Below are positions 1 through 64,000 of a stretch of DNA of 64,000 bases, in pieces. The notes below the pieces were generated by a model. The model searched no databases. It was not told the DNA's origin and saw only the letters and a list, made by a program, of their open reading frames with translations. The stretch spans positions 22,043 to 86,042 of the forward strand of contig JAHFNS010000001.1 of NCBI GenBank assembly GCA_023267215.1, given 5' to 3'. This stretch comes from Candidatus Nomurabacteria bacterium (lineage in GTDB: Bacteria; Patescibacteriota; Minisyncoccia; Phycocordibacterales; UBA9973). Numbering within the stretch: position 1 is the stretch's first letter; the number at the start of each line of letters is the position of its first letter. The position numbers and the translations under genes were made by a program.

Positions 1-4
1 TATT

Positions 5-1564
5 TTGAAGTCTGAAGGTATTCACACAAGTATAGCCGAGAAATTCAAAGGTGTACCAGAAGATGTTATGTCTTATATGAAAGATCTGTCTATTAAGGCA
101 TCCAGTGAATTTGCAAAAGCTCAAGGTTTAGATAGAGAGTTGCAAAAACTTAAATCTAAACCTGAAGCTGAGGCTTTGTTGGTAAATAAAACTGCAGAAG
201 AAAATTCTGAAGAATTTGGGATTGTTAATTTTAAATCTGATTTTGTGTCCAACAAAAAAGAAGTTTCTTTTGTAATGGCAAAATATTTTGTTAGTAAATA
301 TCATATTAAAACAATTGGTCAAAAAATTCGTGATATTTATATATATGAAAATGGTGTTTATGTATTAGGTCAAAATATAATAACGTCTGAAATTCAATTA
401 ATACTTGAAAAAAATGCTGACAGTAAATGCAAAAACCATATCCTAGAAATGATTAAGGATTTAACCTTAACAAATAGAGAAGATTTTAAGGTGGACAAAA
501 ATTTGATCAACTTAAATAACGGAATCTTGAATATAGAAACTGAAGAATTAATCCCTCATAGTCCAGAATATTTATTTTTTACCAAAATACCCATCAATTA
601 CAATAAAGATGCCCAATGTCCTATAATTCAAAGATTCTTAAATGAAATACTACCAGAAGAGCATGTAAAAATAGTTTTTGAATGGTTTGGGTACTGTCTT
701 TACAGGTCTTATTTTATTAAAAAAGCCATTATATTTGTTGGTGAAAGAGATACTGGAAAATCTACTCTTATAAAATTATTTGTAAGGTTAATTGGTGTTG
801 AAAATACCTCGGTGGTATCTTTACAAAAAATATCTTCTGATAAATTTGCTTCGTCTAATTTATATAATAAACATATAAATGTTTATGATGATCTTGAAGC
901 TAAGGATGTGAATGATAATGGTATGTTTAAAATAGCTACTGGTGATGGAATAATAACTGGTGAAAAAAAGTTTAATGAACAATTTCAATTTCAGAATTAT
1001 GCAAAATTAACTTTTGCTTGTAATAAAATCCCGGAAGTAAAAGATATTAATGATCCAGCATATTTTAGTCGATGGATTATTATACCGTTTACAGCACGAA
1101 TAGAAAAAGTAGATAAATCTCTTAGCGACAAAATTAATACACCAGAAGAATTATCTGGCTTATTAAACATGGCTATTCTTGGTCTATCTGAGATCTTAGC
1201 AAAACAAGATTTTAGTTATAACAAGACGCCAGATGAAATAAAAATAGAAATGTTGCTTTCTGGATCTACAATAGCTAATTTTGCATATGAATGCCTTGAG
1301 GAGGATATTGGTTCATGGGTTAGTAAGGATGATATGTATGAAGAATATTCAAAATATGCTCAATCTAATAACTTACCAGTATTTGATAAAACAATGTTAG
1401 GCAGGAAACTTCCTGATCATAGTGGATATATTATCCATGGAACAAAACTAATAGGCAAAAAACAAGTTCAAGGCTGGAAAAATGTAAAAATTAAAGGAAA
1501 AAAAGAAACTTCTGACCAAGAGGGATATGAGGGTGATTTATCAATGTTTAATACAAATAATTAA
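5..1564 (+). CDS. Phage/plasmid primase, P4-family C-terminal NTPase (D5-like), 5'-truncated by the window edge.
   Basis: Walker A motif VGERDTGKSTL followed by DDLE (Walker B-like). The ORF is open at the window start. Confidence 0.55.
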   Translation: MKSEGIHTSIAEKFKGVPEDVMSYMKDLSIKASSEFAKAQGLDRELQKLKSKPEAEALLVNKTAEENSEEFGIVNFKSDFVSNKKEVSFVMAKYFVSKYHIKTIGQKIRDIYIYENGVYVLGQNIITSEIQLILEKNADSKCKNHILEMIKDLTLTNREDFKVDKNLINLNNGILNIETEELIPHSPEYLFFTKIPINYNKDAQCPIIQRFLNEILPEEHVKIVFEWFGYCLYRSYFIKKAIIFVGERDTGKSTLIKLFVRLIGVENTSVVSLQKISSDKFASSNLYNKHINVYDDLEAKDVNDNGMFKIATGDGIITGEKKFNEQFQFQNYAKLTFACNKIPEVKDINDPAYFSRWIIIPFTARIEKVDKSLSDKINTPEELSGLLNMAILGLSEILAKQDFSYNKTPDEIKIEMLLSGSTIANFAYECLEEDIGSWVSKDDMYEEYSKYAQSNNLPVFDKTMLGRKLPDHSGYIIHGTKLIGKKQVQGWKNVKIKGKKETSDQEGYEGDLSMFNTNN

Positions 1565-1693
1565 TTATATGAATATAAAATTTCTAATATATGACTTTAA
1601 ATTTACTATCTTATCTCTCTTTTGGAAAATAAAAAAATGAAAAAAGATGAAATACCCCCTTTTAAGGGTTCATTAATTTAAAAAGTAAAACAT

Positions 1694-2005
1694 ATGGAAA
1701 CAACTACTAAAACTACTAAAACTCCGAAAGCAAAGCAAAAATGGGGAAGATTCAAGTTTCCTTCAAGGCCAGAAGTGTACGAAAAATTCTCAAAATGGAT
1801 GGCCTATCCACCGTCAACTAGAGATCCAAAAACTCAAGGAGAATTTGCAAAATTGAATGAAGTTTCCCCTGACACATTGAGCGACTATAAAAAGAGACCA
1901 GAATTTTGGAAACTTGTAGCAGATAATAAGCAAAAACTACAATGGGAAATTGAAAGCAACCAATTATTGGATCGGGCTTTTAAGGATATGGAAAAAGAAA
2001 GTTAA
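1694..2005 (+). CDS. Hypothetical protein (mobile-element cargo)
   Basis: 103-aa ORF co-oriented with the primase and recombinase. No recognisable motif. Confidence 0.3.
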   Translation: METTTKTTKTPKAKQKWGRFKFPSRPEVYEKFSKWMAYPPSTRDPKTQGEFAKLNEVSPDTLSDYKKRPEFWKLVADNKQKLQWEIESNQLLDRAFKDMEKES

Positions 2006-2018
2006 TTAAAAACATTCA

Positions 2019-2210
2019 ATGCTGATCCAAGACATAACAAAAGAAAAAGTACGAATTAGACGGCCTAAAAGGCTAATAGTACCAACTTTGTCTTTTCATA
2101 TGGTTGAGGGAGCATCAGAAGGGGAGATTCAGCGAAGATTAGACAGCGCTTTTAATATTCTTTTTACAGAAGTTTTTAAAAATAACAAGGGTGTGGATAA
2201 ACCCATTTGA
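2019..2210 (+). CDS. Hypothetical small protein
   Basis: 63-aa ORF within the element. Its end overlaps the next ORF by 4 nt (ATGA-type coupling). Confidence 0.2.
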   Translation: MLIQDITKEKVRIRRPKRLIVPTLSFHMVEGASEGEIQRRLDSAFNILFTEVFKNNKGVDKPI

Positions 2211-2425
2211 CAATTATAGACAACTTCGTATATACTTTATTTATGGAATTTTTAACACGAAAAGAAGTAGCAAAATATTTTAGGGTTCACGAAAGAACCG
2301 TTGATCGCTGGATTGAAAGCGGTGTTTTAAAGAGCTATAAACTTGGAGATGGTAGAACATCACTTTTACGAATACCAAAATCTGAAATTAAAAAGTTTTT
2401 AGATAAAAGTAAAAATAAAAAATGA
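2207..2425 (+). CDS. Helix-turn-helix DNA-binding protein, excisionase (Xis)/MerR-like
   Basis: The segment TRKEVAKYFRVHERTVDRWIESGVLKSYKLG is a typical excisionase-family HTH. It sits immediately upstream of the recombinase and overlaps it by 4 nt. Confidence 0.55.
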   Translation: MTIIDNFVYTLFMEFLTRKEVAKYFRVHERTVDRWIESGVLKSYKLGDGRTSLLRIPKSEIKKFLDKSKNKK

Positions 2426-4077
2426 TAGAAGAAATTAAAAAACAAAATAAACTGATAGCAGTTTATGGAAGAGTCTCAACTTCAAACCAAGAAAATGAAG
2501 GCACTATTGAAACTCAACTTTCGGCCGTAAATCAATTTGCTGAAAAGAGTGGTTTTACTATTGTTCAAAAATATATTGATAACGGGTGGAGTGGCGATTC
2601 ACTTGCTCGTCCGGCCCTAGATCAGATGCGTGGAGATGCGAAAAAGAAAATCTGGGATGCGGTTTTAATCTATGACCCTGATCGTCTGGCCCGCCGATAT
2701 TCTTATCAAGAATTAGTAATGGATGAGTTAAAAGAAGCGGGCGTTGATGTGCTTTTTGTTACTATTCCGGAAGCTAAAAATGATGAAGATAAAATAATGT
2801 ATGGAATGAGAGGTTTATTTTCTCAATATGAAAGAATGAAAATAGCTGAACGATTTAGGCTTGGCAAGGTTCGCAAGGCAAGAGAAGGGCATATTATCGT
2901 GAGCGAGGCGCCTTATGGCTATACCTTTATATTAAAGAAGGGAAAAAGAGGGGACGCGGATTTTCTTCAAGGCCATTATGTGATTAATGAATACGAGGCG
3001 CAGATAGTTAAAAATATATTTTCTTGGGTAGACGATGAAGGATTGAGACTAAGAGGGATTGTTAAAAAACTTCAAGAACTTGGTATTCCTCCTCGTAAAA
3101 GTAAAAGAGGCGTTTGGAATACAAGCACCTTGAGTACTCTGTTAAGAAATAGAACTTATATTGGCGAAGGACACTATGGAGCGTCCTATGCCACTGTGCC
3201 AGTGAATCCAATTAAAAAAGAAGGTTACAGGAAAATTAAAAAAACTAGCCGAAGAATGAAACCAGAAAATGAATGGATCATAATAAAAACACCTAAAATT
3301 TTGGATAAAGATTTATTTGATAGAGTTGGGCAAAAGTTAAAAACAAATTTTCTATTGTCTTCTAGAAACACTAAGAATGAATATCTTTTGGCTGGTAAGA
3401 TTTGGTGTAATTGTGGTAAAAGGCGAGCCGGCGAGGGTCCACAAAGAGGAAAGCATTTATACTATCGCTGTACTGATCGAATTAAAAGTTTTCCTTTAGA
3501 ACATAAATGTAAAGAGAAGGGTTTAAATGCAAAGATATTAGATCCCCTTGTTTGGCAAGGACTTGTGAATCTTATGAGTTCTCCGAATCTATTGGTTAAA
3601 CAAATGGAAAGCTGGTTTAGTAGCCAGAATAAAGGAACCAGTACTTCAATAATAAATATTAAGGAAACAAAAAAGGAAATTGTGAAGCTAGAAGATCAAG
3701 TGAGTCGTTACGCCAAAGCTTATGGAGTTGGAACAATTAATCTTGATCAGCTTAAAGAATATACAAACCCTATTAAAGAAAGTATATCTTTATTTAATAA
3801 TCAGATAACTAAGGCAGAATCAGAGAGCGGACAAACATACGAGGCATTATCACCGAAATTAAATGAGATAGAAAACCTTGCGAAAGCATCAGAAGGACTC
3901 CGTAACTTGAAATTTGAGGCAAAAAAGGCGATAGTTAGAGATATTATAGATAGAGTGGTCGGAACAAGAGAAAATTTACAAGTTTATGGATATATTCCAA
4001 TAGTATCAAATATCAATGTCTTCTCTTTCAATCGGAATTGTGGGGTTGCCAAATGTCGGGAAATCAACGCTATTTAA
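2422..4077 (+). CDS. Large serine recombinase (integrase)
   Basis: N-terminal resolvase catalytic domain (AVYGRVSTSNQ with the catalytic Ser, then DNGWSGDSLARP), recombinase domain, Cys-rich zinc ribbon (CNCGKR...YYRCTD) and C-terminal coiled coil. GC content is higher than flanking genes. Confidence 0.85.
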   Translation: MIEEIKKQNKLIAVYGRVSTSNQENEGTIETQLSAVNQFAEKSGFTIVQKYIDNGWSGDSLARPALDQMRGDAKKKIWDAVLIYDPDRLARRYSYQELVMDELKEAGVDVLFVTIPEAKNDEDKIMYGMRGLFSQYERMKIAERFRLGKVRKAREGHIIVSEAPYGYTFILKKGKRGDADFLQGHYVINEYEAQIVKNIFSWVDDEGLRLRGIVKKLQELGIPPRKSKRGVWNTSTLSTLLRNRTYIGEGHYGASYATVPVNPIKKEGYRKIKKTSRRMKPENEWIIIKTPKILDKDLFDRVGQKLKTNFLLSSRNTKNEYLLAGKIWCNCGKRRAGEGPQRGKHLYYRCTDRIKSFPLEHKCKEKGLNAKILDPLVWQGLVNLMSSPNLLVKQMESWFSSQNKGTSTSIINIKETKKEIVKLEDQVSRYAKAYGVGTINLDQLKEYTNPIKESISLFNNQITKAESESGQTYEALSPKLNEIENLAKASEGLRNLKFEAKKAIVRDIIDRVVGTRENLQVYGYIPIVSNINVFSFNRNCGVAKCREINAI

Positions 4078-5014
4078 TGCGCTGACCAAAAAGAGCGTAC
4101 CGGCGGAAAATTATCCTTTTTGTACTATTGATCCATCAGTAGGTATCGTGCCTGTGCCAGATGAAAGAGTGCAAAAACTTTCAGATTTTTCAAAATCTAA
4201 AAAAACCATTCCGGCTGTTATAGAATTTGTGGATATAGCAGGACTTGTAGCTGGAGCATCAAAGGGAGAAGGTTTAGGAAATAAATTTCTGACTAATATA
4301 CGTGAAGTAGATGCTATCGCACATGTCGTGCGTACTTTCGAAGACAATTCTGTCATTCATGTTGCAAACAAAGTAGATCCAATGCAAGACATTGGAGTTA
4401 TAAATCTAGAACTCGTCTTGGCTGATTTTGAAACCATTACGAAAAGAATGGGAACCTTGGGGAAAGATCTAAAGAAGGGAGACAAAGAGGCTATTCTCGA
4501 AGAAGCTATTTTGAAAAAGTTAGCAAAGGTTTTTGAAGAAGGGAAAATGGCAACTGAAGCAAATTTAAATGATGATGAAAGATTTAAAATAAAATCTTTA
4601 AATTTGCTCACCTTGAAACCAATGCTTTATGTTTTGAATGTTTCAGAGGCGAACGAAAATATGGAAGTAGAGTTACCGAAAGGAAGTTTGTCAGTAAAGG
4701 TAGATCCAGTGTTTGAAAAAGGTTTTGATGAATTGATAAAACAAAGTTACACCCTTTTAGGTTTGGAGACTTTTCTTACTACAGGAGAAGATGAGACTCG
4801 CGCTTGGACTATAAAGATTGGTTCTACAGCACCTGTCGCAGGTATGGCTATACATACAGATTTCAAAGATAAATTTATACGGGCAGAAGTGATAGGCTGG
4901 GAGAAATTATTAGAAGCTGGTTCGAGAGCAAAGGCAAAAGAAAAAGGCTGGGTTAGAACAGAAGGGAAAGAGTATATTGTAAAAGACGGTGACGTTATAG
5001 AATTTTTGATATAA
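4016..5014 (+). CDS. ychF: Ribosome-binding ATPase YchF
   Basis: G1 motif GIVGLPNVGKSTLFNALT near the N-terminus, a G-domain and a C-terminal TGS-like region. Confidence 0.85.
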   Translation: MSSLSIGIVGLPNVGKSTLFNALTKKSVPAENYPFCTIDPSVGIVPVPDERVQKLSDFSKSKKTIPAVIEFVDIAGLVAGASKGEGLGNKFLTNIREVDAIAHVVRTFEDNSVIHVANKVDPMQDIGVINLELVLADFETITKRMGTLGKDLKKGDKEAILEEAILKKLAKVFEEGKMATEANLNDDERFKIKSLNLLTLKPMLYVLNVSEANENMEVELPKGSLSVKVDPVFEKGFDELIKQSYTLLGLETFLTTGEDETRAWTIKIGSTAPVAGMAIHTDFKDKFIRAEVIGWEKLLEAGSRAKAKEKGWVRTEGKEYIVKDGDVIEFLI

Positions 5015-5018
5015 ATGT

Positions 5019-6128
5019 ATGTTTAAGCGAATTTATTTTTTCTTTTTTACTTATATGTCGGCAATGTATTTTGCTCAAACATTGCTTGTCTTTTGGATTT
5101 TTAAAAATGGTTTTGGTTTTTCTGATCTGATTATTTTTTACTTAATTTCTTATGTGGTTGCTTTATTTTTTATTTTTCTTTTTCCACATTATAAATTTAA
5201 ATCAAAAAATTCTATTTTATATGGTGCTATATTTAGCGCTTTCAGTGTTTTAGTTTTAATAAAAATATTTAACCCTACTCAACTTTACCTTTCAGCAATT
5301 TTTAGTGGATTAAATATTATATTCTTCTGGATACCTTACAATATTATGCATTTTAAATATAGCGATGAAGAGAAAAGAGGTAGGCACAGTGGAATATATT
5401 TTTTAGCCACACCTATTATTGGTATTACTTTACAGCCTTTGACGGGAATCGTAGCAGAAAAGTTTGGTTTTGAAGTTATGTTTTTGATAGGAATTTTATT
5501 ATATTCTGTTCCCATATTTTTAATTAGATATCTTCCTCAATTTGAATGGGATTTAAATATAAAAAAAGAATTTTTGGCTCTCAAATTTAATTTCTCAACT
5601 TTTTTTCAAGGTATAACCTCTAGGGTTAGTTGGACATTGATTCCAATTTTTACTTTATTTTTTATAAAAACACCAAGCCAATTTGGTAGATTTTTCGGAT
5701 ATCTTGCATTGGTGACAGCTATTGCATCTGTGATTAATGGACATATTTCTGACAAAATGAAAAATAGAAGATATTTTTTCTATTTTTTTAGCTCTTTAGC
5801 GGTACTTAGTTTTCTACCTTTAGCTTTTGTGGAAAATTCATACTGTTGGGGTATTTTTGCTGGAATAAGTAGTTTATGTTTAAGTTTAGCAAATCCTTCT
5901 TGGCTCACATTTAATTTAGATTATTACAAAGAATTAGGGGTAGAAAAAAGTATAGTATTAAGAGAAGTTTTTCTAAATTTAGGTTATTTTTTTAATTTAT
6001 TTTTAGTATCTTTAATTTTTTATTTTACTTCTTCAACCAAGATTAGTTTATTGGTGATCTCTATATTGTGTTGTCTTTTGCCAGTTGTTTCTTATCTACA
6101 AGGGGTTTATCATGCTAAGATTAATTAA
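5019..6128 (+). CDS. Polytopic membrane protein, possibly an MFS-like transporter
   Basis: About 10-12 hydrophobic segments and a GRHSG motif between helices. Confidence 0.35.
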   Translation: MFKRIYFFFFTYMSAMYFAQTLLVFWIFKNGFGFSDLIIFYLISYVVALFFIFLFPHYKFKSKNSILYGAIFSAFSVLVLIKIFNPTQLYLSAIFSGLNIIFFWIPYNIMHFKYSDEEKRGRHSGIYFLATPIIGITLQPLTGIVAEKFGFEVMFLIGILLYSVPIFLIRYLPQFEWDLNIKKEFLALKFNFSTFFQGITSRVSWTLIPIFTLFFIKTPSQFGRFFGYLALVTAIASVINGHISDKMKNRRYFFYFFSSLAVLSFLPLAFVENSYCWGIFAGISSLCLSLANPSWLTFNLDYYKELGVEKSIVLREVFLNLGYFFNLFLVSLIFYFTSSTKISLLVISILCCLLPVVSYLQGVYHAKIN

Positions 6129-6130
6129 AT

Positions 6131-7069
6131 ATGAAAAACAAAATGAAAAAAGAAATTAAAATTTTTTGTGCAAAAGATTGGTCCGATTATGAAATGCTCG
6201 ATACTGGGGATGGGGAGAAGTTGGAACGTTTTGGTCCACATGTTTTTGTGCGTCCTTATGAAGATGCTGTTTGGAAAAAAACTTTGAGTGAAAAAGAATG
6301 GGGGAAAGCAGATGGAAAATTCTGGAGTTCTAAAGTTGGGGCGAAAGCTGGATGGAAATTTACCAAGGGGAACCCTTGGGGAAACTCTCTTAAGGGTTCC
6401 CCTTTAAAATGGGAGATGGAATACAAGGGTATAAAATTTTTAGCTTCGCCTACGCCTTTTCGACATTTGAGTTTTTTTCCTGAACAGGCAAGTCATTGGG
6501 ATTTTATCGAAAAAGAAATTTCCCGAGGGTTATCCTCGGGAAGAAGAATTAAATTTCTGAATTTATTTGGTTATACGGGTGTTGCGAGTTTATTTGCTTT
6601 GCGAGCTGGTGCGGAAGTGACACACATAGATGCTTCCAAACAAACATTGGAACAAGTAAAAGAAAATCAAAAGCTCAATGGTTTTGAAAAAATGCCTATG
6701 CGAATTATCTTGGATGATGTTATGAAATTCTTGGAACGTGAAATAAAAAGAGGAAATAAATATGACGCTGTGATAATGGATCCACCAAAATTTGGACGTG
6801 GTCCAAAAGGGGAAATTTGGAAAATAGAAAAAGACTTACCGAAACTTCTTGGAGAAGTACGAAAAGTTTTGAGTGACAAACCTCTTTTTGTAATATTAAA
6901 TTCTTATGCCATAGATTCATCTTCGCTTTCACTTGGTTATGCGCTAGAAGATGCCATGAAGGGGCTCAAAGGGGAAGTCACATCTGGCGAGCTTTGTTTA
7001 CTAGAAAAATCTAACGGCAGAAATATCTCTCTTTCAAATACAGCCATTTGGGAAAATTATGACAATTAA
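6131..7069 (+). CDS. Class I SAM-dependent RNA methyltransferase (RlmI/YccW-like)
   Basis: FGYTGVASLFALRAGA (motif I) and DAVIMDPPKF (DPPKF motif IV), as in RlmI-family methyltransferases. Confidence 0.6.
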   Translation: MKNKMKKEIKIFCAKDWSDYEMLDTGDGEKLERFGPHVFVRPYEDAVWKKTLSEKEWGKADGKFWSSKVGAKAGWKFTKGNPWGNSLKGSPLKWEMEYKGIKFLASPTPFRHLSFFPEQASHWDFIEKEISRGLSSGRRIKFLNLFGYTGVASLFALRAGAEVTHIDASKQTLEQVKENQKLNGFEKMPMRIILDDVMKFLEREIKRGNKYDAVIMDPPKFGRGPKGEIWKIEKDLPKLLGEVRKVLSDKPLFVILNSYAIDSSSLSLGYALEDAMKGLKGEVTSGELCLLEKSNGRNISLSNTAIWENYDN

Positions 7070-7161
7070 AAGATTTTAAGAGTCGTGTTGGTTCCCTGTC
7101 CTCACGGACTCCGAGGGCGAAGGCTCAGAAATCTTTTGAATTATGATAATTTTCATAATTT

Positions 7162-7728
7162 TTGTGTTATAATATTTATATGGAAACAAAACCAAAAGTC
7201 TTAAAGTGGGCTCTTATTATAGGTATTGTAGTGGTTTTAAATTTATTCTTTAATTATACTATTTCTCTATTTTATAAAGAGCCAGATTATAATGCTTATT
7301 TTCCACAGCAACAGGTCATTGAGCCGATAACTACTAGAGAAGCTTGTCTTGCTGTCGGTGGGCAATGGACAGAAAATCCGACTTATTATAAAGAGGGAAC
7401 AAACATTCCAGTTCCAGCTGGTTCTTCTCAAGTAAACAGTTATTGCAATCCTGATTTTACTAAACAGCAACAATTCAGTGAGGCACAGAAAGTTTATCAA
7501 AGAACGATTTTTATAATCCTTGTTATTTTGGGAGTGCTTTCACTTGTCACAGGAGCATTTATTGCTAATGAAATCGTTACCTTGGGCTTATCTTGGGGTG
7601 GAGTGCTCTCACTTGTCATCGCTTCTATGCGATATTGGTCTTCAGCTGACAATTTGATTAGAGTTTTGATTCTTGGTTTTGCTCTGGCAATACTCATTTG
7701 GTTAGCAGTTAAAAAATTTGGGAAATAA
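7162..7728 (+). CDS. Hypothetical membrane protein
   Basis: N-terminal TM helix plus C-terminal hydrophobic segments. Confidence 0.3.
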   Translation: MCYNIYMETKPKVLKWALIIGIVVVLNLFFNYTISLFYKEPDYNAYFPQQQVIEPITTREACLAVGGQWTENPTYYKEGTNIPVPAGSSQVNSYCNPDFTKQQQFSEAQKVYQRTIFIILVILGVLSLVTGAFIANEIVTLGLSWGGVLSLVIASMRYWSSADNLIRVLILGFALAILIWLAVKKFGK

Positions 7729-7751
7729 AACATTCTGACATTCTCAAGAAT

Positions 7752-10175
7752 GTGAGAATAAAAATTTGTATGAAGAATTACGATCATAAAAAAATTGAAA
7801 AGAAAATCCAAAAAGAGTGGGAAAAGAAAAAGATATATTCTGCTTCCGATAAATCTAAAAAGCCAAAATTTTATTCTTTAATCGAATTTCCATATCCATC
7901 TGGTGATGGACTTCACATTGGACATCCTAGACCATATACTGCAATGGATATTATTTCTCGTAAACGTAGAATGGAAGGATTTAACGTCCTTTTTCCTATT
8001 GGTTGGGATGCCTTTGGTCTACCGACTGAAAATTATGCAATAAAAACTGGTAAAAAGCCGGCAGTTGTTACAAAGAAAAATATAATTACATTTACTCGAC
8101 AAATAAAATCACTCGGTATTTCTTTTGATTGGTCTAGGGAAATTAATACAACTGACCCAGCTTATTACAAGTGGACGCAATGGATATTTTTGCAGTTCTA
8201 TAAAAAAGGTTTAGCTTATAAGGCCAAATCTTATATTAACTGGTGTCCAAAGGATAAGATTGGTCTTGCTAATGAAGAAGCGATAGGTGGTGTCTGTGAG
8301 CGTTGTGGAAGTGCTACAGAAAAGCGTGAAAAAGAGCAATGGATGCTTGCTATCACAAAATATGCAGACAGGCTCGATAAAGACTTAGACTTGGTGGATT
8401 ATCCAGAGAGAGTAAAATCACAACAAAGAAATTGGATAGGGAAATCAGAGGGAAGTGAATTGGAATTTAGCTTTTGTCCGTGTGCAAAAGAAAATTTACC
8501 AAATCTAAAAGAAGGAATAAAAGTGTTTACTACTCGTGCAGATACTCTTTTTGGTGTTACGTATGTTGTACTTGCTCCAGAACATGAATTGATTTCAAAA
8601 ATTCAATCAAGAATTACAAATTGGGATGAAGTTGAAAAATATATAAAAGATACAAAGAAAAAATCGGAGATGGAAAGGATGGCAGAAGATAAAACGAAAA
8701 CTGGGGTAGAGCTTAAAGGTGTGAAAGCAATCAATCCTGCTAATAATGAAGAAGTGCCAATTTGGATTGCAGATTATGTCTTAGTAGAATACGGCACAGG
8801 GGCTGTGATGGCAGTGCCAATGCACGACAAAAGGGATAGAGATTTTTCAGAAAAATACAATTTGCCCATCATAGATAGGCCACTTGTTGATGCGAAAGAA
8901 ATTACACAGAAGGTAGGAGGAAAAATTGTTACAAAATTTAAATTACGAGATTGGGTTTTTTCACGTCAGAGATATTGGGGTGAACCTATACCATTAGTCA
9001 ATTGTGAAAAGTGTGGACTCGTACCGATAGGAGAAAAAGATTTGCCAGTAAAGTTGCCGGAAGTAAAAAGTTATACACCGACAGATAATGGAGAATCACC
9101 ACTTGCGGGTATATCAAAATGGGTAAATACAAAATGTCCAAAATGTGGTGGTCCTGCTAAAAGAGAAACAGATACAATGCCAAACTGGGCAGGTAGCTCT
9201 TGGTATTATTTGAGGTATACAGATCCCAAAAATAGTAAAGAATTTGCAAGTAAAAAGAATTTAAAATATTGGACGCCGGTAGATTGGTACAATGGTGGAA
9301 TGGAACACACAACTCTCCACTTACTGTACTCACGTTTTTGGCATAAATTTTTATATGATTTGAAACTTGTGCCGACATCTGAACCTTACAAAAAAAGAAC
9401 TTCTCATGGAATGATATTAGGTGAAGGTGGAGTAAAAATGTCTAAGTCTTTAGGGAATGTTATAAACCCAGATGATATTGTAAAAACATATGGGGCAGAT
9501 ACATTACGTGTTTATGAAATGTTTATAGGTCCATTTGAAGAGGCTGCTCAATGGAGTACTGAGAGTATCATCGGCTCAAGGAGATTTATAGAAAAAGTTT
9601 GGAGGATAGGGGAGAAGATTTCAAAAAAGCTGCTTTCTCACGGCTCGCACTCGAACTTGAATGTGGTTAACGAATCTAATATTGCGTATGCCGAAAAAAG
9701 TTCTGCTTCGCAATCTCCTGTTTTAAAACTTTTACACAAAACAATCAAAAAAGTTTCAGAAGATATTGAAGATATGCGTTTTAATACTGCGATTTCTGCG
9801 ATGATGATACTTGCGACGGAGATGGAAAAAATTAACTTTATTGATTTAGAAGATTATAAAAAATTCTTACAAATTTTAAATCCATTTGCTCCGCACATTG
9901 CAGAATATATTTGGTTTGAGTTAGGGGAGAAGAAAAGTATAAACTTGTCTAGTTGGCCGAAATGGGATGAAAGTTTAATTAAGGATAAGGAAGTAAAAAT
10001 TGCTGTGCAGATAAATGGTAAAGTTAGAACTGAAATAACGATCCAAATGGATGAAAAAGAAGAGGAAGTAAAAAAGAAGGCTTTCGCTAACCAAATTGTT
10101 TTAAAATATATAGGACAACAAGAACCTAAAAAGATAATTTATGTCAAGAATAGAGTTATTAACATATTGAATTAA
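7752..10175 (+). CDS. leuS: Leucyl-tRNA synthetase
   Basis: HIGH-region (PYPSGDGLHIGHP), KMSKS, and C-terminal anticodon-binding region FNTAISAMM. The true start may be the internal Met at ~7770. Confidence 0.9.
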   Translation: MRIKICMKNYDHKKIEKKIQKEWEKKKIYSASDKSKKPKFYSLIEFPYPSGDGLHIGHPRPYTAMDIISRKRRMEGFNVLFPIGWDAFGLPTENYAIKTGKKPAVVTKKNIITFTRQIKSLGISFDWSREINTTDPAYYKWTQWIFLQFYKKGLAYKAKSYINWCPKDKIGLANEEAIGGVCERCGSATEKREKEQWMLAITKYADRLDKDLDLVDYPERVKSQQRNWIGKSEGSELEFSFCPCAKENLPNLKEGIKVFTTRADTLFGVTYVVLAPEHELISKIQSRITNWDEVEKYIKDTKKKSEMERMAEDKTKTGVELKGVKAINPANNEEVPIWIADYVLVEYGTGAVMAVPMHDKRDRDFSEKYNLPIIDRPLVDAKEITQKVGGKIVTKFKLRDWVFSRQRYWGEPIPLVNCEKCGLVPIGEKDLPVKLPEVKSYTPTDNGESPLAGISKWVNTKCPKCGGPAKRETDTMPNWAGSSWYYLRYTDPKNSKEFASKKNLKYWTPVDWYNGGMEHTTLHLLYSRFWHKFLYDLKLVPTSEPYKKRTSHGMILGEGGVKMSKSLGNVINPDDIVKTYGADTLRVYEMFIGPFEEAAQWSTESIIGSRRFIEKVWRIGEKISKKLLSHGSHSNLNVVNESNIAYAEKSSASQSPVLKLLHKTIKKVSEDIEDMRFNTAISAMMILATEMEKINFIDLEDYKKFLQILNPFAPHIAEYIWFELGEKKSINLSSWPKWDESLIKDKEVKIAVQINGKVRTEITIQMDEKEEEVKKKAFANQIVLKYIGQQEPKKIIYVKNRVINILN
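9639..9693 (+). repeat. 55-bp repeat core (about 87% identical to the core at 44895..44949), translated in-frame within leuS
   Basis: CACGGCTCGCACTCGAACTTGAATGTGGTTAACGAATCTAATATTGCGTATGCCG aligned to CACGGCTCGCACTCCAACCTGATAGTGGTTTACGAAATTAATATTGCGTATGCCG. Encodes part of ...SHGSHSNLNVVNESNIAYAEK... in the variable linker of LeuS. Confidence 0.8.
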
Positions 10176-10277
10176 AATAGTTGTTGTTAAACTTGATTAG
10201 TTTGTAGTATGATATAGATATTAATAAAGTCGTTATATTTATTAGTTTTTTTAATAGTAATTTAAAGTAAAAAATAT

Positions 10278-12410
10278 ATGTTATCAAATATTTTAGATAG
10301 AGTTTCTTTTTGGGCACTCTTTGCTGTTATTGTCTTATTACCAGTTTTCTTTTTACCTTTTAGTCAAATTCCAATTGAGACATCAAAAGGTTTACTTTTA
10401 GTGATGGGGTTGGTTGTTTCAATCATCTTTTGGATTGCTGCTAGATTTTCAGATGGTAAAATTAGTCTGCCTAGATCTCTATTTTTATTTTCTGGTTTAT
10501 GCTTACTCTTGGTTTTTCTTGTTTCTGCTTTGTTTTCTTCAGCCTCTCCAGTTTCTTTTTTCGGAATTATGTTTGATATAGGTACTTTTTATTTTATGTT
10601 GGGAGCATTTCTTTTAATGCTTATTTCTTCTGTTGTTCTAAAAGATAAAAAGAATGCAAAAACAGTCTTTTGGGGAGTAATTATTTCTTCTTTTGTCCTA
10701 TTTTTATTTCAAAGCTTACGTTTCTTTATGCCTGAGGCTTTATCCTTTGGTGTTTTGGGTGGAAAAACAGATAACCTTTTAGGGTCTTGGAACGCTCTTG
10801 GACTTTTCACTGGATTTTCTGTCATTATTTCTCTCTTTATACTTGAATTTTTCTCAGTTTCAAAATTAATTAAGTGGCTCCTAGGAATCTTGATTCTTTT
10901 TTCGATTTTATTGTGTGCAGCTGTTAATTTTGCTCTAGTCTGGGAGCTTCTAGGAGTTTTCTCTTTAATCATTTTCGTTTATAAAATTTCGTTTTCTTTT
11001 ACTAGAAAACAAAATGAAAATGAAAAAAAATATTTTCCAATTTTTTCCTTTGCAGTAGTTATGATATCTCTTTTGTTTTTTATGTCTAGTCAATTTATCG
11101 GTAGTATTTTACCAAATACTTTAGGATTATCGAATACAGAAGTTGGACCATCTTTTTCAACAACTATGTCTGTTACTGGTGGAGCTCTAATGAAGAATCC
11201 AGTTTTGGGTGTAGGTCCAAACAAATTTGGAGAAGTTTGGGCAATGTATAAACCATTATCTATCAATATGACACAGTTTTGGGATACTTCTTTTAACTCT
11301 GGTTCTGGATTATTACCGACTTTTGCTTCTACGACAGGAATATTGGGTATTTTAGCTTGGATCGCATTCTTTGTGTTATTTATGATTACTGGTTTGAGAT
11401 ATCTCTTTTTCAGTCTTAAGAATAATGCTGGTTGGGAAATAGTTATCTTTTTTGTAGGCTCTTTATATTTATTTATCTGTTCCTTCTTTTATTCGACAGG
11501 TGGAGTTGTATTTTTATTAGCTTTTGCTTTCACGGGTGTATTTATCGGTCTTTCTTCTTCTAGTCTCTCAAATGGAGAAATTCATATTTCTTTATTAGAT
11601 GATCCAAAGAGAAGTTTCTTCTCTGTACTTTCACTAGTTGTTTTGATGATTATTTCTGCTGCAGCTGGATTCAAATATATAGAACGCCTTGCTTCTGTTT
11701 CATATTTTGGTAGTGCTTTTTCTAGTCAGACAGTTGCACAAGCTGAAAACTCTATAGCAAAGGCAGTCTCTTTATATCAAAATGATTTATATTTGCGTAC
11801 TTATGCTCAAGTTTATCTTACCAAAATAAATACTATTGTCTCTAAAGGAGCTTCTTCTTTGTCTGATGCAGATAAAACAGAATTACAAACGGACATCAGT
11901 CAAGTTATTAATAGTTCACAAATGGCAGTTGATTACGATAAAACAAATTATTTGAACTATAGTTCTTTAGGTGTTGCTTATAATACCGTGGGGCTACTTG
12001 GAGTGAAAGATGCTAATGATAAATCAATTGAAGCTTATAAAACAGCATCAACTCTTAACCCATTTAATCCTGGTATTAAGCTTTCTATCGCTAGGGTTTA
12101 TTTGTCAGATAACAAAACAAAAGAAGCAAGAGATTTTGCCAAAGAAGCTGTTGCCTTAAAATCTGATTACGTTGAAGCTTATATCACTCTTTCCCAAATA
12201 GAAAAAGTTGATGGTAATAATTCTGCTGCTATTTCTTATGCAGAGACTGCTCTTTCTTTAGTTCCTGATAATAAAGATTTGATTCAATACGTAGCTTCTC
12301 TTAAAAATGGAAGTTCAGCCCCTGCTCCTACTATTGCTGCCCCTGGTACTACTCCTTCTTCTGCCCCTATTGTTCCTACTCCAAAAACTAATTCTAAAAC
12401 GAAACAATAA
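10278..12410 (+). CDS. O-antigen ligase-like polytopic membrane protein with C-terminal TPR repeats
   Basis: Many TM helices, then a soluble repeat-rich C-terminus ending in a Pro/Ala-rich tail. Confidence 0.45.
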   Translation: MLSNILDRVSFWALFAVIVLLPVFFLPFSQIPIETSKGLLLVMGLVVSIIFWIAARFSDGKISLPRSLFLFSGLCLLLVFLVSALFSSASPVSFFGIMFDIGTFYFMLGAFLLMLISSVVLKDKKNAKTVFWGVIISSFVLFLFQSLRFFMPEALSFGVLGGKTDNLLGSWNALGLFTGFSVIISLFILEFFSVSKLIKWLLGILILFSILLCAAVNFALVWELLGVFSLIIFVYKISFSFTRKQNENEKKYFPIFSFAVVMISLLFFMSSQFIGSILPNTLGLSNTEVGPSFSTTMSVTGGALMKNPVLGVGPNKFGEVWAMYKPLSINMTQFWDTSFNSGSGLLPTFASTTGILGILAWIAFFVLFMITGLRYLFFSLKNNAGWEIVIFFVGSLYLFICSFFYSTGGVVFLLAFAFTGVFIGLSSSSLSNGEIHISLLDDPKRSFFSVLSLVVLMIISAAAGFKYIERLASVSYFGSAFSSQTVAQAENSIAKAVSLYQNDLYLRTYAQVYLTKINTIVSKGASSLSDADKTELQTDISQVINSSQMAVDYDKTNYLNYSSLGVAYNTVGLLGVKDANDKSIEAYKTASTLNPFNPGIKLSIARVYLSDNKTKEARDFAKEAVALKSDYVEAYITLSQIEKVDGNNSAAISYAETALSLVPDNKDLIQYVASLKNGSSAPAPTIAAPGTTPSSAPIVPTPKTNSKTKQ

Positions 12411-12429
12411 TAATCTAATTTAATAAAAG

Positions 12430-14109
12430 ATGCAGAGAATCTTGAAAATTTTCAGTAAAGAATACGGAAACATAAATCAAGCTGCACTTTTGATGGGAGG
12501 TTTTACTCTTCTTTCTCAAATTTTAGCGCTCTTTCGTGATAGATTTATTGCCCATTTTATCGGTCCATCACCAGAACTTGATGCATATTATGCGGCTTTT
12601 CGAGTACCTGATTTGATATTTATTTCTATTGCCTCTCTTGCTTCTATTACTGTACTTATTCCTTTCATCGTAGAAAAAATGAGTGGAGAAACAGTTACGA
12701 AAGAAGCGCGTAAATTGTTGAATGACGTTTTTACTGTTTTTTTGGCAGCAATGGTTTTTATTTCCTTGGTAGCTTTTTTAATTATGCCTTATTTGGTATT
12801 TTTCATTGCACCAGGATTTACACCTTTAATGCAGGCGAAAGTAATTTTATTTTCTAGAATAATGCTTCTTTCTCCGATCTTAATGGGTCTCTCAAATTTA
12901 TTTGGCACAATTACTCAGCTCTTCCGTAAATTTTTTATTTATTCCCTAAGTCCAATTTTTTATAATTTTGGCATAATAACTGGTATTGTTCTTTTATATC
13001 CTATTTTTGGTATCAATGGTTTAGTCTTTGGTGTTGCACTTGGAGCTTTTCTACATTTTTCGATTCAGGCTTTTGCTTCTTTTCAATGTGGATTTACTCC
13101 CAGGTTTTCGTTCTCGATTGATTTTAAAGAAATAAAAAAAATAGCTCTTATTTCTCTTCCGAGAACCCTAGGTTTATCTTTTAATAGTATTTCTCTTATT
13201 TCGATTATTGCTTTTGCTTCCTATCTATCAAGTGGATCAATTTCAATTTTCAATTTTTCATTTAATCTTCAATCAGTACCTCTTAATATTATTGGTATAT
13301 CTTATGCTGTGGCAGCCTTTCCGACTTTAGTAAAATCTTTTAACAATCAGAAAAAAGATGAATTTAGAAATCATTTGAAATCTACTGGAAGACAAATAGT
13401 ATTTTGGTCACTCCCGATTATTTTTCTCTTTATTGTTCTTCGAGCACAAATAGTTCGAGTAATACTTGGTTCTGGTTCTTTTTCTTGGGAGAATACTCGA
13501 CTCGTAGCAGCTTCAGTTGCAGTTTTTTCTATTTCGATTTTAGCACAAGGAATGACGGCCCTACTTTCTCGTGCTTATTATGCGGCAGGTGATACAAAAA
13601 GACCCTTAACTGTCAATTTATTTTGTTCAATTTTAATTATAATTTTATCTTATGTTTTTTTACATATTTTTGAGAATGTTCCATTATTTCATTATTTTAT
13701 AGAATCATTATTGAAAGTTGAAAATATTCCTGGAACAGAAGTATTAATGCTCCCACTTGCATATTCTGTTGGTACAATTTTAAATTTTGTTTTGCATTGG
13801 TATTTTGTCCGCAGAGATTTCATGAAACACGAATCTTTTATTACTAAAACTTTTTTCCAAAGTTTAGGTGCTTCATTTTTTATTGGATTAGTGTCTTATT
13901 TAGGGCTAAATATTTTTTCCCCAATTTTTGGTACGACGACTGGCTGGGGAGTGTTCTTGCAAGGTTTTATTTCTGGTATCATGGGTGTTATAGCTGGTAT
14001 TATTATTCTTTACTTGCTAAAGAGTGAAGAACTGGCTGATTTAATAAAAGTTTTCAAAACCAAATTTTGGCGTACAGATGTCATTGTTTCTCCCCAAGAA
14101 GAACTTTAA
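12430..14109 (+). CDS. murJ: Lipid II flippase MurJ (MviN)
   Basis: N-terminus LLMGGFTLLSQILALFRDRFIAHFIGPSPELDAYYAAFRVPD is characteristic of MurJ. About 14 TM helices. Confidence 0.8.
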   Translation: MQRILKIFSKEYGNINQAALLMGGFTLLSQILALFRDRFIAHFIGPSPELDAYYAAFRVPDLIFISIASLASITVLIPFIVEKMSGETVTKEARKLLNDVFTVFLAAMVFISLVAFLIMPYLVFFIAPGFTPLMQAKVILFSRIMLLSPILMGLSNLFGTITQLFRKFFIYSLSPIFYNFGIITGIVLLYPIFGINGLVFGVALGAFLHFSIQAFASFQCGFTPRFSFSIDFKEIKKIALISLPRTLGLSFNSISLISIIAFASYLSSGSISIFNFSFNLQSVPLNIIGISYAVAAFPTLVKSFNNQKKDEFRNHLKSTGRQIVFWSLPIIFLFIVLRAQIVRVILGSGSFSWENTRLVAASVAVFSISILAQGMTALLSRAYYAAGDTKRPLTVNLFCSILIIILSYVFLHIFENVPLFHYFIESLLKVENIPGTEVLMLPLAYSVGTILNFVLHWYFVRRDFMKHESFITKTFFQSLGASFFIGLVSYLGLNIFSPIFGTTTGWGVFLQGFISGIMGVIAGIIILYLLKSEELADLIKVFKTKFWRTDVIVSPQEEL

Positions 14110-14178
14110 AATATTGACAACTAAAAAAAGAATCCGCTTTCTCTAGAAGATAATAGTATTTTCTGATAAGATAGGTTT

Positions 14179-16071
14179 ATGGATTTACAATATATACGAA
14201 ATTTCAGCATCATAGCTCATATAGACCATGGTAAGAGCACTTTGGCAGATAGAATGCTTGAAATAACACATACCATAGAGGCTCGTAAAATGCGTGACCA
14301 ATTTTTGGATAATATGGAGCTTGAACGAGAAAGGGGTATAACTATTAAGATGCAACCCGTACGTATGGAATTTACCCCAAATTCCCCGAAGCCCAGCTTA
14401 GGAGAAGTTTCCTTAAGCTGGGCTTCGGGGGAAGGCGAAACTTTTATTTTAAACCTTATAGACACGCCAGGCCACATAGACTTCTCTTATGAAGTATCTC
14501 GTGCCTTAAAGGCCGTAGAAGGCTCTATATTGCTCGTAGATGCAACTCAGGGTGTCCAAGCACAAACATTGACTACTTTAGAAATGGCTCGAGAAAGCGG
14601 GCTTGTTCTCATCCCTGTTTTATCAAAAATAGATTCACCATTAGCTCGAGTAGATGAAATAAAAATGGAAGTGGCAGTTTTGCTTGATATAAATCCTGAT
14701 ACAATTTTAGAAGTATCTGGAAAAACAGGGGAAGGTGTAGAGAATTTATTAGAAGAAATAATAAAAAAAATACCGCCACCTTCTTTGGATGAAAAATTAA
14801 TTCCTGATACTTTGCAAAATGTACGAGGAGAAGAAAGTTGTCGGGCTTTAGTTTTTGACTTTAAATATGATAGTCATAGAGGAGTTATTGTCTATGTTCG
14901 TCTTTTCAACGGTTCAATAAAAAAAGGGGACAATCTTCTTTTTTCTGTTTCGGGAGAAAGATTTATCGCACTAGAAGTCGGAATATTCTCACCAGAAGAG
15001 AATCCAAAAAGTTCAATTGGAATTGGAGAAATAGGTTATATTATAACCGGAATTAAAAAGCCTGGTATTGCTTCTGTCGGAGACACCATCACTTTTAATA
15101 AAAAACCACTACCTGCTTTACCCGGATATATGAATCCAAAACCGGTTGTCTGGGCTTCGGTTTATCCAGAAGATGCAGATGATTTTCCAAATTTAAAACT
15201 TGCTTTAAGTCGTTTAAAACTTTCTGATTCTGCTTTTTCTTACGAAGAAGAATCTTCTGGTACGCTTGGTAAAGGTTTTCGTTGTGGTTTTTTAGGAATG
15301 CTGCATCTTGAAATAATTACAGAACGCTTAAAAAGAGAATTTAATTTAAATTTGGTGGTGACGATGCCTTCTATTACCTATAAAGTAATTTTGAGAAATA
15401 ACAAAGAGTTGATGATATATTCTCCTCATTTTTTTCCAGATGATAGTCAAATCATAAAAGTTTATGAACCCTGGGTGTCAGTCAAAGTTATTACTCCACA
15501 AATGTATACCAGTGTATTAATGCCTTTTCTTTTTGACCATGAAGCAGAAGTACATATGACTGATAGCTTTGGAGACAACCGTTCAGTAATAAATCTAGAT
15601 ATGCCCTTGCGTGAATTAATGCGTAATTTTTTCGATGATTTAAAAAGTATTACTTCTGGTTATGCCTCCATTTCTTACGAAATTGGTAAATATAGAGATG
15701 CAGATGTTGTTCGATTAGATATCTTAGTGGCGGATGAATCTATGCCAGCTTTCTGTAGAGTTGTCTCAAGACGTAGGGTAGAAGAAGAAGCCCACAACCA
15801 AGTTGAAAAATTAAAAAAAATTATTCCACGACAACAATTTCCTTTTAAAATACAAGGTAAAGCATTAGGAAGAATTATTGCCTCCGAATCTGTCTCTGCT
15901 TTTCGAAAAGATGTTTTGATGCATGGTAGTAAAGTTGTTGGTGGAGGAGATGTTAGTCGAAAAAAGAAACTTCTAGAAAAGCAAAAAAGAGGAAAAGCTA
16001 GAATGAAAGAAAACGCAAAAGTAAACATTACTCAAGATGTTTTTCTAAAAATGATGCGTAGAGGGGAATAG
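14179..16071 (+). CDS. lepA: Elongation factor 4 (LepA)
   Basis: NFSIIAHIDHGKSTLADR, DTPGHIDF, and the LepA-specific C-terminal domain. Contains an in-frame 47-bp palindrome insertion at 14384..14430. Confidence 0.9.
   Translation: MDLQYIRNFSIIAHIDHGKSTLADRMLEITHTIEARKMRDQFLDNMELERERGITIKMQPVRMEFTPNSPKPSLGEVSLSWASGEGETFILNLIDTPGHIDFSYEVSRALKAVEGSILLVDATQGVQAQTLTTLEMARESGLVLIPVLSKIDSPLARVDEIKMEVAVLLDINPDTILEVSGKTGEGVENLLEEIIKKIPPPSLDEKLIPDTLQNVRGEESCRALVFDFKYDSHRGVIVYVRLFNGSIKKGDNLLFSVSGERFIALEVGIFSPEENPKSSIGIGEIGYIITGIKKPGIASVGDTITFNKKPLPALPGYMNPKPVVWASVYPEDADDFPNLKLALSRLKLSDSAFSYEEESSGTLGKGFRCGFLGMLHLEIITERLKREFNLNLVVTMPSITYKVILRNNKELMIYSPHFFPDDSQIIKVYEPWVSVKVITPQMYTSVLMPFLFDHEAEVHMTDSFGDNRSVINLDMPLRELMRNFFDDLKSITSGYASISYEIGKYRDADVVRLDILVADESMPAFCRVVSRRRVEEEAHNQVEKLKKIIPRQQFPFKIQGKALGRIIASESVSAFRKDVLMHGSKVVGGGDVSRKKKLLEKQKRGKARMKENAKVNITQDVFLKMMRRGE
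14384..14430 (+). repeat. 47-bp perfect-arm palindrome inside lepA (in-frame)
   Basis: CCCCGAAGCCCAGCTTA - 13-nt centre (GGAGAAGTTTCCT) - TAAGCTGGGCTTCGGGG. Confidence 0.9.
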
Positions 16072-16214
16072 AGTTCTATATTATTTGAGTCTAAATATTG
16101 GGGAATAGAGCAAAATCATACTTATTATAATCAGTACGCATACTATCGCCCAAACAACTTGAATTTTCTTTTGGTGTTTTTTATTGAAAAACATATAATG
16201 TATAATATCATATA

Positions 16215-16592
16215 ATGAGAAATTTTCAAAAAAAAGGAAAATGGAGCCAAATAATACAATCAAAATTTTTTTTGATATTTTTAGGTATGATTATTTTTAT
16301 TTTTATTTTTAGTATGTTTAGTTTGGTGTCAAAAATGGAAGAAACTATTCAAAACAAAAAAATAATAGCGAATAAAATTAAAGAATTGGAAAAAACAAGA
16401 AAAAATCTTAATTCGGAAATTGATAAATTAAAGACCAGTGAGGGAGTAGAAGAAAGTATAAGAGAAAAATTTGGTTTAGCGAAAAATGGAGAAAATATGA
16501 TTATGGTGGTAGATGACAAAAACAAGACAAAATCAGAAGAGAATACTACCTCTAATGGCTTTTTTAGTTTTTTAAAAAATTGGTTTAAATAA
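16215..16592 (+). CDS. Septum formation initiator, FtsB/DivIC-like
   Basis: Single TM helix, coiled coil, then the EESIREKFGLAKNGE motif. Confidence 0.5.
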   Translation: MRNFQKKGKWSQIIQSKFFLIFLGMIIFIFIFSMFSLVSKMEETIQNKKIIANKIKELEKTRKNLNSEIDKLKTSEGVEESIREKFGLAKNGENMIMVVDDKNKTKSEENTTSNGFFSFLKNWFK

Positions 16593-16612
16593 ATATGTTA
16601 TAATCATCGAAT

Positions 16613-17533
16613 ATGGATACAGGGATTAATTTAAAACAAAAAATAGCAGTGATTGGAGCTGGAGCAGTCGGCTCGACTGTTGCTTATACTTTGATGGCTA
16701 AAAATTTGGGTGGAGAGATTATACTGATAGACATTAATAAAGAAAAAGTTGAAGGCGAAGTTTTAGATATTAATGACGGGATCTCTTTTTCGGAGATAGA
16801 AAATATAAAAGTTGGTAGTTTTAAAGATGTAAGTAGCGCAGATATAATAGTTTTGACAGCGGGTGTTGCTCAAAAAACAGGTGAAACTAGACTCAATTTA
16901 GTAACAAAAAATAAAGAAATTGTCGATTCTATATTTAAAGAAATTGGACCGATTCAATCATCTGCTATTATTATTGTTGTAAGTAATCCAGTGGATATTA
17001 TAACTTATCTTGTACAAGAAATTTCTGGTTTACCCAAAAATCAAGTTTTTGGAACGGGTATGGGGCTTGATTCTGCCAGATTACGTTCAAAATTAGCTAA
17101 ACATTTTGCTATTGATAGCAAACAAATAGAAGGTTTTACTATAGGGGAACATGGCGATAGTGAATTTGTAGCTTGGAGTACTGTCAGTATCGGAGGAAAA
17201 ATGGTTGAAGATATGCTTGAACCAGAAGAAATGAATGATATTGAAGAAACAGTTAAAAAAGAAGCTTATGAAATAATTAATCGAAAAGGGGCGACTTATT
17301 ATGGCATAGCCATGGTAGTAGCAGATATTATTGAAGCTATTTTTTTTGATCAAAATAAAATCATACCCATTTCTCATCGTTTAAATAATTGGAATGGAGT
17401 AAGTGATATCTGTTTAGGAGCGCCAGCAGTTTTAGGAAAAAATGGAATCGTTAAAACTTGGGCTATTGAATTAACTTCAGAAGAAAAGGAGAAATTAAAA
17501 AAATCAGCAGAAATAATTAAGCAATATTTATAA
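16613..17533 (+). CDS. ldh: L-lactate dehydrogenase (LDH/MDH family; Gln at the substrate-specificity position)
   Basis: KIAVIGAGAVGST Rossmann motif, AGVAQKTGETR with Q rather than R, and IGEHGDS. Confidence 0.75.
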   Translation: MDTGINLKQKIAVIGAGAVGSTVAYTLMAKNLGGEIILIDINKEKVEGEVLDINDGISFSEIENIKVGSFKDVSSADIIVLTAGVAQKTGETRLNLVTKNKEIVDSIFKEIGPIQSSAIIIVVSNPVDIITYLVQEISGLPKNQVFGTGMGLDSARLRSKLAKHFAIDSKQIEGFTIGEHGDSEFVAWSTVSIGGKMVEDMLEPEEMNDIEETVKKEAYEIINRKGATYYGIAMVVADIIEAIFFDQNKIIPISHRLNNWNGVSDICLGAPAVLGKNGIVKTWAIELTSEEKEKLKKSAEIIKQYL

Positions 17534-17539
17534 AATAAT

Positions 17540-18856
17540 ATGGAATTACACAGTATCAAAAATTTTAATGAGCTTGCAACGACAGAAAATCGTAAAATAG
17601 CACTAGAGATAATTGAAGCTGGTATGGATGCCATAAATACAGAAAAGGTGATAAAATCATCAGTCATTTTGAAGAGTGATGTTTTGTCGATAGGAGATAA
17701 AGATTTTGATTTATCAAAATATAAAAATATAAAAGTCATAGGTTTCGGCAAATCTTCACCTGATGCAGCTCTAGTGCTAGAAGATGTACTGGGGTCCAAG
17801 ATTACGAAAGGAGCTGTCGTCGGCCTTAAAAAAGTTCCGTGTAGATATATAGAGACATTCATTGGTACACATCCCAGACCTTCGAGAGAGAACATAGAAG
17901 CCGGGAATAAAATATTTGAATTATTGGATGGATCCACTGCTCAGGATTTGATCATTGTTTTAGTTTCTGGTGGAGGTTCAGCATTGCTTTGCTATGGGGA
18001 GGGTGAATGCACAGAAGGTGCGAAGCTATATGATAACTTTTTATCTCTCGGTAAGACTATATCTGAAATGAATACAGTTAGAAAACATCTGTCTCTTTTC
18101 AAAGGAGGAGGATTGGCAAAAATAGCGTATCCAGCCACGGTCATAGGACTTATTTTTTCTGATGTTCCAGGGGGCGATTTTGCTAGTGTGGCTTCTGGTC
18201 CGACTTACAAAGATGAAACGAGTATAAAAGATGCTCAAAAGATAATAATAGAAAATAATTTAGGAAATTTTGATCTGATTGAAACACCTAAAGAAGATAA
18301 ATATTTTGAAAATGTTTTTAACTTTGTAGTTGTGTCGAATGAAATCGCAATAAACAAAATGGTAGAGAAAGCAAAGGAATTTAATTTTGAAACAAATATC
18401 GTTTCGACTGAATTATACGATGAGACGAACATAGCGCTTGATAAAATATTCCAAACGATGCCCCAAAGACGGTCTTCGGGGAATTCCCCGAAGACCGTCT
18501 TTGGGGTGGGTTCTGTTGTTCTAGCTGCTGGAGAGCCAAGTATTACTGTGACAAAAAGCGGGGGAAAGGGAGGGAGAAATTTACACATGGGACTTTTGTC
18601 TATAGAGAAAAATTTAATAGACGATGATTCAGTATTTATATCTTTTGCATCTGATGGTATGGACAATAGTGATGCAGCTGGGACAGTAGTCGATAAAAAT
18701 ACAGTGGAGAAAATAAATAAATTAGGTATAAATGTAAAAGATGCACTAGAAAATTTTGATTCGTATCCAGTATTTGAAAAGTCAGGCGATATCATAATGA
18801 CAGGTCCCACCGGAGCAAACGTGTCAGACTTGATGTTGCTTTTAAAGAGAAAATAA
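17540..18856 (+). CDS. Glycerate 2-kinase (MOFRL family)
   Basis: LVSGGGSALL and the overall MOFRL layout. Contains an in-frame 46-bp perfect palindrome at 18461..18506. Confidence 0.7.
   Translation: MELHSIKNFNELATTENRKIALEIIEAGMDAINTEKVIKSSVILKSDVLSIGDKDFDLSKYKNIKVIGFGKSSPDAALVLEDVLGSKITKGAVVGLKKVPCRYIETFIGTHPRPSRENIEAGNKIFELLDGSTAQDLIIVLVSGGGSALLCYGEGECTEGAKLYDNFLSLGKTISEMNTVRKHLSLFKGGGLAKIAYPATVIGLIFSDVPGGDFASVASGPTYKDETSIKDAQKIIIENNLGNFDLIETPKEDKYFENVFNFVVVSNEIAINKMVEKAKEFNFETNIVSTELYDETNIALDKIFQTMPQRRSSGNSPKTVFGVGSVVLAAGEPSITVTKSGGKGGRNLHMGLLSIEKNLIDDDSVFISFASDGMDNSDAAGTVVDKNTVEKINKLGINVKDALENFDSYPVFEKSGDIIMTGPTGANVSDLMLLLKRK
18461..18506 (+). repeat. 46-bp perfect palindrome inside the glycerate kinase gene (in-frame)
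   Basis: CCCCAAAGACGGTCTTCGGGG-AATT-CCCCGAAGACCGTCTTTGGGG. Confidence 0.9.
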
Positions 18857-18908
18857 AAAACTGTCTGTCACCGATGAATATCAGTGGCAGTTAATATTAA
18901 TAATAAGG

Positions 18909-19331
18909 TTATGGCAATAAATCTTTTAAGATCCTATCTCCTTCTTCAGAATTTTTTATTTCTGCCATATCTACAAAAACAGGAAAGAAATGTGGAAAAT
19001 TACCACATCTTTCTCCGTGTACATCATAAGCGATAGTGCCTGTCCTTTTTGTCTTCCAACCGACTTTCCAATAACTATCTAAACCAGAATTAGTTATAAA
19101 AACTTCATCCTTCATTCTTTCTGGGTGACGCTTGTTTGAATAAGCATAGAAAGAATATATTAAATAAATGCCGCGAGAGAAAAAGATTATTATTGTGAAC
19201 AATACTGTAAAAAACAGAAATGTATAATTCCATTTTACAATTAAGATAGCAGATGCTATTTCACTTAGAAACAGAAAGATGCCTGTCATTATAAACGAAT
19301 ACCCTTTTTGTTCTTTGTTGAGTTTTTTCAT
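18909..19331 (-). CDS. Hypothetical membrane protein
   Basis: Two or three TM helices. No motif. Confidence 0.3.
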   Translation of the reverse strand: MKKLNKEQKGYSFIMTGIFLFLSEIASAILIVKWNYTFLFFTVLFTIIIFFSRGIYLIYSFYAYSNKRHPERMKDEVFITNSGLDSYWKVGWKTKRTGTIAYDVHGERCGNFPHFFPVFVDMAEIKNSEEGDRILKDLLP

Positions 19332-19632
19332 TATTGACCTCTATATTGTTTATTGTTGTTGTTGAGTTATTTTTATCTCTAAGATTTAGAAGCAAAAATA
19401 ACCCAACAAATTATAAAAGAGGAATAGTTTTCAGAGATCAAAAGTCTGTGTATATAATACACCTTTTAATATAAAAAGTCAAGAGTTATGTAGTTAGTAA
19501 AATATAGTATAATTTATAATGAGGATTGTCTAAAAAAACGAAAACCCCTTGTGGGGGTTTCTCGGGGCTTTCGACAAGGAAAGCATTTACGAATAAAGTA
19601 TAGCAAATTATAGATAACTGTCAAGCAAAATT

Positions 19633-20850
19633 ATGCAAAACAAAATTACAAAAATTTGGGCGGAAGAGATAAAAGATTCTCGAGGGAATCCGACTATTAA
19701 AGTGACAGTCTGGTCTGAAGAAAAGTTCGATAGTTTTTCTGTACCTTCTGGCGCTTCTACGGGTCTCCATGAAGCACATGAATTACGAGATGCAGATGGT
19801 AAAGGTGTGAATGATGCAATAAATAAAATAAACAATATCATCGCTCCTGCATTAGTTGGTCAAGATATTTCAAATCAAAAAGAAATAGATAGAATAATGC
19901 TAGCCCTCGACGGTACACCTAATAAAGACAACTTAGGTGGCAATTCTACCATTGGTGTTTCCATAGCTTGCGCTAAAGCGGGAGCTAGGGCAACAGGTTT
20001 GGAAGTATTTGAACATCTACGCATGTTGAGTGAGATGAAGCCTTCCAGACGCATTCCGCATCTCTATATGAATCTGATAAACGGAGGTAAGCATGCCAAG
20101 AACAATTTAGCTTTTCAAGAATATCACGTTGTCTCAAATACAGAAGATGCGAGAGAGGCGGTAGAGATGGGAGTAAAGATACAAAATACATTGAAAAAAA
20201 TAATAACAAGAGAGCTGGGTGAAGATTCTCTAGTTTTAGGAGATGAAGGTGGCTATGCTCCGCTTGTGAGTGACATAGAAAAGCCACTTTTGTATTTAGT
20301 AGAAGCTATTAAAGAAAATAAATTGACAGGGAAGGTACGGCTTGCACTTGATGTCGCCAGTACCTCTTTTTATAATGATGGATTTTACAAAGTTGATGGT
20401 AAAGATATTTCAAAAGAAGATTTGAAAAATAAATATGAATATTTAATAAAAGATTTTAAATTGCTTTCCATAGAAGATCCTTTTTATGAAGAAGATTTTA
20501 CTAGTTTCAGAATATTGAAAGAAGACAATTCTCCTCTTCTTGTCGTCGGTGATGATCTGACGGTGACGAATACTTTGCTTCTAGATAAAGCGATAAATGA
20601 AAGTAGTATCAACGCGATGATAATAAAACCAAACCAAATAGGCACTCTCTCAGAGACGCTAGACACGATGAGAAAAGCTCGAGAAAATGGTATAGAGCTC
20701 ATAGTTTCTCATAGGAGTGGCGAGACAGATGATGATTTTATTGCAGACCTGGCTTACGCCTTTGGATGTTTTGGTCTCAAATCTGGCGCCCCATTAAAAC
20801 CTGAAAGAAAAGTGAAATATGATAGATTAATCAAAATTTCAGAGGGATAG
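19633..20850 (+). CDS. eno: Enolase
   Basis: SHRSGETDDDFIADLA and the overall enolase signature. Confidence 0.92.
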   Translation: MQNKITKIWAEEIKDSRGNPTIKVTVWSEEKFDSFSVPSGASTGLHEAHELRDADGKGVNDAINKINNIIAPALVGQDISNQKEIDRIMLALDGTPNKDNLGGNSTIGVSIACAKAGARATGLEVFEHLRMLSEMKPSRRIPHLYMNLINGGKHAKNNLAFQEYHVVSNTEDAREAVEMGVKIQNTLKKIITRELGEDSLVLGDEGGYAPLVSDIEKPLLYLVEAIKENKLTGKVRLALDVASTSFYNDGFYKVDGKDISKEDLKNKYEYLIKDFKLLSIEDPFYEEDFTSFRILKEDNSPLLVVGDDLTVTNTLLLDKAINESSINAMIIKPNQIGTLSETLDTMRKARENGIELIVSHRSGETDDDFIADLAYAFGCFGLKSGAPLKPERKVKYDRLIKISEG

Positions 20851-20881
20851 TTTCTGTTAAAATATGTTATAATAACCTTAT

Positions 20882-23314
20882 ATGGAAGAAAATAAAAATT
20901 TTGTAAAATGGTTTTCTGAAGTAGGAATCGAAGATGTTCCTATCGTTGGAGGTAAAAATGCTGCTTTGGGAGAAATGTTTCAAAATCTGGTGCCTCTTGG
21001 TGTAAATATTCCAGATGGTTTCGCTTTGACAGCCGATGCATACAGACATTTTTTTCAGAATACAGGACTTGATGAAAAAATAAAAAAAGTTCTTGCTGAT
21101 TTAGATACAAAAAATATAAAAAATTTACAAGTTCGTGGCAAACTCGTTCGTGAAGCTATCCTAAAAGCAAAATTACCAGAAGATCTTAAAGAAATAATTA
21201 CAAAGTCTTATGCGACGCTAGGAGAAAAATATGGGAAAGACAGAGCCGTGGCTGTACGTTCATCCGCAACAGCAGAAGATCTTCCAGGGGCTTCCTTTGC
21301 GGGGCAACAAGAGACATATCTAAATGTTCATGGTATTGAAAATATTCTCGTTGCTACAAAAAAGTGCATCGCTTCACTTTTCACCGACCGAGCTATTTCA
21401 TACAGGGCAGACAAAGGATTTTCACATTTTGATGCCGCTTTATCTGTCGGTATTCAATGTATGGTGCATTCCGATCTTTCTTCTTCAGGTGTCGCATTTA
21501 CAATAGACACAGAAACAGGTTTTGATAAAGTGATTGTCATCACGGGCATATATGGCTTGGGTGAATTCATTGTGCAAGGTAAAGTTATTCCTGATGAATT
21601 TATGATCTTTAAACCAGCTTTAGATAAAGGAAATAAAAACCCTATCATTGCGAAAAATATCGGAAAGAAAAATATAAAACTTATTTATGCGAAGAATGGT
21701 ACAAAAGAAGAAAAAGTTTCCTTGGAAGAGCAACAGAAATTCTCTCTGACAGACGAAGAAGTAGTAAAACTCGGTAAATGGTGTTATGAGATAGAAAAAT
21801 ATTTTTCAAAAAAGCACAACCATTATCAGCCGATGGATATCGAATGGGCCAAAGATGGTAAGACGGGGGAGCTTTTCATAGTGCAAGCACGCCCAGAGAC
21901 AGTCGCCTCCCTCCAAGATAAAAATGTCTTAAAAGAATATCAATTAGAGAAAAAGAGTAAAATATTGGTTTCTGGTATCGCTGTCGGTTCTAAAATAGGT
22001 AGCGGAAAGGTCCGTGTTTTATCTAGTGCAAAAAATATAAATTCTTTTGAAAAAGGAGAAGTTTTGGTGACAGAAATTACCGACCCAGATTGGGAGCCTA
22101 TCATGAAGATAGCTAGTGCTATCGTCACAGATAAAGGAGGACGCACTTCTCATGCCGCTATTGTCTCACGCGAGCTCGGTATACCTTGTATCGTAGGTTC
22201 TAATGATGCGACAAAGGTACTAAAAAATGGACAAGAGGTGACGGTGGATTCTTCAGGGGGCCAAATTGGTAACGTTTTCGAAGGAATTATCCCATTCAAG
22301 ATAATAGAACACCATTTAGACAAAATACCGAAAGTGGATACCAAGATAATGGTAAATATTGGTTCACCAGATGAAGCATTCAAGAATTTTAATCTTCCTG
22401 TGGACGGAGTAGGTTTGGGAAGATTAGAGTTTATTATTGCTTCGCACATTGGCGTACATCCAAATATTTTGCTTGATTATAAAAAATTAAAAGAAGAAAA
22501 TAAGGGAAAGAAAAATCCAGAATTAAAAAAAGTACTTGATAAGATTGATGAATTAACTCCTCTATATGAAGATAAGGCACAATATTATGTAGATAATCTC
22601 GCGAGGGGTATTGCGAAAATTGCCGCCACTTTTTATCCAAATAAAGTTATTATTCGTCTTTCTGATTTTAAAACAAATGAATATCGCACATTGCTTGGTG
22701 GAGATATGTATGAACCACATGAAGAGAATCCAATGTTGGGTTGGCGTGGAGCATCTCGGTATTATGATCCGAAATTCAAAGAATCTTTTGGTCTTGAGTG
22801 TAAAGCTATGAAGATTGTACGAGAAGATATGGGACTTACCAATATGATTCCAATGGTTCCTTTTTGCAGAACACCAGAAGAGGGGAAACAAGTTATAGAT
22901 ATAATGAAAGAATATGGACTAGATAGAGAAAAAGATAAAGAGCTCAAAGTCTATGTCATGTGCGAGATACCTTCCAATATTCTTTTGGCTGATGAATTTC
23001 TAGAAGTTTTTGACGGTATGTCTATAGGTTCCAATGATTTGACTCAGCTCACCTTAGGGCTTGATCGTGATTCTGGAATTGTCACGCATATTGCTAATGA
23101 AAATAATCCTGCAGTTAAAAAATTAGTGGCAGAGATTATTAAAAAATGTAAAGAAAAAGGTAAATATATAGGTATTTGTGGACAGGCTCCATCAGACTAT
23201 CCAGAGTTTGCAAAGTTCTTAGTAGATGAAGGAATAGAGAGTATGTCACTCAATCCAGATACTGTTATCAAAATTATTATGGCACTTGCAGAGAACAGTA
23301 ATAAAAAAGTATAA
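20882..23314 (+). CDS. ppsA: Phosphoenolpyruvate synthase (pyruvate, water dikinase)
   Basis: About 810 aa with the PEP-utilizing enzyme mobile domain (GGRTSHAAIVSRELGIP) and a C-terminal PEP-binding TIM barrel. Confidence 0.9.
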   Translation: MEENKNFVKWFSEVGIEDVPIVGGKNAALGEMFQNLVPLGVNIPDGFALTADAYRHFFQNTGLDEKIKKVLADLDTKNIKNLQVRGKLVREAILKAKLPEDLKEIITKSYATLGEKYGKDRAVAVRSSATAEDLPGASFAGQQETYLNVHGIENILVATKKCIASLFTDRAISYRADKGFSHFDAALSVGIQCMVHSDLSSSGVAFTIDTETGFDKVIVITGIYGLGEFIVQGKVIPDEFMIFKPALDKGNKNPIIAKNIGKKNIKLIYAKNGTKEEKVSLEEQQKFSLTDEEVVKLGKWCYEIEKYFSKKHNHYQPMDIEWAKDGKTGELFIVQARPETVASLQDKNVLKEYQLEKKSKILVSGIAVGSKIGSGKVRVLSSAKNINSFEKGEVLVTEITDPDWEPIMKIASAIVTDKGGRTSHAAIVSRELGIPCIVGSNDATKVLKNGQEVTVDSSGGQIGNVFEGIIPFKIIEHHLDKIPKVDTKIMVNIGSPDEAFKNFNLPVDGVGLGRLEFIIASHIGVHPNILLDYKKLKEENKGKKNPELKKVLDKIDELTPLYEDKAQYYVDNLARGIAKIAATFYPNKVIIRLSDFKTNEYRTLLGGDMYEPHEENPMLGWRGASRYYDPKFKESFGLECKAMKIVREDMGLTNMIPMVPFCRTPEEGKQVIDIMKEYGLDREKDKELKVYVMCEIPSNILLADEFLEVFDGMSIGSNDLTQLTLGLDRDSGIVTHIANENNPAVKKLVAEIIKKCKEKGKYIGICGQAPSDYPEFAKFLVDEGIESMSLNPDTVIKIIMALAENSNKKV

Positions 23315-23325
23315 TACACGTCTAT

Positions 23326-23529
23326 ATGCTTGTAGTCTCACAAACAATATTTTATTTAGTTTCATCAATAGCAATAATAGCTGTCGGGGCACTGTTGGTG
23401 ATTGTTATGTATTACTTGATTTGTATCTTGAAAGATACTCGCAATATAACAGATGATGTAAGTCAGACTTATAATAAAGTAAAGAGAAGTATTAAAAAAA
23501 TTATTAGCTCATTAACGAAAAAAAAGTAA
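23326..23529 (+). CDS. Small membrane protein
   Basis: 67 aa with one TM helix. Confidence 0.25.
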   Translation: MLVVSQTIFYLVSSIAIIAVGALLVIVMYYLICILKDTRNITDDVSQTYNKVKRSIKKIISSLTKKK

Positions 23530-23533
23530 AATT

Positions 23534-23857
23534 ATGGCAAAGAAAACAAAAAAAAGTTCAAAGTTTTTAAGTGGTGCATTAGTTGGGGCTACTCTTGGTA
23601 TAGCGGCAGGGATTTTTGCTAATTCAGCAAAAGGTAAGGAATTAAAAAAAGAAGTTAAAGATAAAATGGCAGATTTTTATAAAACAATTGCTCCGAAATT
23701 AAAAAATATGAAAGAAGTAGGAGAGAAAGAATATAAAACATTTATAAACAAAGCATTGGCTGATTACAATAAAAATGGCAAGTTTGATAAAGAAGATTTA
23801 AAAAATCTAGCCAAGCAAGCTCATGCTTCTTGGAAACATCTAAAGAAGCATTTGTAA
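23534..23857 (+). CDS. YtxH-like protein
   Basis: N-terminal GALVGATLGIAAGIF helix followed by a Lys/Glu-rich region. Confidence 0.4.
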   Translation: MAKKTKKSSKFLSGALVGATLGIAAGIFANSAKGKELKKEVKDKMADFYKTIAPKLKNMKEVGEKEYKTFINKALADYNKNGKFDKEDLKNLAKQAHASWKHLKKHL

Positions 23858-23876
23858 AAACTTATTTAAAAGCAAT

Positions 23877-23910
23877 AAAGCGGTTTGCTATAGAATAGCA
23901 AACCGCTTTT
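23877..23910. terminator. Rho-independent terminator hairpin (bidirectional, between convergent genes)
   Basis: GCGGTTTGCT-ATAGAAT-AGCAAACCGC followed by TTTT, with AAA before the stem. Confidence 0.7.
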
Positions 23911-23950
23911 GTTTGACCACAGTTGTTGAGAATTTCTCTTCGTGTTTTTT

Positions 23951-24439
23951 TTATAGCACTCCTTTAGTAATTTCTTTCGCTACTATTTTAAATGCATATG
24001 AAGAAAGTACTTTGTCGATTTTTTCCTTTAATATTTGTAGTGTAAAAGGTTTAATAATATAATCATTAATACATGGATTTTTACTACTAATTTCATCTTT
24101 CATTCCACGCGTTATGACCATAAGTATTGGTAAATTTAATAATTTTTCATTGCTACGTATTTTTTTTACCAATTCAAATCCAGAAATTCCTGGCATATTC
24201 CAGTCCGTAATGACGAAATTAATTGTTTTATCGTCAAATAGTTTTGCAAGGGCTGTTTCTCCATCATCAGTTTCAATAAAATTGTTATAGTCAAGCTGTT
24301 TTAATGAATTGATGAGTATTCTGCGCATTACGATAGAGTCATCAACAAGTAAGAATTTAAGATTAGGGATTTCTTTTTTGGGACCAAACTCGTCAAACCC
24401 CTTTAAATCATTATTTTTTGGACGGTATAACATAAGCAC
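23951..24439 (-). CDS. CheY-like single-domain response regulator
   Basis: LVDDS..., ITDWNMPGISG and the overall receiver layout. Confidence 0.7.
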   Translation of the reverse strand: MLMLYRPKNNDLKGFDEFGPKKEIPNLKFLLVDDSIVMRRILINSLKQLDYNNFIETDDGETALAKLFDDKTINFVITDWNMPGISGFELVKKIRSNEKLLNLPILMVITRGMKDEISSKNPCINDYIIKPFTLQILKEKIDKVLSSYAFKIVAKEITKGVL

Positions 24440-24521
24440 TCCTTTTATATTTTCAATGAAGTTAATTAAAAGTTGGTTTAATTATTTTCCTTTATACTAC
24501 AATAAAGCATAAAAAAAGCAA

Positions 24522-24561
24522 GAATTCCCTCATATACGCCATGGCTGATATGGGGGAATTT
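24522..24561. repeat. 40-bp GC-rich palindromic element (GGGGAATT/AATTCCC family), intergenic
   Basis: GAATTCCCTCATAT-ACGCCATGGCTG-ATATGGGGGAATT: 13-bp arms with one mismatch and a CCATGG centre. Confidence 0.55.
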
Positions 24562-24604
24562 TATTTTCTATATATTATAAAAATATGATAAAGTATAAAG
24601 TATT

Positions 24605-24675
24605 GCGGGATTAGTTTAGTGGCAGAATGAGTCCTTCCCAAGGATTAGACGGGGTTTCGATTACCCCATCCCGCA
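24605..24675 (+). tRNA. tRNA-Gly (anticodon CCC)
   Basis: Cloverleaf with acceptor GCGGGAT/ATCCCGC, anticodon loop TTCCCAA, T-arm GGGGT-TTCGATT-ACCCC. No encoded CCA. Confidence 0.75.
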
Positions 24676-24752
24676 CAAATTTTATAAAATAGGCAAAATT
24701 TTAGCCCTACAAAAAAGTAGGGCTATGGTGTCCTTTTAACACCGTTAATTTT

Positions 24753-26003
24753 TTATTTAATCAAAATCATTTTCTTAGTCTGGCTGAAATTTCCAGACTT
24801 TATTGTGTACACATACATACCGCTTGTTAGTTTTGAAGCATCGAATGTTGCTTCATGTTTACCAGCAGATTTTTGTTCATTAACTAGCATTGCAACTTCC
24901 TTACCAAGTATGTCGTAAATTTTTATATTTACGAATCCAGCATTCGGAAGTGAATAGCTGATTGTTGTTGTAGGATTGAACGGATTCGGATAATTTTGTT
25001 CTAGTTTGAATTCTGTTGGGACAGCAGCAGTTTTTTCTTGAACGGCAGTAGTCGTGGAAGAAATTTTTAATAATCTTCCTTCGTTTACAGTACCTGATAA
25101 TTCGACAGGAGCATTGGCAATTAGGATTGGGTTATTTACAGAATAATTTTGGTTTATAAAATAGATTTTTTTATCTATTTGTTTAAACATAGAACCAGTT
25201 CCGGAAATTTTTGCTGTTGTATTTTTAGCAATTAAATCACCGTTAGTAATTTTTTCTGTAGAAAATAAACCATATTTATTACCAAACTTTCTCCATTCTG
25301 CATTTACTGGAGTTGAAACAACTTTTCCAACGGCATTAATGTTTCCAAATATTGGCCAATAAGCATTTGAATCTACTATTTTGTCCAATAACAATTGCAT
25401 GTCCCAACTTTCTATTAAACTACCATTACCAGACAAACTGAGACAAACGGCAATTGTATCATTAGCAGGTATTGTACCAACGAAAGGGAATGCTTTTATG
25501 GCATCGCTAATATCTAATGGTTTATCACTTTTGTTTACATGCCCATATCTGTTGTAGGGTATATCCAATACTTTAAAATATGAGTTGGTATATCCCCAGT
25601 TTTCTCCATCAAACAAACTTGTTGACAGATTAGAATATTGCAGAAATGGCATATTCGAGATAAATAATTTAAGTTTTCCAATGTTTTCAGAATTGATATA
25701 CATTGGATTTCCGACAGCAGCAACCTTAAATGGATTTGAAAAATAAGGAGATGATGAAGGAGTCCAATTGTTTTGATAAAGTATTTCTCCTGATTCAAAA
25801 TATTCTATACCAAAATAACTTGAGGTACTTTCAATTTGGATTCCTTTGAAGTACCCATTTACGAATACATTAGCATTTACATGAGTTCCAAGTCCGATAG
25901 CTCTCCCAGGGATAAATATTTGAGGTTGAGTTGGTATAACCTGAGCAATGATATTACTCAGTGAAAATAATAGTACAACGAAAAGTAAAGATAACTTCTT
26001 CAT
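24753..26003 (-). CDS. Secreted protein with a T9SS-type C-terminal sorting domain (Por_Secre_tail)
   Basis: Signal peptide MKKLSLLFVVLLFSLSNIIAQ. C-terminus NYPNPFNPTTTISYSL...KIYDILGKEVAMLVNEQKSAGKHEATFDASKLTSGMYVYTIKSGNFSQTKKMILIK matches the T9SS C-terminal domain consensus. Confidence 0.6.
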   Translation of the reverse strand: MKKLSLLFVVLLFSLSNIIAQVIPTQPQIFIPGRAIGLGTHVNANVFVNGYFKGIQIESTSSYFGIEYFESGEILYQNNWTPSSSPYFSNPFKVAAVGNPMYINSENIGKLKLFISNMPFLQYSNLSTSLFDGENWGYTNSYFKVLDIPYNRYGHVNKSDKPLDISDAIKAFPFVGTIPANDTIAVCLSLSGNGSLIESWDMQLLLDKIVDSNAYWPIFGNINAVGKVVSTPVNAEWRKFGNKYGLFSTEKITNGDLIAKNTTAKISGTGSMFKQIDKKIYFINQNYSVNNPILIANAPVELSGTVNEGRLLKISSTTTAVQEKTAAVPTEFKLEQNYPNPFNPTTTISYSLPNAGFVNIKIYDILGKEVAMLVNEQKSAGKHEATFDASKLTSGMYVYTIKSGNFSQTKKMILIK

Positions 26004-26267
26004 TTTGAATCTCCTCTTAATGTTGAATGATTTTTGATTTTATTTTTAGGGAATTTTTCCCACTAATTTAAGGGCAAAAAGGGGATTTGACCCGCAAATT
26101 AGTGAGAATATACCCTTTATTGTCAAAGAATTTTTACTTGTGTATATTAGCACTTTTTAATAGAAAAGTCAAGACTTTTAACTTGACCCATATGATATAC
26201 TATAAAAGTGATTAATAATTAATTTTTCAGCCCTAGGCTGGATATCCGCTTTGGGCGGGAAAAACAT

Positions 26268-26504
26268 ATGAAAAATGTAACAATTTATTCGACACCAACT
26301 TGCCATTTTTGCCATTTAGCAAAAGATTTTTTTAAAGAAAAAAATATAGCTTATACAGAATATGATGTGATGAGTAATTTAGAAAAAAGACAGGAAATGG
26401 TAGAAAAAAGCGGACAGATGGGAGTGCCAGTTATTTTGATAGACAATGAAGTAATTGTAGGTTTTGATAAACCTGAAATTTCTAAAACACTAGGATTGAT
26501 TTAA
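26268..26504 (+). CDS. Glutaredoxin/NrdH-like redoxin
   Basis: 78 aa with the CHFC (CxxC) motif at the N-terminus of a thioredoxin fold. Confidence 0.7.
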   Translation: MKNVTIYSTPTCHFCHLAKDFFKEKNIAYTEYDVMSNLEKRQEMVEKSGQMGVPVILIDNEVIVGFDKPEISKTLGLI

Positions 26505-26544
26505 CGTTTTTAATGAGTTACTCCGTAAACAGAAGAGGGGTTAT

Positions 26545-27507
26545 GTGGTGATTAAAACCATGAAAAAAATATTTAGAATTATTGTTGTTTTAATTGCACT
26601 AGGTGTATTGTTTTTTTTGTCTCAATATCGAATTACACAAATTTTATCAATCGTACAGAATAAATACTCACCTTGTAGTCAGCCGATAACATATTCTCTT
26701 GGTTCTTTTGATACTAGATTTAATATATCCAAAGAAGAATTTTTAAAAAAGGTTAATATCGCAGAAAGTACCTGGGAACAATCTATAAATAAAGAACTTT
26801 TTACATATAAGCCAAATGGTGATGGTGTTTTAAAAATAAATCTTGTTTATGATGTTCGACAAGAAGCTAGTCAAAAATTAAAGGATATAGGTATTACGGT
26901 TAATGATAGTCGTACATCTTATGATGATTTAAAATTAAAATATGACTCCATGCAAAGCGCCTATATTAAATTTAAGAAAGATTTTGAATCAAGGGTTGTC
27001 TTGTTTCAGGATCGTCAAAATGTTTATGCCAAAGAAGTTGAATATTCAAATGCAAACGGGGGTGCTTCTAAAGAAGACTTTGATCGTTTGAATAAAGAGA
27101 AAGATTATTTAGATATAGAATTTGCAAGAATAAATAAATTACAAGAAGAAATTAATTCAAAAGTGGAAAATATTAATGCAATAGTTATTGTTTTAAATAG
27201 ACTTGTTTCTTCTTTGAATATCGAAGTTAAGAAATTTAATACTATTGGTAGTCAACTGGGTGGAGAATTTGAAGAAGGTACATATCAAGAAACTTCTAAC
27301 GGTAAAGAAATTGATATTTATCAATTTGATAATAAGGGCAAACTAGCAAGGGTTTTAACTCACGAATTTGGTCACGCCTTAGGTTTAGGTCATTTAGAAA
27401 ATCCTAAGGCTGTAATGTATCGACTAAATAATGGGGTTAATGAAAAATTAACGAGCGAGGACATCTTGGCATTAAAAACACATTGCGGTGTATCTATCTC
27501 ATTATAA
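26545..27507 (+). CDS. Secreted zinc metalloprotease (metzincin/matrixin-like)
   Basis: N-terminal TM/signal segment, coiled-coil middle region, and HEFGHALGLGH (HExxHxxGxxH) near the C-terminus. Confidence 0.6.
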   Translation: MVIKTMKKIFRIIVVLIALGVLFFLSQYRITQILSIVQNKYSPCSQPITYSLGSFDTRFNISKEEFLKKVNIAESTWEQSINKELFTYKPNGDGVLKINLVYDVRQEASQKLKDIGITVNDSRTSYDDLKLKYDSMQSAYIKFKKDFESRVVLFQDRQNVYAKEVEYSNANGGASKEDFDRLNKEKDYLDIEFARINKLQEEINSKVENINAIVIVLNRLVSSLNIEVKKFNTIGSQLGGEFEEGTYQETSNGKEIDIYQFDNKGKLARVLTHEFGHALGLGHLENPKAVMYRLNNGVNEKLTSEDILALKTHCGVSISL

Positions 27508-27514
27508 TATCTTG

Positions 27515-27586
27515 TGCCCTCACTCCGAATCGAACGGGGATCTATTCCTTAGGACGGAACTGTTCTATCCATTGAACTATGAGGGC
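27515..27586 (-). tRNA. tRNA-Arg (anticodon CCT)
   Basis: Reverse complement folds as a cloverleaf: acceptor GCCCTCA/TGAGGGC, anticodon loop GTCCTAA, T-arm CCCCG-TTCGATT-CGGAG. Confidence 0.7.
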
Positions 27587-27692
27587 ATTCTTATTAAAAC
27601 TATTATAATTTAACATAAAAAAGTCAAATTTGAAAACTTGTCCCGCCTAGCTTAGGCGGGGTGAATTGGCTTTTTAGTGAAGCTATGATAAA

Positions 27693-27968
27693 ATGTGCTC
27701 TATGGACCCTGAATCCAAACAATTACTTCAAAACACACTAGCTCTCGCTGAAGAAAACAATAAATTACTTCATAAAATAAGAGGTGTTCAAAGAAGAGAA
27801 GCTATTTGGGGTACATTAAAAATTATCGTGATAATAGCGATAGCCCTAGGGTCACTTTATTATATAGAACCATATTTAGATAAAATATTAAATCTATATA
27901 ATTCAGTTACAGGGATAGAACAAAAAGTAAACAGCAGTCCTTTGCAAGATTTGTTAAAGAAATTTTAG
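27693..27968 (+). CDS. Hypothetical small membrane-anchored protein
   Basis: 91 aa with one central TM helix. Confidence 0.3.
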   Translation: MCSMDPESKQLLQNTLALAEENNKLLHKIRGVQRREAIWGTLKIIVIIAIALGSLYYIEPYLDKILNLYNSVTGIEQKVNSSPLQDLLKKF

Positions 27969-27979
27969 AATTAAAATAT

Positions 27980-28051
27980 GCCTAGGTAGCTCAGTAGTAG
28001 AGCGTTCCCCTGAAGAGGGACAGGTCGGGTGTGCGATCCACCCCCTAGGCA
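27980..28051 (+). tRNA. tRNA-Phe (anticodon GAA) with an unusual T-loop (G at position 55)
   Basis: Perfect acceptor (GCCTAGG/CCTAGGC), D stem (GCTC/GAGC) and T stem (GGGTG/CACCC). Anticodon loop CTGAAGA. T-loop TGCGATC instead of TTCGAWT. Confidence 0.6.
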
Positions 28052-28053
28052 CA
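28016..28053 (+). repeat. Direct repeat copy 1 (38 bp; 3' half of tRNA-Phe from the anticodon stem to the discriminator)
   Basis: AGGGACAGGTCGGGTGTGCGATCCACCCCCTAGGCACA is identical to 28412..28449. Confidence 0.9.
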
Positions 28054-28107
28054 TGAAAAATAAAATAAACTTAACTCAACTAAAGAAATATAATTAGATA
28101 TAATTAT

Positions 28108-28410
28108 ATGTCTTGTTATGTTTATATGATAAAAAGCATAAAAGATAACAGTTATTATGTTGGTATTTCAGAAGATCCTATTAGGAGATTGAAGGAACAT
28201 AATAGCGGTAAATTAAAAAGAACAGCTAAAAATAAACCACATAAGATTGTATTTATAAAAGAACACTTAGATTATAAAAAGGCGAGAATACACGAGATTT
28301 GGCTTAAGAAGAAAAATAAAGAATATAAGGACAAAGTGGCTGATTTCGATGCGAAAAATAAAAATTATGTAGAGCATTCCCCCTTGCCCCGCCCATTACG
28401 GGCGGGGTGA
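28108..28410 (+). CDS. GIY-YIG nuclease family protein (YhbQ/UPF0213-like)
   Basis: CYVYMIKSIKDNSYYVGISEDPIRRLKEHNSG parallels E. coli YhbQ [31 protein letters not shown]: GIY...YIG spacing and conserved Arg/Glu/Asn. Confidence 0.8.
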   Translation: MSCYVYMIKSIKDNSYYVGISEDPIRRLKEHNSGKLKRTAKNKPHKIVFIKEHLDYKKARIHEIWLKKKNKEYKDKVADFDAKNKNYVEHSPLPRPLRAG

Positions 28411-28411
28411 A

Positions 28412-28449
28412 AGGGACAGGTCGGGTGTGCGATCCACCCCCTAGGCACA
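28412..28449 (+). repeat. Direct repeat copy 2 (displaced duplicate of the tRNA-Phe 3' half)
   Basis: Exact 38/38 match to 28016..28053. Preceded by the hairpin CCCGCCCATTACGGGCGGG. Confidence 0.9.
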
Positions 28450-28452
28450 AAA

Positions 28453-28932
28453 TTAGATAGATCTAATCTTAATGGTGTTCTTTTTTTCTTTATCTACTTT
28501 TTGGATTTTAATAGTTAAAAGTCCGTGTTTTTCTGTAGCTTCTACTTCTTCTGGTTCTACTTCCTGGGGGAGAAGAATAGTGCGAGAAAATTTACCCCAA
28601 TAAAGCTCTTTAACAAAATAATTTTCTTCATCAATATTTCTGTTTTCCTCTCTCTTACCTTTGATGGTTATCAAATCTCTTCCTATCGTAAGTTCTAAGT
28701 CATCTGGTTTTACACCAGCGACCATTGTTTGCACGATGATATCTGTTGGTGTTTGATAGACATCGACAGTTAATTCCATTTCTTCATTTTCTTCTTCCAT
28801 CCAATCGTTCCCATTGCCATTTTTTTTATCTGCTCTTCCCGGCAAATCTTTTATCTCTTCATACTCTTCTTCAACCCGAATACTACCCGTTAATCTATCT
28901 AAAAAACTTCTTTTTTTATTTTGTGTATTCAT
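28453..28932 (-). CDS. Hsp20/alpha-crystallin family small heat-shock protein
   Basis: Alpha-crystallin domain: ...ITIKGKREE...FSRTILLPQEVEPEEVEATEKHGLLTIKI. Confidence 0.85.
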   Translation of the reverse strand: MNTQNKKRSFLDRLTGSIRVEEEYEEIKDLPGRADKKNGNGNDWMEEENEEMELTVDVYQTPTDIIVQTMVAGVKPDDLELTIGRDLITIKGKREENRNIDEENYFVKELYWGKFSRTILLPQEVEPEEVEATEKHGLLTIKIQKVDKEKKNTIKIRSI

Positions 28933-29006
28933 CCTATTAAAAATTTTAATTAATAAACCATTTAGATTATAACCTGTCCGTTGAATTTTTAACGGGACAA
29001 GTAATT

Positions 29007-29699
29007 TTAATTTTTCACGCTCATTCTTCTTAATTTTTCAAAAACTAGTATTATAATAATTGTAACGACCCAAAGAAAACCTAAAATTCCCAAAATATTA
29101 TTTCCACTATTATTCATTATAAAAAAATTAAAGATACTATGCAAGGTGATAGCGAGTAAAAGTCCTACCAATAAATATATTTTTTTTATAAATTTCCCCA
29201 TAAAAAAGGAGAGCCCTAAAGCAACACCTATAATACCACTCGATACAGCATGAAGAAGAGTAGAACCTAAAAATCTTAATTGCCCAGTAAGTAAGCCCAC
29301 GGTAGTTTCATTTAAAGAGAGTGGTTTAATCAAAAACATTGAATTTTCTAGGGCAGCGAATCCTAAACCAGCGGTGATTAAAAAAATTGGCCAATCTATT
29401 GGTTCATCGATTCGGTTTGATTTGTAAAGTAAAATTAATACACTTAAATATTTAATTAATTCTTCTGCACTTGCCCAACTTATTATTTGCCATTGAGATG
29501 AAAGCACATGACTTTGAATAAATTTTTGAATTGGAATGACAAAAATAACAGAAATCATTCCAATAATAAATATAGTTGCGATAAGTTTTTTTGGTTCTGG
29601 TTTTTGATTATCTTCTTTTAGCCAAAACCAAAGCCAAAGTAGGGCCGGAGTTATTCCTCCCAAAAGTGCTAAACCTAAAATTTTAGGATCGCTAATCAT
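29007..29699 (-). CDS. PrsW-family intramembrane protease-like membrane protein
   Basis: Polytopic membrane protein with an EELIKY (EExxK-like) motif and GFAALENSMF (FxxxE-like) resembling PrsW/CPBP motifs. Confidence 0.45.
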   Translation of the reverse strand: MISDPKILGLALLGGITPALLWLWFWLKEDNQKPEPKKLIATIFIIGMISVIFVIPIQKFIQSHVLSSQWQIISWASAEELIKYLSVLILLYKSNRIDEPIDWPIFLITAGLGFAALENSMFLIKPLSLNETTVGLLTGQLRFLGSTLLHAVSSGIIGVALGLSFFMGKFIKKIYLLVGLLLAITLHSIFNFFIMNNSGNNILGILGFLWVVTIIIILVFEKLRRMSVKN

Positions 29700-31899
29700 C
29701 GATTCTATTTTTACTGTTATCTAAAGGCCATTTTTCGACTAATAATAATTTTTTATTTATAGTAGATAAGATTAACCAAATTTCTTCAGTGATGAATGGT
29801 ATAAATGGGTGAAGTGCTTTAAGAAGAGTTGTAAGTTGTATATAAAGTATTGCTTTAGCGGAATCAGCATTCTTATTTTCTAGTATTTTTTTCTTTGATC
29901 TTTCAATAATAATATCGGCAAAAGTGTGCCAGAAATAATGGTAGAGTTTTTCTGCTACGATAGAATATCTGAATTCATCCATTTCTTTGGAAATTTCAAT
30001 GATTAAGTCTTCTAGCTCTTTCTCATTTATTTTATCTTCTTCGTCTAAGTTTGGTAAGTTTGATATATCAAGATCTTTAGTTTGTTCAATAACAAATCTT
30101 GATGCATTCCAAATTTTGTTAGCAAATTTTGAGTATCCACGAATATCATTTTCATTTAGTTTTAAATCATTTCCAGGAGTGTTTCCTACAATCATTGCCA
30201 TACGAAGTGCATCATTTCCATATTTTTTTATAATATCGAGTGGGTCTGTAGCTTTTTCACCTAACGATTTAGACATCTTTTTTCCGTCAGCTGTACGTAC
30301 CATTCCATGAAAATAAACATTTTTAAATGGAATTTCTCCCATTATGTATTGAGACATTAAAATCATTCGAGCAATCCAAAAGAAAATAAGGTCATACATT
30401 GTTTCAAGTACGGTTGTAGGATGGTATGTTTTTAGATCTCCAGTTTTTTCTGGTTTACCCGCTATGGTTTTAACGGCGGTGGGCCAACCTAGCGTAGAGA
30501 AAGTCCAAAGCCCAGAAGAAAACCATGTATCTAAAGTATCTTCATCTTGAGTCCACCCAGCTTCTTTTGGAGCTTCTATGTCGCAATATATTTCATTGTT
30601 ACGATACCAAACAGGAATTCTGTGTCCATACCATATTTGACGAGAGATACACCAATCACGTAAATTTTCGATCCAATTATAATAAACTTTTTCAAAATGA
30701 CCTGGTAGAATTTTTATTTTTCCATCTCGCACAGGTTCTAACATGAGTTCTTTCAAACTTTTATTTTCCCTAGAAGGGATTTTTTTATTTACATCTATAA
30801 ACCATTGGAGCATTATTTGTGGTTCTATCATTCCACCAGTTCTTTCAGCTGTGGCTACTCTGTTTATATAATTTTCATCAATTGATACAAGTAATCCCTT
30901 TTCTTTTAATTTTTCTACTATTTTTTCACGAGCATCATTTATTTTCATTCCTGCAAATTCTCCTGCTATTCCAAGTAGTTTTCCATATTTATCAATAATT
31001 TGTTCTTTGTCTAATTTATATTTTTCTGCAAGAGCAAAATCTTCGTGTGAATGCCAAGGGGTGATGGTCATAACTCCAGTACCGAATTCCATATCAATCA
31101 TTTTATCTTTTATTACAGTAGCTTCTATTGGTCCATTAATCCATTCTAAATTTATTTTTTGTCCATGTTTCCAGTCTAGGTATCTTTTATCATCTGGATG
31201 CATTACTACATATTTGTCTCCAAATTTTGTTTCTGGTCGAGCGGTGGCTATTTCAAATGGGCCATATTTAAAAGTATAGAATTTATTTTTTCTTTCTTCA
31301 TAGACAACCTCGTCATCAGAAATAACTGTTTGACCTTTAGGATCCCAATTTACTATACGATGTCCTCGATAAATAAGACCATCATCATACATTTGTTTAA
31401 AAGTTGTTCTTACAGCTAAATTCCTTTTTTCATCTAGGGTATATGCTTCTCGAGACCAATCTAAAGATGCTCCCATTTTTTTACATTGATTGACAATAGT
31501 GTCATGAGAATCTTGCGCAAATTTTTCTACTCGTTTTAAAAATTCTTCACGTCCAAGGTCACTTTTGCGGATACCTTCTTTTTCTAAAAGTTTTTCTACT
31601 TTTGATTGAGTAGCTATGGCAGCGTGATCAGTACCTGGGAGCCATAGGGTTCTTTTTCCCTGCATTCTTGCATGACGAGTCATTATGTCTTCAATTATTA
31701 AAACGAGGGCATGCCCTGTGTGAAGATTACCCGTCACGTTTGGTGGGGGGAGTACCATAGAAAAAACTGGAGCATCAGGTTTGGTTACTCCTTTTTCTAT
31801 ACATATATCAGGGTTAAAAAAACCGCTCTCTTCCCAGATTTTATAAATTTTATCTTCCGTTTCTTTTGGATCGTAGGGCTTTAGTAATCTTTCATCCAT
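29692..31899 (-). CDS. valS: Valyl-tRNA synthetase
   Basis: PPPNVTGNLHTGHAL (HIGH region) and KMSKSLGE. Class I editing synthetase layout. Compact at 735 aa. Confidence 0.85.
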   Translation of the reverse strand: MDERLLKPYDPKETEDKIYKIWEESGFFNPDICIEKGVTKPDAPVFSMVLPPPNVTGNLHTGHALVLIIEDIMTRHARMQGKRTLWLPGTDHAAIATQSKVEKLLEKEGIRKSDLGREEFLKRVEKFAQDSHDTIVNQCKKMGASLDWSREAYTLDEKRNLAVRTTFKQMYDDGLIYRGHRIVNWDPKGQTVISDDEVVYEERKNKFYTFKYGPFEIATARPETKFGDKYVVMHPDDKRYLDWKHGQKINLEWINGPIEATVIKDKMIDMEFGTGVMTITPWHSHEDFALAEKYKLDKEQIIDKYGKLLGIAGEFAGMKINDAREKIVEKLKEKGLLVSIDENYINRVATAERTGGMIEPQIMLQWFIDVNKKIPSRENKSLKELMLEPVRDGKIKILPGHFEKVYYNWIENLRDWCISRQIWYGHRIPVWYRNNEIYCDIEAPKEAGWTQDEDTLDTWFSSGLWTFSTLGWPTAVKTIAGKPEKTGDLKTYHPTTVLETMYDLIFFWIARMILMSQYIMGEIPFKNVYFHGMVRTADGKKMSKSLGEKATDPLDIIKKYGNDALRMAMIVGNTPGNDLKLNENDIRGYSKFANKIWNASRFVIEQTKDLDISNLPNLDEEDKINEKELEDLIIEISKEMDEFRYSIVAEKLYHYFWHTFADIIIERSKKKILENKNADSAKAILYIQLTTLLKALHPFIPFITEEIWLILSTINKKLLLVEKWPLDNSKNRIDD

Positions 31900-32011
31900 C
31901 TTTAAATTATATCATTTTATTGATGTTTTTAGACCTTGACTTTTTAAAAAATACTTATATAATGGGGTATAGAAAAGAACATTAAGTTCTTTCACAAATT
32001 ACCAACTTACT

Positions 32012-32497
32012 GTGATAGTAAGTGATTTAAAACAATCAATTCGACGAAAGGTCGAGGAGGTAAAAATGGCTACTGTAAATAACGAAAAGACAGAGAATGG
32101 TTTTCTGAAAAAAAGAGAAATTCATAATATTGATTTCTCAATTTCGGCTGTTGTTTGTTTTTTAGATCAGGTTATCCAACCTATCCAAGGAAAAAGAATT
32201 AAATTAATTAGCGGAGGATTTAATGCTTGTATAATAAACGGATGTACTTTAAAAGGTGGTGCATTAAATTTTCTCATAGAGATAAAACCGTTTTCTTGGG
32301 AAAAAGGGTATTCTGTTATTATCAGGCTAATGAAAATTGATAGTAGCTTTAATTGGTGGCTATGTTATATTGGTTTTCGTTTCATCGATAAATGCGATGA
32401 AACTTTTAGAGTAGAACATCCAGTGTGTTATATTAATTTTTCGAAAGTTCTCGTAGAAGAATGCAGAACTTTTTTGACCAATATCTTAAAGAATTAA
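32012..32497 (+). CDS. Hypothetical Cys-rich protein
   Basis: 161-aa ORF divergent from valS. No motif recognised. Confidence 0.25.
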   Translation: MIVSDLKQSIRRKVEEVKMATVNNEKTENGFLKKREIHNIDFSISAVVCFLDQVIQPIQGKRIKLISGGFNACIINGCTLKGGALNFLIEIKPFSWEKGYSVIIRLMKIDSSFNWWLCYIGFRFIDKCDETFRVEHPVCYINFSKVLVEECRTFLTNILKN

Positions 32498-33723
32498 TTT
32501 TTTCCTAGTTTTAAGTTTCCATCGGCCCGTATTTCTTTTTTTGGAATGCGGGCTTTATTCTTTATATAATTTAAATATCCAGCTACGCCTATCATTATAG
32601 AATTATCTCCAGTTAATGCTTTTTCGGGGAAAAGTAATGTTGTCTTTTTATCTATCGTTTTTTCCATTTGTCTTCTTAAGTGTTCGTTGCAAGAGACTCC
32701 ACCGGCTACTATTATTGTTTTTACTTTAAATTTTTCTGCTGCCTTTGTTGTTTTGTGAATGAGAACATCAACTACAGCATTTTCAAATTCTAGTGCTATT
32801 TTTTGTTTTATTTCTTCTTTTTCTAAGATATTTGGATTTTCTTTTTTTAAATCACGTATCAAATACAAAACGGCAGTTTTTAATCCAGAAAAAGAAAAAT
32901 CAAAATTTTTACTATACATCATAGGGCGGGGAAGAACTGCAGAAAAATCAATCTTTTTGGGGTCGCTGTCTCCGCTTACTAGCGGAGCGCTGCCTCTCGG
33001 CCCGTCGGCCTGCGAGACACCCCATAAAGATTGTTTTTCTGCAGTTCTGACTTCCTCTGCTAACCTTGAAATTTCTGGTCCACCAGGATATTTTAGACCC
33101 ATCATTCTCGCTACCTTATCATAGGCTTCTCCAGCGGCATCATCTAATGTTTGTCCCAATATTTTATATTGTATCCAATTTTTTGAGAGAATGAGTTCAG
33201 TGTGTCCACCTGAGACGAGTAAAGATAATGTAGGGAATTTCATTTTTGGAATTTTAAAACTTCCTTTGTTTTTAGCAAAAACAGAAAATATATGTCCCTC
33301 CATATGATTCACTGGTACGAGAGAGATGTTCCATTTTTTTGCGAGCTCTTTCGCGAAAACTATTCCACTCCAAAGTGAAGGCTCTAGTCCAGGGCCATAT
33401 GTGACGGTTATTAAATCAATTCCAGCTGGATTAGTATCAAAGGCAAGGCCTTTTTGAATTCTTAAGGCCTTGCCTTTTAAAAAAGCCTGGCTTTTGGAGA
33501 ATTTCTTTAAAACTTCTTCTAAAAGTATAGGTAAATTTTTTATGTGTTCTCGTTTTGCAAGGGCAGGGAAGACTCCGCCATATTCTGCGTGTATTTTTAT
33601 TTGTGAATTAGCAGCATTGGCCAATATCTTAAAAGAGGCATTATTATTTTTAATGTCTCCTTTGGCTTCCAATATACTTATTGCTGTGTCGTCGCAACTT
33701 GTTTCAATACTTAAAATTTTCAT
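32494..33723 (-). CDS. tsaD: tRNA N6-adenosine threonylcarbamoyltransferase TsaD, carrying an in-frame repeat-element insertion
   Basis: MKILSIETSCDDTAISI, HMEGH, YPGGP...LPRPM, FDFSFSGLKT. 409 aa versus ~340 typical. The extra segment corresponds to the element at 32933..33048. Confidence 0.85.
   Translation of the reverse strand: MKILSIETSCDDTAISILEAKGDIKNNNASFKILANAANSQIKIHAEYGGVFPALAKREHIKNLPILLEEVLKKFSKSQAFLKGKALRIQKGLAFDTNPAGIDLITVTYGPGLEPSLWSGIVFAKELAKKWNISLVPVNHMEGHIFSVFAKNKGSFKIPKMKFPTLSLLVSGGHTELILSKNWIQYKILGQTLDDAAGEAYDKVARMMGLKYPGGPEISRLAEEVRTAEKQSLWGVSQADGPRGSAPLVSGDSDPKKIDFSAVLPRPMMYSKNFDFSFSGLKTAVLYLIRDLKKENPNILEKEEIKQKIALEFENAVVDVLIHKTTKAAEKFKVKTIIVAGGVSCNEHLRRQMEKTIDKKTTLLFPEKALTGDNSIMIGVAGYLNYIKNKARIPKKEIRADGNLKLGKN
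32933..33048. repeat. ~116-bp inverted-repeat element (26-30-bp AT-rich arms, GC-rich core) inserted in-frame in tsaD
   Basis: AGAACTGCAGAAAAATCAATCTTTTTGGGG - GC-rich core (CTCCGCTTACTAGCGGAG, GGCCCGTCGGCC) - CCCCATAAAGATTGTTTTTCTGCAGTTCT. Arms match with 2 mismatches. Confidence 0.8.
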
Positions 33724-33733
33724 AATATTTTTG

Positions 33734-33806
33734 TGCGCGATACAGGATTCGAACCTGTGACCTACCCCACGTCAAGGGGTCGCTCTACCAACTGAGCTAA
33801 CCGCGC
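33734..33806 (-). tRNA. tRNA-Val (anticodon GAC)
   Basis: Reverse complement: acceptor GCGCGGT/ATCGCGC, D-arm AGCTCAGTTGGTAGAGC, anticodon loop TTGACGT, T-arm CAGGTTCGAATCCTG. Lies 10 bp upstream of tsaD. Confidence 0.85.
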
Positions 33807-33827
33807 ATTAAAATACACAAAACCTGA

Positions 33828-34586
33828 TTATACAGCAAAATCCTCTAATATTTCAAGCTCTTCTTTTGAATTGATAGCCAAGGCTTCACTCGGGTCTATG
33901 TTTATTGATTCTATATTTTCTTTTTCTTCTATCACTTTTTTTACTAAGTCTGTCAAGTAATATTCTTTCTGAGCGTTATTATTTTTTAAATTTCTTAATT
34001 CTTTCAAGAGCCACACAGCATCAAAACAAAAATAACAAGGATTTATTTCTTTTATTTTTTTTTCTTCGTCATTTGCATCTCTAAATTCAACTGATCTTAA
34101 AATTTTTCCATCTGCATCTCTAACTATTCTAGAGAAGTTTGTATAAAAAAAAGCACGCCAATCTTCAAAATCTGGTAAAGAAACTGTCGCCATTGTTATT
34201 TTATTTTTAAATTTTAAATGTTCTTCTGCCAACTTTTTTATAGTTTCTGGGGTTATGTAAGGATTATCTCCATATAATACTAAAACGCCGTCAGTATCAT
34301 CCTTGAGATAATCTTGTGCACAGAGGACTGCATGTCCAGTACCAAGTTGTTCTTCTTGAACAGCATAATCATATTTATCACCAAGTTCTTTCTTTACCAA
34401 TTCTTTACCATAGCCAACGACTATGCATGGTTTTTCACAGACGCCGGATTTTTCTACTGACTCTAGTAGATATTTTATCATTGGTTTTCCTTTTAATGGG
34501 ACTAAAACTTTTGGCAAATCGTGTTTCATTCTTGTGCCTTTACCAGCAGCCAGAATAAGGATCTTAATTTTGTTTTCTTTCTTCAT
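33828..34586 (-). CDS. Sugar-1-phosphate nucleotidyltransferase, GlmU N-terminal-like, without the acetyltransferase domain
   Basis: ILAAGKGTRMKHDLPKVLVPLKGKPMI closely matches the GlmU N-terminus. 252 aa. Confidence 0.65.
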   Translation of the reverse strand: MKKENKIKILILAAGKGTRMKHDLPKVLVPLKGKPMIKYLLESVEKSGVCEKPCIVVGYGKELVKKELGDKYDYAVQEEQLGTGHAVLCAQDYLKDDTDGVLVLYGDNPYITPETIKKLAEEHLKFKNKITMATVSLPDFEDWRAFFYTNFSRIVRDADGKILRSVEFRDANDEEKKIKEINPCYFCFDAVWLLKELRNLKNNNAQKEYYLTDLVKKVIEEKENIESINIDPSEALAINSKEELEILEDFAV

Positions 34587-34727
34587 GTTTTAAGATTATA
34601 CACTAAAAATTCTTTTTTAAAAGAAAGATATTTTTTACCTTGTTGTGTAATTTATATTTAATATAGCCGTCATTATATACGAGTATTCGAACTCAAAATT
34701 ATTAATAATATTAATCAAATAAAATTT

Positions 34728-35405
34728 ATGTTAAAAAATAATAAATTTATGTTCTTAGGAATAATAGGAAGCCTTGTATTTGCTTTAGCTTTTGTTGTTG
34801 CTCCTCTATCTACAAAGGCATCAAGTTATTCACAAATTAATGGTAGTGCAACCTTAAAAGTCGGATCTAGAGGTGTAGATGTAACATCTTTACAACAGTT
34901 TCTAGGTTCCAATGGTGATATTTATCCAGCTGGTTCTGTCACTGGATATTTTGGCTCGATGACCAAAGCGGCAGTTATACAATTTCAACTTGCCAATGAA
35001 CTTTCAGCTGATGGTATTGCAGGTTTAAATACTCGCAATAAAGTAAATAGTGCTATTTTAGCTGGACATGGTATTGATGTTTATGCCCCAAGTATAAGCA
35101 ACTTATCTGTTGTTCCATCTGGAAGAAATGTTAGCTTGTCTTTTAATAGTAATGAATTAGTAAAAGCTACTGTCTTTTATGATGTGAATGCTATTAATTG
35201 GAGTAATTGGGATGATTCAAAAATGTCACTTGCTACTCCTCTAATTTCAGGAACTGCAAACGGAGATAATACTTTTAGTTCAAATAAACAATTTACTTTA
35301 AGTAATCTTTCTGCTGATTCAGTTTACAACTATACAATAACTGCTACAGATCAAAGTGGTAATACTACAGTTATTTGGCCTACTACTTTTAGAACAGGAC
35401 AGTAA
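34728..35405 (+). CDS. Secreted protein with a peptidoglycan-binding (PG_binding_1-like) domain
   Basis: Signal/TM N-terminus. LKVGSRGVDVTSLQQFLG...GYFGSMTKAAVIQFQ resembles the PGBD fold. Confidence 0.5.
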   Translation: MLKNNKFMFLGIIGSLVFALAFVVAPLSTKASSYSQINGSATLKVGSRGVDVTSLQQFLGSNGDIYPAGSVTGYFGSMTKAAVIQFQLANELSADGIAGLNTRNKVNSAILAGHGIDVYAPSISNLSVVPSGRNVSLSFNSNELVKATVFYDVNAINWSNWDDSKMSLATPLISGTANGDNTFSSNKQFTLSNLSADSVYNYTITATDQSGNTTVIWPTTFRTGQ

Positions 35406-35450
35406 AATTCTAATAGTATTAAAAAACACCCCATATGTATAGGGTGTTTT

Positions 35451-35963
35451 TTAATTTTGATATAGTAACTTAAGTTTTTCAAGTCCTCGATGTATTTGTA
35501 CGGCAATAGAATTTTTTGATTGACCAGTAAGGAGAGACATCTCTTTTAATGATAGATCTTGGATGTATCGCATACGCATTACTTTTTGATATATCTTTGG
35601 CAAGCGTACTATCAAAAGAAGAGCCGCTTTTCCATCTAGTGCATTAAAAATATTTTCTGATGAGTCATTAGTTTTTGGTTCAAAACCTTTCTCGATTAAT
35701 AAATCCAAAGAAGTTGTTTTATGTTTTCTATATTGATCCACGATAAGATTATTCAGAACGTGGTACAGAAAAGCTTTCATCATCTCAATTTTTCCTCCTT
35801 TTAGAAGGTAGCTCCATGTTTTAATAAAAGTATCTTGTACTAAATCTTCACTAATCATATGATTGTTTGTTTTAAAAAATGCACGAGCGTTAAGCCCTTT
35901 CTCAAAATCAGAGTGGGCTACAGTCAATTCTGTTTTTATTCTTTTTTCTTGTTTTGGAGTCAT
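35451..35963 (-). CDS. ECF-type RNA polymerase sigma-70 family factor
   Basis: Region 2 (DLVQDTFIKTWSY) and region 4 HTH (LSLKEMSLLTGQSKNSIAVQIHRGLEKLK). Confidence 0.75.
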   Translation of the reverse strand: MTPKQEKRIKTELTVAHSDFEKGLNARAFFKTNNHMISEDLVQDTFIKTWSYLLKGGKIEMMKAFLYHVLNNLIVDQYRKHKTTSLDLLIEKGFEPKTNDSSENIFNALDGKAALLLIVRLPKIYQKVMRMRYIQDLSLKEMSLLTGQSKNSIAVQIHRGLEKLKLLYQN

Positions 35964-36194
35964 ATCTTATTTAATTGAAGCCGAACGCAATGAAGCTTTA
36001 TTACAATAAAATTACAATGATAGATAAATAGTTAGGAAATATAAGTGTAATTAAGAATAGTAAAGAAATATTATATTACACAAGTATTACTAAAATAGCG
36101 ATGCGGAGAAAAAGTTGTATGTACAAAGAATTATAACATTTTCTAGGTTGTATAGCCAATGTAATAGTTTAAGTTTTCTCTCGTCATACTTATC

Positions 36195-37343
36195 ATGAAT
36201 GTACATAAAAATAAAATTAAAAAAAATATTTTGAAAGAATTTCAGAGTCTTCAAAAAAAAGCTCTGAATGAAGCAATACTTTCGAGTATCGGTGATGGAT
36301 TGGTGGTAGTCGACAAAGAAGGGAGAATCACATATGTAAATCAAGCTTTTGAAAAAATGGTTGGTTGGAAATCAGAAGAAGTATTAGGTAGGCGTGTGGT
36401 GGAAGTTGTTCCGCGAGAATCTGAAAAAGGCGAAGTGGTATTGTTTAATGAAAGAATTTTAACTAAAGTTTTATCTGGGGAAGTTGTTATTGCTGATTTG
36501 ACTAATCCTTTTTATTATATACGTAAAGACAAAACTCGTTTTCCGGCTAGTAGTATTGTTAATCCAATTCTTCTTGGAGGAGAGATTATTGGAGTGGTAG
36601 AAACTTTTAGAGATATTACTAAAGAAAAGGAAATTGATAAAGCTAAAACAGAATTCGTTTCTCTGGCTTCACATCAACTTCGTACCCCACTTTCGACTAT
36701 TAGTTGGTATACAGAAATGCTTTTGGCGGGGGATGCTGGAAAACTAAATTCTGAGCAAGCAAAGTATTTAGATGAAGTATATAAAGGCAATCAAAGGATG
36801 ATAAGTTTAGTGAATGCACTTTTGAGTGTTTCTCGTATGGATCTCGGTACTTTTGTCTTAGAACCAGAACCGACAGATGTCGTTTCACTTGTAAAAAGTG
36901 TAGTGATAGAACAAAAACCTCAAATAGATAGAAAAAAAATTAAATTTTCTTTTGAATTTGAAAAAAATATTCCCCTTATACAAGTAGATCCAAAACTTTT
37001 GAGTATGGTGGTGCAAAATCTTTTATCAAACTCAGTTAAATATACTGTAGATAAAGGAAAAATAAAAATATCACTTATTTTAGATAATAAAAAGAAAACT
37101 CTTCTTTTTAAAATTTCTGATAATGGTTATGGTATACCAAAAAACCAACAAGATAAAATATTTACTAAACTTTTTAGAGCAGACAATGTTCGCGGGAAAG
37201 ATACAGAAGGTACAGGTCTCGGACTTTATATCGTCAAAGCTATTATTGATAGTTCTGGTGGAAAAGTTTATTTTGAGTCAAAAGAAGATGAAGGTACTAC
37301 TTTCTATGTGACTTTACCTTGTAATTCATTAATTAAAAAATAA
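36195..37343 (+). CDS. PAS-domain sensor histidine kinase (no obvious TM segment)
   Basis: PAS region, HisKA H-box (FVSLASHQLRTPLSTI) and HATPase_c motifs (N box, DNGYGIP, GTGLGL). Confidence 0.8.
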   Translation: MNVHKNKIKKNILKEFQSLQKKALNEAILSSIGDGLVVVDKEGRITYVNQAFEKMVGWKSEEVLGRRVVEVVPRESEKGEVVLFNERILTKVLSGEVVIADLTNPFYYIRKDKTRFPASSIVNPILLGGEIIGVVETFRDITKEKEIDKAKTEFVSLASHQLRTPLSTISWYTEMLLAGDAGKLNSEQAKYLDEVYKGNQRMISLVNALLSVSRMDLGTFVLEPEPTDVVSLVKSVVIEQKPQIDRKKIKFSFEFEKNIPLIQVDPKLLSMVVQNLLSNSVKYTVDKGKIKISLILDNKKKTLLFKISDNGYGIPKNQQDKIFTKLFRADNVRGKDTEGTGLGLYIVKAIIDSSGGKVYFESKEDEGTTFYVTLPCNSLIKK

Positions 37344-37360
37344 TAATATTTTTAAAAAAT

Positions 37361-37822
37361 ATGATTAAAAAAATAAAAAATAAAAAAACAATATTAGTAA
37401 TTGAAGATGAACGATCTTTACTTCTAGCAATAAAAATAAAACTAGAAAAGAATGATTTTAAAGTTATAACTTCTCGCAGTGTAGAAAGAGCTTTCAGTAC
37501 TCCTATTAAAAAAATTACACTTTCTAGTGTAGAGTTGGCCTTAAAACATCTTGAAGAATTAGAACAAGTTGATGCTATTTGGCTTGATCACAATCTTTTA
37601 GGAGAAGAAGATGGTCTTGATTTTGTAACCAAATTTAAAGCTAATGGTGGTAAATGGAGTACAGTTCCTATTTTTGTTGTTTCTAATACAGCTAGTGCTG
37701 ATCTAGTAAAGACATATAAAAAATTGGGAGTGAATCATTATTATGTAAAAGCTGAATTTCGTTTAGAAAAGATTATAGAAGAAATAAACTTATCTCTCGA
37801 TATAAAAAAGAAAAAAATATGA
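37361..37822 (+). CDS. Stand-alone receiver-like domain protein (divergent)
   Basis: ILVIEDE..., with WLDHNLLG at the phospho-acceptor position. No output domain. Confidence 0.5.
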   Translation: MIKKIKNKKTILVIEDERSLLLAIKIKLEKNDFKVITSRSVERAFSTPIKKITLSSVELALKHLEELEQVDAIWLDHNLLGEEDGLDFVTKFKANGGKWSTVPIFVVSNTASADLVKTYKKLGVNHYYVKAEFRLEKIIEEINLSLDIKKKKI

Positions 37823-38217
37823 TTTTAAAAACAAAAATATCTACAATTTTAATTGTTGAGGATGAAGTGTCATTGAGAAATGCTTTGCGTGATAAATTTA
37901 TTCGAAAAGGTTTTAAAATCCTTCTAGCAAAAGATGGTGAAGCAGGTTTAATTATTGCTGTCCAAGAACAACCAGATTTAATTTTATTAGATATTATTAT
38001 GCCCAAGATGAATGGTATGATAATGCTTAAAAAATTAAGACAGGGAAATAAATGGAGTAAAAATGTTCCTGTAGTTTTACTTTCAAATCTTGGAGCTGAT
38101 GATGAAAAAATGATGAAAGAAATTTCCGAAGATAAATTGGCTTTTTATTTAGTGAAATCAGATTGGTCTCTTGATGGTTTAGTAATAAAAATTAGAGAAA
38201 AAATTTCTTTAATATAA
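37819..38217 (+). CDS. Stand-alone response-regulator receiver domain
   Basis: ILIVEDE, DLILLDIIMPKMNG, and a conserved Lys region. No output domain. Overlaps the upstream gene by 4 nt. Confidence 0.75.
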   Translation: MILKTKISTILIVEDEVSLRNALRDKFIRKGFKILLAKDGEAGLIIAVQEQPDLILLDIIMPKMNGMIMLKKLRQGNKWSKNVPVVLLSNLGADDEKMMKEISEDKLAFYLVKSDWSLDGLVIKIREKISLI

Positions 38218-38310
38218 AAATTATAAAAATGAGAAATAATGTAATATTTATTTCTCTAAAACGGCTATATTATTGTAGGATTTATTATAATTTTTAACAA
38301 ATAAATTTAT

Positions 38311-38565
38311 ATGGGAATTATTATTTGGATTATATTTGGTGGATTGGTTGGTTGGGTTGCTTCTCTTGTTATGGGGACTGATCCAGAACAAGGTATTGTG
38401 TTAAATATCGTTGTTGGAATTATTGGTGCTATTTTAGGTGGATTTGTTATGACTTTTTTTGGTGAAAATGGTGTGACCGGTTTCAATCTCTATAGTTTTA
38501 TAGTTGCCTTACTTGGTGCTATTGTCCTTATTACGGTCGTTAAGGCCTTGAGACATATTACCTAA
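38311..38565 (+). CDS. GlsB/YeaQ/YmgE-family (transglycosylase-associated) membrane protein
   Basis: 84 aa with Gly-rich TM helices: IIFGGLVGWVASLVMG...VVGIIGAILGGFVM. Confidence 0.7.
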   Translation: MGIIIWIIFGGLVGWVASLVMGTDPEQGIVLNIVVGIIGAILGGFVMTFFGENGVTGFNLYSFIVALLGAIVLITVVKALRHIT

Positions 38566-38595
38566 TTAAAAAAGTTATCTATAAATAAAATTATT

Positions 38596-38859
38596 ATGAA
38601 AAAAATAAATATATTATGTATAAAATTAATATCAGCAGGAATTTTTTTCGTAATAGTGTTTATGTTTATAACTATTCAAAAAGTAAATGCAAATGTGCTT
38701 AATTTTACTTCAATAAAACTTAATTTAAATGAAGATTCAATGCCACTTGAACAATTCTTATTTACCAATCCTGTGACTATTGAAGGTCTTCGATCAAATG
38801 TTTCTTATGATTATTATTACCATTTTACTCGGTCGATAAATAAATCAGAGAAACGCTAA
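38596..38859 (+). CDS. Hypothetical small secreted or membrane protein
   Basis: 87 aa with an N-terminal TM/signal segment. Confidence 0.2.
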   Translation: MKKINILCIKLISAGIFFVIVFMFITIQKVNANVLNFTSIKLNLNEDSMPLEQFLFTNPVTIEGLRSNVSYDYYYHFTRSINKSEKR

Positions 38860-38895
38860 AATGTTTTATTAAAAATTTAACAATAATCTAAAATT

Positions 38896-39606
38896 ATGAA
38901 AAAAAATAAATTTGTTTATGTTTTGTCAACAGTATTGATTTTAGGAAGTTTAGCCTTTGTTGGTTTGGTTTCAGCTAATAACAACAACGATAGAAGTGGG
39001 GAAGATAACGGTAATAGTTGGCAAGCCAAAGAGGCTCATGTAAATGGTTCTACTCTAGAGGTGCATATTGGAGATAATGGAAAAGTTCTTGTTCGTGGAG
39101 CGAAAGTAACTGCTATTTCAGGAAATACTATCAGTGCATTTACTTCTTGGGGTTCCGTTAATTTAAATTGGACCGTGAATGTAATGTCTAATTCACAGAT
39201 GGTTAGAAAATTTGGAGGCAATAGTAATCTTTCCGAAATTGCAATTGGGGATTATTTAAGTTTTCAAGGAACATTGGTCACCACCTCTTCTTCTCCTTTT
39301 GTTGTTAATGCCAGTTTTATAAAAAATTGGTCAGCACAAAAGAATTTAACAGTTCGTACTACTATTGAAGGAACTCTTAAATCATTAGTCAGTGTTAATT
39401 CTCCTACCACCATGGTAGTAAATTCTGGTAATAAAGATTATACAGTAAGTATTGCGACGAATACTTCTGTTTTAAATTCATTATGGCTTCGAGCGATATT
39501 AAGTTCATTTACAATTGGTGATAAGGTTAGAGTATATGGCGTAGTCAACACTACAAGTTTGACTATGGATGCGACAGTAGTTAGAAATGTTAGTTTATTG
39601 AAATAA
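38896..39606 (+). CDS. Hypothetical secreted protein
   Basis: Signal peptide followed by a Ser/Thr/Asn/Val-rich, probably beta-rich, sequence. Confidence 0.3.
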   Translation: MKKNKFVYVLSTVLILGSLAFVGLVSANNNNDRSGEDNGNSWQAKEAHVNGSTLEVHIGDNGKVLVRGAKVTAISGNTISAFTSWGSVNLNWTVNVMSNSQMVRKFGGNSNLSEIAIGDYLSFQGTLVTTSSSPFVVNASFIKNWSAQKNLTVRTTIEGTLKSLVSVNSPTTMVVNSGNKDYTVSIATNTSVLNSLWLRAILSSFTIGDKVRVYGVVNTTSLTMDATVVRNVSLLK

Positions 39607-39629
39607 TTTATTTGTTTAAGGTTATATAG

Positions 39630-39657
39630 AAAAAGAGCACAGCAGTGTGCTCTTTTT
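39630..39657. terminator. Bidirectional rho-independent terminator
   Basis: AAAAA-GAGCACA-GCAG-TGTGCTC-TTTTT between the + strand gene and tRNA-Glu on the - strand. Confidence 0.7.
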
Positions 39658-39672
39658 CTAGTAAGTGCTTTG

Positions 39673-39744
39673 TGACCCTACAGAGAATCGAACTCTGATT
39701 ACCGCCTTGAAAAGGCGATGTCCTAACCGTTAGACGATAGGGCC
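39673..39744 (-). tRNA. tRNA-Glu (anticodon TTC)
   Basis: Reverse complement GGCCCTATCGTCTAACGGTTAGGAC-ATCGCC-TTTTCAA-GGCGG...GGTTCGATTCTCTGTAGGGTCA resembles canonical tRNA-Glu. Confidence 0.8.
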
Positions 39745-39813
39745 AAATTTCTAAAACATTTTACATCATAACATTTTTTGAAAAAATCGCAAAAAATGTT
39801 AGATTACTAATAC

Positions 39814-39898
39814 GGAGATGTGGCAGAGTGGTTGAATGCACCGCTTTCGAAAAGCGGCATACCGAAAGGTATCGGGGGTTCGAATCCTCCCATCTCCG
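39814..39898 (+). tRNA. tRNA-Ser (anticodon CGA), long variable arm
   Basis: Acceptor GGAGATG/CATCTCC, D-arm TGGCAGAGTGGTTGAATGCA, anticodon loop TTCGAAA, variable arm CATACCGAAAGGTATCG, T-arm GGGGTTCGAATCCTCC, discriminator G. Confidence 0.85.
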
Positions 39899-39952
39899 CA
39901 AAAATTTTATGTTATAATGTATTTCTTATCAGTTAATATACAAAATAAAAAT

Positions 39953-40372
39953 ATGAAAAATATAAAAACACCTATTGTTATTGCTCTAATTGTAGTTTTA
40001 GTAGGATTATTTTTAGTTTCTAAATATAGTAGAAATGATACAAGTGATACTAATGCCAATATCAATACTAATACCACTGTTAATACCAATACAAACAATA
40101 ACATACCAGTTAAAAAAGTTGTAAAAACAACAACACCAGGTCAATTTACCATGATTGATGTATCTACCCACAATACTGAATCAAGTTGCTGGACAGCCAT
40201 TAACGGCTCTGTGTACGATGTTACAGCTTGGATATCAGCACATCCAGGAGGAAAAAGATCAATTATTGGACTTTGTGGTATAGATGGTTCGGATGCATTT
40301 AATGGTAAACATGGCGGACAAGCCAGACCTGCCTCAGAACTTGCAACCTTTAAAATAGGAATACTAAAATAA
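39953..40372 (+). CDS. Cytochrome b5-like heme-binding domain protein (membrane-anchored)
   Basis: N-terminal TM helix. C-terminal VYDVTAWISAHPGGKRSI...GIDGSDAFNGKHG (HPGG motif). Start trimmed to 39953 because the longer ORF overlaps tRNA-Ser. Confidence 0.6.
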   Translation: MKNIKTPIVIALIVVLVGLFLVSKYSRNDTSDTNANINTNTTVNTNTNNNIPVKKVVKTTTPGQFTMIDVSTHNTESSCWTAINGSVYDVTAWISAHPGGKRSIIGLCGIDGSDAFNGKHGGQARPASELATFKIGILK

Positions 40373-40380
40373 TAAAAAAT

Positions 40381-40421
40381 AAAAGCTCGACATTCTATGA
40401 TTATAATGTCGAGCTTTTTTT
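40381..40421 (+). terminator. Rho-independent terminator
   Basis: AAAAGCTCGACAT-loop-ATGTCGAGC followed by TTTTTTT. Confidence 0.75.
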
Positions 40422-40790
40422 AAATTTTTCTTTTAATAATTGGTCTCTCAAATACCAGAAAAGAGAGGCCAGTAAAATTATAGCAATTCCAACGCTGTAA
40501 AAAATAGCGTTAACAATAATTGCAATAATTATTACTATTATGAAATAATCTTTTATTTTCAAACGACCTCCTTTTTATTTATTTTTTTTCCGAGAACAGT
40601 TAAGATGGAAAAAATTAAAAAAAGTATAATTCCAAAAATTTTATTTTTATTATTTTCAGCTATTATTGAGAATGATAAAAATAAAATCAAAAACCCAAAA
40701 AGTATGGATATCAAATGTTTTTTCATTTTATTTTTCCTTTTTTAAAATCTAAAATTATTATAGCACTAAATAGACTATTTTGTCAAAAAT

Positions 40791-41738
40791 TTATTTAGTA
40801 TGTATATATAGATATATATCTTCAAGTGCGCGGACAGCATCGCCGGCAGCTATATTGTTTTGATGATACAAAATATTAGAACAATCACCAGCAGCCCAGA
40901 TACCTGCGGTTTCCGTTTTTTGATTTAATGGATTTATTTTTATACGTCCTACTTCATCCAAGGGGACTAAATCTTTAACGAAATTAGTATTTGGAATTTG
41001 TCCGATTTCCACGAAAATTCCTGAGATTTTTAATTCTGTATCTTTACCAGTAATTTTATCTTTATAGGTTATTCCTTCTACAAATTTATCACCGGTTATT
41101 TCTAATATTTCAGCATTTTTTACTGCTTTCATTTTGGGATTTTTAAGAACTTTTTCAACTGTGATTTCATCAGCACGAAAGGTATCACTTCTATGTATAA
41201 GTGTTACAGATTTACAATAAGCGAGGAGTTGAGCTGCACTTTCAAAAGCAGCATTACCACCACCAACGACAACAACATCCATATCAGCAAAAAGGGGACC
41301 ATCACAAGAAGCACAATAGGTGAGTCCTTTATGTTCTAACCTATCTGCGCCTTTTACTTCTAATTTTCTATGTCCACTACCTGTAGTTATTAAAATTGTT
41401 TTAGTTAAAAATTCTTCACCAGATTCTGTTTTAACAGAAAAAACATCAGCATTTTTTGTTAGCATATTTACTCTTTCTCCATCTTTGACTTCTAAGGTTT
41501 GTAGGGCTCCAGTATTTTCTAAAACATGTTTTTTTAAATTATTTGCCAGCTCTTGTCCAGAAATAGAAACAGAGCCAACCCAGTTGAAAATCTGTTCTGA
41601 CACGACAGATTGACCACCCCATTCGGAGGTTATAAATAAGGTTTTAAGTCTTTTACGAGCAGCATAAACAGCAGCAGCACTACCTGCTGGACCACCGCCT
41701 ATAATAATCAGATCATAGTTCATGAGTTTATTATACAC
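40791..41738 (-). CDS. trxB: Thioredoxin reductase
   Basis: FAD motif YDLIIIGGGPAGSAAAVYA, redox-active CASCDG, and NAD(P)H motif VVVVGGGNAAFESA. Confidence 0.85.
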   Translation of the reverse strand: MYNKLMNYDLIIIGGGPAGSAAAVYAARKRLKTLFITSEWGGQSVVSEQIFNWVGSVSISGQELANNLKKHVLENTGALQTLEVKDGERVNMLTKNADVFSVKTESGEEFLTKTILITTGSGHRKLEVKGADRLEHKGLTYCASCDGPLFADMDVVVVGGGNAAFESAAQLLAYCKSVTLIHRSDTFRADEITVEKVLKNPKMKAVKNAEILEITGDKFVEGITYKDKITGKDTELKISGIFVEIGQIPNTNFVKDLVPLDEVGRIKINPLNQKTETAGIWAAGDCSNILYHQNNIAAGDAVRALEDIYLYIHTK

Positions 41739-41752
41739 TAAATTTTAGTTTT

Positions 41753-42958
41753 TTAACTTTTTTTACGTCGCAAGAATGCTGGAACAGCACTCCAATCCTC
41801 ATTATCATCATCAATAATTATTTCTTCTACTCCATTAGCCTTTTTTTCCATTTTTTTCATAAAATCATTATTGATACTATTGGAAGAATTTACGTTTTTA
41901 ATAGTATTATGTATTTCTTTTACTGCTTTCTCAACATTTTCTTCTTTCAATATTGTTTGATTTAAAACATTGGTGCCACTAAAAAGATTTTTACGAGGAA
42001 GATCATTAGTAAAACTTGTAGCAATGACTGTCACTTTTAATTCACCTTTTTTTAATTTTTCATCATGAATAGTTCCAAAAATGACTTTAGCGTCTTTATC
42101 TATTGATTCGGTAATTATTTTTGCTGCTTCTTGTATTTCATGAATAGTTATATCGTCTCCACCAGAGATAGCAAAGAGTACTCCTTTAGCACCATTAATT
42201 GAAACTTCAAGAAGAGGGGAATTAATAGCTTGCAAAGCTGCTTTTGCGGCTCTTCCGTCTCCAGAAGCTAAACCTATACCCATAAGAGCACTTCCAGCAT
42301 CTGACATAATGGCTCTAATATCTGCGAAATCGACATTAATAACACCCGGAGTAGTAATAAGATCAGAAATACCTTCCACTGCTTGACGTAAAACATCATC
42401 ACAATTAGCAAAAGCATCTTTGAAGTTTGTGGTTTTATCAGCTAATTGAATTAGTTTATCATTTGGAATAATAATAATGGCATCTACTTCTTTAGCTAAA
42501 TCTTCAATACCTTTTTCTGCAATCTTCATTCTATTATTACCCTCAAAAAAGAAAGGCTTGGTAACGACAGCAACAGTCAAGATGCCTTGTTCTTTAGCAG
42601 CTCGAGCTACAATAGGAGCTGCACCTGTGCCTGTGCCTCCACCCATTCCACATGCGATAAAAATCATGTCGGAACCTTTGATGGTATCTTGAATTTCAGA
42701 TTTAGTTTCTTCAGCAGCTTTTCTTCCGATTTCTGGATTCATTCCAGCTCCAAGTCCCTTTGTAAGGTTTTTTCCAATATGGATTTTTTTCTCAGCTAAA
42801 GAGTGATGCAAATCTTGAGTATCTGTATTCATGCAAATGAAAGAGACTCCCTTAACTTTGGAGTTAATCATGTGGTTAATAGCATTTTTCCCAGATCCTC
42901 CAATTCCGATGACCATTATACGAGCAAAACTTTGTATTTCAGGGTTTAATTTAGGCAT
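41753..42958 (-). CDS. ftsZ: Cell division protein FtsZ
   Basis: GIGGSGKNAINHM, tubulin signature GGGTGTGAAPIVA, C-terminal tail. Confidence 0.9.
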   Translation of the reverse strand: MPKLNPEIQSFARIMVIGIGGSGKNAINHMINSKVKGVSFICMNTDTQDLHHSLAEKKIHIGKNLTKGLGAGMNPEIGRKAAEETKSEIQDTIKGSDMIFIACGMGGGTGTGAAPIVARAAKEQGILTVAVVTKPFFFEGNNRMKIAEKGIEDLAKEVDAIIIIPNDKLIQLADKTTNFKDAFANCDDVLRQAVEGISDLITTPGVINVDFADIRAIMSDAGSALMGIGLASGDGRAAKAALQAINSPLLEVSINGAKGVLFAISGGDDITIHEIQEAAKIITESIDKDAKVIFGTIHDEKLKKGELKVTVIATSFTNDLPRKNLFSGTNVLNQTILKEENVEKAVKEIHNTIKNVNSSNSINNDFMKKMEKKANGVEEIIIDDDNEDWSAVPAFLRRKKS

Positions 42959-43045
42959 ATATTTTAATGTTATTTATTGATAAAATCGGCTCAATTTATA
43001 TATAACCCATAATAGCAGAAAATTTTATTTTGGCTAGTCCCTGAT

Positions 43046-44209
43046 TTATGGCATCAACTGTTTTATGTTTGACTTTAAAATACCTTTCAGATTTTTGAAA
43101 AAATTTTTAAATGATCCATCGGGATAAGAATCGTTACCATCATCTGGAACTATGAGACCAAGAACAGTAAACCAAGATGGATCACGAAGTTTTGTTTTTA
43201 TATTACCAAAAATATCTGTTGAACCTATTTTGGAAGGAAGTCGGAGAGCTTCTTTTGAAAATTCCTCGAGCGACGGAATATTTGCAGAGCCTCCAACAAA
43301 TACAACACCTGCTGGCAAGAGCTCGTTACGTTTTATTTTTTTTAAATGATTTTCTATTAATTCAAAAATATCAAAAAGACGTGCCTCGATAATTTCATCC
43401 AATTTTTTCTTTGAAAATTCTTCGGTAAAATTTCCGAGTTTTAAATGCTCTGCATTCTCTAGAGAAACTTTCATCCCAAGAGCAATATCATTTGTGATAT
43501 CGGCCCCACCGATGGAAAAAGTATGAAAAGAAACTATAGCGCTATCCTCAAAGACAGAAAGGGTGACAGTTTCAGAACCGATATTGACCAAAGCACTTCC
43601 CACCATTTTTTGTTTAGGAGATATGGCAATTCGACTTCCTGCTTCTCCTCCCGCTATTACATCTACTGGTTCTATGCCTGCCAAAATAACGACTTCCATT
43701 AAATCTTCAAAATGTGAGTTGGAACAATTTAAGAAAAGAGCTTTTACCTCGAGTTTTGTTCCACGCATTCCTTCTGGCCTACCCAATATTTCTTTACCAT
43801 CAAGTTTAAAAGAGATAGGAAATGTTTTAATTACTTTTTTATTATTTAAATTTAAATTATCTTCACAATCTTGCAAAGCTTTGTTGATGTCGAGAGTAGT
43901 TACTTCTCCATCTGCTTTGGAGATAATGCTTACACCATTTGCCATATCACCACGTAAAGTTACTCCACCTATTGAAATAAAGGCACGTTTAATTTTCATA
44001 CCAGAATTTTTCTCTGCCATGACGATTGCATTTTTAAGAGAGATGACAGTTTCAGAAACATTTATAATGTATCCATGTCGGACACCTTTTGTTTCACTTT
44101 CTCCTATTCCAATTATCTTTGGATTTTTTTCTCCTTTTAAAAATTCTCCCACCACGACTCTTGTCGTAGTAGAACCGATATCTATACCTATAGAAATGTT
44201 TCTAATCAT
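43046..44209 (-). CDS. ftsA: Cell division protein FtsA
   Basis: Actin-like ATPase: IGIDIGSTTTRVVVGE, internal DIGG..., and position directly upstream of ftsZ. Confidence 0.85.
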   Translation of the reverse strand: MIRNISIGIDIGSTTTRVVVGEFLKGEKNPKIIGIGESETKGVRHGYIINVSETVISLKNAIVMAEKNSGMKIKRAFISIGGVTLRGDMANGVSIISKADGEVTTLDINKALQDCEDNLNLNNKKVIKTFPISFKLDGKEILGRPEGMRGTKLEVKALFLNCSNSHFEDLMEVVILAGIEPVDVIAGGEAGSRIAISPKQKMVGSALVNIGSETVTLSVFEDSAIVSFHTFSIGGADITNDIALGMKVSLENAEHLKLGNFTEEFSKKKLDEIIEARLFDIFELIENHLKKIKRNELLPAGVVFVGGSANIPSLEEFSKEALRLPSKIGSTDIFGNIKTKLRDPSWFTVLGLIVPDDGNDSYPDGSFKNFFKNLKGILKSNIKQLMP

Positions 44210-44257
44210 CCAAGTACTAAAATTTAAATTCTAATATTTGTTATTATATCACTAAAT

Positions 44258-44590
44258 TTAAAATTTAGTACGGGACAAGTATTTTGCTTCCATTTTCTCC
44301 ATTTTTGCACCGTGGTCAAAGCCCTTCAAATGAAGCATTCCATGGACAACTAAAAAGTTTACTAGCTCTGGTAATGTTTTATCAAATTTTTTTAACTCTT
44401 TTTTGATTACATTTTTACACAAGATTATTTCTCCAGCATCTTCATGCAAGGCAAAAGAGAGAACATTGGTTGGCTTATCTATGTTCCTATATTTTTTATT
44501 TATTTCTCTAGATTTTTTTTCGCTCACAAAAGCAACAGACAAAGAGTATTCTTTACCCAATATATCCTGCTTTATTTTATCAAATTTCAT
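44258..44590 (-). CDS. ybeY: rRNA maturation endoribonuclease YbeY
   Basis: HGMLHLKGFDH (HxxxHxxGxxH metal site). 110 aa. Confidence 0.8.
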   Translation of the reverse strand: MKFDKIKQDILGKEYSLSVAFVSEKKSREINKKYRNIDKPTNVLSFALHEDAGEIILCKNVIKKELKKFDKTLPELVNFLVVHGMLHLKGFDHGAKMEKMEAKYLSRTKF

Positions 44591-44617
44591 ATTTTTACCC
44601 CGAGTAAAATAGAGGGG

Positions 44618-44845
44618 TTATTTTATTTTACCGAGTTTGCGAAGTTTTTCTATTTCTTTTCTTCGTCCTAATCTTTTTAGAGTACCTTTTTTAACCGTGA
44701 GTTTTGATTCTTTTCTTTTGTTATATCGAGAACCTTTTACTTTTTGAATTATATTTGATTCTTGAATTTTACGAGAAAAACGACGCAAGATACTTGCATT
44801 ATTTTCGTTTGCGTTTTTATTTACCTCAATTACTGTTTTTGCCAT
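44618..44845 (-). CDS. rpsU: 30S ribosomal protein S21-like
   Basis: ILRRFSRKIQESNIIQKV parallels S21 ALRRFKRSCEKAGVLSEV, followed by a basic tail. Start trimmed to MAKTVIEV. Confidence 0.5.
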   Translation of the reverse strand: MAKTVIEVNKNANENNASILRRFSRKIQESNIIQKVKGSRYNKRKESKLTVKKGTLKRLGRRKEIEKLRKLGKIK

Positions 44846-44870
44846 ATATTGTAAGATATCATAGTTTTTT

Positions 44871-44976
44871 AAAAAATGCAAAATAATACTTTTTCACGGC
44901 TCGCACTCCAACCTGATAGTGGTTTACGAAATTAATATTGCGTATGCCGAAAAAAGTATTATTTTGCATTTTTTAC
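44871..44976. repeat. ~106-bp inverted-repeat element (23-bp AT-rich arms, 55-bp GC-richer core) in the rpsU upstream region
   Basis: AAAATGCAAAATAATACTTTTT-core-AAAAAGTATTATTTTGCATTTT with perfect rc arms. The core CACGGCTCGCAC...GCGTATGCCG is also present in leuS at 9639..9693. Confidence 0.8.
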
Positions 44977-45011
44977 TAGACTTTTTTGCAAAAAAAAGCT
45001 AAGATTATTAT

Positions 45012-45479
45012 ATGAAACAAGCTGGTAATTATATAACTGAAGAAAAAAGAAAAGCCTTAGAAGTTGAATTAGAAGATTTAAAAGGACCTAAAAGAAAAGA
45101 AATTTTAGACGCTTTAGCTTATGCGAAGTCATTAGGTGATCTTTCTGAAAATGCAGAATATCATCAAGCCAGAGAAGATCAAGGCAAGCTTGAAGAACGT
45201 ATTTCAAGAATTGAACAAGTGCTGGGATCATCAGAAGTTGTTTCTGGGGGCGGTGGAGATGTTATCGAGATTGGTTCCAAGGTAGTAGTTATAAAAAATG
45301 GAGAGAAAGAAGAAAAGACTTATCAAATAGTTGGTTCTGAAGAATCAGATATGTCTCAAGGGAAAATTTCTAACAGATCTCCTTTTGGCGAAGCACTCTT
45401 TGGAAAAAAGAAAGGTGATGACGTTTCTTTTAAAACTCCAAACGGAGAAGTAAATTATAAAATAATAAATGTATCTTAA
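45012..45479 (+). CDS. greA: Transcription elongation factor GreA
   Basis: N-terminal coiled coil with SENAEYHQAREDQGKLEERI and a C-terminal FKBP-like domain. Confidence 0.85.
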   Translation: MKQAGNYITEEKRKALEVELEDLKGPKRKEILDALAYAKSLGDLSENAEYHQAREDQGKLEERISRIEQVLGSSEVVSGGGGDVIEIGSKVVVIKNGEKEEKTYQIVGSEESDMSQGKISNRSPFGEALFGKKKGDDVSFKTPNGEVNYKIINVS

Positions 45480-46966
45480 TGTCTTCAATTGATGAAATTA
45501 GGGACGCTAGAATAAAAAAAATTAGCCTCTTAAAAGAAAGAGGTATGGAACCGTACTCATCATTCTCAAAAAGAGAACTGTCTTTAGAAGAAGCTATTAG
45601 TAAATTTGATAGTTTAGAGAAAGAGGCTCTAGCGAAATGGATTGGAGGACGTATTATGTCTATGCGTGGACAGGGAGCAATAATATTTATTACATTAAAT
45701 GATGGTACAGCAACTTTTCAAGGACTCTTAAAAAAAGATGTAATTGGCGAAGAAAAATTAAATTTCTTTAATGAAGCAGTAGACATAGGAGACTTCGTAG
45801 AGATACAAGGAACTTTCTTTACTACAAAAAGGGGAGAGAAAACACTTGAAGCTAAAGATTGGAGGATGCTCTCAAAGAGCTTACTTCCGTTACCTGAAAA
45901 ATGGCATGGCTTACAAGATGTAGAAGAAAGATTTAGAAAAAGATATTTAGAAATTTTAACTGATAAAGAAGTTTTTGATCGTTTTGTTTTGCGTACCAAA
46001 GTAATTAAGGAAATCAGAAAGTTTTTTGATGATTTAGGGTTTTTAGAAATTGAAACACCAATATTAAAAAATAATGCCGGTGGAGCAATGGCAGAACCAT
46101 TCTTAACTCATCACAACGATTTGAATATTGATATGAAGCTTCGCATTTCTTTAGAAATCGAACATAAAATGTTAATGGCAGGTGGTTTTCCGGCTGTATA
46201 TGAGATAGGTAAGAATTTTAGAAATGAAGGTTCAGACCCAACACATATCCAAGAGTTCACTATGATGGAATGGTACAGCGCTTATCACACACTTGAAGAT
46301 AATATTGTTTGGACTGAGAATCTTTTGAAACACTTAGCTAAAAATGTCATTGGTAAAAGTAATTTTATGGTTTATGACAAAAATGGAAATGGAGTAGAAG
46401 TTAATTTTGATACTGTTTGGCCAAGAATAAAATTTAGTGATTTACTTCTTAAGTATGCAAATATTGATATGGCAAATATTTCTTTAGCTGATTTACAGAA
46501 GGAAGCTTTGAAACATGGCATTGAAAAAGATGAATTAGCAAAAACAGGCAGAGCTAATTTATTAGATTTTATATTTAAACATGCAGCTCGTCCTAATCTT
46601 ATTGACCCTGTTTTTGTGATTGATTATCCAGGGGATTTGAAACCATTAGCTAACCAAAATGATGACGGCACCGCAAAAGTTGCACAGCTCATCATCGGTG
46701 GAGCAGAGATCACCAATCAATATTCAGAATTAATTGATCCGATAAAACAAAGAGAACTTTTAGAAGCTCAAGCAAAGGCAAAAAGTGCAGGGGATAAAGA
46801 AGCGATGGAATTTGATGAAGACTTCATCACGGCTCTCGAATATGGTGTGCCTCAGATGACAGGCTTCGGTATGGGTATAGACAGATTGCTTGCAATATTT
46901 TTCGAACAAAAAAATCTTCGCGAAACTATTTTCTTCCCAATAATGCGTCCAAGAAATTTGGAATAA
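45479..46966 (+). CDS. lysS: Lysyl-tRNA synthetase (class II)
   Basis: OB-fold N-terminus, motif 2 (FRNEGSDPTHIQEFTMMEWY) and motif 3 (GFGMGIDRL). Confidence 0.9.
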   Translation: MSSIDEIRDARIKKISLLKERGMEPYSSFSKRELSLEEAISKFDSLEKEALAKWIGGRIMSMRGQGAIIFITLNDGTATFQGLLKKDVIGEEKLNFFNEAVDIGDFVEIQGTFFTTKRGEKTLEAKDWRMLSKSLLPLPEKWHGLQDVEERFRKRYLEILTDKEVFDRFVLRTKVIKEIRKFFDDLGFLEIETPILKNNAGGAMAEPFLTHHNDLNIDMKLRISLEIEHKMLMAGGFPAVYEIGKNFRNEGSDPTHIQEFTMMEWYSAYHTLEDNIVWTENLLKHLAKNVIGKSNFMVYDKNGNGVEVNFDTVWPRIKFSDLLLKYANIDMANISLADLQKEALKHGIEKDELAKTGRANLLDFIFKHAARPNLIDPVFVIDYPGDLKPLANQNDDGTAKVAQLIIGGAEITNQYSELIDPIKQRELLEAQAKAKSAGDKEAMEFDEDFITALEYGVPQMTGFGMGIDRLLAIFFEQKNLRETIFFPIMRPRNLE

Positions 46967-46988
46967 AAATTCCACTATATAAACAAAA

Positions 46989-47011
46989 AGCAGTACTATA
47001 AAATAGTACTG
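46989..47011. terminator. Bidirectional terminator hairpin
   Basis: GCAGTACTAT-AAA-ATAGTACTGC between convergent lysS and the gene at 47024..47341. Confidence 0.6.
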
Positions 47012-47023
47012 CAGGAAAACATT

Positions 47024-47341
47024 TCACTCTTGAACCCAGAAGAAGAGTGTTTCTTTATAAAAACGTAAATCTTCTATTTTTATAAAAGTAACAACAAATT
47101 TTGCCGTACTTTTAGAAGGGTTATCAAAAACAATCATGATGATATCATTGTCATGATTGTTTTCTTGTTCAACTGCCAACACGTGAAAAGAGCAGGAAGT
47201 AAAACTTTTATTGTTTCTTCTAAGCGTATTTATTACTTCTTCAATGTTTGGGGATTTTTGTTTTTTCTCTACCATTTTTTTTATAAAAGAAGAGAGATTT
47301 TTATATCCACCAATATCTGTTAGGATATTATAAAATAACAT
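47024..47341 (-). CDS. Hypothetical protein
   Basis: 105-aa ORF with no motif. Confidence 0.3.
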   Translation of the reverse strand: MLFYNILTDIGGYKNLSSFIKKMVEKKQKSPNIEEVINTLRRNNKSFTSCSFHVLAVEQENNHDNDIIMIVFDNPSKSTAKFVVTFIKIEDLRFYKETLFFWVQE

Positions 47342-47697
47342 TTTAACCTCGATTTGTGAAAGAAATTATTTTATATAATTTAACATTATTGTAACAAATA
47401 AGTCAAGTTTGAAGTTATTAATAAAGAGGAAAAAAAGGGGGAGCAAAAAACGGAAGCTAAAATAATTTAGCTCCCGTTAACCTAACCAGAGGGATTCCAA
47501 AGATCCAGATAGATAAGTTTAACTGTTCATTTTTTGAACAGTATGTTTCTCTATGCCAGCGTCACCCAGATACATCCCGTATCTTTAAGGGTTTAGACAT
47601 AAGGAAATGTGTTTTCTAAAAAACGAAACGAACACTTTCTTGATTAATACAATAAATTATATATAAAATAAGTCAAATTTTGACCATTAATACTTAT

Positions 47698-47829
47698 CTC
47701 CCACACCTATAATACTGTCATTCTGCTTTTTCAATAAGAACACCTAAGATATCATGGTTTTTAGTATAAAAAATATTACTTTTTAATTTTTTAGCAGAAC
47801 AAAAAGTAACAGTATTATAGGTGTGGGAG
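47698..47829. repeat. 132-bp MITE-like element with 20-bp perfect terminal inverted repeats flanked by TTAT direct repeats
   Basis: Left end CTCCCACACCTATAATACTG; right end CAGTATTATAGGTGTGGGAG (exact reverse complement). TTAT immediately outside both ends. Subterminal TCATTCTGC/GCAGAA. Confidence 0.65.
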
Positions 47830-47854
47830 TTATCCACAGATAGGGTTTTGCGTT

Positions 47855-47900
47855 GTGGGGGATAGTGGTTTACAATATATATCAAGTGGGAAAAGGTGGG
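47855..47900 (+). promoter_or_regulatory. Candidate MraZ operator: GTGGG direct repeats upstream of mraZ
   Basis: GTGGG at 47855, 47886 and 47896. The last two are spaced 10 bp apart (AAGTGGGAAAAGGTGGGAAA). A TATAAAAT -10-like box follows at ~47924. Confidence 0.5.
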
Positions 47901-47938
47901 AAATTTTAAAGAGCGTAAGCGACTATAAAATTTCACCA

Positions 47939-47992
47939 CCCCGTTAAATAATTTTTGCAAAGCAAAAATTGCCCAAAGGGCATTTAACGGGG
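47939..47992 (+). ncRNA. Structured leader element upstream of mraZ (11-bp outer stem enclosing two hairpins)
   Basis: CCCCGTTAAAT [ATTTTTGC-AAA-GCAAAAAT] [GCCC-AAA-GGGC] ATTTAACGGGG, 40 bp upstream of the mraZ start. Confidence 0.4.
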
Positions 47993-48032
47993 TAATGATT
48001 TTTATGTTCGCTTTGCTCACTAAAAATCAATT

Positions 48033-48476
48033 ATGCTTATAGGAGAATACATACACACAATAGACGAAAAAAATCGGGTATCTCTACCCGTAAAGTTTCG
48101 CAAAGAGCTCGGCAAAAAAATTATTATCACACCTGGCCTAGACCAGTGTTTGTTTATCTTTACAACTGAAGAATGGAAAAAGGTTTCTAAAAGACTTTCT
48201 GATTCCGATTCAGATCTTTCTTTTCTTAAAGCAGACAAAAGAAGTTTCAATCGATTTATGTTCGGACGAGCAGCCGAAGTAGAAGTGGATGCTATTGGAA
48301 GAATTTTGATTCCTGATTTTTTGAAAGAAAGAATTAAATTAGAAGGTAAAGCAGCAATCATTGGAGTAGAAGATAGAGTTGAAATTTGGAATGACAAGAC
48401 ATGGCTTTCATATAGAGATGTAGTGGAAAAACAAGCAGATCAATTAGCAGAGAAGTTAGGGAATGAGAATTTATAA
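48033..48476 (+). CDS. mraZ: Transcriptional regulator MraZ
   Basis: MLIGEYIHTIDEKNRVSLPVKFRKEL, and a second DxxxR repeat (EVDAIGRILIPDFLKE). Confidence 0.85.
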   Translation: MLIGEYIHTIDEKNRVSLPVKFRKELGKKIIITPGLDQCLFIFTTEEWKKVSKRLSDSDSDLSFLKADKRSFNRFMFGRAAEVEVDAIGRILIPDFLKERIKLEGKAAIIGVEDRVEIWNDKTWLSYRDVVEKQADQLAEKLGNENL

Positions 48477-49392
48477 GATGGCAAAAGAAAGTGTACACAA
48501 GACAGTTCTTTTAAATGAAACAATAGAAGGTTTAGAACTCTCCCGAAGCCTGGCTTCAGAAAAGATTGTTTTAGATTGTACTTTTGGAGGAGGAGGACAT
48601 AGTTTAGAAATTTTAGAAAGATATCCAAAAGTAAAAGTGATTGCTTTAGATCAAGATAAAAGTGCTTGGGAAAAAGCAAAGAATAAATTCAAAGGACGAG
48701 AAAAAAGAATTTCTTTTGTGAATAATAATTTCAGGGATATAGATGAAGCTTTACAAAAGGAAGGAGTAGAAAAAGTAGACGGTATTATTTTTGACTTAGG
48801 TTTGAGTTCGGATCAGTTGGAGAATTCCGGACGAGGATTTTCTTTTATGAAAGATGAGCCATTACAGATGACCATGAAAGAAAATCCTCTGCCAGAAGAT
48901 TTGACGGCAGAAGACATAGTAAACGGCTGGAGCGAAAAAAGTTTAGCCGACATTATCTATGGATATGGTGAAGAAAGGTTTAGTCGAAAAATAGCGAAGG
49001 GGATAGTGGAAAGTAGAAAAAAAGAAAAAATAGAGAGGACAGGTCAGTTGGTGAAGATTATAGGAGAAAATGTTCCGAGTGCATACAGGAAAGGGAGATT
49101 GCACTTTGCTACAAAAACCTTTCAGGCATTAAGAATCGCAGTAAATGATGAATTAGGGTCATTACAGCAAGGATTAGGAAAAGGGTTGGAAGCCCTAAAG
49201 AAAGGAGGTAGGATGTCAGTCATTTCATTTCATAGCTTGGAAGACAGAATAGTAAAAAGATTTTATAAAGAAAAAGAAAAGGAAGAAAAAGTAATTTTAA
49301 TAAATAAAAAACCGATAATAGCGAAAGAAGAAGAAATAAAAAATAACCCGAGATCAAGAAGTGCAAAGTTAAGAATTTTGGAGAAAAAATAA
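48463..49392 (+). CDS. rsmH: 16S rRNA (cytosine1402-N4)-methyltransferase RsmH
   Basis: HKTVLLNE, DCTFGGGGHS, DLGLSSDQL, FHSLEDRIVK. Confidence 0.9.
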   Translation: MRIYKMAKESVHKTVLLNETIEGLELSRSLASEKIVLDCTFGGGGHSLEILERYPKVKVIALDQDKSAWEKAKNKFKGREKRISFVNNNFRDIDEALQKEGVEKVDGIIFDLGLSSDQLENSGRGFSFMKDEPLQMTMKENPLPEDLTAEDIVNGWSEKSLADIIYGYGEERFSRKIAKGIVESRKKEKIERTGQLVKIIGENVPSAYRKGRLHFATKTFQALRIAVNDELGSLQQGLGKGLEALKKGGRMSVISFHSLEDRIVKRFYKEKEKEEKVILINKKPIIAKEEEIKNNPRSRSAKLRILEKK

Positions 49393-49396
49393 AATC

Positions 49397-49762
49397 ATGA
49401 AACAAGCAAGTTTAAAACTAAAAAGTTATGCGAATCATGTAAACACAAATGTGCATATTATTGATAATGGCAACTTACAGCAAAGGATTTTTAAGATTAT
49501 GCTTTGGATGTTGGGAATATTAGCGGTGTTTTATGTTTTATTTTTAGGGAATATGGTTTTCAATATCATAGAACGCAAGTCCATGGAAAATTATGCTCAC
49601 ACCTTATCTAATGAAGTTGGAGGTTTGGAATTAGAATATCTTTCAGAATCTCAGAAAATTGATTTAAATTTAGCAGATTCTTTAGGTTTTAAAGAAATAA
49701 AAACAAAATTTGCAACTCGTAAAACTCTTGGCAGTATAAGTATTGCTAAAAATGAAATATAA
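49397..49762 (+). CDS. FtsL-like cell division protein
   Basis: Small bitopic protein with one TM helix located between rsmH and ftsI. Confidence 0.35.
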   Translation: MKQASLKLKSYANHVNTNVHIIDNGNLQQRIFKIMLWMLGILAVFYVLFLGNMVFNIIERKSMENYAHTLSNEVGGLELEYLSESQKIDLNLADSLGFKEIKTKFATRKTLGSISIAKNEI

Positions 49763-51467
49763 TTTTCTTTCTAGAACTAGAGTCATATTTTTATGTATTT
49801 CAATTTTTGCCACCATTTTAATAGGCAAAATTTTTTTAATACAGGTGGTACATAGTAGTTCTTATTCTGAAAAAGCAGATAGACAATATTCAACTCCTTC
49901 ATCCAATATTTTTGAACGTGGCACTATTTATTTTTCAAGAAAAGATGGTCAACTTGTTTCGGCTGCATTACAGACTACTGGTTTTAAAGTAGCTATAAAC
50001 CCTACTAAAATTCTTGTCAAAGAAAGTGTTTATCAAGAACTCTCTAAAATAATAACTCTTGATTATAATGATTTTATAACAAAAGCTAGTAAAGAAAATG
50101 ATCCATACGAAGAAATAGCAAACCATCTCACTAAAGAAGAAGCAGATGCTATATCTTCATTAAAAATTCCAGGACTTTCTATTTATAAAGAAAAATGGCG
50201 TTTTTATCCTGGAAATTATTTAGCTTCACAAACGCTTGGTTTTGTAGCTTATAAAGGAGATGAACTAGAAGGACGTTATGGTCTTGAAAGACAATATAAT
50301 AGTACTCTCTCTATGAATAAAGATAATCCTTATGTTAATTTTTTTGCTGAAGTTTTTTCGAATATTAGCGATACTATTTTAAATAGCAAAGATGAAGAAG
50401 GAGACATCGTGACAACCATCGAACCAGGAGTTCAGAGTTTTTTAGAAAAAACTTTGCAAGATGTCAAAGATAAATATCAAGCTGACTCTATGGGTGGTAT
50501 AATAATGAATCCAGAAGATGGATCTATTTATGCATTAGGGAGCAAGCCAGATTTTGATTTAAATAATTTTTCAAAAGTTAAAAATAATGCTACTTTTTCA
50601 AATCCATTAGTAGAAAATGTTTTAGAATTTGGATCAGTGGTAAAGCCTCTAGTCATGGCAGCTGCCATTGATAAAGGGGTAGTGACAGCAAATACGACTT
50701 ATGACGATAAAGGTTCAGTGCTAGTTGAAGACCACACTATATATAATTTTGACAAAAAAGGGCGTGGACCAGGTACGACTATGCAAGAAGTATTAAGTCA
50801 ATCACTAAACACCGGTATGGTTTTTGTAGAAAAAAAATTAGGTAAACAAAGTATGCGTGATTATTTTATTTCTTATGGCATTAAAGATAAGACAGGTGTT
50901 GATTTACCAAACGAGACAAGTAATTTGGTTTCTAATTTCTTAATAAGTCCAAGAGAGATTGAAGACGCTAATGCTGCTTTTGGACAAGGAATAGCTTTGA
51001 CACCAATAGGGATGATTCGAGCCTTGGCCTCACTTTCAAACGGTGGGAATTTAGTTGTGCCACATATTGTACAAAAAATAAAATATAATAACGGTACAGA
51101 AAAAGAAATGATTTATGAAAAAAAACCAGTAAAAATATCAAAAACAACTGCAGAAGAAATTACTAGAATGCTTGTGAATGTTATGGATAAAGGAGTAGAA
51201 GGTGGAAAACCACAATTAGAACATTATAGTGTGGCAGTAAAAACAGGTACAGCGCAAGTTGCCAATAATGAAACAGGAGGATATTATGAAGATAGACATA
51301 CTCATTCATTCTTTGGGTATTTCCCAGCTTATAATCCAAAATTTATAATTTTTCTTTATGCGGTGAATCCAAAAGGTGTGCCTTATGCTGTACAGACTTG
51401 GGCGAATCCATTTTTAAGTATCACCAAGTTTTTGATTAATTATTATGAAATTCCACCAGATAGATAA
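49743..51467 (+). CDS. ftsI: Penicillin-binding protein (FtsI-like transpeptidase)
   Basis: N-terminal TM helix. SVVK (SxxK), SLN (SxN) and KTG motifs. Sits in the dcw cluster. Confidence 0.75.
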   Translation: MLKMKYNFLSRTRVIFLCISIFATILIGKIFLIQVVHSSSYSEKADRQYSTPSSNIFERGTIYFSRKDGQLVSAALQTTGFKVAINPTKILVKESVYQELSKIITLDYNDFITKASKENDPYEEIANHLTKEEADAISSLKIPGLSIYKEKWRFYPGNYLASQTLGFVAYKGDELEGRYGLERQYNSTLSMNKDNPYVNFFAEVFSNISDTILNSKDEEGDIVTTIEPGVQSFLEKTLQDVKDKYQADSMGGIIMNPEDGSIYALGSKPDFDLNNFSKVKNNATFSNPLVENVLEFGSVVKPLVMAAAIDKGVVTANTTYDDKGSVLVEDHTIYNFDKKGRGPGTTMQEVLSQSLNTGMVFVEKKLGKQSMRDYFISYGIKDKTGVDLPNETSNLVSNFLISPREIEDANAAFGQGIALTPIGMIRALASLSNGGNLVVPHIVQKIKYNNGTEKEMIYEKKPVKISKTTAEEITRMLVNVMDKGVEGGKPQLEHYSVAVKTGTAQVANNETGGYYEDRHTHSFFGYFPAYNPKFIIFLYAVNPKGVPYAVQTWANPFLSITKFLINYYEIPPDR

Positions 51468-52764
51468 AATGAAGACAACTTTTAAAAAAATAATAACTTA
51501 CATTTTACGAGTAGAATCACAACTCGTTCTTTGGAAATATAAACCGAAGATTGTTGCTATTACTGGAACAGTCGGAAAAACTTCAACCAAAGATGCTGTT
51601 TATGCTGTCGTCTCTGGAATTTCTTATGTTCGAAAAAGTGAAAAAAGTTACAACAGTGAAATAGGTTTACCCTTAACTATTTTAGGAGTGCCTAACGGCT
51701 GGAATAATCCTCTTATTTGGTTTTTAAATATTTTAAAAGGTCTTTGGCTTTTTATTGGGCCTCATAAATATCCCAAATGGCTTGTACTTGAAGTAGGGAT
51801 TAGTAAACCTGGAGATATGCGTCGTACTGCTTCTTGGCTTAAAACAGATGCAGTTATTATAACTATGATAGGTGATACTCCTGCCCACATAGAATTTTTT
51901 GATTCACATAAACATTTAGTAGAAGAAAAGAGCAGTTTAATTAAAACTTTGAAAAAAGATGGGATTTTAATATTAAACAATGACGATGAAGTGGTCAGAG
52001 GAATGAAAGAAAAAACAAAAAATTGTATTGTAACTTTTGGTTTTAAAGAAGATTCAGATTTGAAAGGGTTAGGAGATAATATTTTTTACAATAATCTTGG
52101 AGTTCCAGAAGGATTGATTTTTAGAATAGATGAAAAGGATAATAGTTTTCCCGTTGTCATCGAAGGAGTTTTTGGTAGGAATCATATTTATGCTTCACTT
52201 GCAGCTTTAGCTTTTTCTTCTGGTTTGAAATTCAATATGATTGATGCTATTAGTAAATTGAAAAATTATAGTGTTCCGCCTGGACGTATGCGTCTTTTAG
52301 AAGGTATAAATAATTCTTTTATCATAGACGATACTTACAATTCTTCTCCATTTGCTTTATTGTCGGCACTTAAAACTTTAGGAGAAGTAAAATGTTTGGG
52401 AAAGAAAATAGCTGTTTTAGGTGATATGTTAGAACTTGGTAAACATACTGAAGAAGCACATAAAAATGTAGGTTTAATTGCTAAAGAAAATACAGAAGTG
52501 TTAATTGTTGTTGGTCCAAGAGCACAGAAGATAAAAGAAGGGGCAATAGAGGCGGGAATGAATATAGAAAATATTTTTGAATTTTTGAATTCAAAAGAAG
52601 CAGGGGAATTTCTTAAGACTCTTATACAAAAAGATGATCTTGTGCTTATTAAAGGGTCACAAGGAATGCGCATGGAGTATGCAGTAGAAGCAATACTTTT
52701 AGATAAAAAAAATAAAAAAAATCTCCTTGTTCGTCAGGATGAAGAGTGGAAAAAGAAGAAATAA
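51445..52764 (+). CDS. murF: UDP-N-acetylmuramoyl-tripeptide--D-alanyl-D-alanine ligase (MurF-like Mur ligase)
   Basis: P-loop ITGTVGKTSTKD and a Mur ligase C-terminal domain. 439 aa, immediately after ftsI. Confidence 0.7.
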   Translation: MKFHQIDKMKTTFKKIITYILRVESQLVLWKYKPKIVAITGTVGKTSTKDAVYAVVSGISYVRKSEKSYNSEIGLPLTILGVPNGWNNPLIWFLNILKGLWLFIGPHKYPKWLVLEVGISKPGDMRRTASWLKTDAVIITMIGDTPAHIEFFDSHKHLVEEKSSLIKTLKKDGILILNNDDEVVRGMKEKTKNCIVTFGFKEDSDLKGLGDNIFYNNLGVPEGLIFRIDEKDNSFPVVIEGVFGRNHIYASLAALAFSSGLKFNMIDAISKLKNYSVPPGRMRLLEGINNSFIIDDTYNSSPFALLSALKTLGEVKCLGKKIAVLGDMLELGKHTEEAHKNVGLIAKENTEVLIVVGPRAQKIKEGAIEAGMNIENIFEFLNSKEAGEFLKTLIQKDDLVLIKGSQGMRMEYAVEAILLDKKNKKNLLVRQDEEWKKKK

Positions 52765-52773
52765 AAAGCAAAA

Positions 52774-52804
52774 GGACGAAAGAATAATCTTTCGTCCAGT
52801 TTTA
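52774..52804 (+). terminator. Rho-independent terminator after murF
   Basis: GGACGAAAG-AATAAT-CTTTCGTCC followed by AGTTTTAT. Confidence 0.7.
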
Positions 52805-53193
52805 TGGTCGTGATCAAAATTAGTTTATGGGATAAGGTTGCGTAAGAATTTTTTAAAATTCCAATTACAACTTTTTAATCCTATTTTTATTGCAATAATA
52901 GTTAATATGATTATAACTATGCTTGCAACTTGGTATGGTTCAAGTAAATTTAACTTTTCCCACATAAGAACTCCTAAGGCTGGTTTGGATATTCGTATAT
53001 AAGTATATCATATCTAAAATATTTGTCAAGTATTGATTTATTTTTTAATAAATTGTAATCTATATTTTGGATATGCTCTTTATAGAAAGAAACTTGATTT
53101 TAGTATCAATACTAGGCCTCAAATCCTATTGTATTGAGAAAATACTAAATCAGGGTCTAATATAGACCTTTCTATGCACAATGAGTAATCTAA

Positions 53194-53478
53194 TTGCCTC
53201 GTAAAACAACATGGGGCAATTTTCTTTTAAATTTAAAAATAGTAGGAGGAAATATGTTTATTTTCACGCCATTTTTACCATATATTTATATAGGAATCAT
53301 TCCTTTGTCTTTGATTATTGCTTTTTTAATCAATTATGTTTTGAAGGCTAAAGGAAGAAGAAAAGAATTTAGATTTTTTCTCCAAAAATTCTTTTATATA
53401 TGGCTTTTTAGTTCTATCACAATTTCAATAATTACAAAAATTACTGAAATTTATATAAACGGTTGGAAAGTTTTGTAG
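53194..53478 (+). CDS. Hypothetical small membrane protein
   Basis: 94 aa with 2-3 TM helices. Confidence 0.2.
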   Translation: MPRKTTWGNFLLNLKIVGGNMFIFTPFLPYIYIGIIPLSLIIAFLINYVLKAKGRRKEFRFFLQKFFYIWLFSSITISIITKITEIYINGWKVL

Positions 53479-53494
53479 CACGCATTTATGTGTG

Positions 53495-53986
53495 CTACTT
53501 TTTTATTTCAAATTCTGCTTTGTCTTTTTCTTTTAGTACCTTTATAAAGGCTGTTGAATGTGATGGACTTGAAGTAAAAGAATCGTAAGTTATTTTTTTT
53601 AATCCAGATTTTAGTTCTTCTAATGTTTTAGACTCAAATTCAGCTATCTCACTATTATGTTTTTCACTGTCAAAAATTATTCCGTAAAAAAGCCTATCTT
53701 TTAGATTTTCTAGTGTATAAAATATAACATACTGATCTTCTGTCATAGTGGTAGAAGCTGTTTTGAAATTATTTTTTGCTTCCATCTCAATACTATAATC
53801 TATTAACTCTCTACCGTTTTTAACCCTAGGCTTGTCTTCTTTTGGTCTTGTTCCATTTGTTGGTTCTTTAGCATCCTTTTTTATTTTATAGAAATTTCTA
53901 TTTTCAGGAGGCATTTCATAAATATTAGCCATAAATTTAAAATAAGTTATTAATAAACTACTTGTGTATTGTACAATGAAAATCAA
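53495..53986 (-). CDS. Hypothetical protein
   Basis: 163 aa with no motif. The start could instead be at MANIYEM. Confidence 0.3.
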   Translation of the reverse strand: MIFIVQYTSSLLITYFKFMANIYEMPPENRNFYKIKKDAKEPTNGTRPKEDKPRVKNGRELIDYSIEMEAKNNFKTASTTMTEDQYVIFYTLENLKDRLFYGIIFDSEKHNSEIAEFESKTLEELKSGLKKITYDSFTSSPSHSTAFIKVLKEKDKAEFEIKK

Positions 53987-54004
53987 AATAAATAAACCCT
54001 GTAT

Positions 54005-54256
54005 TTAACGATGAATACAGCCAGCCCAACAGCATGGTCTTCTCATTCCATTTTTTAGTTTTGATAGACCAACTTTTATTCGGCGGTTTCGTGTTCCTAT
54101 TTGCTTTGCAGAAATGACCCAACATATCCATTCATTACGTGCGAGCGGAGTGATGTCTTCCCAGGTAGTGAGTATCTTAGAGTCAGCAAGAAGAGCCTTC
54201 TTAAAATCTGCTGGAATTTTGTGCACCACGCCGGTTGAATTTTTTTCTTTATTCAT
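54005..54256 (-). CDS. YdeI/OmpD-associated family protein
   Basis: ...TTWEDITPLARNEWICWVISAKQIGTRNRRIKVGLSKLKNGMRRPCCWAGC matches the OmdA/YdeI C-terminal consensus. Confidence 0.55.
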   Translation of the reverse strand: MNKEKNSTGVVHKIPADFKKALLADSKILTTWEDITPLARNEWICWVISAKQIGTRNRRIKVGLSKLKNGMRRPCCWAGCIHR

Positions 54257-54337
54257 AAGTTTATTATAGCAAAGTTAAGATGAAGTCAATGAATTATGCG
54301 AGATTGGAACCTGATTTCCAATCAAATTAAGGTGTTT

Positions 54338-55285
54338 TTAAACAATTATGCGTATAGTTTTAAAGTTCTTTGAGTCAAGCCCTTTCATATTGATATTTTC
54401 TTTTACAAATTTAGCAGTTTCTATTTGTTGGGGTGAGTATATGTATTCTATAAAATTATCTCCATTCTTTTTCAAAACCCCTGTTCCAACTTGGAATTGA
54501 ACGACTGATGTTTTTGTTGTTCCTATTGGGATGCTAGTTCTTTTACCAAATGGAGTAGCAGATATTGAAATTCTGTCGGAGGTTTGATGATATGATCTTC
54601 TTTTACTTATAGACATATAAGCGTCATGAATAAGATGATTTTCTTCTAGATTTATCTCCTCTTTTTTGTTTGTTTTAATATTCTCCTGTATTCTTCTTAT
54701 GTCTTTCTCTGTTAATTGGGTTGTTCCATTCTGCTTTAATCTGTTTATTTGGTCATTTAAATCAGCCATAAATTCTTCCTTGGAACTATACCTCTCTCCG
54801 ACAGGACTAAAAGTAAATTTAAAATTTTCAGGCAGATAAGGTTGTATGAATTTTATTAAATCTCTAAACACTTTTTTGTATTTGTTTGTGTCTTCTTCGG
54901 GTATACTGTTCATTAATTCTAAAATTGCATCGTCACCACAAAAATCAAACCATACTCCTTCCTTATATATATCGGTTATAGGTTTAAGCCAGTAAGCATA
55001 ATAAATCATAGCAAAAAGTTCTGCCCAGTCTGGCTCTGGGCTTTCATCAAATTTCCATAATTTATATGAACCAAACGGAATGACAATTTTTATAGGTTCG
55101 TTATTTTTAATATTTAACTCTATTGCTTCACGGATTTTAGGATAAGTTTCTGGGTTTACGCTATATTTTCTAAACTTTTTTGACATTATTGTGTCATATA
55201 TAAAACCAGCAAGATTTCCTTCTTGCTTAACTTTTTTATCTTTTATGCCTTTTAATCTTTGTTCGATATATTCTTGTGCAGTCAT
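54338..55285 (-). CDS. Hypothetical protein with a possible minimal nucleotidyltransferase-like motif
   Basis: IPFGSYKLWKFDESPEPD (GS-x10-ExD) followed by FDFCGDDAI. Speculative assignment. Confidence 0.3.
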   Translation of the reverse strand: MTAQEYIEQRLKGIKDKKVKQEGNLAGFIYDTIMSKKFRKYSVNPETYPKIREAIELNIKNNEPIKIVIPFGSYKLWKFDESPEPDWAELFAMIYYAYWLKPITDIYKEGVWFDFCGDDAILELMNSIPEEDTNKYKKVFRDLIKFIQPYLPENFKFTFSPVGERYSSKEEFMADLNDQINRLKQNGTTQLTEKDIRRIQENIKTNKKEEINLEENHLIHDAYMSISKRRSYHQTSDRISISATPFGKRTSIPIGTTKTSVVQFQVGTGVLKKNGDNFIEYIYSPQQIETAKFVKENINMKGLDSKNFKTIRIIV

Positions 55286-55287
55286 AG

Positions 55288-55357
55288 AGATGTGGGTAGG
55301 AGTTGAACCTACGATTATCCCTTGCGGGGATACGCCTTACCGTTTGGCTACCACATC
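55288..55357 (-). tRNA. tRNA-Cys (anticodon GCA)
   Basis: Reverse complement: acceptor GATGTGG/CCACATC, anticodon stem-loop TATCC-CCGCAAG-GGATA, T-arm GTAGG-TTCAACT-CCTAC. C at position 33 is atypical. Confidence 0.6.
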
Positions 55358-55567
55358 GATTTTATAATATCATAAAAATGTAATATTGAAATGCTTCGCA
55401 TGCAAAATTTATGTGGTCACAAATCACTAAGTATAATTTTTTGCTATGCTCAAATTCTACGTAAGTGTTTGCCGACCCCGGCTCGGCTATTTTTCTACTG
55501 AAAAATTAGGCCTGTGCCTTCACAAATCGCTCACAAATAAAGCAGTTTATTTGCTTTGCACGATTTG

Positions 55568-55639
55568 TGACCCTACAGAGAATCGGACTCTGATTTTATC
55601 CTTGAGAAGGATACGTCCTAGCCGTTAGACGATAGGGCC
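55568..55639 (-). tRNA. tRNA-Glu (anticodon CTC), a paralog of the tRNA-Glu at 39673..39744
   Basis: Reverse complement GGCCCTATCGTCTAACGGCTAGGAC-GTATCC-TTCTCAA-GGATA...GAGTCCGATTCTCTGTAGGGTCA. Confidence 0.8.
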
Positions 55640-56023
55640 ATAAAAAGAATATAACATTTTTTGGTATATAAAAAAATGGCACGATACTTCATTTGAAGCA
55701 CCGTGCTGTAAGTTAGGAAATTAGATGAAGCCTAGTTTTGACAAAGAAGATGAGAGGTCCTTTTCATTAGTAACCTGTAGTGTTTTGATTTTTTCTTTTT
55801 GTTCCTCAGTCAGGGAATTATTTTTAAAAACCCTTTTTAAAGTCGTTCTCATTTTGAGAACCTCTCTTGAACAGCAACTAGTTTTAGCCATAACATGCTC
55901 CAAATAAATTTTTTAGAAAATTTAATTAGCGGACTCAAAGAACATTGAGTTATTGAATCCGAGTATATTATACATTACTTTATTATAAATAGCAAAGAAA
56001 TTGTGGAAAAGTCTTTTAGATTG

Positions 56024-57091
56024 CTAATCTTCCAATTTAGGTTTTTCGATAGATAGGGTAGAGAGTTCAGGTGAAGTGCCAGCAATGCGAAGGACATCTT
56101 TATCTATCTTTTTCAGTTCTTTATTTGATGCATTGTAGTGATTCACGACAGTGCCCAATGCATTACCAAGTTTGTCGTGATATTCATCAAAAGATTTTAG
56201 GTGTTTTCCTAGGTCTTCCACTTTTTTGATTATCTCTTTTGCTGATTCTTCTATTTTAAGAGCCTTGAGTCCTTGCAACACAGTTTGTAAATATGCCAAA
56301 AAAGAAGTTGGCGAAGTGATGATGACTTTATATTTTCCGGCTGCTCTTTGAATCAAATTTTCATTCTCGCTGTCGTTTATATTTGTAGCTCCGACTTTGT
56401 TTGTGAGTAGGTCATAATAAATAGCTTCATGTGGAATAAACATAAAAGCGAAATCTGTCGTGCCTTTACTTGGTTGAATATATTTTGCAGTCTCTGTGAT
56501 TCTATTTTTGAGGTCGTTTACGAAAATAGTTTCCAATTTTTTCTTTTCAGCTATGTTTTGTTCTTCAGCCATCTTATTATAATTTTCAAGAGAGAATTTA
56601 GAATCCACAGGAATTATTTTATCTTTCACGAAAACCACAGCGTCCACGATAGTGCCATCAGGAAAAGGGTATTGCATTTGATAAGATCCGGGAGGAAGAA
56701 CATTTTTTAGAACTGTTTCTAAATAATATTCACCAAGGATTCCACGTTGTTTTGGATTTTTAAGAACATCTTGCAAGCTTTGAAGTTGATCAGCAAAAGA
56801 GATGACCTGTTTATTTGTTTCGTCTAATCTCGTGAGTCTTTCTGTCACATCACGAATTATTTCATTTGATTGAGAAGAATGAAACTTCAAACTTTCTTGC
56901 ACTTGTTTATGTGATTCGCCAAGCTTGTTGTCTACTGTGCGGGAGAGTTCGTTTAATTGAGTTAATATCAAATTTAAACCTGTATCGTTTTGAGTTTGTT
57001 TTTCTTTTTTACCAAATAAAAAATAGGCCAAAAAGAACATACAGATGCTTCCAATTAAAATTCCTATTACTATCAATAATGTATTTTCCAT
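56024..57091 (-). CDS. rmuC: DNA recombination protein RmuC
   Basis: N-terminal TM helix, long coiled coil, and C-terminal RmuC nuclease-like region (DFAFMFIPHEAIYYD). Confidence 0.75.
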   Translation of the reverse strand: MENTLLIVIGILIGSICMFFLAYFLFGKKEKQTQNDTGLNLILTQLNELSRTVDNKLGESHKQVQESLKFHSSQSNEIIRDVTERLTRLDETNKQVISFADQLQSLQDVLKNPKQRGILGEYYLETVLKNVLPPGSYQMQYPFPDGTIVDAVVFVKDKIIPVDSKFSLENYNKMAEEQNIAEKKKLETIFVNDLKNRITETAKYIQPSKGTTDFAFMFIPHEAIYYDLLTNKVGATNINDSENENLIQRAAGKYKVIITSPTSFLAYLQTVLQGLKALKIEESAKEIIKKVEDLGKHLKSFDEYHDKLGNALGTVVNHYNASNKELKKIDKDVLRIAGTSPELSTLSIEKPKLED

Positions 57092-57853
57092 TTATGTTAA
57101 TTTATTTAAATAATGTTTTAATGTATAAATCCAATCTTCATCTCCAGGATTTTCTCTCTCTTTTGTATCCAAAAACCATTGTAGATAGCCACGATCTATT
57201 TTCGAAACATCTTCCACTGTCTTACCAGCGTGTTTGCCGAAAGAGAATGAATGCATTAGTGAAGGCCTAGAAGATATTTCTATCATTTTTTGAATCACTG
57301 GATCTTCTCCCTCCTGCGAAGGGGGAGTACCCTTTAGGGTGAGGGGGTCTTTTTGTGTTTCTTCTTGAATTTTTTTATACAGTCTTTCAAATAATTTTTC
57401 TAACACTAAAACATCGCCGAGTGCATCGTGTGCAGTAGCATCTATTTCTATCTCCAAAAAGTAACGAAGAAATTGGAGCTTATGCTGAGGGAGTTTGTTT
57501 TCTTTGTCTAACGCACGAGCTACACGTAATGTGCAAATGATATTTTTTGGCTTAATTCCTTCTTTTGTTATTATTGCTAAATCAAATTTTGCATTATGTG
57601 CAACTAATATTGAGTTTTTATCTTCAAAAAGAGTTTTTATCTTTTTGAATTCAGGACTTTTCTGAAAAGGCATTTTGTCTTCTACCATTTTGTTTGTGAT
57701 GTGGTGCACAGCAGAAGCTTCTGCTGGGATCTTTATTTCTGGTTTATATAATTCACAAAATATTTCATTATTAGTTTTATAAGCTAATTGACACAAGAAA
57801 TCTGTACTGTCTACTCCTGTCGTTTCCGTATCAAAAAATATAATCTTTTGCAT
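57092..57853 (-). CDS. DnaQ-like (DEDDh) 3'-5' exonuclease
   Basis: FFDTETTGVD (Exo I), HNAKFDL (Exo II) and HDALGD (Exo III). The C-terminal extension contains GC-rich hairpins at 57305..57348. Confidence 0.7.
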   Translation of the reverse strand: MQKIIFFDTETTGVDSTDFLCQLAYKTNNEIFCELYKPEIKIPAEASAVHHITNKMVEDKMPFQKSPEFKKIKTLFEDKNSILVAHNAKFDLAIITKEGIKPKNIICTLRVARALDKENKLPQHKLQFLRYFLEIEIDATAHDALGDVLVLEKLFERLYKKIQEETQKDPLTLKGTPPSQEGEDPVIQKMIEISSRPSLMHSFSFGKHAGKTVEDVSKIDRGYLQWFLDTKERENPGDEDWIYTLKHYLNKLT

Positions 57854-58046
57854 TAGTATATTTTAACATATTTTGTTATAATTTAGTAAGAATATTGTTT
57901 TTAGAAAGTCTTGCGCAGGAGCTTAGAAAATAAAAGCAGTACTCTGCTTATTATTTTCTTGAGTGACGAGCAGTTCGCTGGTAAAGCTTTACCAGATAGA
58001 TTGCTTTATAAAAATAATATTTTACTAAATTATATAAACACACAAT

Positions 58047-58496
58047 ATGCTACATGAAAAAATAAAAAATAGTATAAAAGAAGCAATGTTGGCAAAAAAT
58101 GCAGTTTTGCTGGAAACTTTGCGTGCCATGGTCTCTGCTTTTACTAATGAGTTAGTTTCCAAAAATAGAAAACCAAATGAATTTTTGAATGATGAAGAAG
58201 TTTTGACTGTTATCACTCGCCTTTCAAAACAGAGAAAAGATTCTATTGAACAATTTAAAAAAGGGAATCGCGAAGATTTAGTCAAAGTGGAAGAAGCGCA
58301 GCTTGCTATACTGGAAACTTATTTACCAAAATTGATGGAAAAGAGTGAAATAGAAAAAATAGCTAAGAATAAAAAAGAAGAATTGGGTATTAGTGATGTT
58401 GCAAAGAAAGGAATGTTGATGCAAGCTTTAATGAAAGATTTAAAAGGTAAAGCAGATGGTGGAACAGTGAAAGAGGTTGTAGATGCATTATTTTAA
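58047..58496 (+). CDS. GatB/YqeY domain protein
   Basis: LKEAMLAKNAVLLETLRAMVSAF...LSKQRKDSIEQFKKGNREDLVKVEEAQLAILETYLP. Confidence 0.8.
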   Translation: MLHEKIKNSIKEAMLAKNAVLLETLRAMVSAFTNELVSKNRKPNEFLNDEEVLTVITRLSKQRKDSIEQFKKGNREDLVKVEEAQLAILETYLPKLMEKSEIEKIAKNKKEELGISDVAKKGMLMQALMKDLKGKADGGTVKEVVDALF

Positions 58497-58501
58497 TCTA
58501 T

Positions 58502-59125
58502 ATGTACACAGTCAAATTTTTAACTACCCTCGTAGAACATCATCAAATATTAGCCTATGCTATTATTTTTTTAGGACTTATTCTTGAAGGAGAAGTCGTC
58601 GTCATTACGACGGGTGTTTTGGCTTATCTAGGGGCGCTTGATTTTTGGCTTTCTCTAACTCTTATTTTTGCTGGTAGTTTTGTAAAAACTTTTGTACTTT
58701 ATTATTTAGGAGAACAAATGAATAAGAAATTTAGTCAGAGTAGATTTTTTCAATATGTTGAGAGAAGAGTTCTTTATTTTATGCCACGATTTAAACAAAA
58801 ACCTTTTTGGTCTATTTTTTTGTCAAAATTTATTATGGGAACAAATTATTTAGTAATTATTTTTTCTGGATATAATAGAATTAAATTAAAAACTTTTTTA
58901 AAAGCAGAAATCATTTCGACTATCATCTGGGCACCCGCTCTTTTATCTTTGGGATTTTTCTTTAGCCAGACAGCTATATCTGTCAGTAAAGAAATTAGCA
59001 AATTTTCCATGGTTATATTTATTTTAATCATAGTATTTTTGCTTTTTGATAAGATCGTTTCTTCCTCTTATACTTTTTATGAATATTTAAAAAATGGCAT
59101 TAATGGAAATGGACACAAAGAATAA
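58502..59125 (+). CDS. DedA/SNARE-associated family membrane protein
   Basis: Polytopic. LEGEVVVITTGVLAYLG core. Confidence 0.6.
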   Translation: MYTVKFLTTLVEHHQILAYAIIFLGLILEGEVVVITTGVLAYLGALDFWLSLTLIFAGSFVKTFVLYYLGEQMNKKFSQSRFFQYVERRVLYFMPRFKQKPFWSIFLSKFIMGTNYLVIIFSGYNRIKLKTFLKAEIISTIIWAPALLSLGFFFSQTAISVSKEISKFSMVIFILIIVFLLFDKIVSSSYTFYEYLKNGINGNGHKE

Positions 59126-60014
59126 TAAAATTAAATTAGTCACACACAATGGGTCTTTCCATGCAGATGATATTTTTGCAGCGGCCACGCTTTCTTTGTT
59201 ATTAGAAAAAAAGGGGAAAGCTTTTGAAATAATTCGCACACGAGATATTGAAACTATAAAAGCAGGGGATTATGTTTTTGATGTAGGTGGAATATATGAT
59301 GAAAGTATAAATAGTTTTGATCATCATCAGAAAGAATTCAACAAAAAAAGAGAAAATGGCATTATGTATTCTTCTTTTGGTCTTGTTTGGAAAAAATTTG
59401 GTAAAGAACTAACTGAATCAGATAAAATTGTTGAATTAATAGACAAACATCTTGCCGCTCCGGTGGATGCATCGGACAATGGTTTTGATTTAGTTGAAGC
59501 TAAATATGATATTTTACCGTATTTTATTCAACATTTTTTTTCTTCAATGCGTCCCACTTGGCGTGAGACTAATGTGACGAATGACGAAAGATTTTTAGAA
59601 TGTGTGAAAATTGCAAAAGTGGTTTTATCTAGAGAAATTATTCAAGCCAAAGATTCTGTTTTGGCGGAAGAAAAAGTAATATCAATCTATCAAAATGCAA
59701 AAGATAAAAGAATAATTGTTCTAGATGAAGATTATCCATATCAAGATATTTTAGACAATCTTCCAGAACTTTTATTTATTATTTATCCTAGAAACAACGA
59801 TGATCTTTGGGGGGTGCGAGCTGCCAGAAAAGATAAAACAACTTTCAAAAATAGAAAAGATTTTCCGGAGGGTTGGGCTGGACTTCGAGACCAAGAATTA
59901 CAAAAAGTGACAGGAATATCTGATGCTGTATTCTGCCACAAAGCACTTTTCTTAGCTGTTGCGAAATCTAAAGAAGGAGCTTTCAAATTAGCAGAATTAG
60001 CACTTTTAGTATAA
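59094..60014 (+). CDS. MYG1/UPF0160 family metal-dependent hydrolase
   Basis: THNGSFHADDIFA...IIRTRD...DVGGIYDESINSFDHHQKEF. Confidence 0.65.
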   Translation: MALMEMDTKNNKIKLVTHNGSFHADDIFAAATLSLLLEKKGKAFEIIRTRDIETIKAGDYVFDVGGIYDESINSFDHHQKEFNKKRENGIMYSSFGLVWKKFGKELTESDKIVELIDKHLAAPVDASDNGFDLVEAKYDILPYFIQHFFSSMRPTWRETNVTNDERFLECVKIAKVVLSREIIQAKDSVLAEEKVISIYQNAKDKRIIVLDEDYPYQDILDNLPELLFIIYPRNNDDLWGVRAARKDKTTFKNRKDFPEGWAGLRDQELQKVTGISDAVFCHKALFLAVAKSKEGAFKLAELALLV

Positions 60015-60053
60015 AATTAAGAAAATCAAAAATTTTGGTTTTCTTAATTTTAT

Positions 60054-61085
60054 ATGGCTTTTATAGATGAATTAAAAATATATGGGGAAGCGGGAACCGG
60101 TGGAAACGGCGTTGTTCGTTGGCGACAGGAAAAATTTGTGCCAAAGGGTGGGCCTGCAGGGGGCGACGGTGGCCGTGGTGGCGATTTTTATGCGAGAGCA
60201 GTGCGCGATGTGCACGTACTTTCTAAATACAAAGCAAAGAAAAGTTTCTATGCTGAAAAAGGCGAGGACGGCGGGAACAAAAGTCTGCATGGTAAAAAAG
60301 GGGAAGATTTCTTTTTAGAATTGCCTATCGGTTCCATCATTACAAACTTAGATACAGATGAAAAATGGCAGCTTTTAGAAGAAGGGCAAGAAGTTTTGCT
60401 TTTGAAGGGTGGCTATGGTGGATTTGGTAATGAACACTTCAAGAGTTCGACGAATACTAGCCCGAAAGAATGGCGTCCTGGAGAAACAGGTGAACGCGGT
60501 AATTTTCATATTGAGCTTGAACTTTTTGCAGACATAGGGCTTGTGGGGCTTCCAAATGCTGGTAAGTCATCATTATTGAACGCAGTAACGAATGCTGATG
60601 CAAAAGTGGGGGATTATGCTTTTACGACACTAGACCCCAACCTAGGAGACTTTTACGGCTATACAATAGCAGACATTCCAGGACTCATAGAAGGAGCAAA
60701 TACTGGCAAAGGTCTCGGTGTGAAATTTTTACGACATATCAAACGTACAAAAATGATCGCGCATTTGGTGTCATTTGAAAATTTGTCCAAAGGTTCAACA
60801 GGTATGATGAAAGTTTATAAAGAAATAAGAAAAGAACTCGAAAAATATGATAAAAATTTAGGCTTAGGAGACGAAGGACTTTCTCAAAAAGAAGAAATAA
60901 TAATTCTTACGAAAGCTGACACAGCAGAAGATCAAAAAATTATTGATAAAAAAGTGACAGAGTTTAAAAAATTAAAAAAGCTTGCCCCGGCCAGCAAAGG
61001 CGGGGTATTTGTGCTTTCTTTGTATGACGATAAATCTGTGAAGAAATTCAAAGACGAATTAGTGAAAATTTTAAGTAAAAAATAA
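60054..61085 (+). CDS. obgE: GTPase Obg
   Basis: Gly-rich Obg fold (GGNGVVRWRQEKFVPKGGPAGGDGGRGGD) and G-domain ADIGLVGLPNAGKSSLLNAVT. Confidence 0.9.
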   Translation: MAFIDELKIYGEAGTGGNGVVRWRQEKFVPKGGPAGGDGGRGGDFYARAVRDVHVLSKYKAKKSFYAEKGEDGGNKSLHGKKGEDFFLELPIGSIITNLDTDEKWQLLEEGQEVLLLKGGYGGFGNEHFKSSTNTSPKEWRPGETGERGNFHIELELFADIGLVGLPNAGKSSLLNAVTNADAKVGDYAFTTLDPNLGDFYGYTIADIPGLIEGANTGKGLGVKFLRHIKRTKMIAHLVSFENLSKGSTGMMKVYKEIRKELEKYDKNLGLGDEGLSQKEEIIILTKADTAEDQKIIDKKVTEFKKLKKLAPASKGGVFVLSLYDDKSVKKFKDELVKILSKK

Positions 61086-61353
61086 AAAATGGAGACATTT
61101 AGTTATATCTCCATTAATTCTTTGTCATTATATTAAATGACATATCAGGAACATTAATATTCCTGTTCCCAACAGCCAACATCCAAGAATTATCTGCTGT
61201 CTTTTTTTAGAAGACAAATGTGGCTTTTTTGTTGGTAAATATAATGCTTGCAACATACTATCCTCCAGTTTTTAAATTAATCACATAGATCTCTCTGTTA
61301 TTTATCATACTATTTTTATTTTTTTAGTCAACCTATTAGTAATCGGGTTTATT

Positions 61354-62799
61354 TTGTATAATAAACACATGGCTAAAAAATACTATCCTACAATCGGGCT
61401 CGAAATACATGCAGAATTGAAAACGCAGACGAAAATGTTTTGTGGTTGCAAGAATAATCCTGATGAAGAGAAACCAAATGTAAACATTTGTCCTGTCTGT
61501 ATGGCACATCCTGGGACATTGCCTGTGATAAATAAAAAAGCTATTGAAAATGTTATTAAAGTTGGCTTGGCTATCGGTGGCACGATTGCAGACTTTACAG
61601 AATTTGATCGTAAAAATTATTTTTACCCAGATATTCCGAAAGGTTATCAGATTTCTCAATACAAATATCCGATAGTTTCTGGCGGGCACCTCGCAGGCTT
61701 CGACATCACTCGAGTGCATCTAGAAGAAGATACAGCAAATAACAAACACGATAGAGGGGATTTCTCATTAATTGATTTCAATCGAGCTGGCGTACCTTTG
61801 ATGGAGCTCGTGACAGAGCCAAATACTTTCGATGAGGCAGATGTCGCTGCGAAGACCACTTCGAATTTTGCAAAAGAACTTCAGCTTATCCTTTGGTATC
61901 TCGGAGTATCAGAAGCAAACATGGAAAAAGGTGAAATGCGTGTGGAAGCAAATATTTCTGTTTCAGAGGATAAAAATAAATTAGGTACGAAAGTTGAGGT
62001 GAAAAATTTGAACTCTTTCAAGAGTGTTGAAAAAGCAATTAAGTTTGAATTGGATAGAATGATAGAGCTTCACGAGAGTGGAAAGGGAGAAGAAATAGTG
62101 CAGGAGACTCGGGGCTGGGATGAAAGCAAACAGAAAACATTCTCTCAGAGAAAGAAGGAGTCTAGTCATGATTATAGATATTTTCCAGAGCCAGATTTAC
62201 CAAAAATGTTTTTGCACGAAGCATTTCCATTAGAAAAAATTAAAAAAGAACTAGGGGAGTTGCCTGTCGAAAAACGTACAAGATATAAGAAAGATTTTGG
62301 AATAAAAGATGAGGATATAGAAAGCTATATTAATGATAAAGAATTAGGTGTTTGGTTTGAAGAAGTTGCAAAAATGTTAGATAGTGGAGATAAAACAAAA
62401 ATAGCATCAAATTACATAACTTCTGACTATATGGGTCTCAAGAAAAACAACTTGGAGGCCTTGCCTCCAAGTGCTAGAAATTTTGCAGAACTTATAAATT
62501 TAGTGGCAGATAATAAAATTTCATCTCGCGTAGCGAAGGATATTTTAGCGATGATTATTTTGAAAGACGAGTCACCACTTCAAATTGCGACAGAAAAAAA
62601 TTTATTACAAAAAAATGATGAAGGATCAATAAAGATAATTGTAGAAAAAATAATCAATGAAAATCCTGACGTAGTCTCTATATATAAAGGAGGTAAAGAA
62701 AATGCTATAATGTCTCTAGTTGGTAAAGTTATAAAAGAAAGTAATGGCAGCGCAAATCCTAAAATGGTTATTGAAATGCTAAAAAATTTATTAATTTAA
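61354..62799 (+). CDS. gatB: Asp/Glu-tRNA(Asn/Gln) amidotransferase subunit B
   Basis: YYPTIGLEIHAELKTQTKMFCGCKN...CPVCMAHPGTLP. The start is probably at MAKKYY (61369). Confidence 0.9.
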   Translation: MYNKHMAKKYYPTIGLEIHAELKTQTKMFCGCKNNPDEEKPNVNICPVCMAHPGTLPVINKKAIENVIKVGLAIGGTIADFTEFDRKNYFYPDIPKGYQISQYKYPIVSGGHLAGFDITRVHLEEDTANNKHDRGDFSLIDFNRAGVPLMELVTEPNTFDEADVAAKTTSNFAKELQLILWYLGVSEANMEKGEMRVEANISVSEDKNKLGTKVEVKNLNSFKSVEKAIKFELDRMIELHESGKGEEIVQETRGWDESKQKTFSQRKKESSHDYRYFPEPDLPKMFLHEAFPLEKIKKELGELPVEKRTRYKKDFGIKDEDIESYINDKELGVWFEEVAKMLDSGDKTKIASNYITSDYMGLKKNNLEALPPSARNFAELINLVADNKISSRVAKDILAMIILKDESPLQIATEKNLLQKNDEGSIKIIVEKIINENPDVVSIYKGGKENAIMSLVGKVIKESNGSANPKMVIEMLKNLLI

Positions 62800-62811
62800 A
62801 TTTCTAACAAG

Positions 62812-63672
62812 ATGATAAAAAGTCTACGTGAATATATTAAAGAAGCGGAAGAAAAAAAAGTAGCTATTGGGCACTTTAATATTTCAAATTTAGAAGCTTT
62901 ACATGGTATCTATAATGCAGCTAAAAAACTAAATGTACCTATAATAATTGGTCTTTCGGAAGGAGAAGAAGGTTTTATCGGTAAAGAAGAAGCTGTGGCT
63001 CTTATTCATGCAGTTCGAGAAAGAGATAATTACCCGATATTTTTGAATGCAGATCATCATTATAATTTCGAAAAAGTAAAAGAAGCATTAGATGCCGGAT
63101 ACGATTCTGCAATTGTTGATGCTGTTCAATTACCATTTGAAGAAAATATTATACTTACTAAAAAATGTGTAAAATATGCCAAGAGTTTAAATAAAGATGT
63201 ACTTATTGAAGCAGAGCTTGGTTTCATAGGCACTTCTTCAAAACTTTTAGATAAAATTCCGGATGGAGTCGGGGAAGAAACAATGACAAAAGTTGAAGAT
63301 GCAGTATATTTTGTAAAAGAAACCGAGATTGATTTACTCGCACCATCTGTCGGAAATGTTCATGGAATGGTGAAGGGAGGAAATCCAAAGCTTGATATAA
63401 ATAGAATAAAAAAAATTAAACAGGTTTGTGATGTGCCGCTTGTTTTACATGGTGGTTCTGGAATCTCAGATGATGATTTTAGAGAAGCCATAAAAGCTGG
63501 AATTTCTATTATTCATATAAATACAGAAATTCGTGTTGCTTACAAAGAAGCATTAGAAAAATATTTAAAAGATAATCCAAATGAAGTCGCACCATATAAA
63601 ATATTACAACCTGCCGTAGATGCTATAGAAAAAGTCGTAGAAGCAAGATTAAAATTATTTAATAATTTATAA
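62812..63672 (+). CDS. fba: Class II fructose-bisphosphate aldolase family protein
   Basis: VAIGHFNISNLE, LNADHH, LEAELGFIG, LVLHGGSG. Confidence 0.8.
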   Translation: MIKSLREYIKEAEEKKVAIGHFNISNLEALHGIYNAAKKLNVPIIIGLSEGEEGFIGKEEAVALIHAVRERDNYPIFLNADHHYNFEKVKEALDAGYDSAIVDAVQLPFEENIILTKKCVKYAKSLNKDVLIEAELGFIGTSSKLLDKIPDGVGEETMTKVEDAVYFVKETEIDLLAPSVGNVHGMVKGGNPKLDINRIKKIKQVCDVPLVLHGGSGISDDDFREAIKAGISIIHINTEIRVAYKEALEKYLKDNPNEVAPYKILQPAVDAIEKVVEARLKLFNNL

Positions 63673-63788
63673 TAAATAAAATGTATTTTCAAATATTCAA
63701 TATCATTAAAAATTTTTTGCACTTGGTTCAAATCTTTTTGGATTAGTTAGTATTCTAATATTCTATAGAATTATAGAATAGATAAAAT

Positions 63789-64000
63789 ATGAAAAAGACA
63801 AATAGGGAATTAGAAAGAATAGTGAAGGGGTTTGCAAATCATAGGAGATTACAAGTTTTAGGGCTTTTATATGAAGAACCAGAATTGTCGGTTCAAGAAA
63901 TTTCTGATAAACTAAAGTCAGCATTTAAAAACATATCAGCTCACATAAATAAAATGGCGATTGCTGGATTGGTTATGAAAAGAAATGAGGGAAATATTGT
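63789..64000 (+). CDS. ArsR/SmtB-family HTH transcriptional regulator (3'-truncated by the window end)
   Basis: FANHRRLQVLGLLYEEPELSVQEISDKLKSAFKNISAHINKMAIAGLV is a typical ArsR HTH. Confidence 0.5.
   Translation, partial: MKKTNRELERIVKGFANHRRLQVLGLLYEEPELSVQEISDKLKSAFKNISAHINKMAIAGLVMKRNEGNI

Follow-up and report, generated by a model that had tools for sequence, protein, structure and literature searches.

The window analysed here is a stretch of 64,000 nucleotides from a Candidatus Nomurabacteria bacterium, and its first 5,014 nucleotides hold a string of genes that runs into the start of ychF:

1..1564, plus strand: primase-helicase gene of the D5/P4-alpha type, cut by the window start (Pfam DUF5906 1.5e-18, D5_N 1.5e-15, Pox_D5 1e-4)
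1694..2005, plus strand: ORF of 103 aa, no Pfam or PADLOC match
2019..2210, plus strand: ORF of 63 aa, no Pfam or PADLOC match
2207..2236, plus strand: candidate sigma-70-like promoter, TTGACA-18-TATACT (11/12 matches), directly upstream of the HTH-recombinase(-ychF) gene string
2243..2425, plus strand: small DNA-binding protein of the HTH_17 type, excisionase/MerR-like (Pfam HTH_17 1.9e-12)
2422..4077, plus strand: large serine recombinase (LSR), prophage form, 551 aa (Pfam Resolvase 1.1e-30, Recombinase 1.3e-18, Zn_ribbon_recom 3.3e-6)
4010..4030, plus strand: P arm of attR (from the attL/attR comparison; the same pre-formed start lies in the P arm of curated free-form loci)
4016..5014, plus strand: chimeric intact ychF, 332 aa (Pfam MMR_HSR1 3.6e-22, YchF-GTPase_C 1.2e-31; attB/attP reconstruction)
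4031..4038, plus strand: common core ATCGGAAT (attL/attR comparison)
4039..4065, plus strand: B' arm of attR, the host ychF codons for VGLPNVGKS (P-loop) (attB consensus and alignment)

The LSR and ychF genes overlap by 62 nt in different frames (LSR stop at 4075-4077, ychF ATG at 4016). A first-pass annotation had ended an integrated element at a serine recombinase overlapping the ychF start, had named the primase, HTH, recombinase and ychF genes and had left the two cargo ORFs without a recognisable function, all of which our ORF calls and domain searches bear out. The Pfam domains of the primase-helicase were placed at 5-1564, and its full gene (541 aa) starts 62 nt to the left of window position 1, at position 7307 of the overlapping contig L001. 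The 103-aa ORF has a 67% identical counterpart in the free element L083, and the 63-aa ORF a 44% identical one in L185. The HTH_17 gene, whose stop overlaps the recombinase start, likely begins at the ATG at 2243 and not at the TTG at 2207, and the protein was called as 60 aa in L002; such a gene also lies directly upstream of the LSR in L182/L183, L185, L135 and L096, and its product may serve as a directionality factor or a regulator. The promoter at 2207-2236 is the best match in the region, where promoter-like sites are in total no commoner than in shuffled sequence, so that we treat it as a candidate only.

The protein encoded at 2422-4077 is a large serine recombinase by both its domains and its fold. 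Its catalytic domain (PF00239, 1.1e-30, residues 12-157) matches the TP901-1 integrase at 5e-15, and the R17-V18-S19 motif with the nucleophilic serine is invariant in 30 homologues; the recombinase (PF07508, 1.3e-18) and zinc-ribbon (PF13408, 3.3e-6) domains follow, with C329, C331, C350 and C363 invariant. The AlphaFold2 model has the long paired helices of a coiled coil at 408-465, and a full-length Foldseek search matched the SPbeta, phiC31 and Bxb1 integrases (E 3e-19 to 5e-16) as well as the LI integrase fold. The attachment sites described below are also of the kind used by LSRs, with a short, imperfectly symmetric attP and attB and a small shared core. Identity to any phage or plasmid database record is at most about 30%, and no close relative was found in IMG/VR.

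Contig L001 is 100% identical to window positions 1-4135 and reaches 7.4 kb further to the left, where it contains the second junction, attL, that the first-pass annotation had expected upstream. The element measures 11,210 bp, of which window positions 1-4038 are the right 4 kb. At attL (L001 189-196) the ychF promoter region, ATGTCATTAAGT and the core ATCGGAAT are followed by an open tail of 44 codons in the recombinase frame. The only sequence that attL and attR have in common is this 8-bp core; a direct repeat matching 3990-4080, as the annotation had anticipated, was not present, and such a test is ill-suited to a serine integrase. The rebuilt attB encodes MSLSIGIVGLPNVGKS, with the native YchF start MSLSIGIVG, the same as in uninterrupted relatives. 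The rebuilt attP yields a recombinase of 583 aa whose last 44 residues sit at attL, and attP therefore lies inside the recombinase gene. A complete attL/attR pair was read at this one locus, attL falling beyond the 10-kb flanks at the other integrated loci; a search for it in L182/L183 did not find it, and this exact element was not recovered in free form. The structure of the attachment site is solid.

The crossover most likely occurs at the invariant GG (4034-4035) that opens the Gly codon of Ile-Gly-Ile. The family-wide attP dyad axis falls between these two G (score 0.52, versus about 0.33-0.38 elsewhere), and attP forms an imperfect dyad of roughly 50 bp centred on them (ATGTC ... GACAT). 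The right-arm CCAAAT of attB lies 5 bp nearer the centre than CGACAT in attP, the shift in register that one expects of LSR zinc-ribbon domains (phiC31 paper). In the attB consensus, built from 44 uninterrupted Patescibacteria ychF loci, it is the B' arm half of the target site, with its P-loop codons, that is highly conserved.

The segment at 4010-4030 does triple duty, as codons for the recombinase residues ...NINVFSFN, as attP's left half-site and, read in a different frame, as the start of ychF. This replacement start is an ATG at 4016 followed by Ser-Ser-Leu-Ser, element-derived at 4016-4030; the next Ile codon (4031-4033) is within the shared core, and the gene is host-derived from 4039 onward. 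Since the last codons before the crossover are dual-coded (the ATG and four codons in the other frame), ychF is intact, and its product is 87% identical to YchF from a Nomurabacteria MAG whose site is empty. The 551-aa prophage recombinase consists of 539 element-encoded residues and 12 residues, CGVAKCREINAI, from out-of-frame ychF, and its TAA stop arises from the ychF codons TTT-AAT. The central inference of the first-pass annotation, namely a crossover within the 5' end of ychF (the core is ychF codons 6-8), a recombinase C-terminus from host sequence and a ychF start reconstituted by the element, is supported by these results, but the host-derived part is the last 12 codons and the stop (4039-4077) and not the roughly 20 codons that it had proposed. 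The longer conserved C-terminus of the free recombinase, lost on integration, had not figured in it: in the 583-aa form the last 44 residues, GVNTPRH...SIPFMFTVKIPSPLQRGVDYGF..., lie beyond the crossover.

The element is integrative, in a Patescibacteria (Nomurabacteria/Paceibacterota-like) chromosome, and looks plasmid-like because no virion genes were recognised. A PHROGs search with 10 element proteins gave no capsid, portal, terminase or tail match, with 7 of the 10 lacking any match, and novel structural proteins could escape such a search. The 11.2 kb between attL and attR hold primase, defence-like and unclassified genes, with a Schlafen/AlbA_2-ATPase gene and a HEPN AbiU2 gene among the cargo.

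The overlap between LSR and ychF is not due to chance. Every one of the 35 integrated family members that were readable across the junction shows it (30-100% LSR identity), each with the ychF ATG inside the recombinase ORF and an ATG-initiated ychF ORF with GxPNxGKS. In each of the 13 curated loci that bear the tail, four of which are a single element, the P arm already contains a pseudo-ychF start (MSSLSIGME* and the like), and the core is present as well; a pseudo-start was not obtained from two further tail-bearing loci, L102 and L110. An attP inside the recombinase gene that rebuilds the ychF start is thus a family trait. In the set of 120 closest proteins, out-of-frame ychF sequence forms the end of about 92 and a long tail that of about 24; the two forms interleave, each long-tail protein having a relative fused to ychF at 61-89% identity. 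Two of the elements were shown to be circular. The long-tail protein P0038 is encoded on four independent contigs of 15.2-15.3 kb that are circular permutations of one another, and terminal overlaps were found in L084 (127 nt) and L083 (77 nt), in each case with no ychF nearby. Both states of the family, free and integrated, occur in nature, and integrated copies retain intact, conserved recombinase genes. Two relatives with the long tail intact also lie inside long contigs of higher GC, L125 (1.5 Mb, GC 0.46) and L095 (64 kb, GC 0.52), which our model leaves unexplained.

The best overall explanation, to which we give a probability of about 85%, is integration driven by an LSR whose attP is in the 3' end of its own gene and whose attB is in ychF, with an exchange of the recombinase tail. 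The enzyme would recombine attP with an attB composed of the ychF Ile-Gly-Ile codons and their flanks. By its sequence, the free circular element encodes the 583-aa recombinase; integration leaves the tail-coding DNA at attL, 11.2 kb off, and fuses the recombinase gene to ychF, so that the prophage enzyme ends with 12 residues of out-of-frame P-loop codons in place of its 44-residue tail. With attP inside the LSR coding sequence and insertion in the first codons of ychF, a new element-encoded ychF start and a replaced tail both follow. ychF would then be transcribed from the element, probably from the candidate promoter and on through the genes for the HTH protein and the recombinase; upstream of the new ATG we saw no obvious Shine-Dalgarno sequence. 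The native ychF promoter, displaced to attL, would point into the Schlafen/AlbA_2-ATPase and HEPN AbiU2 genes.

The enzyme shares its domain architecture and fold with the phiC31, Bxb1, SPbeta SprA, Listeria A118/LI and TP901-1 integrases, as well as short, imperfectly symmetric att sites with a minimal core; in characterised serine integrases attP adjoins the int gene, and insertion into protein-coding genes is common. To our knowledge, attP lies outside the int ORF in those systems, and serine-integrase insertion usually disrupts the target gene (comK, sigK, spsM, groEL1). In our element, attP falls within the ORF, integration remodels the enzyme, and the target gene is restored through dual coding, not through a long identical core. 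Integrases of the SSV1 type (fuselloviruses) also have attP within the int gene; these are, however, archaeal tyrosine recombinases whose gene is split into two inactive parts at a tRNA gene, whereas here the exchange is confined to the last 44 codons and leaves the ORF open. With P4-like satellites the element shares a D5/P4-alpha-type primase-helicase, a small HTH protein, an integrase at one end and defence-like cargo; those satellites have tyrosine integrases at tRNA genes and capsid-redirection genes, and we rejected this assignment on the serine-type integrase, the ychF target and the absence of detectable sid/psu/delta-like genes, despite the primase-helicase domains. In the mycobacteriophages BPs, Brujita and Charlie, attP lies in a phage gene and integration strips the protein's C-terminus and switches its behaviour; the split gene encodes the repressor, the lost part is an ssrA-like degradation tag and the integrase is a tyrosine recombinase (PMC4557955, PMC9934374). 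Such integration-dependent immunity was likewise rejected, as attP here splits the serine recombinase gene itself and no repressor spans the site. The closest precedent is intP/intX of myxophage Mx8, where attP is within the integrase coding sequence and integration creates a new 3' end, so that the integrase of the prophage is changed in both its C-terminus and its properties (Tojo 1996; Magrini 1999; reviewed in PMC6070905). Our element resembles Mx8 in having attP inside int (583 aa free versus 551 aa in the prophage, with two tail classes family-wide) and in this respect only: Mx8 Int is a tyrosine recombinase with attB sites elsewhere on the chromosome, while here an LSR with an 8-bp core targets ychF at its 5' coding end, and the attP segment also rebuilds the start of that gene. 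Its serine chemistry places our element outside the Mx8 class. Our literature search found no report of a serine recombinase, or of Patescibacteria, with such an arrangement.

By analogy with Mx8 IntP/IntX, loss of the tail may change the activity or regulation of the recombinase, for instance by lowering integrative activity or altering its dependence on a directionality factor; the prophage form would still have to manage excision. The free-form tail carries a conserved motif (RH...IPFxFxI..PPP, extended by L..GxDYGF) that persists across lineages only 55-71% identical overall. Its opening Ile-Pro-Phe is unchanged in 10 of the 11 tails listed while third codon positions vary, the Pro codon occurring in all four variants, and these synonymous changes fall well outside the roughly 25-bp P' half-site. 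AlphaFold2 predicts a disordered linker leading into a beta-strand at the motif (pLDDT about 76); this medium-confidence model and the conservation suggest a functional role for the tail. They argue, as does the altered behaviour of the Mx8 integrase after its analogous swap (PMC6070905), against a reading with the same anatomy in which the exchange is functionally neutral, attP overlaps the gene end only because the P arm must carry the ychF start, and the extension is dispensable, both enzymes being alike. Neutrality nevertheless keeps a substantial minority chance: the prophage tails are an arbitrary out-of-frame reading of ychF, with sequence and length (536-590 aa in total) essentially random, most of the free tail past the strand is modelled at pLDDT < 50, cryo-EM maps of phiC31 integrase show no density for its extreme C-terminus (residues 590-605; phiC31 paper), and the recombinase genes of integrated copies are kept intact.

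The first-pass annotation had also suggested different histories within the element, on the grounds that the recombinase gene is GC-richer than everything around it. Mosaicism of the element is real: the entire gene content beside the recombinase changes from locus to locus, the family draws on interchangeable replication genes (D5-type, AAA_25 or Prim-Pol+AAA_25), and the LSR, in some elements with the adjacent HTH gene, is the sole module common to otherwise unrelated elements. GC is no evidence for it. The LSR (0.356) does exceed the primase (0.287), the HTH gene (0.283), the MFS gene (0.265) and the whole element (0.299), as a separate origin would have it, but it lies below ychF (0.371) and the methyltransferase gene (0.372) and close to leuS (0.346) and orf188 (0.349). 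About 10% of host 1.6-kb windows (mean 0.326, sd 0.022) have at least its GC, and its GC3 (0.269) matches that of ordinary host genes such as ychF (0.279) and leuS (0.265). GC follows protein conservation in this AT-rich genome, and it is unlikely that the higher GC of the gene reflects an evolutionary origin separate from the rest of the element.

It is very improbable that the long-tail genes form a sister group of recombinases with other integration sites and an unaltered C-terminus of their own, the attL-like sequence being unrelated to excision or integration. The long-tail genes in L125 and L095, with no ychF nearby, would fit this; the circularly permuted 12-15-kb contigs with terminal overlaps, the interleaving with ychF-fused genes at up to 89% identity, the pseudo-ychF start and core in all 13 curated long-tail loci and the position of the window element's own missing tail, exactly at its attL, do not. 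Weakest of all, a conserved chromosomal gene order with no mobile element, perhaps involving a domesticated recombinase, could account for an overlap seen in many metagenomic contigs but is refuted by empty sites (no recombinase gene within 6 kb upstream at 79 of 80 species-representative reference ychF loci, the exception, L015, being a recombinase copy cut by the contig end, and the small host gene left of attL directly beside ychF, within about 40-300 nt, in at least eight uninterrupted genomes), by the intact attL and attR that bracket the 11.2 kb, and by the differing gene content next to the recombinase.

Within LSR-driven integration through an attP in the recombinase gene, we advance a speculative proposal for the changes at both junctions, one that, as a whole, will more probably fail than hold. 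Integration-dependent remodelling of the recombinase would act as a built-in state switch, in which the strand present in the episome only tunes synapsis or directionality, for instance by being needed for attP x attB recombination or by masking the directionality factor's site of action, and the truncated prophage enzyme differs in directionality or stability. A parallel swap of promoters would bring ychF under control of the element and the defence cargo under the host ychF promoter. If true, the element would offer a natural case of a serine integrase governed in its activity by the product of its own recombination, in a phylum without genetic tools.

Our analysis showed that the overlap between the large serine recombinase (LSR) gene and ychF is real, and that the core interpretation of the first-pass annotation, with a crossover in the 5' end of ychF and a host-encoded LSR C-terminus, is right, being borne out by the left and right junctions of the integrated element (attL and attR) and by the sites rebuilt from them. 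In this serine-integrase element attP, the site of the free element, lies within the integrase gene, and a single crossover therefore alters both the enzyme and a conserved host gene at its 5' end; we put the structural claims on the site and the element at a probability of about 0.9. ORF calling returned the same genes in the places previously mapped:

5-1564, gene for a D5-type primase-helicase, truncated at the window start
1694-2005, small ORF, no family match
2019-2210, small ORF, no family match
2207 or 2243 to 2425, gene for an HTH_17 protein, same strand as ychF
2422-4077, LSR gene (551 aa in the integrated, or prophage, form), same strand as ychF
4016-5014, ychF, with MMR_HSR1 and YchF-GTPase_C domains

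The recombinase ORF, in a different frame, ends 62 nt beyond the ychF ATG. Exact-protein look-ups gave a contig (L001) that is 100% identical to window 1-4135 and reaches 7,368 nt further left, and a 27.6-kb ENA contig with the gene order of the window element; the window YchF itself has no identical sequence on record. Translation of the left end of L001 located the second junction sought in upstream sequence, attL (L001 189-196), where a small host gene is followed by TTTTTGCTAATATCCTAAGT ATG TCA TTA AGT ATC GGA AT and where, past the crossover, the sequence changes to GGAGTGAACACACCACGACAT..., the recombinase frame reading GVNTPRHSINKSIPFMFTVKIPSPLQRGVDYGFISPKRLVVNRL*. The right junction, attR, is at L001 11399-11406 (window 4031-4038), giving a core-to-core element size of 11,210 bp. 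When the arms are swapped, the rebuilt empty host site (attB) encodes MSLSIGIVGLPNVGKS, the start seen in uninterrupted relatives, and the rebuilt attP yields a complete 583-aa recombinase; 4016-4030 is therefore element DNA and 4039 onward host DNA. The last 12 residues of the prophage LSR (CGVAKCREINAI) come from out-of-frame reading of the ychF P-loop codons, and its stop codon is built from the ychF Phe-Asn codons TTT-AAT. A direct repeat of the attR region, which had been proposed as a check, did not appear in L001 (blastn-short, no repeat longer than 15 nt with a mismatch), as expected for a serine integrase; the sole sequence common to attL and attR is ATCGGAAT. No further attL was found within the flanks covered in the 34 other integrated loci and in L182, L183 and L185 (hosts of related recombinases), a regex match in L185 being a false positive. 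Independent assemblies (the L001 ends, equivalent to window -7368 and 4135, and the start of the ENA contig) break about 100-380 nt from the junctions, and these breaks may reflect a mixed population, with empty sites or circles, in those samples.

Were the recombinase-ychF arrangement conserved gene order, relatives would share it. In 79 of 80 species-representative ychF loci no recombinase gene lies within 6 kb upstream. The nearest locus, in a Candidatus Nomurabacteria MAG (YchF 87% identity), has an ordinary intergenic region and a short native start, and the host gene found left of attL sits about 40-300 nt from ychF in at least eight uninterrupted genomes. The arrangement is an insertion. 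The single exception among the 80 loci, L015, carries a recombinase copy cut by the contig end; it is an integrated copy in a reference locus (1-225), missed in the first screen because the contig begins within the recombinase 3' end (...ELQVCGYIPITIEENVSFIPKHRY). Two other genomes hold fossil junctions. At L008 (5650-6060) a fossil attR consists of a decayed recombinase 3' fragment of the family, with a stop and a frameshift (...SLQVYGALNLNEINVFLQTKYRH), joined to a ychF start that is intact (MSSCKLSIGIVG). The genome is otherwise free of the element; here the element-derived 5' end of ychF has outlasted the element itself. At L035 (4040-4230) a fossil attL, ATG AAA ATC GGA AC followed in the recombinase frame by ...STIRHFSNHNSEKGIPFEFTIKLPPPQYERAIV..., lies about 1.9 kb upstream of the current ychF (5998), with unrelated genes between. 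Such fossils in reference genomes mean that these elements have overwritten the 5' end of ychF repeatedly. In the host of a 91%-identical recombinase (L182 10606-11427; also L183 and L184) the ychF product is called with a length of 273 aa, compared with 332 aa in the window, which suggests an internal deletion or truncation in that lineage.

Over 1,100 homologues of the LSR were found at E <= 1e-20, and the best 120 are 56-100% identical to it and are assigned to Patescibacteria in most of the sources that name them. These 120 share the C-terminal stretch ...LQVYGYIPI.SNINVFT.NR(N/H) and then fall into two classes. About 92 continue as C[RGW].[AT]K[CR].E..A[FI], which is out-of-frame ychF sequence (the ychF-fused form), with read-through variants where the host Phe codon is TTC rather than TTT; about 24 continue as G.NT.RH...(I/L)PF.F.I..PPPL..G.DYGF (the long-tail form, with a conserved C-terminal tail). 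DNA loci were drawn from a metagenome scan and further look-ups, and att cores were placed by a frame-aware core finder, with one locus (L103) excluded as a false 'free' call. In 35/35 integrated loci, which are 30-100% identical over the C-terminal part of the LSR, the recombinase ORF contains the ychF ATG, 6-21 nt to the left of the core, with an intact P-loop after it. None of the 13 curated long-tail loci (four of them one element) has ychF nearby, and all 13 carry a pre-formed ychF-like start in the other frame (e.g. MSSLSIGME*). No such start was found in two further long-tail loci, L102 and L110; L102 (1900-2162) has AAG GTC instead of the AAT GTC of the others, and its P arm therefore provides no in-frame ATG to restart ychF after integration. 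Two long-tail elements are shown to be circular: one is present in four independent contigs of 15.2-15.3 kb, each a circular permutation of the others, and terminal overlaps are present in L084 (127 nt) and in the 12.0-kb L083 (77 nt). For each long-tail protein there is a ychF-fused relative at 61-89% identity, so that the classes interleave. It follows that the two classes are the episomal and the integrated state of the same lineages. Two recombinases 41-49% identical to the query are left unexplained by this model: L125 (9989-11764; a 1.5-Mb contig, GC 0.46) and L095 (9998-11689; 64 kb, GC 0.52) both lie inside long, GC-richer contigs, have kept the long tail intact, carry a pseudo-ychF start and have no ychF nearby. 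A scan of IMG/VR with the recombinase alignment found relatives at no more than 28% identity, and curated phage and plasmid databases gave matches at 27-31% only.

Symmetry scoring of 11 attP sequences placed the best dyad axis between the two core G residues (score 0.52 versus about 0.33-0.38 at the other axes tested); the outer motifs, ATGTC (-21 to -17) and GACAT (+24 to +28), give a site of about 50 bp. The core GG is non-palindromic and, opening a Gly codon, invariant; we infer that it is the crossover dinucleotide. The right arm of 44 empty attB sites consists of the almost invariant VGLPNVGKS codons, and its CCAAAT motif sits 5 bp nearer the centre than the CGACAT of attP; this is the register shift that the phiC31 paper reports for the zinc-ribbon domains of LSRs. 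DNA conservation is weak in the left attB arm, whose coding content, not its DNA sequence, is imitated by the P arm of the element.

Within the long tail, the first residues of the motif IPFxFxI..PPP, Ile-Pro-Phe, are kept in 10 of the 11 tails compared, from lineages only 55-71% identical overall. The third positions of these codons vary freely, the Pro codon occurring in all four variants, and the motif lies well beyond a half-site of 25 bp; this argues for selection at the protein level. An AlphaFold2 model of a long-tail member (mean pLDDT 71), matched as a whole by the full-length SPbeta, phiC31 and Bxb1 integrases, has a disordered linker at 526-544, a beta-strand at 547-555 (pLDDT about 76) and low confidence beyond it. 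In phiC31, acidic residues of the extreme C-terminus add to the surface touched by the directionality factor (phiC31 paper), and an effect of the tail on directionality control is plausible by this analogy. We consider it possible, at slightly less than even odds, that the tail swap has a functional consequence, and rather unlikely that it is a specific directionality switch.

Integration would also change how ychF is expressed. Native ychF loci have a TATATT-like box 6-8 nt ahead of the ATG, and this promoter, displaced by integration, would point into the element. The best promoter-like site in the region (TTGACA-18-TATACT, 2207-2236) precedes the HTH gene, the LSR gene and ychF. These share a strand on which no terminator-like site separates them, and ychF is therefore probably transcribed from the element; promoter-like sites were not enriched over shuffles in the promoter scan. 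The -35 box of this site falls on the TTG listed as the start of the HTH ORF (2207), and translation probably begins at the ATG at 2243, the start called in a second locus, L002.

Directly to the right of attL, on the strand of the displaced promoter, the element encodes a 479-aa AlbA_2/HATPase_c_4 protein and a HEPN AbiU2 protein (L001 581-2865), followed by a reverse-strand block of genes without known function, the primase-helicase, the two small ORFs, and the HTH and LSR genes; no virion genes were found with PHROGs. Replication genes in other family members are AAA_25 or Prim-Pol plus AAA_25. The P' side of attP carries different defence or competition cargo in each element, with the AlbA_2-ATPase and AbiU2 genes in the window element, a KAP NTPase and a 2,020-aa RHS/YD-repeat protein in L084-L087 and a DpnII-type restriction-modification pair (DpnII endonuclease and N6/N4 methyltransferase) in L182 (3841-5506). 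No common core was found beyond the LSR and HTH genes, the other element proteins being almost without similarity across the family; the LSR-attP module is therefore mobile among small replicons that are otherwise unrelated. To this extent the different histories proposed within the element stand, but GC is no evidence for them. The LSR gene is not GC-richer than all its surroundings, as had been claimed: its GC of 0.356 (GC3 0.269) is close to that of ychF (0.371; GC3 0.279), the methyltransferase gene (0.372) and leuS (0.346), is equalled or exceeded by about 10% of host 1.6-kb windows, and surpasses only the AT-rich primase, HTH and MFS genes. GC was rejected as a sign of foreign origin, since that of the LSR gene matches ordinary host genes.

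The closest precedent is the myxophage Mx8, whose attP also lies within int and whose integration gives the integrase a different C-terminus and alters its properties (PMC6070905); Mx8 Int, however, is a tyrosine recombinase. Integration-dependent immunity in mycobacteriophages likewise splits a gene, but a repressor gene. In the open-access full text searched, no serine integrase with attP within its own gene came up, nor any element of Patescibacteria at ychF, and a large LSR survey does not discuss attP inside an ORF. Directionality control is the central mechanistic question for serine integrases, which are major genome-engineering tools, and this naturally occurring clade, with hundreds of members whose C-terminus is rewritten by the act of integration, offers a testable case in the 583-aa and 551-aa proteins. 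One segment of about 25 bp serves as recombinase codons, recombinase binding site and replacement start of a conserved host gene, and an integrase with almost no att homology can thus still insert into a gene without destroying its target. Few mobile elements have been characterised in Patescibacteria; here variable defence and toxin cargo adjoins attP, and small elements that replicate and integrate, at a defined attB conserved across the phylum, are candidate chassis for genetic tools in these bacteria.

What the first reader, a model, noticed from the sequence alone, without database searches (positions are those of the whole stretch)
9639..9693. leuS carries an in-frame copy of a 55-bp repeat core also present in an intergenic inverted-repeat element
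CACGGCTCGCACTCGAACTTGAATGTGGTTAACGAATCTAATATTGCGTATGCCG lies in the LeuS linker after KMSKS, where it is translated as ...SHGSHSNLNVVNESNIAYAEK.... It matches 48 of 55 positions of the core of the element at 44871..44976 upstream of rpsU. In leuS it is flanked by A6G-CTGCTT-like direct repeats rather than the perfect inverted arms. It is a third essential gene hosting a family member, and LeuS tolerates it in its known variable region.
Basis: seen in the sequence. Interest (0 to 1): 0.75.

Follow-up and report, generated by a model that had tools for sequence, protein, structure and literature searches.

The report
In-frame hairpin repeat inside leuS
The leucyl-tRNA synthetase gene of this tiny candidate-phyla bacterium carries, translated in frame, a copy of a small hairpin-forming repeat that is scattered through related genomes, between genes and inside other housekeeping genes, much like the 'selfish' palindromic elements known from Rickettsia.

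Summary
Window 9639-9693, in frame in leuS, matches 44895-44949 at 48/55, and at 61/69 over 9633-9701. The best chance match is 33/55. These are the only two copies in the window.

It is a dispersed, non-autonomous hairpin repeat of Nomurabacteria/Paceibacterota. A scan of species-representative genomes found 26 more copies, 7 of them on one 598-kb contig. Copies lie between genes and inside LeuS (two sites), MnmA (two sites), MurI and Tgt. Every genic copy is in the same orientation and frame (..LFHGSHSNLNVVNESNIAYAEKS..).

The 55-nt core with its CT5/A6G clamp is nearly invariant, and the constraint acts on the nucleotides. The outer 12-25-nt arms differ at each site, yet they pair in nearly every copy.

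Filled and empty mnmA alleles define an 81-nt insertion at the centre of an A-run/T-run palindrome, with no direct duplication. The same loops carry at least 8 unrelated hairpin-insert families in other genomes.

In this window's leuS the left arm has decayed. The other in-frame palindromes in the window (lepA, rsmH, obg) belong to a different, GC-rich family.

Closest known: Rickettsia palindromic elements. I found no report of this in these bacteria. How it moves is unknown.

The parts
7770..10175 (+). leuS (leucine--tRNA ligase, 801 aa), the host gene
   Evidence: ORF. It is 100% identical to P0001, and its orthologues are annotated LeuS and carry tRNA-synt_1 / Anticodon_1 Pfam domains.
9621..9638 (+). 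Degenerate left arm of the leuS copy (TCAAAAAAGCTGCTTTCT). It no longer pairs with the right arm and is read as SKKLLS.
   Evidence: Compared with the intact left arms of orthologous copies, ACGAAGCAGCAACTTTTT and similar. The window copy has no significant fold.
9639..9693 (+). 55-nt conserved core, in frame (HGSHSNLNVVNESNIAY A)
   Evidence: It differs at only 1 of the 38 unconstrained positions from the family consensus.
9694..9716 (+). A6G clamp plus the conserved right arm (AAAAAAGTTCTGCTTCGCAATCT), read as EKSSASQS
   Evidence: Identical or nearly identical in L001 and L010.
44870..44894 (+). Left arm of the intergenic copy (25 nt, perfectly complementary to 44951-44975)
44895..44949 (+). 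55-nt core of the intergenic copy
44950..44975 (+). A6G clamp plus the right arm of the intergenic copy, ending in a T-run
44621..44845 (-). rpsU (ribosomal protein S21). Its start codon lies about 25 nt from the hairpin.
   Evidence: Translation. Orthologues in L034-L036 are 77-91% identical.
45012..45479 (+). greA. Its promoter-like TAGACT-17-TAAGAT (44977-45005) starts right after the hairpin.
   Evidence: Pfam GreA_GreB. The flank aligns with the empty-site relatives L034 and L035.

Best explanation
This is a member of a family of small, non-autonomous, hairpin-forming repeats that have spread through Nomurabacteria/Paceibacterota genomes. They behave like Rickettsia palindromic elements. 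The copied unit is about 69-86 nt: a 55-nt core (CACGGCTCGCAC...GCGTATGCCG) with a CT5/A6G clamp and short imperfect inverted arms. The core forms an imperfect stem itself. Copies sit at the tip of a longer stem whose outer 12-25 bp differ from site to site. In the one site where junctions can be read, the unit lies at the centre of a native A-run/T-run palindrome, and there is no direct target duplication. Only one sense reading frame of the element is open. Copies inside genes therefore survive only in frame 0 and only in tolerant loops, where they add about 27-35 residues. Intergenic copies mostly lie at gene ends, and there the hairpin with its flanking A and T runs resembles a bidirectional terminator. 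The core is held constant at the nucleotide level and is homogenised among copies within a genome. The outer stem is kept palindromic by a DNA-level process; the most likely candidate is template switching between the arms during replication. The leuS copy in this window is an old insertion shared with related species, and its left arm has since decayed. Shown here: family membership, dispersal, fixed frame and orientation, nucleotide-level conservation, arm covariation and one empty/filled junction. Inferred: the mobility itself, its enzyme, apex targeting as a general rule, and template switching as the cause of arm covariation.
For: Dispersal: the genome scan returned 26 copies in 23 loci from about 15 MAGs, including 7 on one 598-kb contig and 3 in another genome. 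There are further diverged copies.
Frame and orientation: every genic copy, at six sites in LeuS, MnmA, MurI and Tgt, is in the same orientation and frame.
No partner gene: the intergenic copies share no neighbouring gene.
Conservation: within the leuS insert, third-codon-position identity to orthologues is 84-93%, against 57-61% for the rest of the gene. Differences in the core fall 44/19/26 on codon positions 1/2/3, with 36 nonsynonymous and 16 synonymous codon changes. Intergenic copies are comparably conserved, at 1-8 differences from the consensus against 1-7 for genic copies.
Homogenisation: identical cores occur at leuS, mnmA and an intergenic site of one genome, while orthologous sites differ by 3-8 nt.
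Arms: 90.5% of cells pair, against 41-54% in slid controls. Eighteen of 33 pairs change on both sides, 0 of 500 shuffles reach the observed values, and G-U pairs are rare, about 1% of cells by my count from the per-pair table.
Junction: empty mnmA alleles (L028-L030) against filled L023 give an 81-nt insert between ..CAAAAYAAAAA and TTTGC...
The rpsU-greA spacer is empty in L034 and L035. In L036 it holds a diverged variant in which the CGGC/GCCG stem has become GCAAC/GTTGC.
At least 8 unrelated insert families, and nested composites, occupy the same LeuS and MnmA loops.
Solved LeuS structures are 10-18 residues shorter exactly at this position.
Against: No transposase or autonomous partner was found, and no polymorphic (fresh) insertion was observed. 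Mobility is therefore inferred from distribution alone.
The 'empty' alleles are themselves short palindromes. They could be remnants left after loss of an element and not virgin targets.
The core is more conserved than simple selfish-DNA decay predicts, even in the window's leuS copy whose arm has decayed. That leaves room for an in-situ function.
The genome sample was drawn with an exact pattern over 24 core positions, so conservation of those positions rests only on the copies found through protein homology (L001-L003, L020, L030, L036).
Confidence: 0.8

Rival explanations
1. The core is a host-useful structured nucleic-acid motif kept by purifying selection wherever it lies, including inside ORFs. 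Candidates include a protein-binding DNA hairpin, or an RNA hairpin that sets mRNA stability, processing or termination. Its spread would then be secondary.
For: Conservation is at the nucleotide level and is independent of codon position. Compensatory changes occur in the outer stem and, in diverged variants, in the inner CGGC/GCCG stem: GCAAC/GTTGC in L036 and CGAC/GTCG in L006. Orientation relative to transcription and to GC skew is fixed; 28 of 32 copies listed lie on the G-rich strand. The core stays intact in the window's leuS copy even though the arm has decayed.
Against: G-U pairs are almost absent, which points to a DNA palindrome and away from an RNA helix under selection. Copies have no fixed position relative to genes: they lie inside ORFs, between convergent genes, and between divergent promoters. 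Nothing in Rfam matches. The sites are also filled by unrelated hairpin families in sister genomes, and some are empty. No specific motif is therefore required at those sites.
Confidence: 0.15
2. The element moves as single-stranded DNA through a Y1/HUH transposase, in the manner of REP/RAYT or IS200/IS605 PATE elements. Such an enzyme would recognise the imperfect core hairpin. This is a specific version of the mobility step.
For: The core is an imperfect hairpin with conserved bulges. No direct target duplication is seen. Strand orientation follows a replichore-like pattern on the 598-kb contig: + at 80 kb, - at 235-397 kb, + at 501-563 kb. It also follows GC skew. A Y1_Tnp gene lies next to leuS in L003 and L004.
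Against: That Y1_Tnp gene is flanked by unrelated TTGAACA repeats and is absent from the window and all other loci. The element has inverted ends and a single hairpin, not two different subterminal hairpins. No conserved target tetranucleotide is evident. It lacks the GTAG/CGTC tag and the 20-40-nt size of REPs.
Confidence: 0.12
3. The insert is a functional peptide module, selected as protein, that has been shuffled between enzymes.
For: The frame is always the same, and a recognisable peptide (L)FHGSHSNL...AYAEKS appears in four enzymes, three of which bind tRNA.
Against: Codon changes are mostly nonsynonymous (36 against 16) and are not concentrated at third positions. Untranslated intergenic copies are comparably conserved. 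The same loops accept unrelated peptides or none. The fixed frame is explained by stop codons in the other two sense frames.
Confidence: 0.04
4. The similarity is chance in AT-rich DNA, or an assembly chimera.
For: None found.
Against: The match is 48/55 against a chance maximum of 33/55, with blastn E 4.5e-16. The same insert is at the same leuS site in five independent assemblies.
Confidence: 0.01

Closest known systems
Rickettsia palindromic elements (RPE-1 to RPE-10; Ogata et al. 2000, as described in PMC1779305 and the review PMC10969869)
   Same: Both are short interspersed palindromic repeats found in intergenic DNA and inside unrelated housekeeping ORFs. Both are inserted in frame and read through, so they add a conserved peptide in tolerated regions. 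Neither encodes a transposase. Both occur as several families in small, reduced genomes. An aminoacyl-tRNA synthetase is a host in both: PheT carries RPE-7 in Rickettsia.
   Different: The phylum is unrelated (Paceibacterota, CPR), and sequence relatedness to RPEs could not be tested. This element is shorter, with a unit of about 69-86 nt against 100-150 bp. Here the centre is the conserved part, and the outer arms are specific to each site and covary. The same few loops are occupied by many unrelated families and by nested composites. Cores are homogenised within a genome.
Bacterial MITEs found inside genes (ERIC/RU-1/2/3 in enterobacteria, PMC2759123; Correia/NEMIS in Neisseria, from my own knowledge)
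   Same: Both are small, non-autonomous, hairpin-forming repeats that carry an open frame and are sometimes fused in frame to host genes. Some act as terminators or processing sites when transcribed.
   Different: MITEs have conserved terminal inverted repeats and a direct target duplication, such as TA for Correia elements, and they derive from a recognisable IS. Here only the inner 8-13 nt of the arms are conserved. No direct duplication is seen at the one readable junction, and no parent IS was found.
REP/BIME elements with RAYT transposases, and insertion sequences that target palindrome loops (IS1397, IS621/IS110 family; from my own knowledge)
   Same: Both involve imperfect hairpins as the recognised unit, a strand bias, and a link between insertion and pre-existing palindromes.
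   Different: REPs are 20-40 nt, GC-rich, extragenic and tagged by GTAG/CGTC. This element fits none of those. The only RAYT-like gene seen, in L003, is linked to other repeats.
Translational-bypass inserts ('byps') in Magnusiomyces mitochondrial genes (from my own knowledge)
   Same: Both are families of short mobile inserts that populate essential coding sequences.
   Different: Byps interrupt the frame and are skipped by the ribosome. These inserts keep the frame open in every genic copy, so read-through is the simple reading.

Membership tests
Rickettsia palindromic elements (as a kind) | Multi-copy interspersed repeat present both in intergenic DNA and inside protein-coding genes | tested here: met
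   The genome scan gave 26 copies in 23 loci, and leuS-orthologue loci gave more. Eight copies are intergenic and the rest lie in LeuS, MnmA, MurI and Tgt.
Rickettsia palindromic elements (as a kind) | Palindromic, able to form a hairpin | tested here: met
   All but two or three copies adopt the same long-stem fold; the window's leuS copy and the diverged L020 copy do not. Across the alignment 90.5% of cells pair, against 41-54% in slid controls. The window's leuS copy has lost the lower stem.
Rickettsia palindromic elements (as a kind) | Genic copies are in frame, translated in one fixed frame, and give a conserved peptide | tested here: met
   Every genic copy found by the pattern, plus the diverged in-gene variants in L020 and L030, is in sense frame 0 with no stop. 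Translation itself was not observed.
Rickettsia palindromic elements (as a kind) | Sequence relatedness to RPE-1..10 consensus sequences, in a Rickettsiales host | not tested
The host is Paceibacterota according to the LeuS and MnmA hits and the record titles. It is therefore filed as the same kind, not the same family.
MITE | Conserved terminal inverted repeats | tested here: inconclusive
   The inner arms (G)CWGCTTTTT / AAAAAAGCWC are conserved, and subfamilies share 13-16 nt, for example GCAGNNGC or AAAATAATAC. The outer arms differ at every site.
MITE | Direct target-site duplication | tested here: not met
   Filled L023 against empty L028/L029 at mnmA site 1 shows an 81-nt insert with no flanking direct repeat. 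Only one junction could be read, and the empties may be secondary.
MITE | A cognate autonomous IS with the same ends | tested here: not met
   No homologous gene lies next to any of the intergenic copies. Viral contigs hold nothing. Whole genomes were not searched.
REP / RAYT | 20-40-nt GC-rich extragenic palindrome with a GTAG/CGTC tag and an associated Y1 transposase | tested here: not met
   The core is 55 nt, AT-rich, often intragenic and has no such tag. The Y1_Tnp gene in L003 has unrelated flanking repeats and is absent elsewhere.
Known structured RNA (Rfam) | Match to a curated covariance model at its gathering score | tested here: not met
   The only hits are generic long-hairpin miRNA models far below threshold. 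The whole-window scan shows tRNAs only.
Intrinsic terminator (intergenic copies only) | Stable hairpin followed by a T-run at the 3' end of a gene | tested here: inconclusive
   Four of the 8 intergenic copies lie between convergent gene ends and two more follow a stop codon. All have an A-run and a T-run outside the stem. The window copy, however, lies between divergent promoters. The scan tool does not score loops this long.

The most novel reading that the evidence does not exclude
Paceibacterota may harbour a previously undescribed class of hairpin elements that insert at the apex of existing palindromes. That class would comprise this family and at least 8 others sharing the same hot spots. 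On this reading the elements build and maintain their own stem inside essential coding sequence, by templated inverted copying of the upstream flank. The right arm would follow synonymous variants of native upstream codons. The elements would be kept uniform by gene conversion, or by an unknown enzyme that reads the conserved imperfect core. This process would be a major source of the loop insertions typical of CPR proteins.
Probability: 0.25. Interest if true: 0.8.

Novelty: new variant of a known kind. Interest (0 to 1): 0.62.

Why it matters
CPR/Patescibacteria have tiny genomes (about 0.6 Mb) that were thought to be poor in mobile DNA, and their proteins are known for unexplained insertions. 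These results show that specific surface loops of essential enzymes (LeuS, MnmA, MurI, Tgt) are nearly saturated with short hairpin repeats read through as peptide. Long linkers occur in 99 of 118 LeuS and 104 of 108 MnmA relatives, although both sets were gathered with insert-bearing queries.

This provides a second, independent case of the Rickettsia 'selfish DNA in ORFs' phenomenon in another reduced-genome lineage. It also gives a concrete source for lineage-specific protein insertions.

It offers a natural system in which a DNA palindrome and a coding sequence co-evolve. Practically, these repeats can mislead alignment, phylogeny and binning of CPR genomes, and they could serve as strain markers.

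Tried and rejected
Rfam at gathering and at permissive thresholds gave nothing meaningful.

Viral contigs scanned with either end of the core gave one GC-rich chance hit (L031) and nothing else.

A peptide query to list host proteins failed three times. A 58-aa double peptide returned only 3 tiny ORFs. The exhaustive representative search with the 32-aa window peptide returned one 71-aa ORF.

AlphaFold of LeuS from a 9-sequence alignment gave pLDDT 44 and was discarded. Sequence alignment to solved LeuS structures was used instead.

The Y1_Tnp gene next to leuS in L003 was followed up as a possible mobilising enzyme and rejected, because it has unrelated repeats and is absent elsewhere.

The idea that the variable arms are simple direct duplications of the target was rejected. 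They are inverted, and at mnmA site 1 the outer stem is native flank.

The idea that every arm is fully target-derived was also rejected. Two sites in one leuS gene share the same 16-nt arm (L010), and non-orthologous intergenic copies share AAAATAATAC.

No orthologue of the rpsU-greA spacer was among the first loci. DNA for the empty-site LeuS P0032 could not be fetched.
Full report
**1. The observation**

It lies in frame in a 2.4-kb ORF. That ORF is 100% identical to a database LeuS (P0001, 801 aa), and its relatives are annotated leucine--tRNA ligase of Candidatus Nomurabacteria/Paceibacterota. The local translation is ..RIGEKISKKLLSHGSHSNLNVVNESNIAYAEKSSASQSPVLKLLHKTIKK...

The ungapped match to 44895-44949 is 48/55, as claimed. 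It extends to 61/69 over 9633-9701 versus 44889-44957 (blastn E 4.5e-16). Shuffled 55-mers reach at most 33/55 anywhere in the window.

The second copy is the tip of a hairpin with perfect 25-nt arms, lying between rpsU (minus strand, start codon at 44845) and greA (plus strand, 45012). BLAST and an nhmmer profile with filters off find no third copy in the window.

**2. A dispersed family**

One scan of species-representative genomes with CACGGCTCGCAC-N(25-50)-TGCCGAAAAAAG returned 26 copies in 23 loci from about 15 Paceibacterota/Nomurabacteria MAGs. Two of these MAGs are labelled Saccharibacteria and one Burkholderiales, presumably through mis-binning or mislabelling. Seven copies lie on a single 598-kb contig and three in another genome.

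In every hit the matched stretch is exactly 62 nt. It is preceded by (G)CTTTTT, or CTTTCT in two copies. Diverged variants turn up in the same loci.

Eight copies are intergenic. The others lie in LeuS at two sites: the linker after KMSKS, and the start of the editing domain (EFKI^IKVFTTRAD). The rest are in MnmA at two sites, in glutamate racemase MurI and in tRNA-guanine transglycosylase Tgt.

All genic copies have the same orientation and the same frame (CAC GGC TCG CAC = HGSH). The other two sense frames contain stops. One antisense frame is open but is never used.

No homologous gene is shared by the neighbourhoods of the intergenic copies, so the element is non-autonomous. Four of the eight intergenic copies sit between convergent gene ends, and two more sit just after a stop codon. 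All have an A-run before the stem and a T-run after it.

**3. Which parts are conserved**

The centre is conserved and the ends are not, which is the reverse of a classical MITE.

- Within leuS, identity between the window and three orthologues (77% nucleotide identity overall) is 83-90% in the insert.
- At third codon positions it is 84-93% in the insert, against 57-61% in the rest of the gene.
- Across 25 variant-A copies, differences from the consensus fall 44/19/26 on codon positions 1/2/3, with 36 nonsynonymous and 16 synonymous codon changes.
- Untranslated intergenic copies are comparably conserved, at 1-8 differences from the consensus against 1-7 for genic copies.

The constraint therefore acts on the nucleotide sequence and not on the peptide.

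Cores do not cluster by site. The leuS, mnmA and one intergenic copy of contig JBAZKU01 are identical to each other and to the murI copy of another genome. Orthologous leuS copies differ by 3-8 nt. This indicates homogenisation within genomes or repeated re-seeding.

The apical 20-25 nt exist in several variants: A, a B variant specific to mnmA site 1, C in L020 and L030, and others in L006 and L036. In the most diverged variants the inner CGGC/GCCG stem changes in a compensated way, to GCAAC/GTTGC in L036 and CGAC/GTCG in L006.

**4. The arms**

All but two or three copies fold into the same shape, a lower stem of about 25 bp with one unpaired base, then the imperfect core stem. The window's leuS copy and the diverged L020 copy do not. 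The outer 12-25 nt of the stem differ from site to site.

On the gap-free alignment of 31 distinct copies:

- 90.5% of cells pair, against 41-54% when partners are slid.
- 18 of 33 pairs show changes on both sides (137 cells).
- No shuffle out of 500 reaches the observed values.
- G-U pairs are rare, about 1% of cells by my count from the per-pair table.

The rarity of G-U pairs suggests a DNA palindrome and not an RNA helix held by selection.

Orthologous copies show coordinated changes inside coding sequence. At mnmA site 1 the pairs are AAC-ACA/TGT-GTT, AAT-ATA/TAT-ATT and AAC-ATA/TAT-GTT. At mnmA site 2 the native codons for Ser-Gln-Asn (TCA CAA AAT, TCA CAG AAT, TCA CAG AAC) lie inside the stem. 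The right arm reads ATTTTGT, ATTCTGT and GTTCTGT respectively.

**5. Junctions**

MnmA relatives include three alleles with a short site 1, HYAQNKNFCLIKGID.

- Empty L028 reads GCGCAAAACAAAAA|TTTTTGCTTGATTAAAGG.
- Filled L023 reads GCGCAAAATAAAAA + GCAGATGCTTTTT[core]AAAAAAGCACTGC + TTTGCATTTAGCGAAAGG.

The inserted block is 81 nt (27 codons, matching the 46-residue against 19-residue spacing). It has 13-nt imperfect inverted ends and sits at the centre of a native A-run/T-run palindrome. The outermost stem is therefore flank, and no direct duplication is visible. One caveat applies: the short alleles are themselves palindromic (CAAAAATTTTTG; CTAAAAACTTTTTAG) and might be scars of earlier elements.

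At leuS site 2 the short allele L033 also has a palindromic centre, AAGAATTCTT.

For the intergenic copy, the rpsU-greA spacer of relatives L034 and L035 lacks the element altogether. L036 carries a diverged variant at the same point, with the same left flank but a right arm shorter by 11 nt. That pattern fits a right arm that is copied from the left flank and can grow.

Not every arm is flank-derived, however. The two leuS sites of L010 share the same 16-nt arm, and non-orthologous intergenic copies share AAAATAATAC. A short arm therefore travels with the core.

**6. Hot spots**

In 118 LeuS relatives the KMSKS-to-FNTAI distance ranges from 88 to 132 residues. Ninety-nine have the long form and 14 carry this family. 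The others carry at least 8 unrelated families, for example:

- KNSSGLTLPGVPGGTHTVQNSS
- NFSGPRFSGAPSPGQTVQNSS
- SFAGSLSPRARGALPLGSSACETPRQ
- SSNFSSLRPSPEYRGGTLGKLKIERS
- KNFGAFALGDIRQGTHDAKNLS

Most of these families recur at the two MnmA sites and some at LeuS site 1, and nested composites exist. MnmA site 1 is filled in 104 of 108 relatives. Both protein sets were gathered with insert-bearing queries, so these fractions are upper estimates.

Solved LeuS structures are 10-18 residues shorter exactly at the insert, which is consistent with a tolerant surface linker. My AlphaFold model was too poor to use.

**7. The window's leuS copy**

Its core differs at only 1 of the 38 unconstrained positions from the family consensus. 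Its right arm is the conserved AAAAAAGTTCTGCTTCGCAATCT.

Its left arm, TCAAAAAAGCTGCTTTCT, differs at 7 of 18 positions from the ACGAAGCAGCAACTTTTT of relatives, by my own count. This copy has no significant fold.

It is not a target duplication.

**8. Interpretation and comparison**

The best-supported reading is a non-autonomous palindromic repeat of the kind first described in Rickettsia. RPEs are 100-150 bp, occur in intergenic and coding DNA, are fused in frame, and include a copy in PheT (PMC1779305; PMC10969869). Intragenic ERIC/RU elements are a second parallel (PMC2759123).

This element differs from those in five ways:

- its host lineage;
- its smaller unit;
- a conserved centre with site-specific, covarying arms;
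- saturation of a few shared loops by many families;
- concerted evolution of the core.

It fails two MITE criteria, the direct duplication and a parent IS, and it fails the REP/RAYT criteria. Five full-text searches found no description of such elements in CPR/Patescibacteria.

The way it moves is unknown. Apex-of-palindrome targeting and template-switch maintenance of the arms are inferences. A host function for the conserved core cannot be excluded.

Noticed in passing
window 14384-14430 (lepA), 18461-18506 (DUF4147/MOFRL glycerate-kinase-like gene), 48537-48568 (rsmH), 60981-61009 (obg), 27637-27665 (intergenic): There are GC-rich perfect or near-perfect palindromes in a 32% GC genome. Four of them are in frame inside conserved genes, for example lepA ..NSPKPSLGEVSLSWASGE.. 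and a 46-nt perfect palindrome read as MPQRRSSGNSPKTVFGVG. They form two small families, AATTCCCCGAAG.. and CTTGCCCCGCC..GGCGGGGTGAA. The lepA peptide NSPKPS recurs at MnmA site 1 in other genomes (P0163, P0227), so they seem to be the same class of element as the finding.
   Followed up: partly
window 27980-28449: tRNA-Phe (27980-28052) is followed by a 100-aa GIY-YIG nuclease ORF (28108-28410). After that comes a 38-nt exact duplicate of the tRNA's 3' half (28412-28449 = 28016-28053), preceded by a GC-rich hairpin at 28383-28411. It looks like a small GIY-YIG cassette integrated in or next to the tRNA gene.
   Followed up: partly
window 47342-48032: This is a 690-bp stretch with no convincing gene. 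It holds a hairpin with 24-nt arms (47695-47718 / 47809-47832, 96% complementary, 90 nt between them), a second hairpin at 47928-48003 and a perfect DnaA-box nonamer TTATCCACA at 47830-47838. It has no Rfam match. It could be an unrecognised RNA gene or an origin-like region, although the GC skew does not flip here.
   Followed up: partly
LeuS orthologues P0003, P0008, P0088 etc. (L002 3251-6160); P0045, P0076, P0095, P0099: Many LeuS relatives in this clade are 950-1150 aa. They carry a whole NUDIX domain inserted after ..KYNL(P/K)I/V in the catalytic body. Others carry PF04480/PF18741 endonuclease-like domains. LeuS is evidently a hot spot for large insertions as well.
   Followed up: no
L003 3743-4760 (and L004): A RAYT-like Y1 transposase gene lies immediately downstream of leuS. 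It is flanked by arrays of TTGAACA/TGTTCAA repeats unrelated to the element studied.
   Followed up: yes
window 8469-8516 (leuS, start of editing domain): The second LeuS hot spot is not empty in this window. It reads ..EFSFCPCAKENLPNLKEGIKVFTT.., against EFKIKNSEEKIKVFTT in short alleles, and it contains a small hairpin TTTTGTCCGTGTGCAAAA. It may be a remnant of another insert.
   Followed up: no
L001 10700-10830 (leuS of a relative): This is a composite insert at LeuS site 1. A GC-rich SSNFSSLRPSPDYGVGTLGKLKIERSS element is followed directly by the 3' third of the element studied (..TGCGTATGCCGAAAAAAGTTCTG, read as AYAEKSS). It is evidence for nesting or replacement between families.
   Followed up: partly

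Follow-up and report, generated by a model that had tools for sequence, protein, structure and literature searches.

Within lepA, the essential translation-factor gene of an ultra-small groundwater bacterium, we describe a GC-rich palindrome that is probably one copy of a small, dispersed and likely mobile non-coding DNA repeat, here called E51. The repeat would be built from two 25-nt hairpin units in inverted orientation, whose TTCCCC/GGGGAA feet are constant and whose 5-bp stem varies, and would form part of a wider set of GC-rich hairpins in the AT-rich genomes of Paceibacterota, members of the candidate phyla radiation (CPR). Its palindromy would work at the level of DNA and not as an mRNA signal, and its persistence in LepA may reflect a loop that tolerates it and not a need of the protein. 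The genomes of CPR bacteria are viewed as minimal, streamlined and poor in mobile elements. Nothing relevant came up when the literature on Parcubacteria, Patescibacteria or CPR bacteria was searched for intragenic palindromes, and a dispersed, probably mobile in-frame repeat of this type is unreported for Patescibacteria in the literature searched. Our data suggest that several GC-rich hairpin families in Paceibacterota have settled time and again in the same tolerant loops of essential proteins (LepA, MurD, GatB, TsaD, glycerate kinase and an rRNA methyltransferase), which would make such elements a mechanistic source for many unexplained lineage-specific inserts in these proteins.

All positions refer to the window, that is, the whole 64-kb stretch of DNA analysed. 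The host gene and the parts of the palindrome are as follows:

14179..16071, plus strand: lepA (EF4), the host gene, 630 aa, with Pfam GTP_EFTU, LepA_C and others
14382..14432, no strand assigned: E51 copy, a nested palindrome inside lepA, 51 nt or 17 codons
14384..14400, plus strand: left perfect arm CCCCGAAGCCCAGCTTA, 17 nt
14401..14413, plus strand: centre between the arms, GGAGAAGTTTCCT, 13 nt, degenerate by copy comparison
14414..14430, plus strand: right perfect arm TAAGCTGGGCTTCGGGG, 17 nt, the exact reverse complement of CCCCGAAGCCCAGCTTA

The first-pass annotation of this DNA had reported a perfect 47-bp palindrome, of which the coordinates and the exact arms stand, but which is strictly a perfect inverted repeat with a 13-nt spacer. 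The true unit is 51 nt long (14382-14432, TTCCCC...GGGG(G)A), and this refines the 47-bp description. The centre of the window copy is four substitutions away from the E51 consensus GGGGAAATTCCCC, three of the four being GC-to-AT transitions. As had also been noted, the segment is GC-rich in an AT-rich gene, with a GC content of 0.60 compared to 0.35 in the rest of lepA and 0.33 in the window; E51 copies range from 0.57 to 0.60. The palindrome is not a chance product. When the window was simulated 30 times with a second-order Markov model, the longest perfect arm (loop of at most 20 nt) measured 13 nt, and the predicted RNA fold of −43.2 kcal/mol (z = −6.3) was matched by none of 200 shuffles. 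Among 60-nt windows, with a mean minimum free energy of −7.0 (s.d. 4.0), the lepA site (−42.5) ranks second after a palindrome in the glycerate kinase gene (−47.2).

The insert is in-frame in LepA, between ERERGITIK...VRMEF and TFILNLIDTPGH, and lies in the G domain, at the tip of the beta-hairpin next after switch I. Counted against the nearest insert-free orthologs it adds 17 codons, and against Thermus thermophilus EF4 it opens a 16-residue gap, in agreement with the roughly 16 extra residues first proposed. Comparison with an empty site (L005, GAATATGCTTTAAA^AGGACAAAAT; window, GAATTTACCCCAAA[51 nt]AGGCGAAACT) gives the insertion point: E51 entered lepA cleanly after the second codon base and without a target-site duplication. 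The site is empty in the closest outgroups L089 and L090, again with no target duplication, and the nearest outgroups P0004 and P0005 likewise have an empty lepA. Ortholog alignment, suggested as a check, bore out that the segment is lineage-specific, as the 16-residue loop is bare in roughly 75% of the 120 LepA proteins closest to this one, and a small clade comprising four LepA sequences keeps the insert. That it lies in a surface loop is borne out in part: alignment to PDB 5imq/4w2e places it between two G-domain beta-strands, but its exposure is supported only indirectly because the AlphaFold2 model, built from 26 close homologs, is poor (mean pLDDT 55, residues 1-105 below 50). The sole usable part of that model is the pattern E61-65, coil 66-88, E89-95, which fits the PDB alignment.

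Copies in three essential genes, and empty sites

A metagenome pattern scan, answering the earlier suggestion to search for further copies, found the 51-mer in-frame in murD (L084, L085) and gatB (L086, L087) of related groundwater Paceibacterota. Together with lepA (window, L001), E51 is present in three unrelated essential genes. The gatB copy, TTCCCCGAAGCCCAGCTTAGGGGAAATTCCCCTAAGCTGGGCTTCGGGGAA, is identical to the window lepA copy at 46 of 51 positions, and the gatB gene of the window itself is empty at the corresponding site:

61747..61752, plus strand: empty E51 site in the window gatB, AAA CAC ^ GAT AGA, filled in the L087 ortholog

The two gatB genes share 82% amino acid identity over aligned codons (76% by tblastn). 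The presence of the 51-mer in murD and gatB and the empty gatB of the window mark it as a dispersed, insertion-polymorphic repeat and not a lepA-specific structure. Compared as sequences, filled and empty sites show E51 to be insertion-polymorphic between related genomes, and this distribution suggests that it is mobile. No target-site duplication was found at the lepA and gatB junctions. The right flanks of the four sites are purine-rich (AGGCGAA, GAAGAAG, AGAAAGA) and the left flanks lack conservation; we did not accept a target motif from these flanks, as there are only four sites and coding strands are purine-rich anyway.

Copies in different species resemble each other far more than neutral sites do. 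The murD copies of L084 and L085 are identical at 51 of 51 positions, with an identity of 0.56 at fourfold sites; the window lepA copy matches the L087 gatB copy at 46 of 51 (fourfold-site identity 0.49) and the L001 lepA copy at 40 of 51 (0.44). E51 copies are maintained or refreshed far beyond neutral similarity. Identity between species whose neutral sites are saturated suggests interspecies spread, and the 51-mer could serve as an easily searched marker for recent DNA exchange among uncultured species. High copy similarity could instead stem from tight constraint on the sequence, as in a site bound by a protein, and not from recent spread.

The family is narrow, since in 1.5 Mb of sequence from 80 other species E51 was found in L001 only; the 64-kb window holds a single copy. 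Viral contigs scanned for the E51 arm and the glycerate-kinase half gave no matches. Concatenated E51 peptides searched against a database of 5.8 billion proteins gave seven candidates with shared words, none of which scored, and a 30-residue antisense translation gave no matches among 1.84 billion representatives; such short queries cannot reach significance, so these peptide searches are uninformative on spread.

Hairpin half-units and repeatedly occupied sites

Each 25-nt half of E51 is a hairpin of its own (TTCCCC, 5 bp, 3-nt loop, 5 bp, GGGGAA), with an 11-bp stem containing one mismatch. Pairing holds in 88.6% of the cells of the halves, with covariation at pairs 8-11, a count that is not an independent test as its hairpins were picked for folding. 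The window copy scores as follows with the covariance model of the half-unit, R1:

14382..14406, no strand assigned: left half, hairpin TTCCCC, 5 bp, 3-nt loop, 5 bp, GG(A)GAA; R1 24-25 bits, a match that is not independent because this half, though itself not a training row, is one base from training row E51_L
14408..14432, no strand assigned: right half, architecture as in the left; R1 22 bits

Other palindromes in the window are:

18461..18506, no strand assigned: sister element, perfect palindrome of 46 bp, in-frame within ORF 17540..18856 (glycerate kinase, DUF4147/MOFRL)
24522..24558, no strand assigned: intergenic imperfect palindrome GAATTCCC...GGGGGAATT, upstream of tRNA-Gly; weak R1 match, E = 0.085
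6365..6404, no strand assigned: GC-rich palindrome of a different family, AAGGGGAACCCTT...AAGGGTTCCCCTT, in-frame in a SAM methyltransferase ORF (6131..7069), lineage-specific
33437..33479, no strand assigned: GC-rich palindrome AAAGGCAAGGCCTT...AAGGCCTTGCCTTT, in-frame in tsaD (ORF 32494..33723, minus strand)

The glycerate-kinase palindrome, missing in most orthologs, is likewise built from two 25-nt halves in inverted orientation with TTCCCC/GGGGAA feet, and differs from E51 in its 5-bp variable stem. The motif that it had been said to share with the lepA palindrome, CTTCGGGGAATTCCCCGAAG, is found at 18474-18493, and the resemblance extends beyond the 8-mer to the modular architecture; likewise, GGGGAATT is present at 24552-24559 in the intergenic palindrome, as claimed. 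The half-unit architecture with other stems is also seen in the L081 lepA insert and in intergenic singlets of L010 and L013. The window thus holds two doublets of it, both intragenic, and one weak intergenic match. Across the 1.5 Mb, R1 retrieved its training members, weak window matches and just four extra loci (L006, L075, L053, L016), so the TTCCCC/GGGGAA architecture is uncommon within the wider hairpin population. Of the 69 GC-rich palindromes counted in these related loci, 40 are located within long ORFs; the arm motif of the tsaD palindrome recurs in L013 and L035, and a separate multi-hairpin element of about 95 nt is common to tsaD (L006) and lepA (L016, L012).

The same sites are occupied again and again by different hairpins. 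Many Paceibacterota lineages have inserts in the same LepA loop, most of the long ones folding as GC-rich hairpins. At the same lepA position, the sister lineage L081 carries an insert of 51 nt with the same feet and an unrelated stem and peptide. The murD inserts of L085 and L035 are different palindromes at one site, and at the glycerate-kinase site L072, L075 and L090 combine a conserved core with 22-bp flanking stems that differ wholly between species and yet always pair.

An unlikely reading is that the TTCCCC...GGGGAA elements are cassettes of an undescribed structure-specific recombination system in CPR bacteria, whose enzyme would recognise the folded double hairpin together with its constant 6-bp feet and would insert cassettes into essential genes, or exchange one for another, at precisely one and the same nucleotide. 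The shared site, length and feet of the window/L001 and L081 lepA inserts despite their unrelated stems point to such exchange, as do the different palindromes at one murD site and the identical copies across species with saturated neutral sites. Cassettes of this kind might also be of use to the host, for instance as signals for recombination or DNA uptake.

Repeated occupation would also follow if palindromes arose in place at fragile sites, through hairpin-primed or template-switch repair synthesis with later quasi-palindrome correction. Local templated synthesis predicts stems that differ but always pair, as those of L072, L075 and L090 do; different palindromes are found in many lineages at the same two or three sites, and the L001 stem is longer and more perfect than that of the window. 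However, the arms are unlike flanking or ancestral lepA sequence, and independent repair would not yield one 51-mer in three genes, which makes such an origin quite improbable for E51. A dispersed repeat remains our preferred explanation.

Reading frames and the protein product

E51 is read in different frames in its hosts, as SPKPSLGE..LSWASG in lepA and as FPEAQLRGNSPKLGFGE in murD and gatB, and the third frame contains TAG. Because two different frames are read, the peptide cannot be the conserved entity in E51. The gene stays intact since the unit is exactly 17 codons long and two of the three frames are open, which holds in either orientation. Judged by frame and ORF integrity only, the lepA insert is probably translated as a Pro/Ser/Gly-rich loop extension, NSPKPSLGEVSLSWASG; the peptides predicted from the insert are SPKPSLGEVSLSWASG and FPEAQLRGNSPKLGFGE.

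The insert could conversely be present in DNA and absent from the protein, either cut from the mRNA or bypassed by the ribosome as in T4 gene 60 or the Magnusiomyces 'byp' elements, which E51 resembles as a GC-rich hairpin of about 50 nt within the coding sequence of an AT-rich genome. E51 does not fit the bypass type, as the intragenic copies examined all have lengths divisible by three and are free of stops in the host frame; moreover, no take-off codon is followed by a stop, and no take-off site has a landing site to match. The use by E51 of its two open frames only also speaks against absence from the protein, if weakly with three sites. Altogether, we regard bypass or removal as very improbable.

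Slimmer still are the chances of a functional hairpin that evolved in place for LepA expression, as a translational pause, attenuator, RNase site or mRNA stabiliser. The very stable fold, the retention of the insert in the four-sequence LepA clade and a double compensatory stem change between the window and L001 lepA copies (CA..TG to TG..CA) would fit this idea. It is, however, largely refuted by the same sequence in murD and gatB, in either frame and orientation, and sits badly with the many close LepA orthologs (about three-quarters) that have no insert at all and with the unrelated palindrome of L081 at the same position. Stem mismatches on the sense strand comprise 8 G:T and 11 A:C, and this lack of a G:U excess argues against selection for mRNA structure. 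No Rfam family matches at gathering thresholds, and searches in E-value mode gave only generic miRNA-precursor-like hairpins far below the cut-offs.

We give even less credence to an ancient LepA loop extension, functional as protein and lost in most lineages. Inserts in this loop are widespread in Paceibacterota, and some types (EGVGGGN...) are common to distant LepA sequences, but the insert peptides of close relatives (window and L081) are unrelated, the same DNA is read in a different frame in other genes, and the DNA-level palindromy of the inserts is unexplained by protein constraint. Finally, whereas short-read metagenome assembly errors can create palindromes, an assembly or chimera artefact can practically be dismissed, as the lepA locus is identical in an independent ENA assembly (L083), an orthologous lepA copy is present in a GenBank MAG (L001), and E51 is found on four contigs (coverage 8-15x) of two Hainich samples, with the ORFs intact in every case.

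Resemblance to known palindromic repeats

The first-pass annotation had likened the palindrome to Rickettsia palindromic elements (RPEs), an analogy that holds for behaviour (in-frame, in several unrelated genes) and fails for family membership (size, tag and phylum). According to PMC10969869, RPEs (Ogata et al. 2000) are elements of about 100-150 bp with a conserved peptide per family. E51 shares with them hairpin repeats in-frame in housekeeping genes that are unrelated to one another, a bacterial host whose genome is reduced and AT-rich, extra loop segments (in E51 probably translated), additional intergenic occurrence and a patchy distribution among related species; it differs in being 51 nt long and read in two frames. 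RPE ends bear a CGTC tag (PMC3733652), in contrast to E51, which ends in TTCCCC/GGGGAA in all five copies with no CGTC in or beside the element. The hosts also differ, being Alphaproteobacteria for RPEs and Patescibacteria for E51, and no sequence relationship is shown.

REPs and REPINs are GTAG- and CGTC-tagged palindromic repeats (PMC3733652) associated with TnpA_REP/RAYT (PMC8266576). E51 is REP-like in its 25-nt unit with an 11-bp, once-mismatched stem and a short loop, and in forming an inverted dimer, the predominant arrangement among REPs, whose sub-families are likewise separated by complementary stem changes. REP units, too, are sometimes intragenic, and different REPs can occupy one gene site in related species (recB, Xanthomonas). 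A short GC-rich stem-loop (stems of 5-13 bp) in inverted dimers is a feature of REPs that E51 has, in sequences that were themselves selected for folding. Unlike REPs and REPINs, which need their tag for RAYT cleavage, no E51 copy has an unpaired GTAG or CGTC. REPs are mainly extragenic, downstream of genes, whereas the E51-like class is largely intragenic, and they number tens to thousands of copies per genome; the 64 kb of the window contain the two intragenic doublets and the weak intergenic match. No RAYT gene was found in the window, and we found no report of REPs in Patescibacteria in the literature searched.

The yeast mitochondrial var1 gene reportedly has an optional in-frame GC cluster of 46 bp. 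E51 and the GC clusters are both GC-rich palindromes of 40-50 nt, sporadic in very AT-rich genomes, with stems conserved well above the synonymous rate, hairpin modules that are merged and shuffled, and copies that now and then lie in-frame within a protein gene; for neither is a dedicated transposase known. GC clusters such as GC42 have an AG target-site duplication (PMC4478555). They are mostly intergenic and belong to an organelle, whereas E51 belongs to a Paceibacterota bacterium and has no duplication. Double-hairpin elements of fungal mitochondria (Paquin 2000, by report) and the Magnusiomyces mitochondrial 'byp' elements, said by Lang et al. 2014 to be GC-rich hairpins in coding sequence, resemble E51 in their nested double hairpins and as short GC-rich inserts within coding sequence. 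Byps, however, break the frame, so the ribosome must skip them, whereas the frame of E51 is open and needs no bypass. E51 would be a third independent in-frame colonisation by palindromes, after Rickettsia and yeast mitochondria, and as all three hosts are reduced and AT-rich, this points to a common cause.

E51 would move as DNA, most likely in the form of a folded single strand on which a structure-specific enzyme acts in trans. Candidate mobilisers are a transposase of the HUH/Y1 type, by analogy with REP/RAYT, or break-induced gene conversion, the process proposed for the yeast mitochondrial GC clusters. Given that E51 has neither the tags of known families nor target duplications, its mobiliser may be new. 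We rejected a MITE, as there is no target-site duplication, the entire element is palindromic and the window has no IS transposase or parent IS. Among the roughly 44 ORFs of the 64-kb window, Pfam searches found no HUH/Y1 transposase of any type; the sole recombinase there is a large serine recombinase at 2422..4077.

The lepA palindrome and its insertion site

The palindrome that the first-pass annotation described in lepA has arms at 14384-14400 (CCCCGAAGCCCAGCTTA) and 14414-14430 (TAAGCTGGGCTTCGGGG) that are indeed the exact reverse complement of each other, with a 13-nt centre between them. It lies in-frame within an ORF that Pfam identifies as LepA/EF4 (GTP_EFTU, GTP_EFTU_D2, EFG_III, EFG_C and LepA_C domains), and its GC content of 0.60, compared to 0.35 in the remaining lepA and 0.33 in the window, agrees with the claim of a GC-rich segment in an AT-rich gene.

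14179..16071, + strand: lepA (EF4), 630 aa
14382-14432: E51, the 51-nt GC-rich hairpin element

Three tests exclude a chance origin. Perfect arms longer than 13 nt with a loop of at most 20 nt did not arise in 30 second-order Markov simulations of the window; the palindrome folds as RNA at -43.2 kcal/mol (z = -6.3 in the shuffled-fold test); and in a minimum free energy (MFE) scan of all 60-nt windows (mean -7.0, s.d. 4.0) the site reaches -42.5, surpassed by the palindrome at 18461-18506 alone (-47.2). As an independent ENA assembly (L083) carries an identical lepA locus, the palindrome is no assembly artefact.

The conserved blocks ERERGITIK and LNLIDTPGH are 16 residues apart in roughly 75% of the 120 most similar LepA proteins and 33 apart in the window, so that the segment is lineage-specific, as the annotation had anticipated. 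Against Thermus thermophilus EF4 (PDB 5imq, 4w2e), the insert corresponds to a 16-residue gap from VRVTY to RAKDGEEYVFHLIDTPGH; this alignment gap places it at the beta-hairpin turn that comes after switch I and before the DTPGH motif. The AlphaFold model of LepA is unusable (pLDDT 55) and still gives a strand (61-65), a coil (66-88) and a strand (89-95). By comparing the DNA of the filled site (GAATTTACCCCAAA[TTCCCC...GGGGGA]AGGCGAAACTTTTATT) with that of an empty one in a related locus, L005 (GAATATGCTTTAAA^AGGACAAAATTATGTT), we defined the inserted DNA as 51 nt (14382-14432) that follow a codon's second base, with no target duplication visible between the two. The insert is probably translated, given the intact ORF, a length of 3n and the absence of stops, and appears to be tolerated, not needed, since most orthologs lack it and its peptide is variable.

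A dispersed element of two hairpin halves

E51 is a repeat that is dispersed and insertion-polymorphic: its 51 nt were inserted cleanly and in-frame at a loop-coding position, and it is present in some loci and absent from others, conserved above neutral expectation and built of nested hairpins with constant feet. A metagenome scan with both arms, leaving covarying positions free, returned four Hainich groundwater contigs (L084-L087), which provides the further copies that the annotation had called for.

L084, L085: E51 in murD; two species, MurD 79-82% identical
L086, L087: E51 in gatB

In gatB, E51 forms a perfect 25+1+25 palindrome (TTCCCCGAAGCCCAGCTTAGGGGAAATTCCCCTAAGCTGGGCTTCGGGGAA), and 46 of its 51 positions are the same in the window's lepA copy. 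The gatB gene of the window itself (61354..62799) is empty at this site (AAA CAC ^ GAT AGA), which is filled in L087 (AAA CAT [51 nt] GAA GAA). E51 was met in open frames only (lepA, murD, gatB); it reads SPKPSLGE..LSWASG in lepA and FPEAQLRGNSPKLGFGE in murD and gatB, and the remaining frame has a TAG. With two reading frames in use, what is conserved is the DNA and not the peptide. In three pairs, the copies are far more alike than the neutral sites of their hosts.

Identity of element copies and fourfold-site identity of their hosts
murD, L084 versus L085: element 51/51; host 0.56
window lepA versus L087 gatB: element 46/51; host 0.49
window lepA versus L001 lepA: element 40/51; host 0.44

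Within the 17-bp core, the window and L001 differ solely by a reciprocal CA..TG to TG..CA change that keeps two base pairs. The centre of the window copy is unpaired through four substitutions, three of them GC-to-AT transitions, the kind of change that decay under AT pressure would bring. Sense-strand mismatches across 53 intragenic GC-rich palindromes comprise 8 G:T and 11 A:C; as G:T does not exceed A:C, these give no hint that a hairpin in the mRNA is selected for.

Each 25-nt half forms its own hairpin, with a 6-bp foot (TTCCCC/GGGGAA) that is constant among halves, a variable 5-bp stem and a 3-nt loop, so the 51-mer can fold as one long or two short hairpins. Position 7:19 is mostly unpaired (7 of 12 halves). 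The covariation count is descriptive only, because the sequences were picked for folding. The same module recurs with different variable stems:

Window 18461-18506: 46-bp palindrome in the glycerate-kinase gene
L081: lepA insert
L010, L013: intergenic singlets in the murJ-lepA gap
L088, L063: singlet in lepA

The covariance model R1, built on the half, recovers all of these, along with L006, L075 and L053 among 1.5 Mb of related loci. A lone 23-nt hairpin at 6520-6542 (TTCCCGAGG-GTTAT-CCTCGGGAA; peptide ISRGLSSGR), in a SAM methyltransferase ORF where the segment varies in length among orthologs, matches R1 weakly (E = 0.4).

Insertion sites are also re-used. In a LepA distance tree, the window, L081 (protein P0002), L001 and protein P0003 form one clade, all insert-bearing, and their next relatives are empty; fourfold-site identity (0.54 for window-L081 versus 0.44 and 0.47 for other pairs) suggests that the window and L081 are the closest pair. 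The L081 lepA insert is a perfect palindrome with a 26-bp stem, unrelated in sequence to that of the window, and the two share the same nucleotide position, the 51-nt length and the TTCCCC/GGGGAA feet. Likewise, the murD site is occupied by E51 in L084 and L085 and, in L035, by another palindrome, and the glycerate-kinase site holds three types of GC-rich hairpin insert (window; L056; L072/L075/L090) and a non-palindromic one in L081. Selection for tolerant loops accounts for site re-use in part, but not for the coincidence of the same nucleotide and equal length.

The glycerate-kinase insert of roughly 75 nt (L075 14324-14449, L072 14393-14506, L090 4555-4680) has a conserved core, CTCAGGTCCTCGG...CCCTATCCCGGCCAGACC, and 22-bp stems on either side that are wholly different in the three species and always perfectly complementary. 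The pattern is due either to extreme covariation or to local sequence being duplicated in inverted form as the element inserted.

Affinities and possible routes of mobilization

E51 functionally matches Rickettsia palindromic elements (RPEs, PMC10969869), intragenic REP dimers (PMC3733652) and yeast mitochondrial GC clusters (PMC4478555). The Rickettsia analogy drawn at first pass thus holds for function; membership among RPEs fails on size and the CGTC tag. E51 differs from REPs in the GTAG/CGTC tag and their extragenic habit, from GC clusters in their AG duplication and organellar host, and from MITEs in target duplication. We are reasonably confident of the identity of E51 as described here.

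E51 may be mobilized in trans as folded DNA. One route would be a single-strand, structure-recognizing enzyme similar to the Y1 transposases whose substrates are REPs (PMC3733652, PMC8266576), which the absent target duplication and the hairpin with a constant foot would fit; on the other side, E51 lacks the GTAG/CGTC tag that defines REP/Y1 substrates, and the 64-kb window has no Y1-type transposase gene. Alternatively, copies could spread by break-induced gene conversion, a process that has been discussed for the GC clusters of yeast (PMC4478555). Any one of these routes taken singly is rather doubtful.

In-frame palindromic repeats are already established elsewhere as a general phenomenon; unusual in E51 are its length of exactly 17 codons, its double hairpin built of modules, the cassette-like re-use of sites and the identity of copies across species. 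We found no paper on such elements in Patescibacteria, which, with incomplete literature coverage, is absence of evidence only.

Genomic context and other hairpin elements

By annotation, the nearest LepA proteins belong to Candidatus Paceibacterota, Patescibacteria or Nomurabacteria, and the window (33% GC) carries ordinary housekeeping genes, including murJ, lepA, ftsB/divIC, ldh, glycerate kinase, enolase, PPDK, tsaD, ftsZ/ftsA, the mraZ/mraW-PBP-mur operon, gatB and several tRNA synthetases. L001 (JAMPXW010000004.1) is titled 'Burkholderiales bacterium' in GenBank, yet has 33% GC, a syntenic murJ-lepA-divIC-ldh-glycerate kinase order and an 88-90% identical LepA; almost certainly this is a contig from Paceibacterota that was mis-binned. 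At the window start, a D5-like primase/helicase (5..1564; DUF5906, D5_N, Pox_D5) and a large serine recombinase (2422..4077; Resolvase, Recombinase, Zn_ribbon_recom) probably mark the border of an integrated phage or plasmid-like element. RmuC (56024..57091), whose Escherichia coli counterpart is tied to limiting inversions at short inverted repeats, adjoins an ExoX/RNase T-like exonuclease gene (57092..57853) with a GC-rich hairpin island at 57296-57355.

Across 1.5 Mb from 80 related genomes, we counted 69 GC-rich palindromes (at least 12 pairs, at most one mismatch), 40 of them inside ORFs of at least 120 aa. Most long LepA-loop inserts in other lineages fold as one to four GC-rich hairpins, and a separate element of roughly 95 nt with three to four hairpins is shared between tsaD and lepA at roughly 80-85% DNA identity.

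6365-6404: in-frame palindrome in the SAM methyltransferase gene; absent from many orthologs
33437-33479 and a 78% GC island at 32953-33035, minus strand: in-frame inserts in tsaD; absent from many orthologs
L006 21130-21270 (tsaD), L016 10190-10310 and L012 2695-2805 (lepA): ~95-nt element

The peptide of the ~95-nt element, which we report as a second in-frame mobile family, is ..LLxKEGVGGGNxKNHH..GTPPxxGGE. With its two GC-rich inserts, the window's TsaD has 409 aa compared to the usual ~340, and at the second site (after GPEISxLAE) most Paceibacterota orthologs carry hairpin-derived inserts with recurring peptides, such as LASATARARGIFQQKNIRA.

After a tRNA-Phe(GAA) at 27980-28052 come an ORF for a GIY-YIG nuclease of 100 aa (28108..28410; Pfam E = 1e-12) and a second tRNA-Phe 3' half (28368-28449), called by neither ARAGORN nor Rfam, in which a GC hairpin (CCCCGCCC-ATTAC-GGGCGGGG) replaces the anticodon-loop region; 27980-28452 looks like a tRNA duplicate disrupted by a hairpin or a small element integrated at the tRNA. 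The region at 47695-48003, upstream of mraZ (48033), looks non-coding and folds strongly (60-nt MFE to -27.9) through two nested inverted repeats (24-nt arms at 47695-47718/47809-47832; 22-nt arms at 47928-47949/47982-48003), with no Rfam match at the gathering threshold. In L084, inverted hairpin copies (CCCCTCTCCAGATTACTGGCGAGGGG; 8671-8696 and 9088-9113) flank a 139-aa ORF, resembling the terminal inverted repeats of a small element. Two intergenic 37-nt GC-rich palindromes in L020 (AAGGGTCCGCCTTCGCC...; 2524-2560 and 12692-12728), 10 kb apart with one mismatch, are direct evidence that hairpins of this kind occur in multiple copies within one genome.
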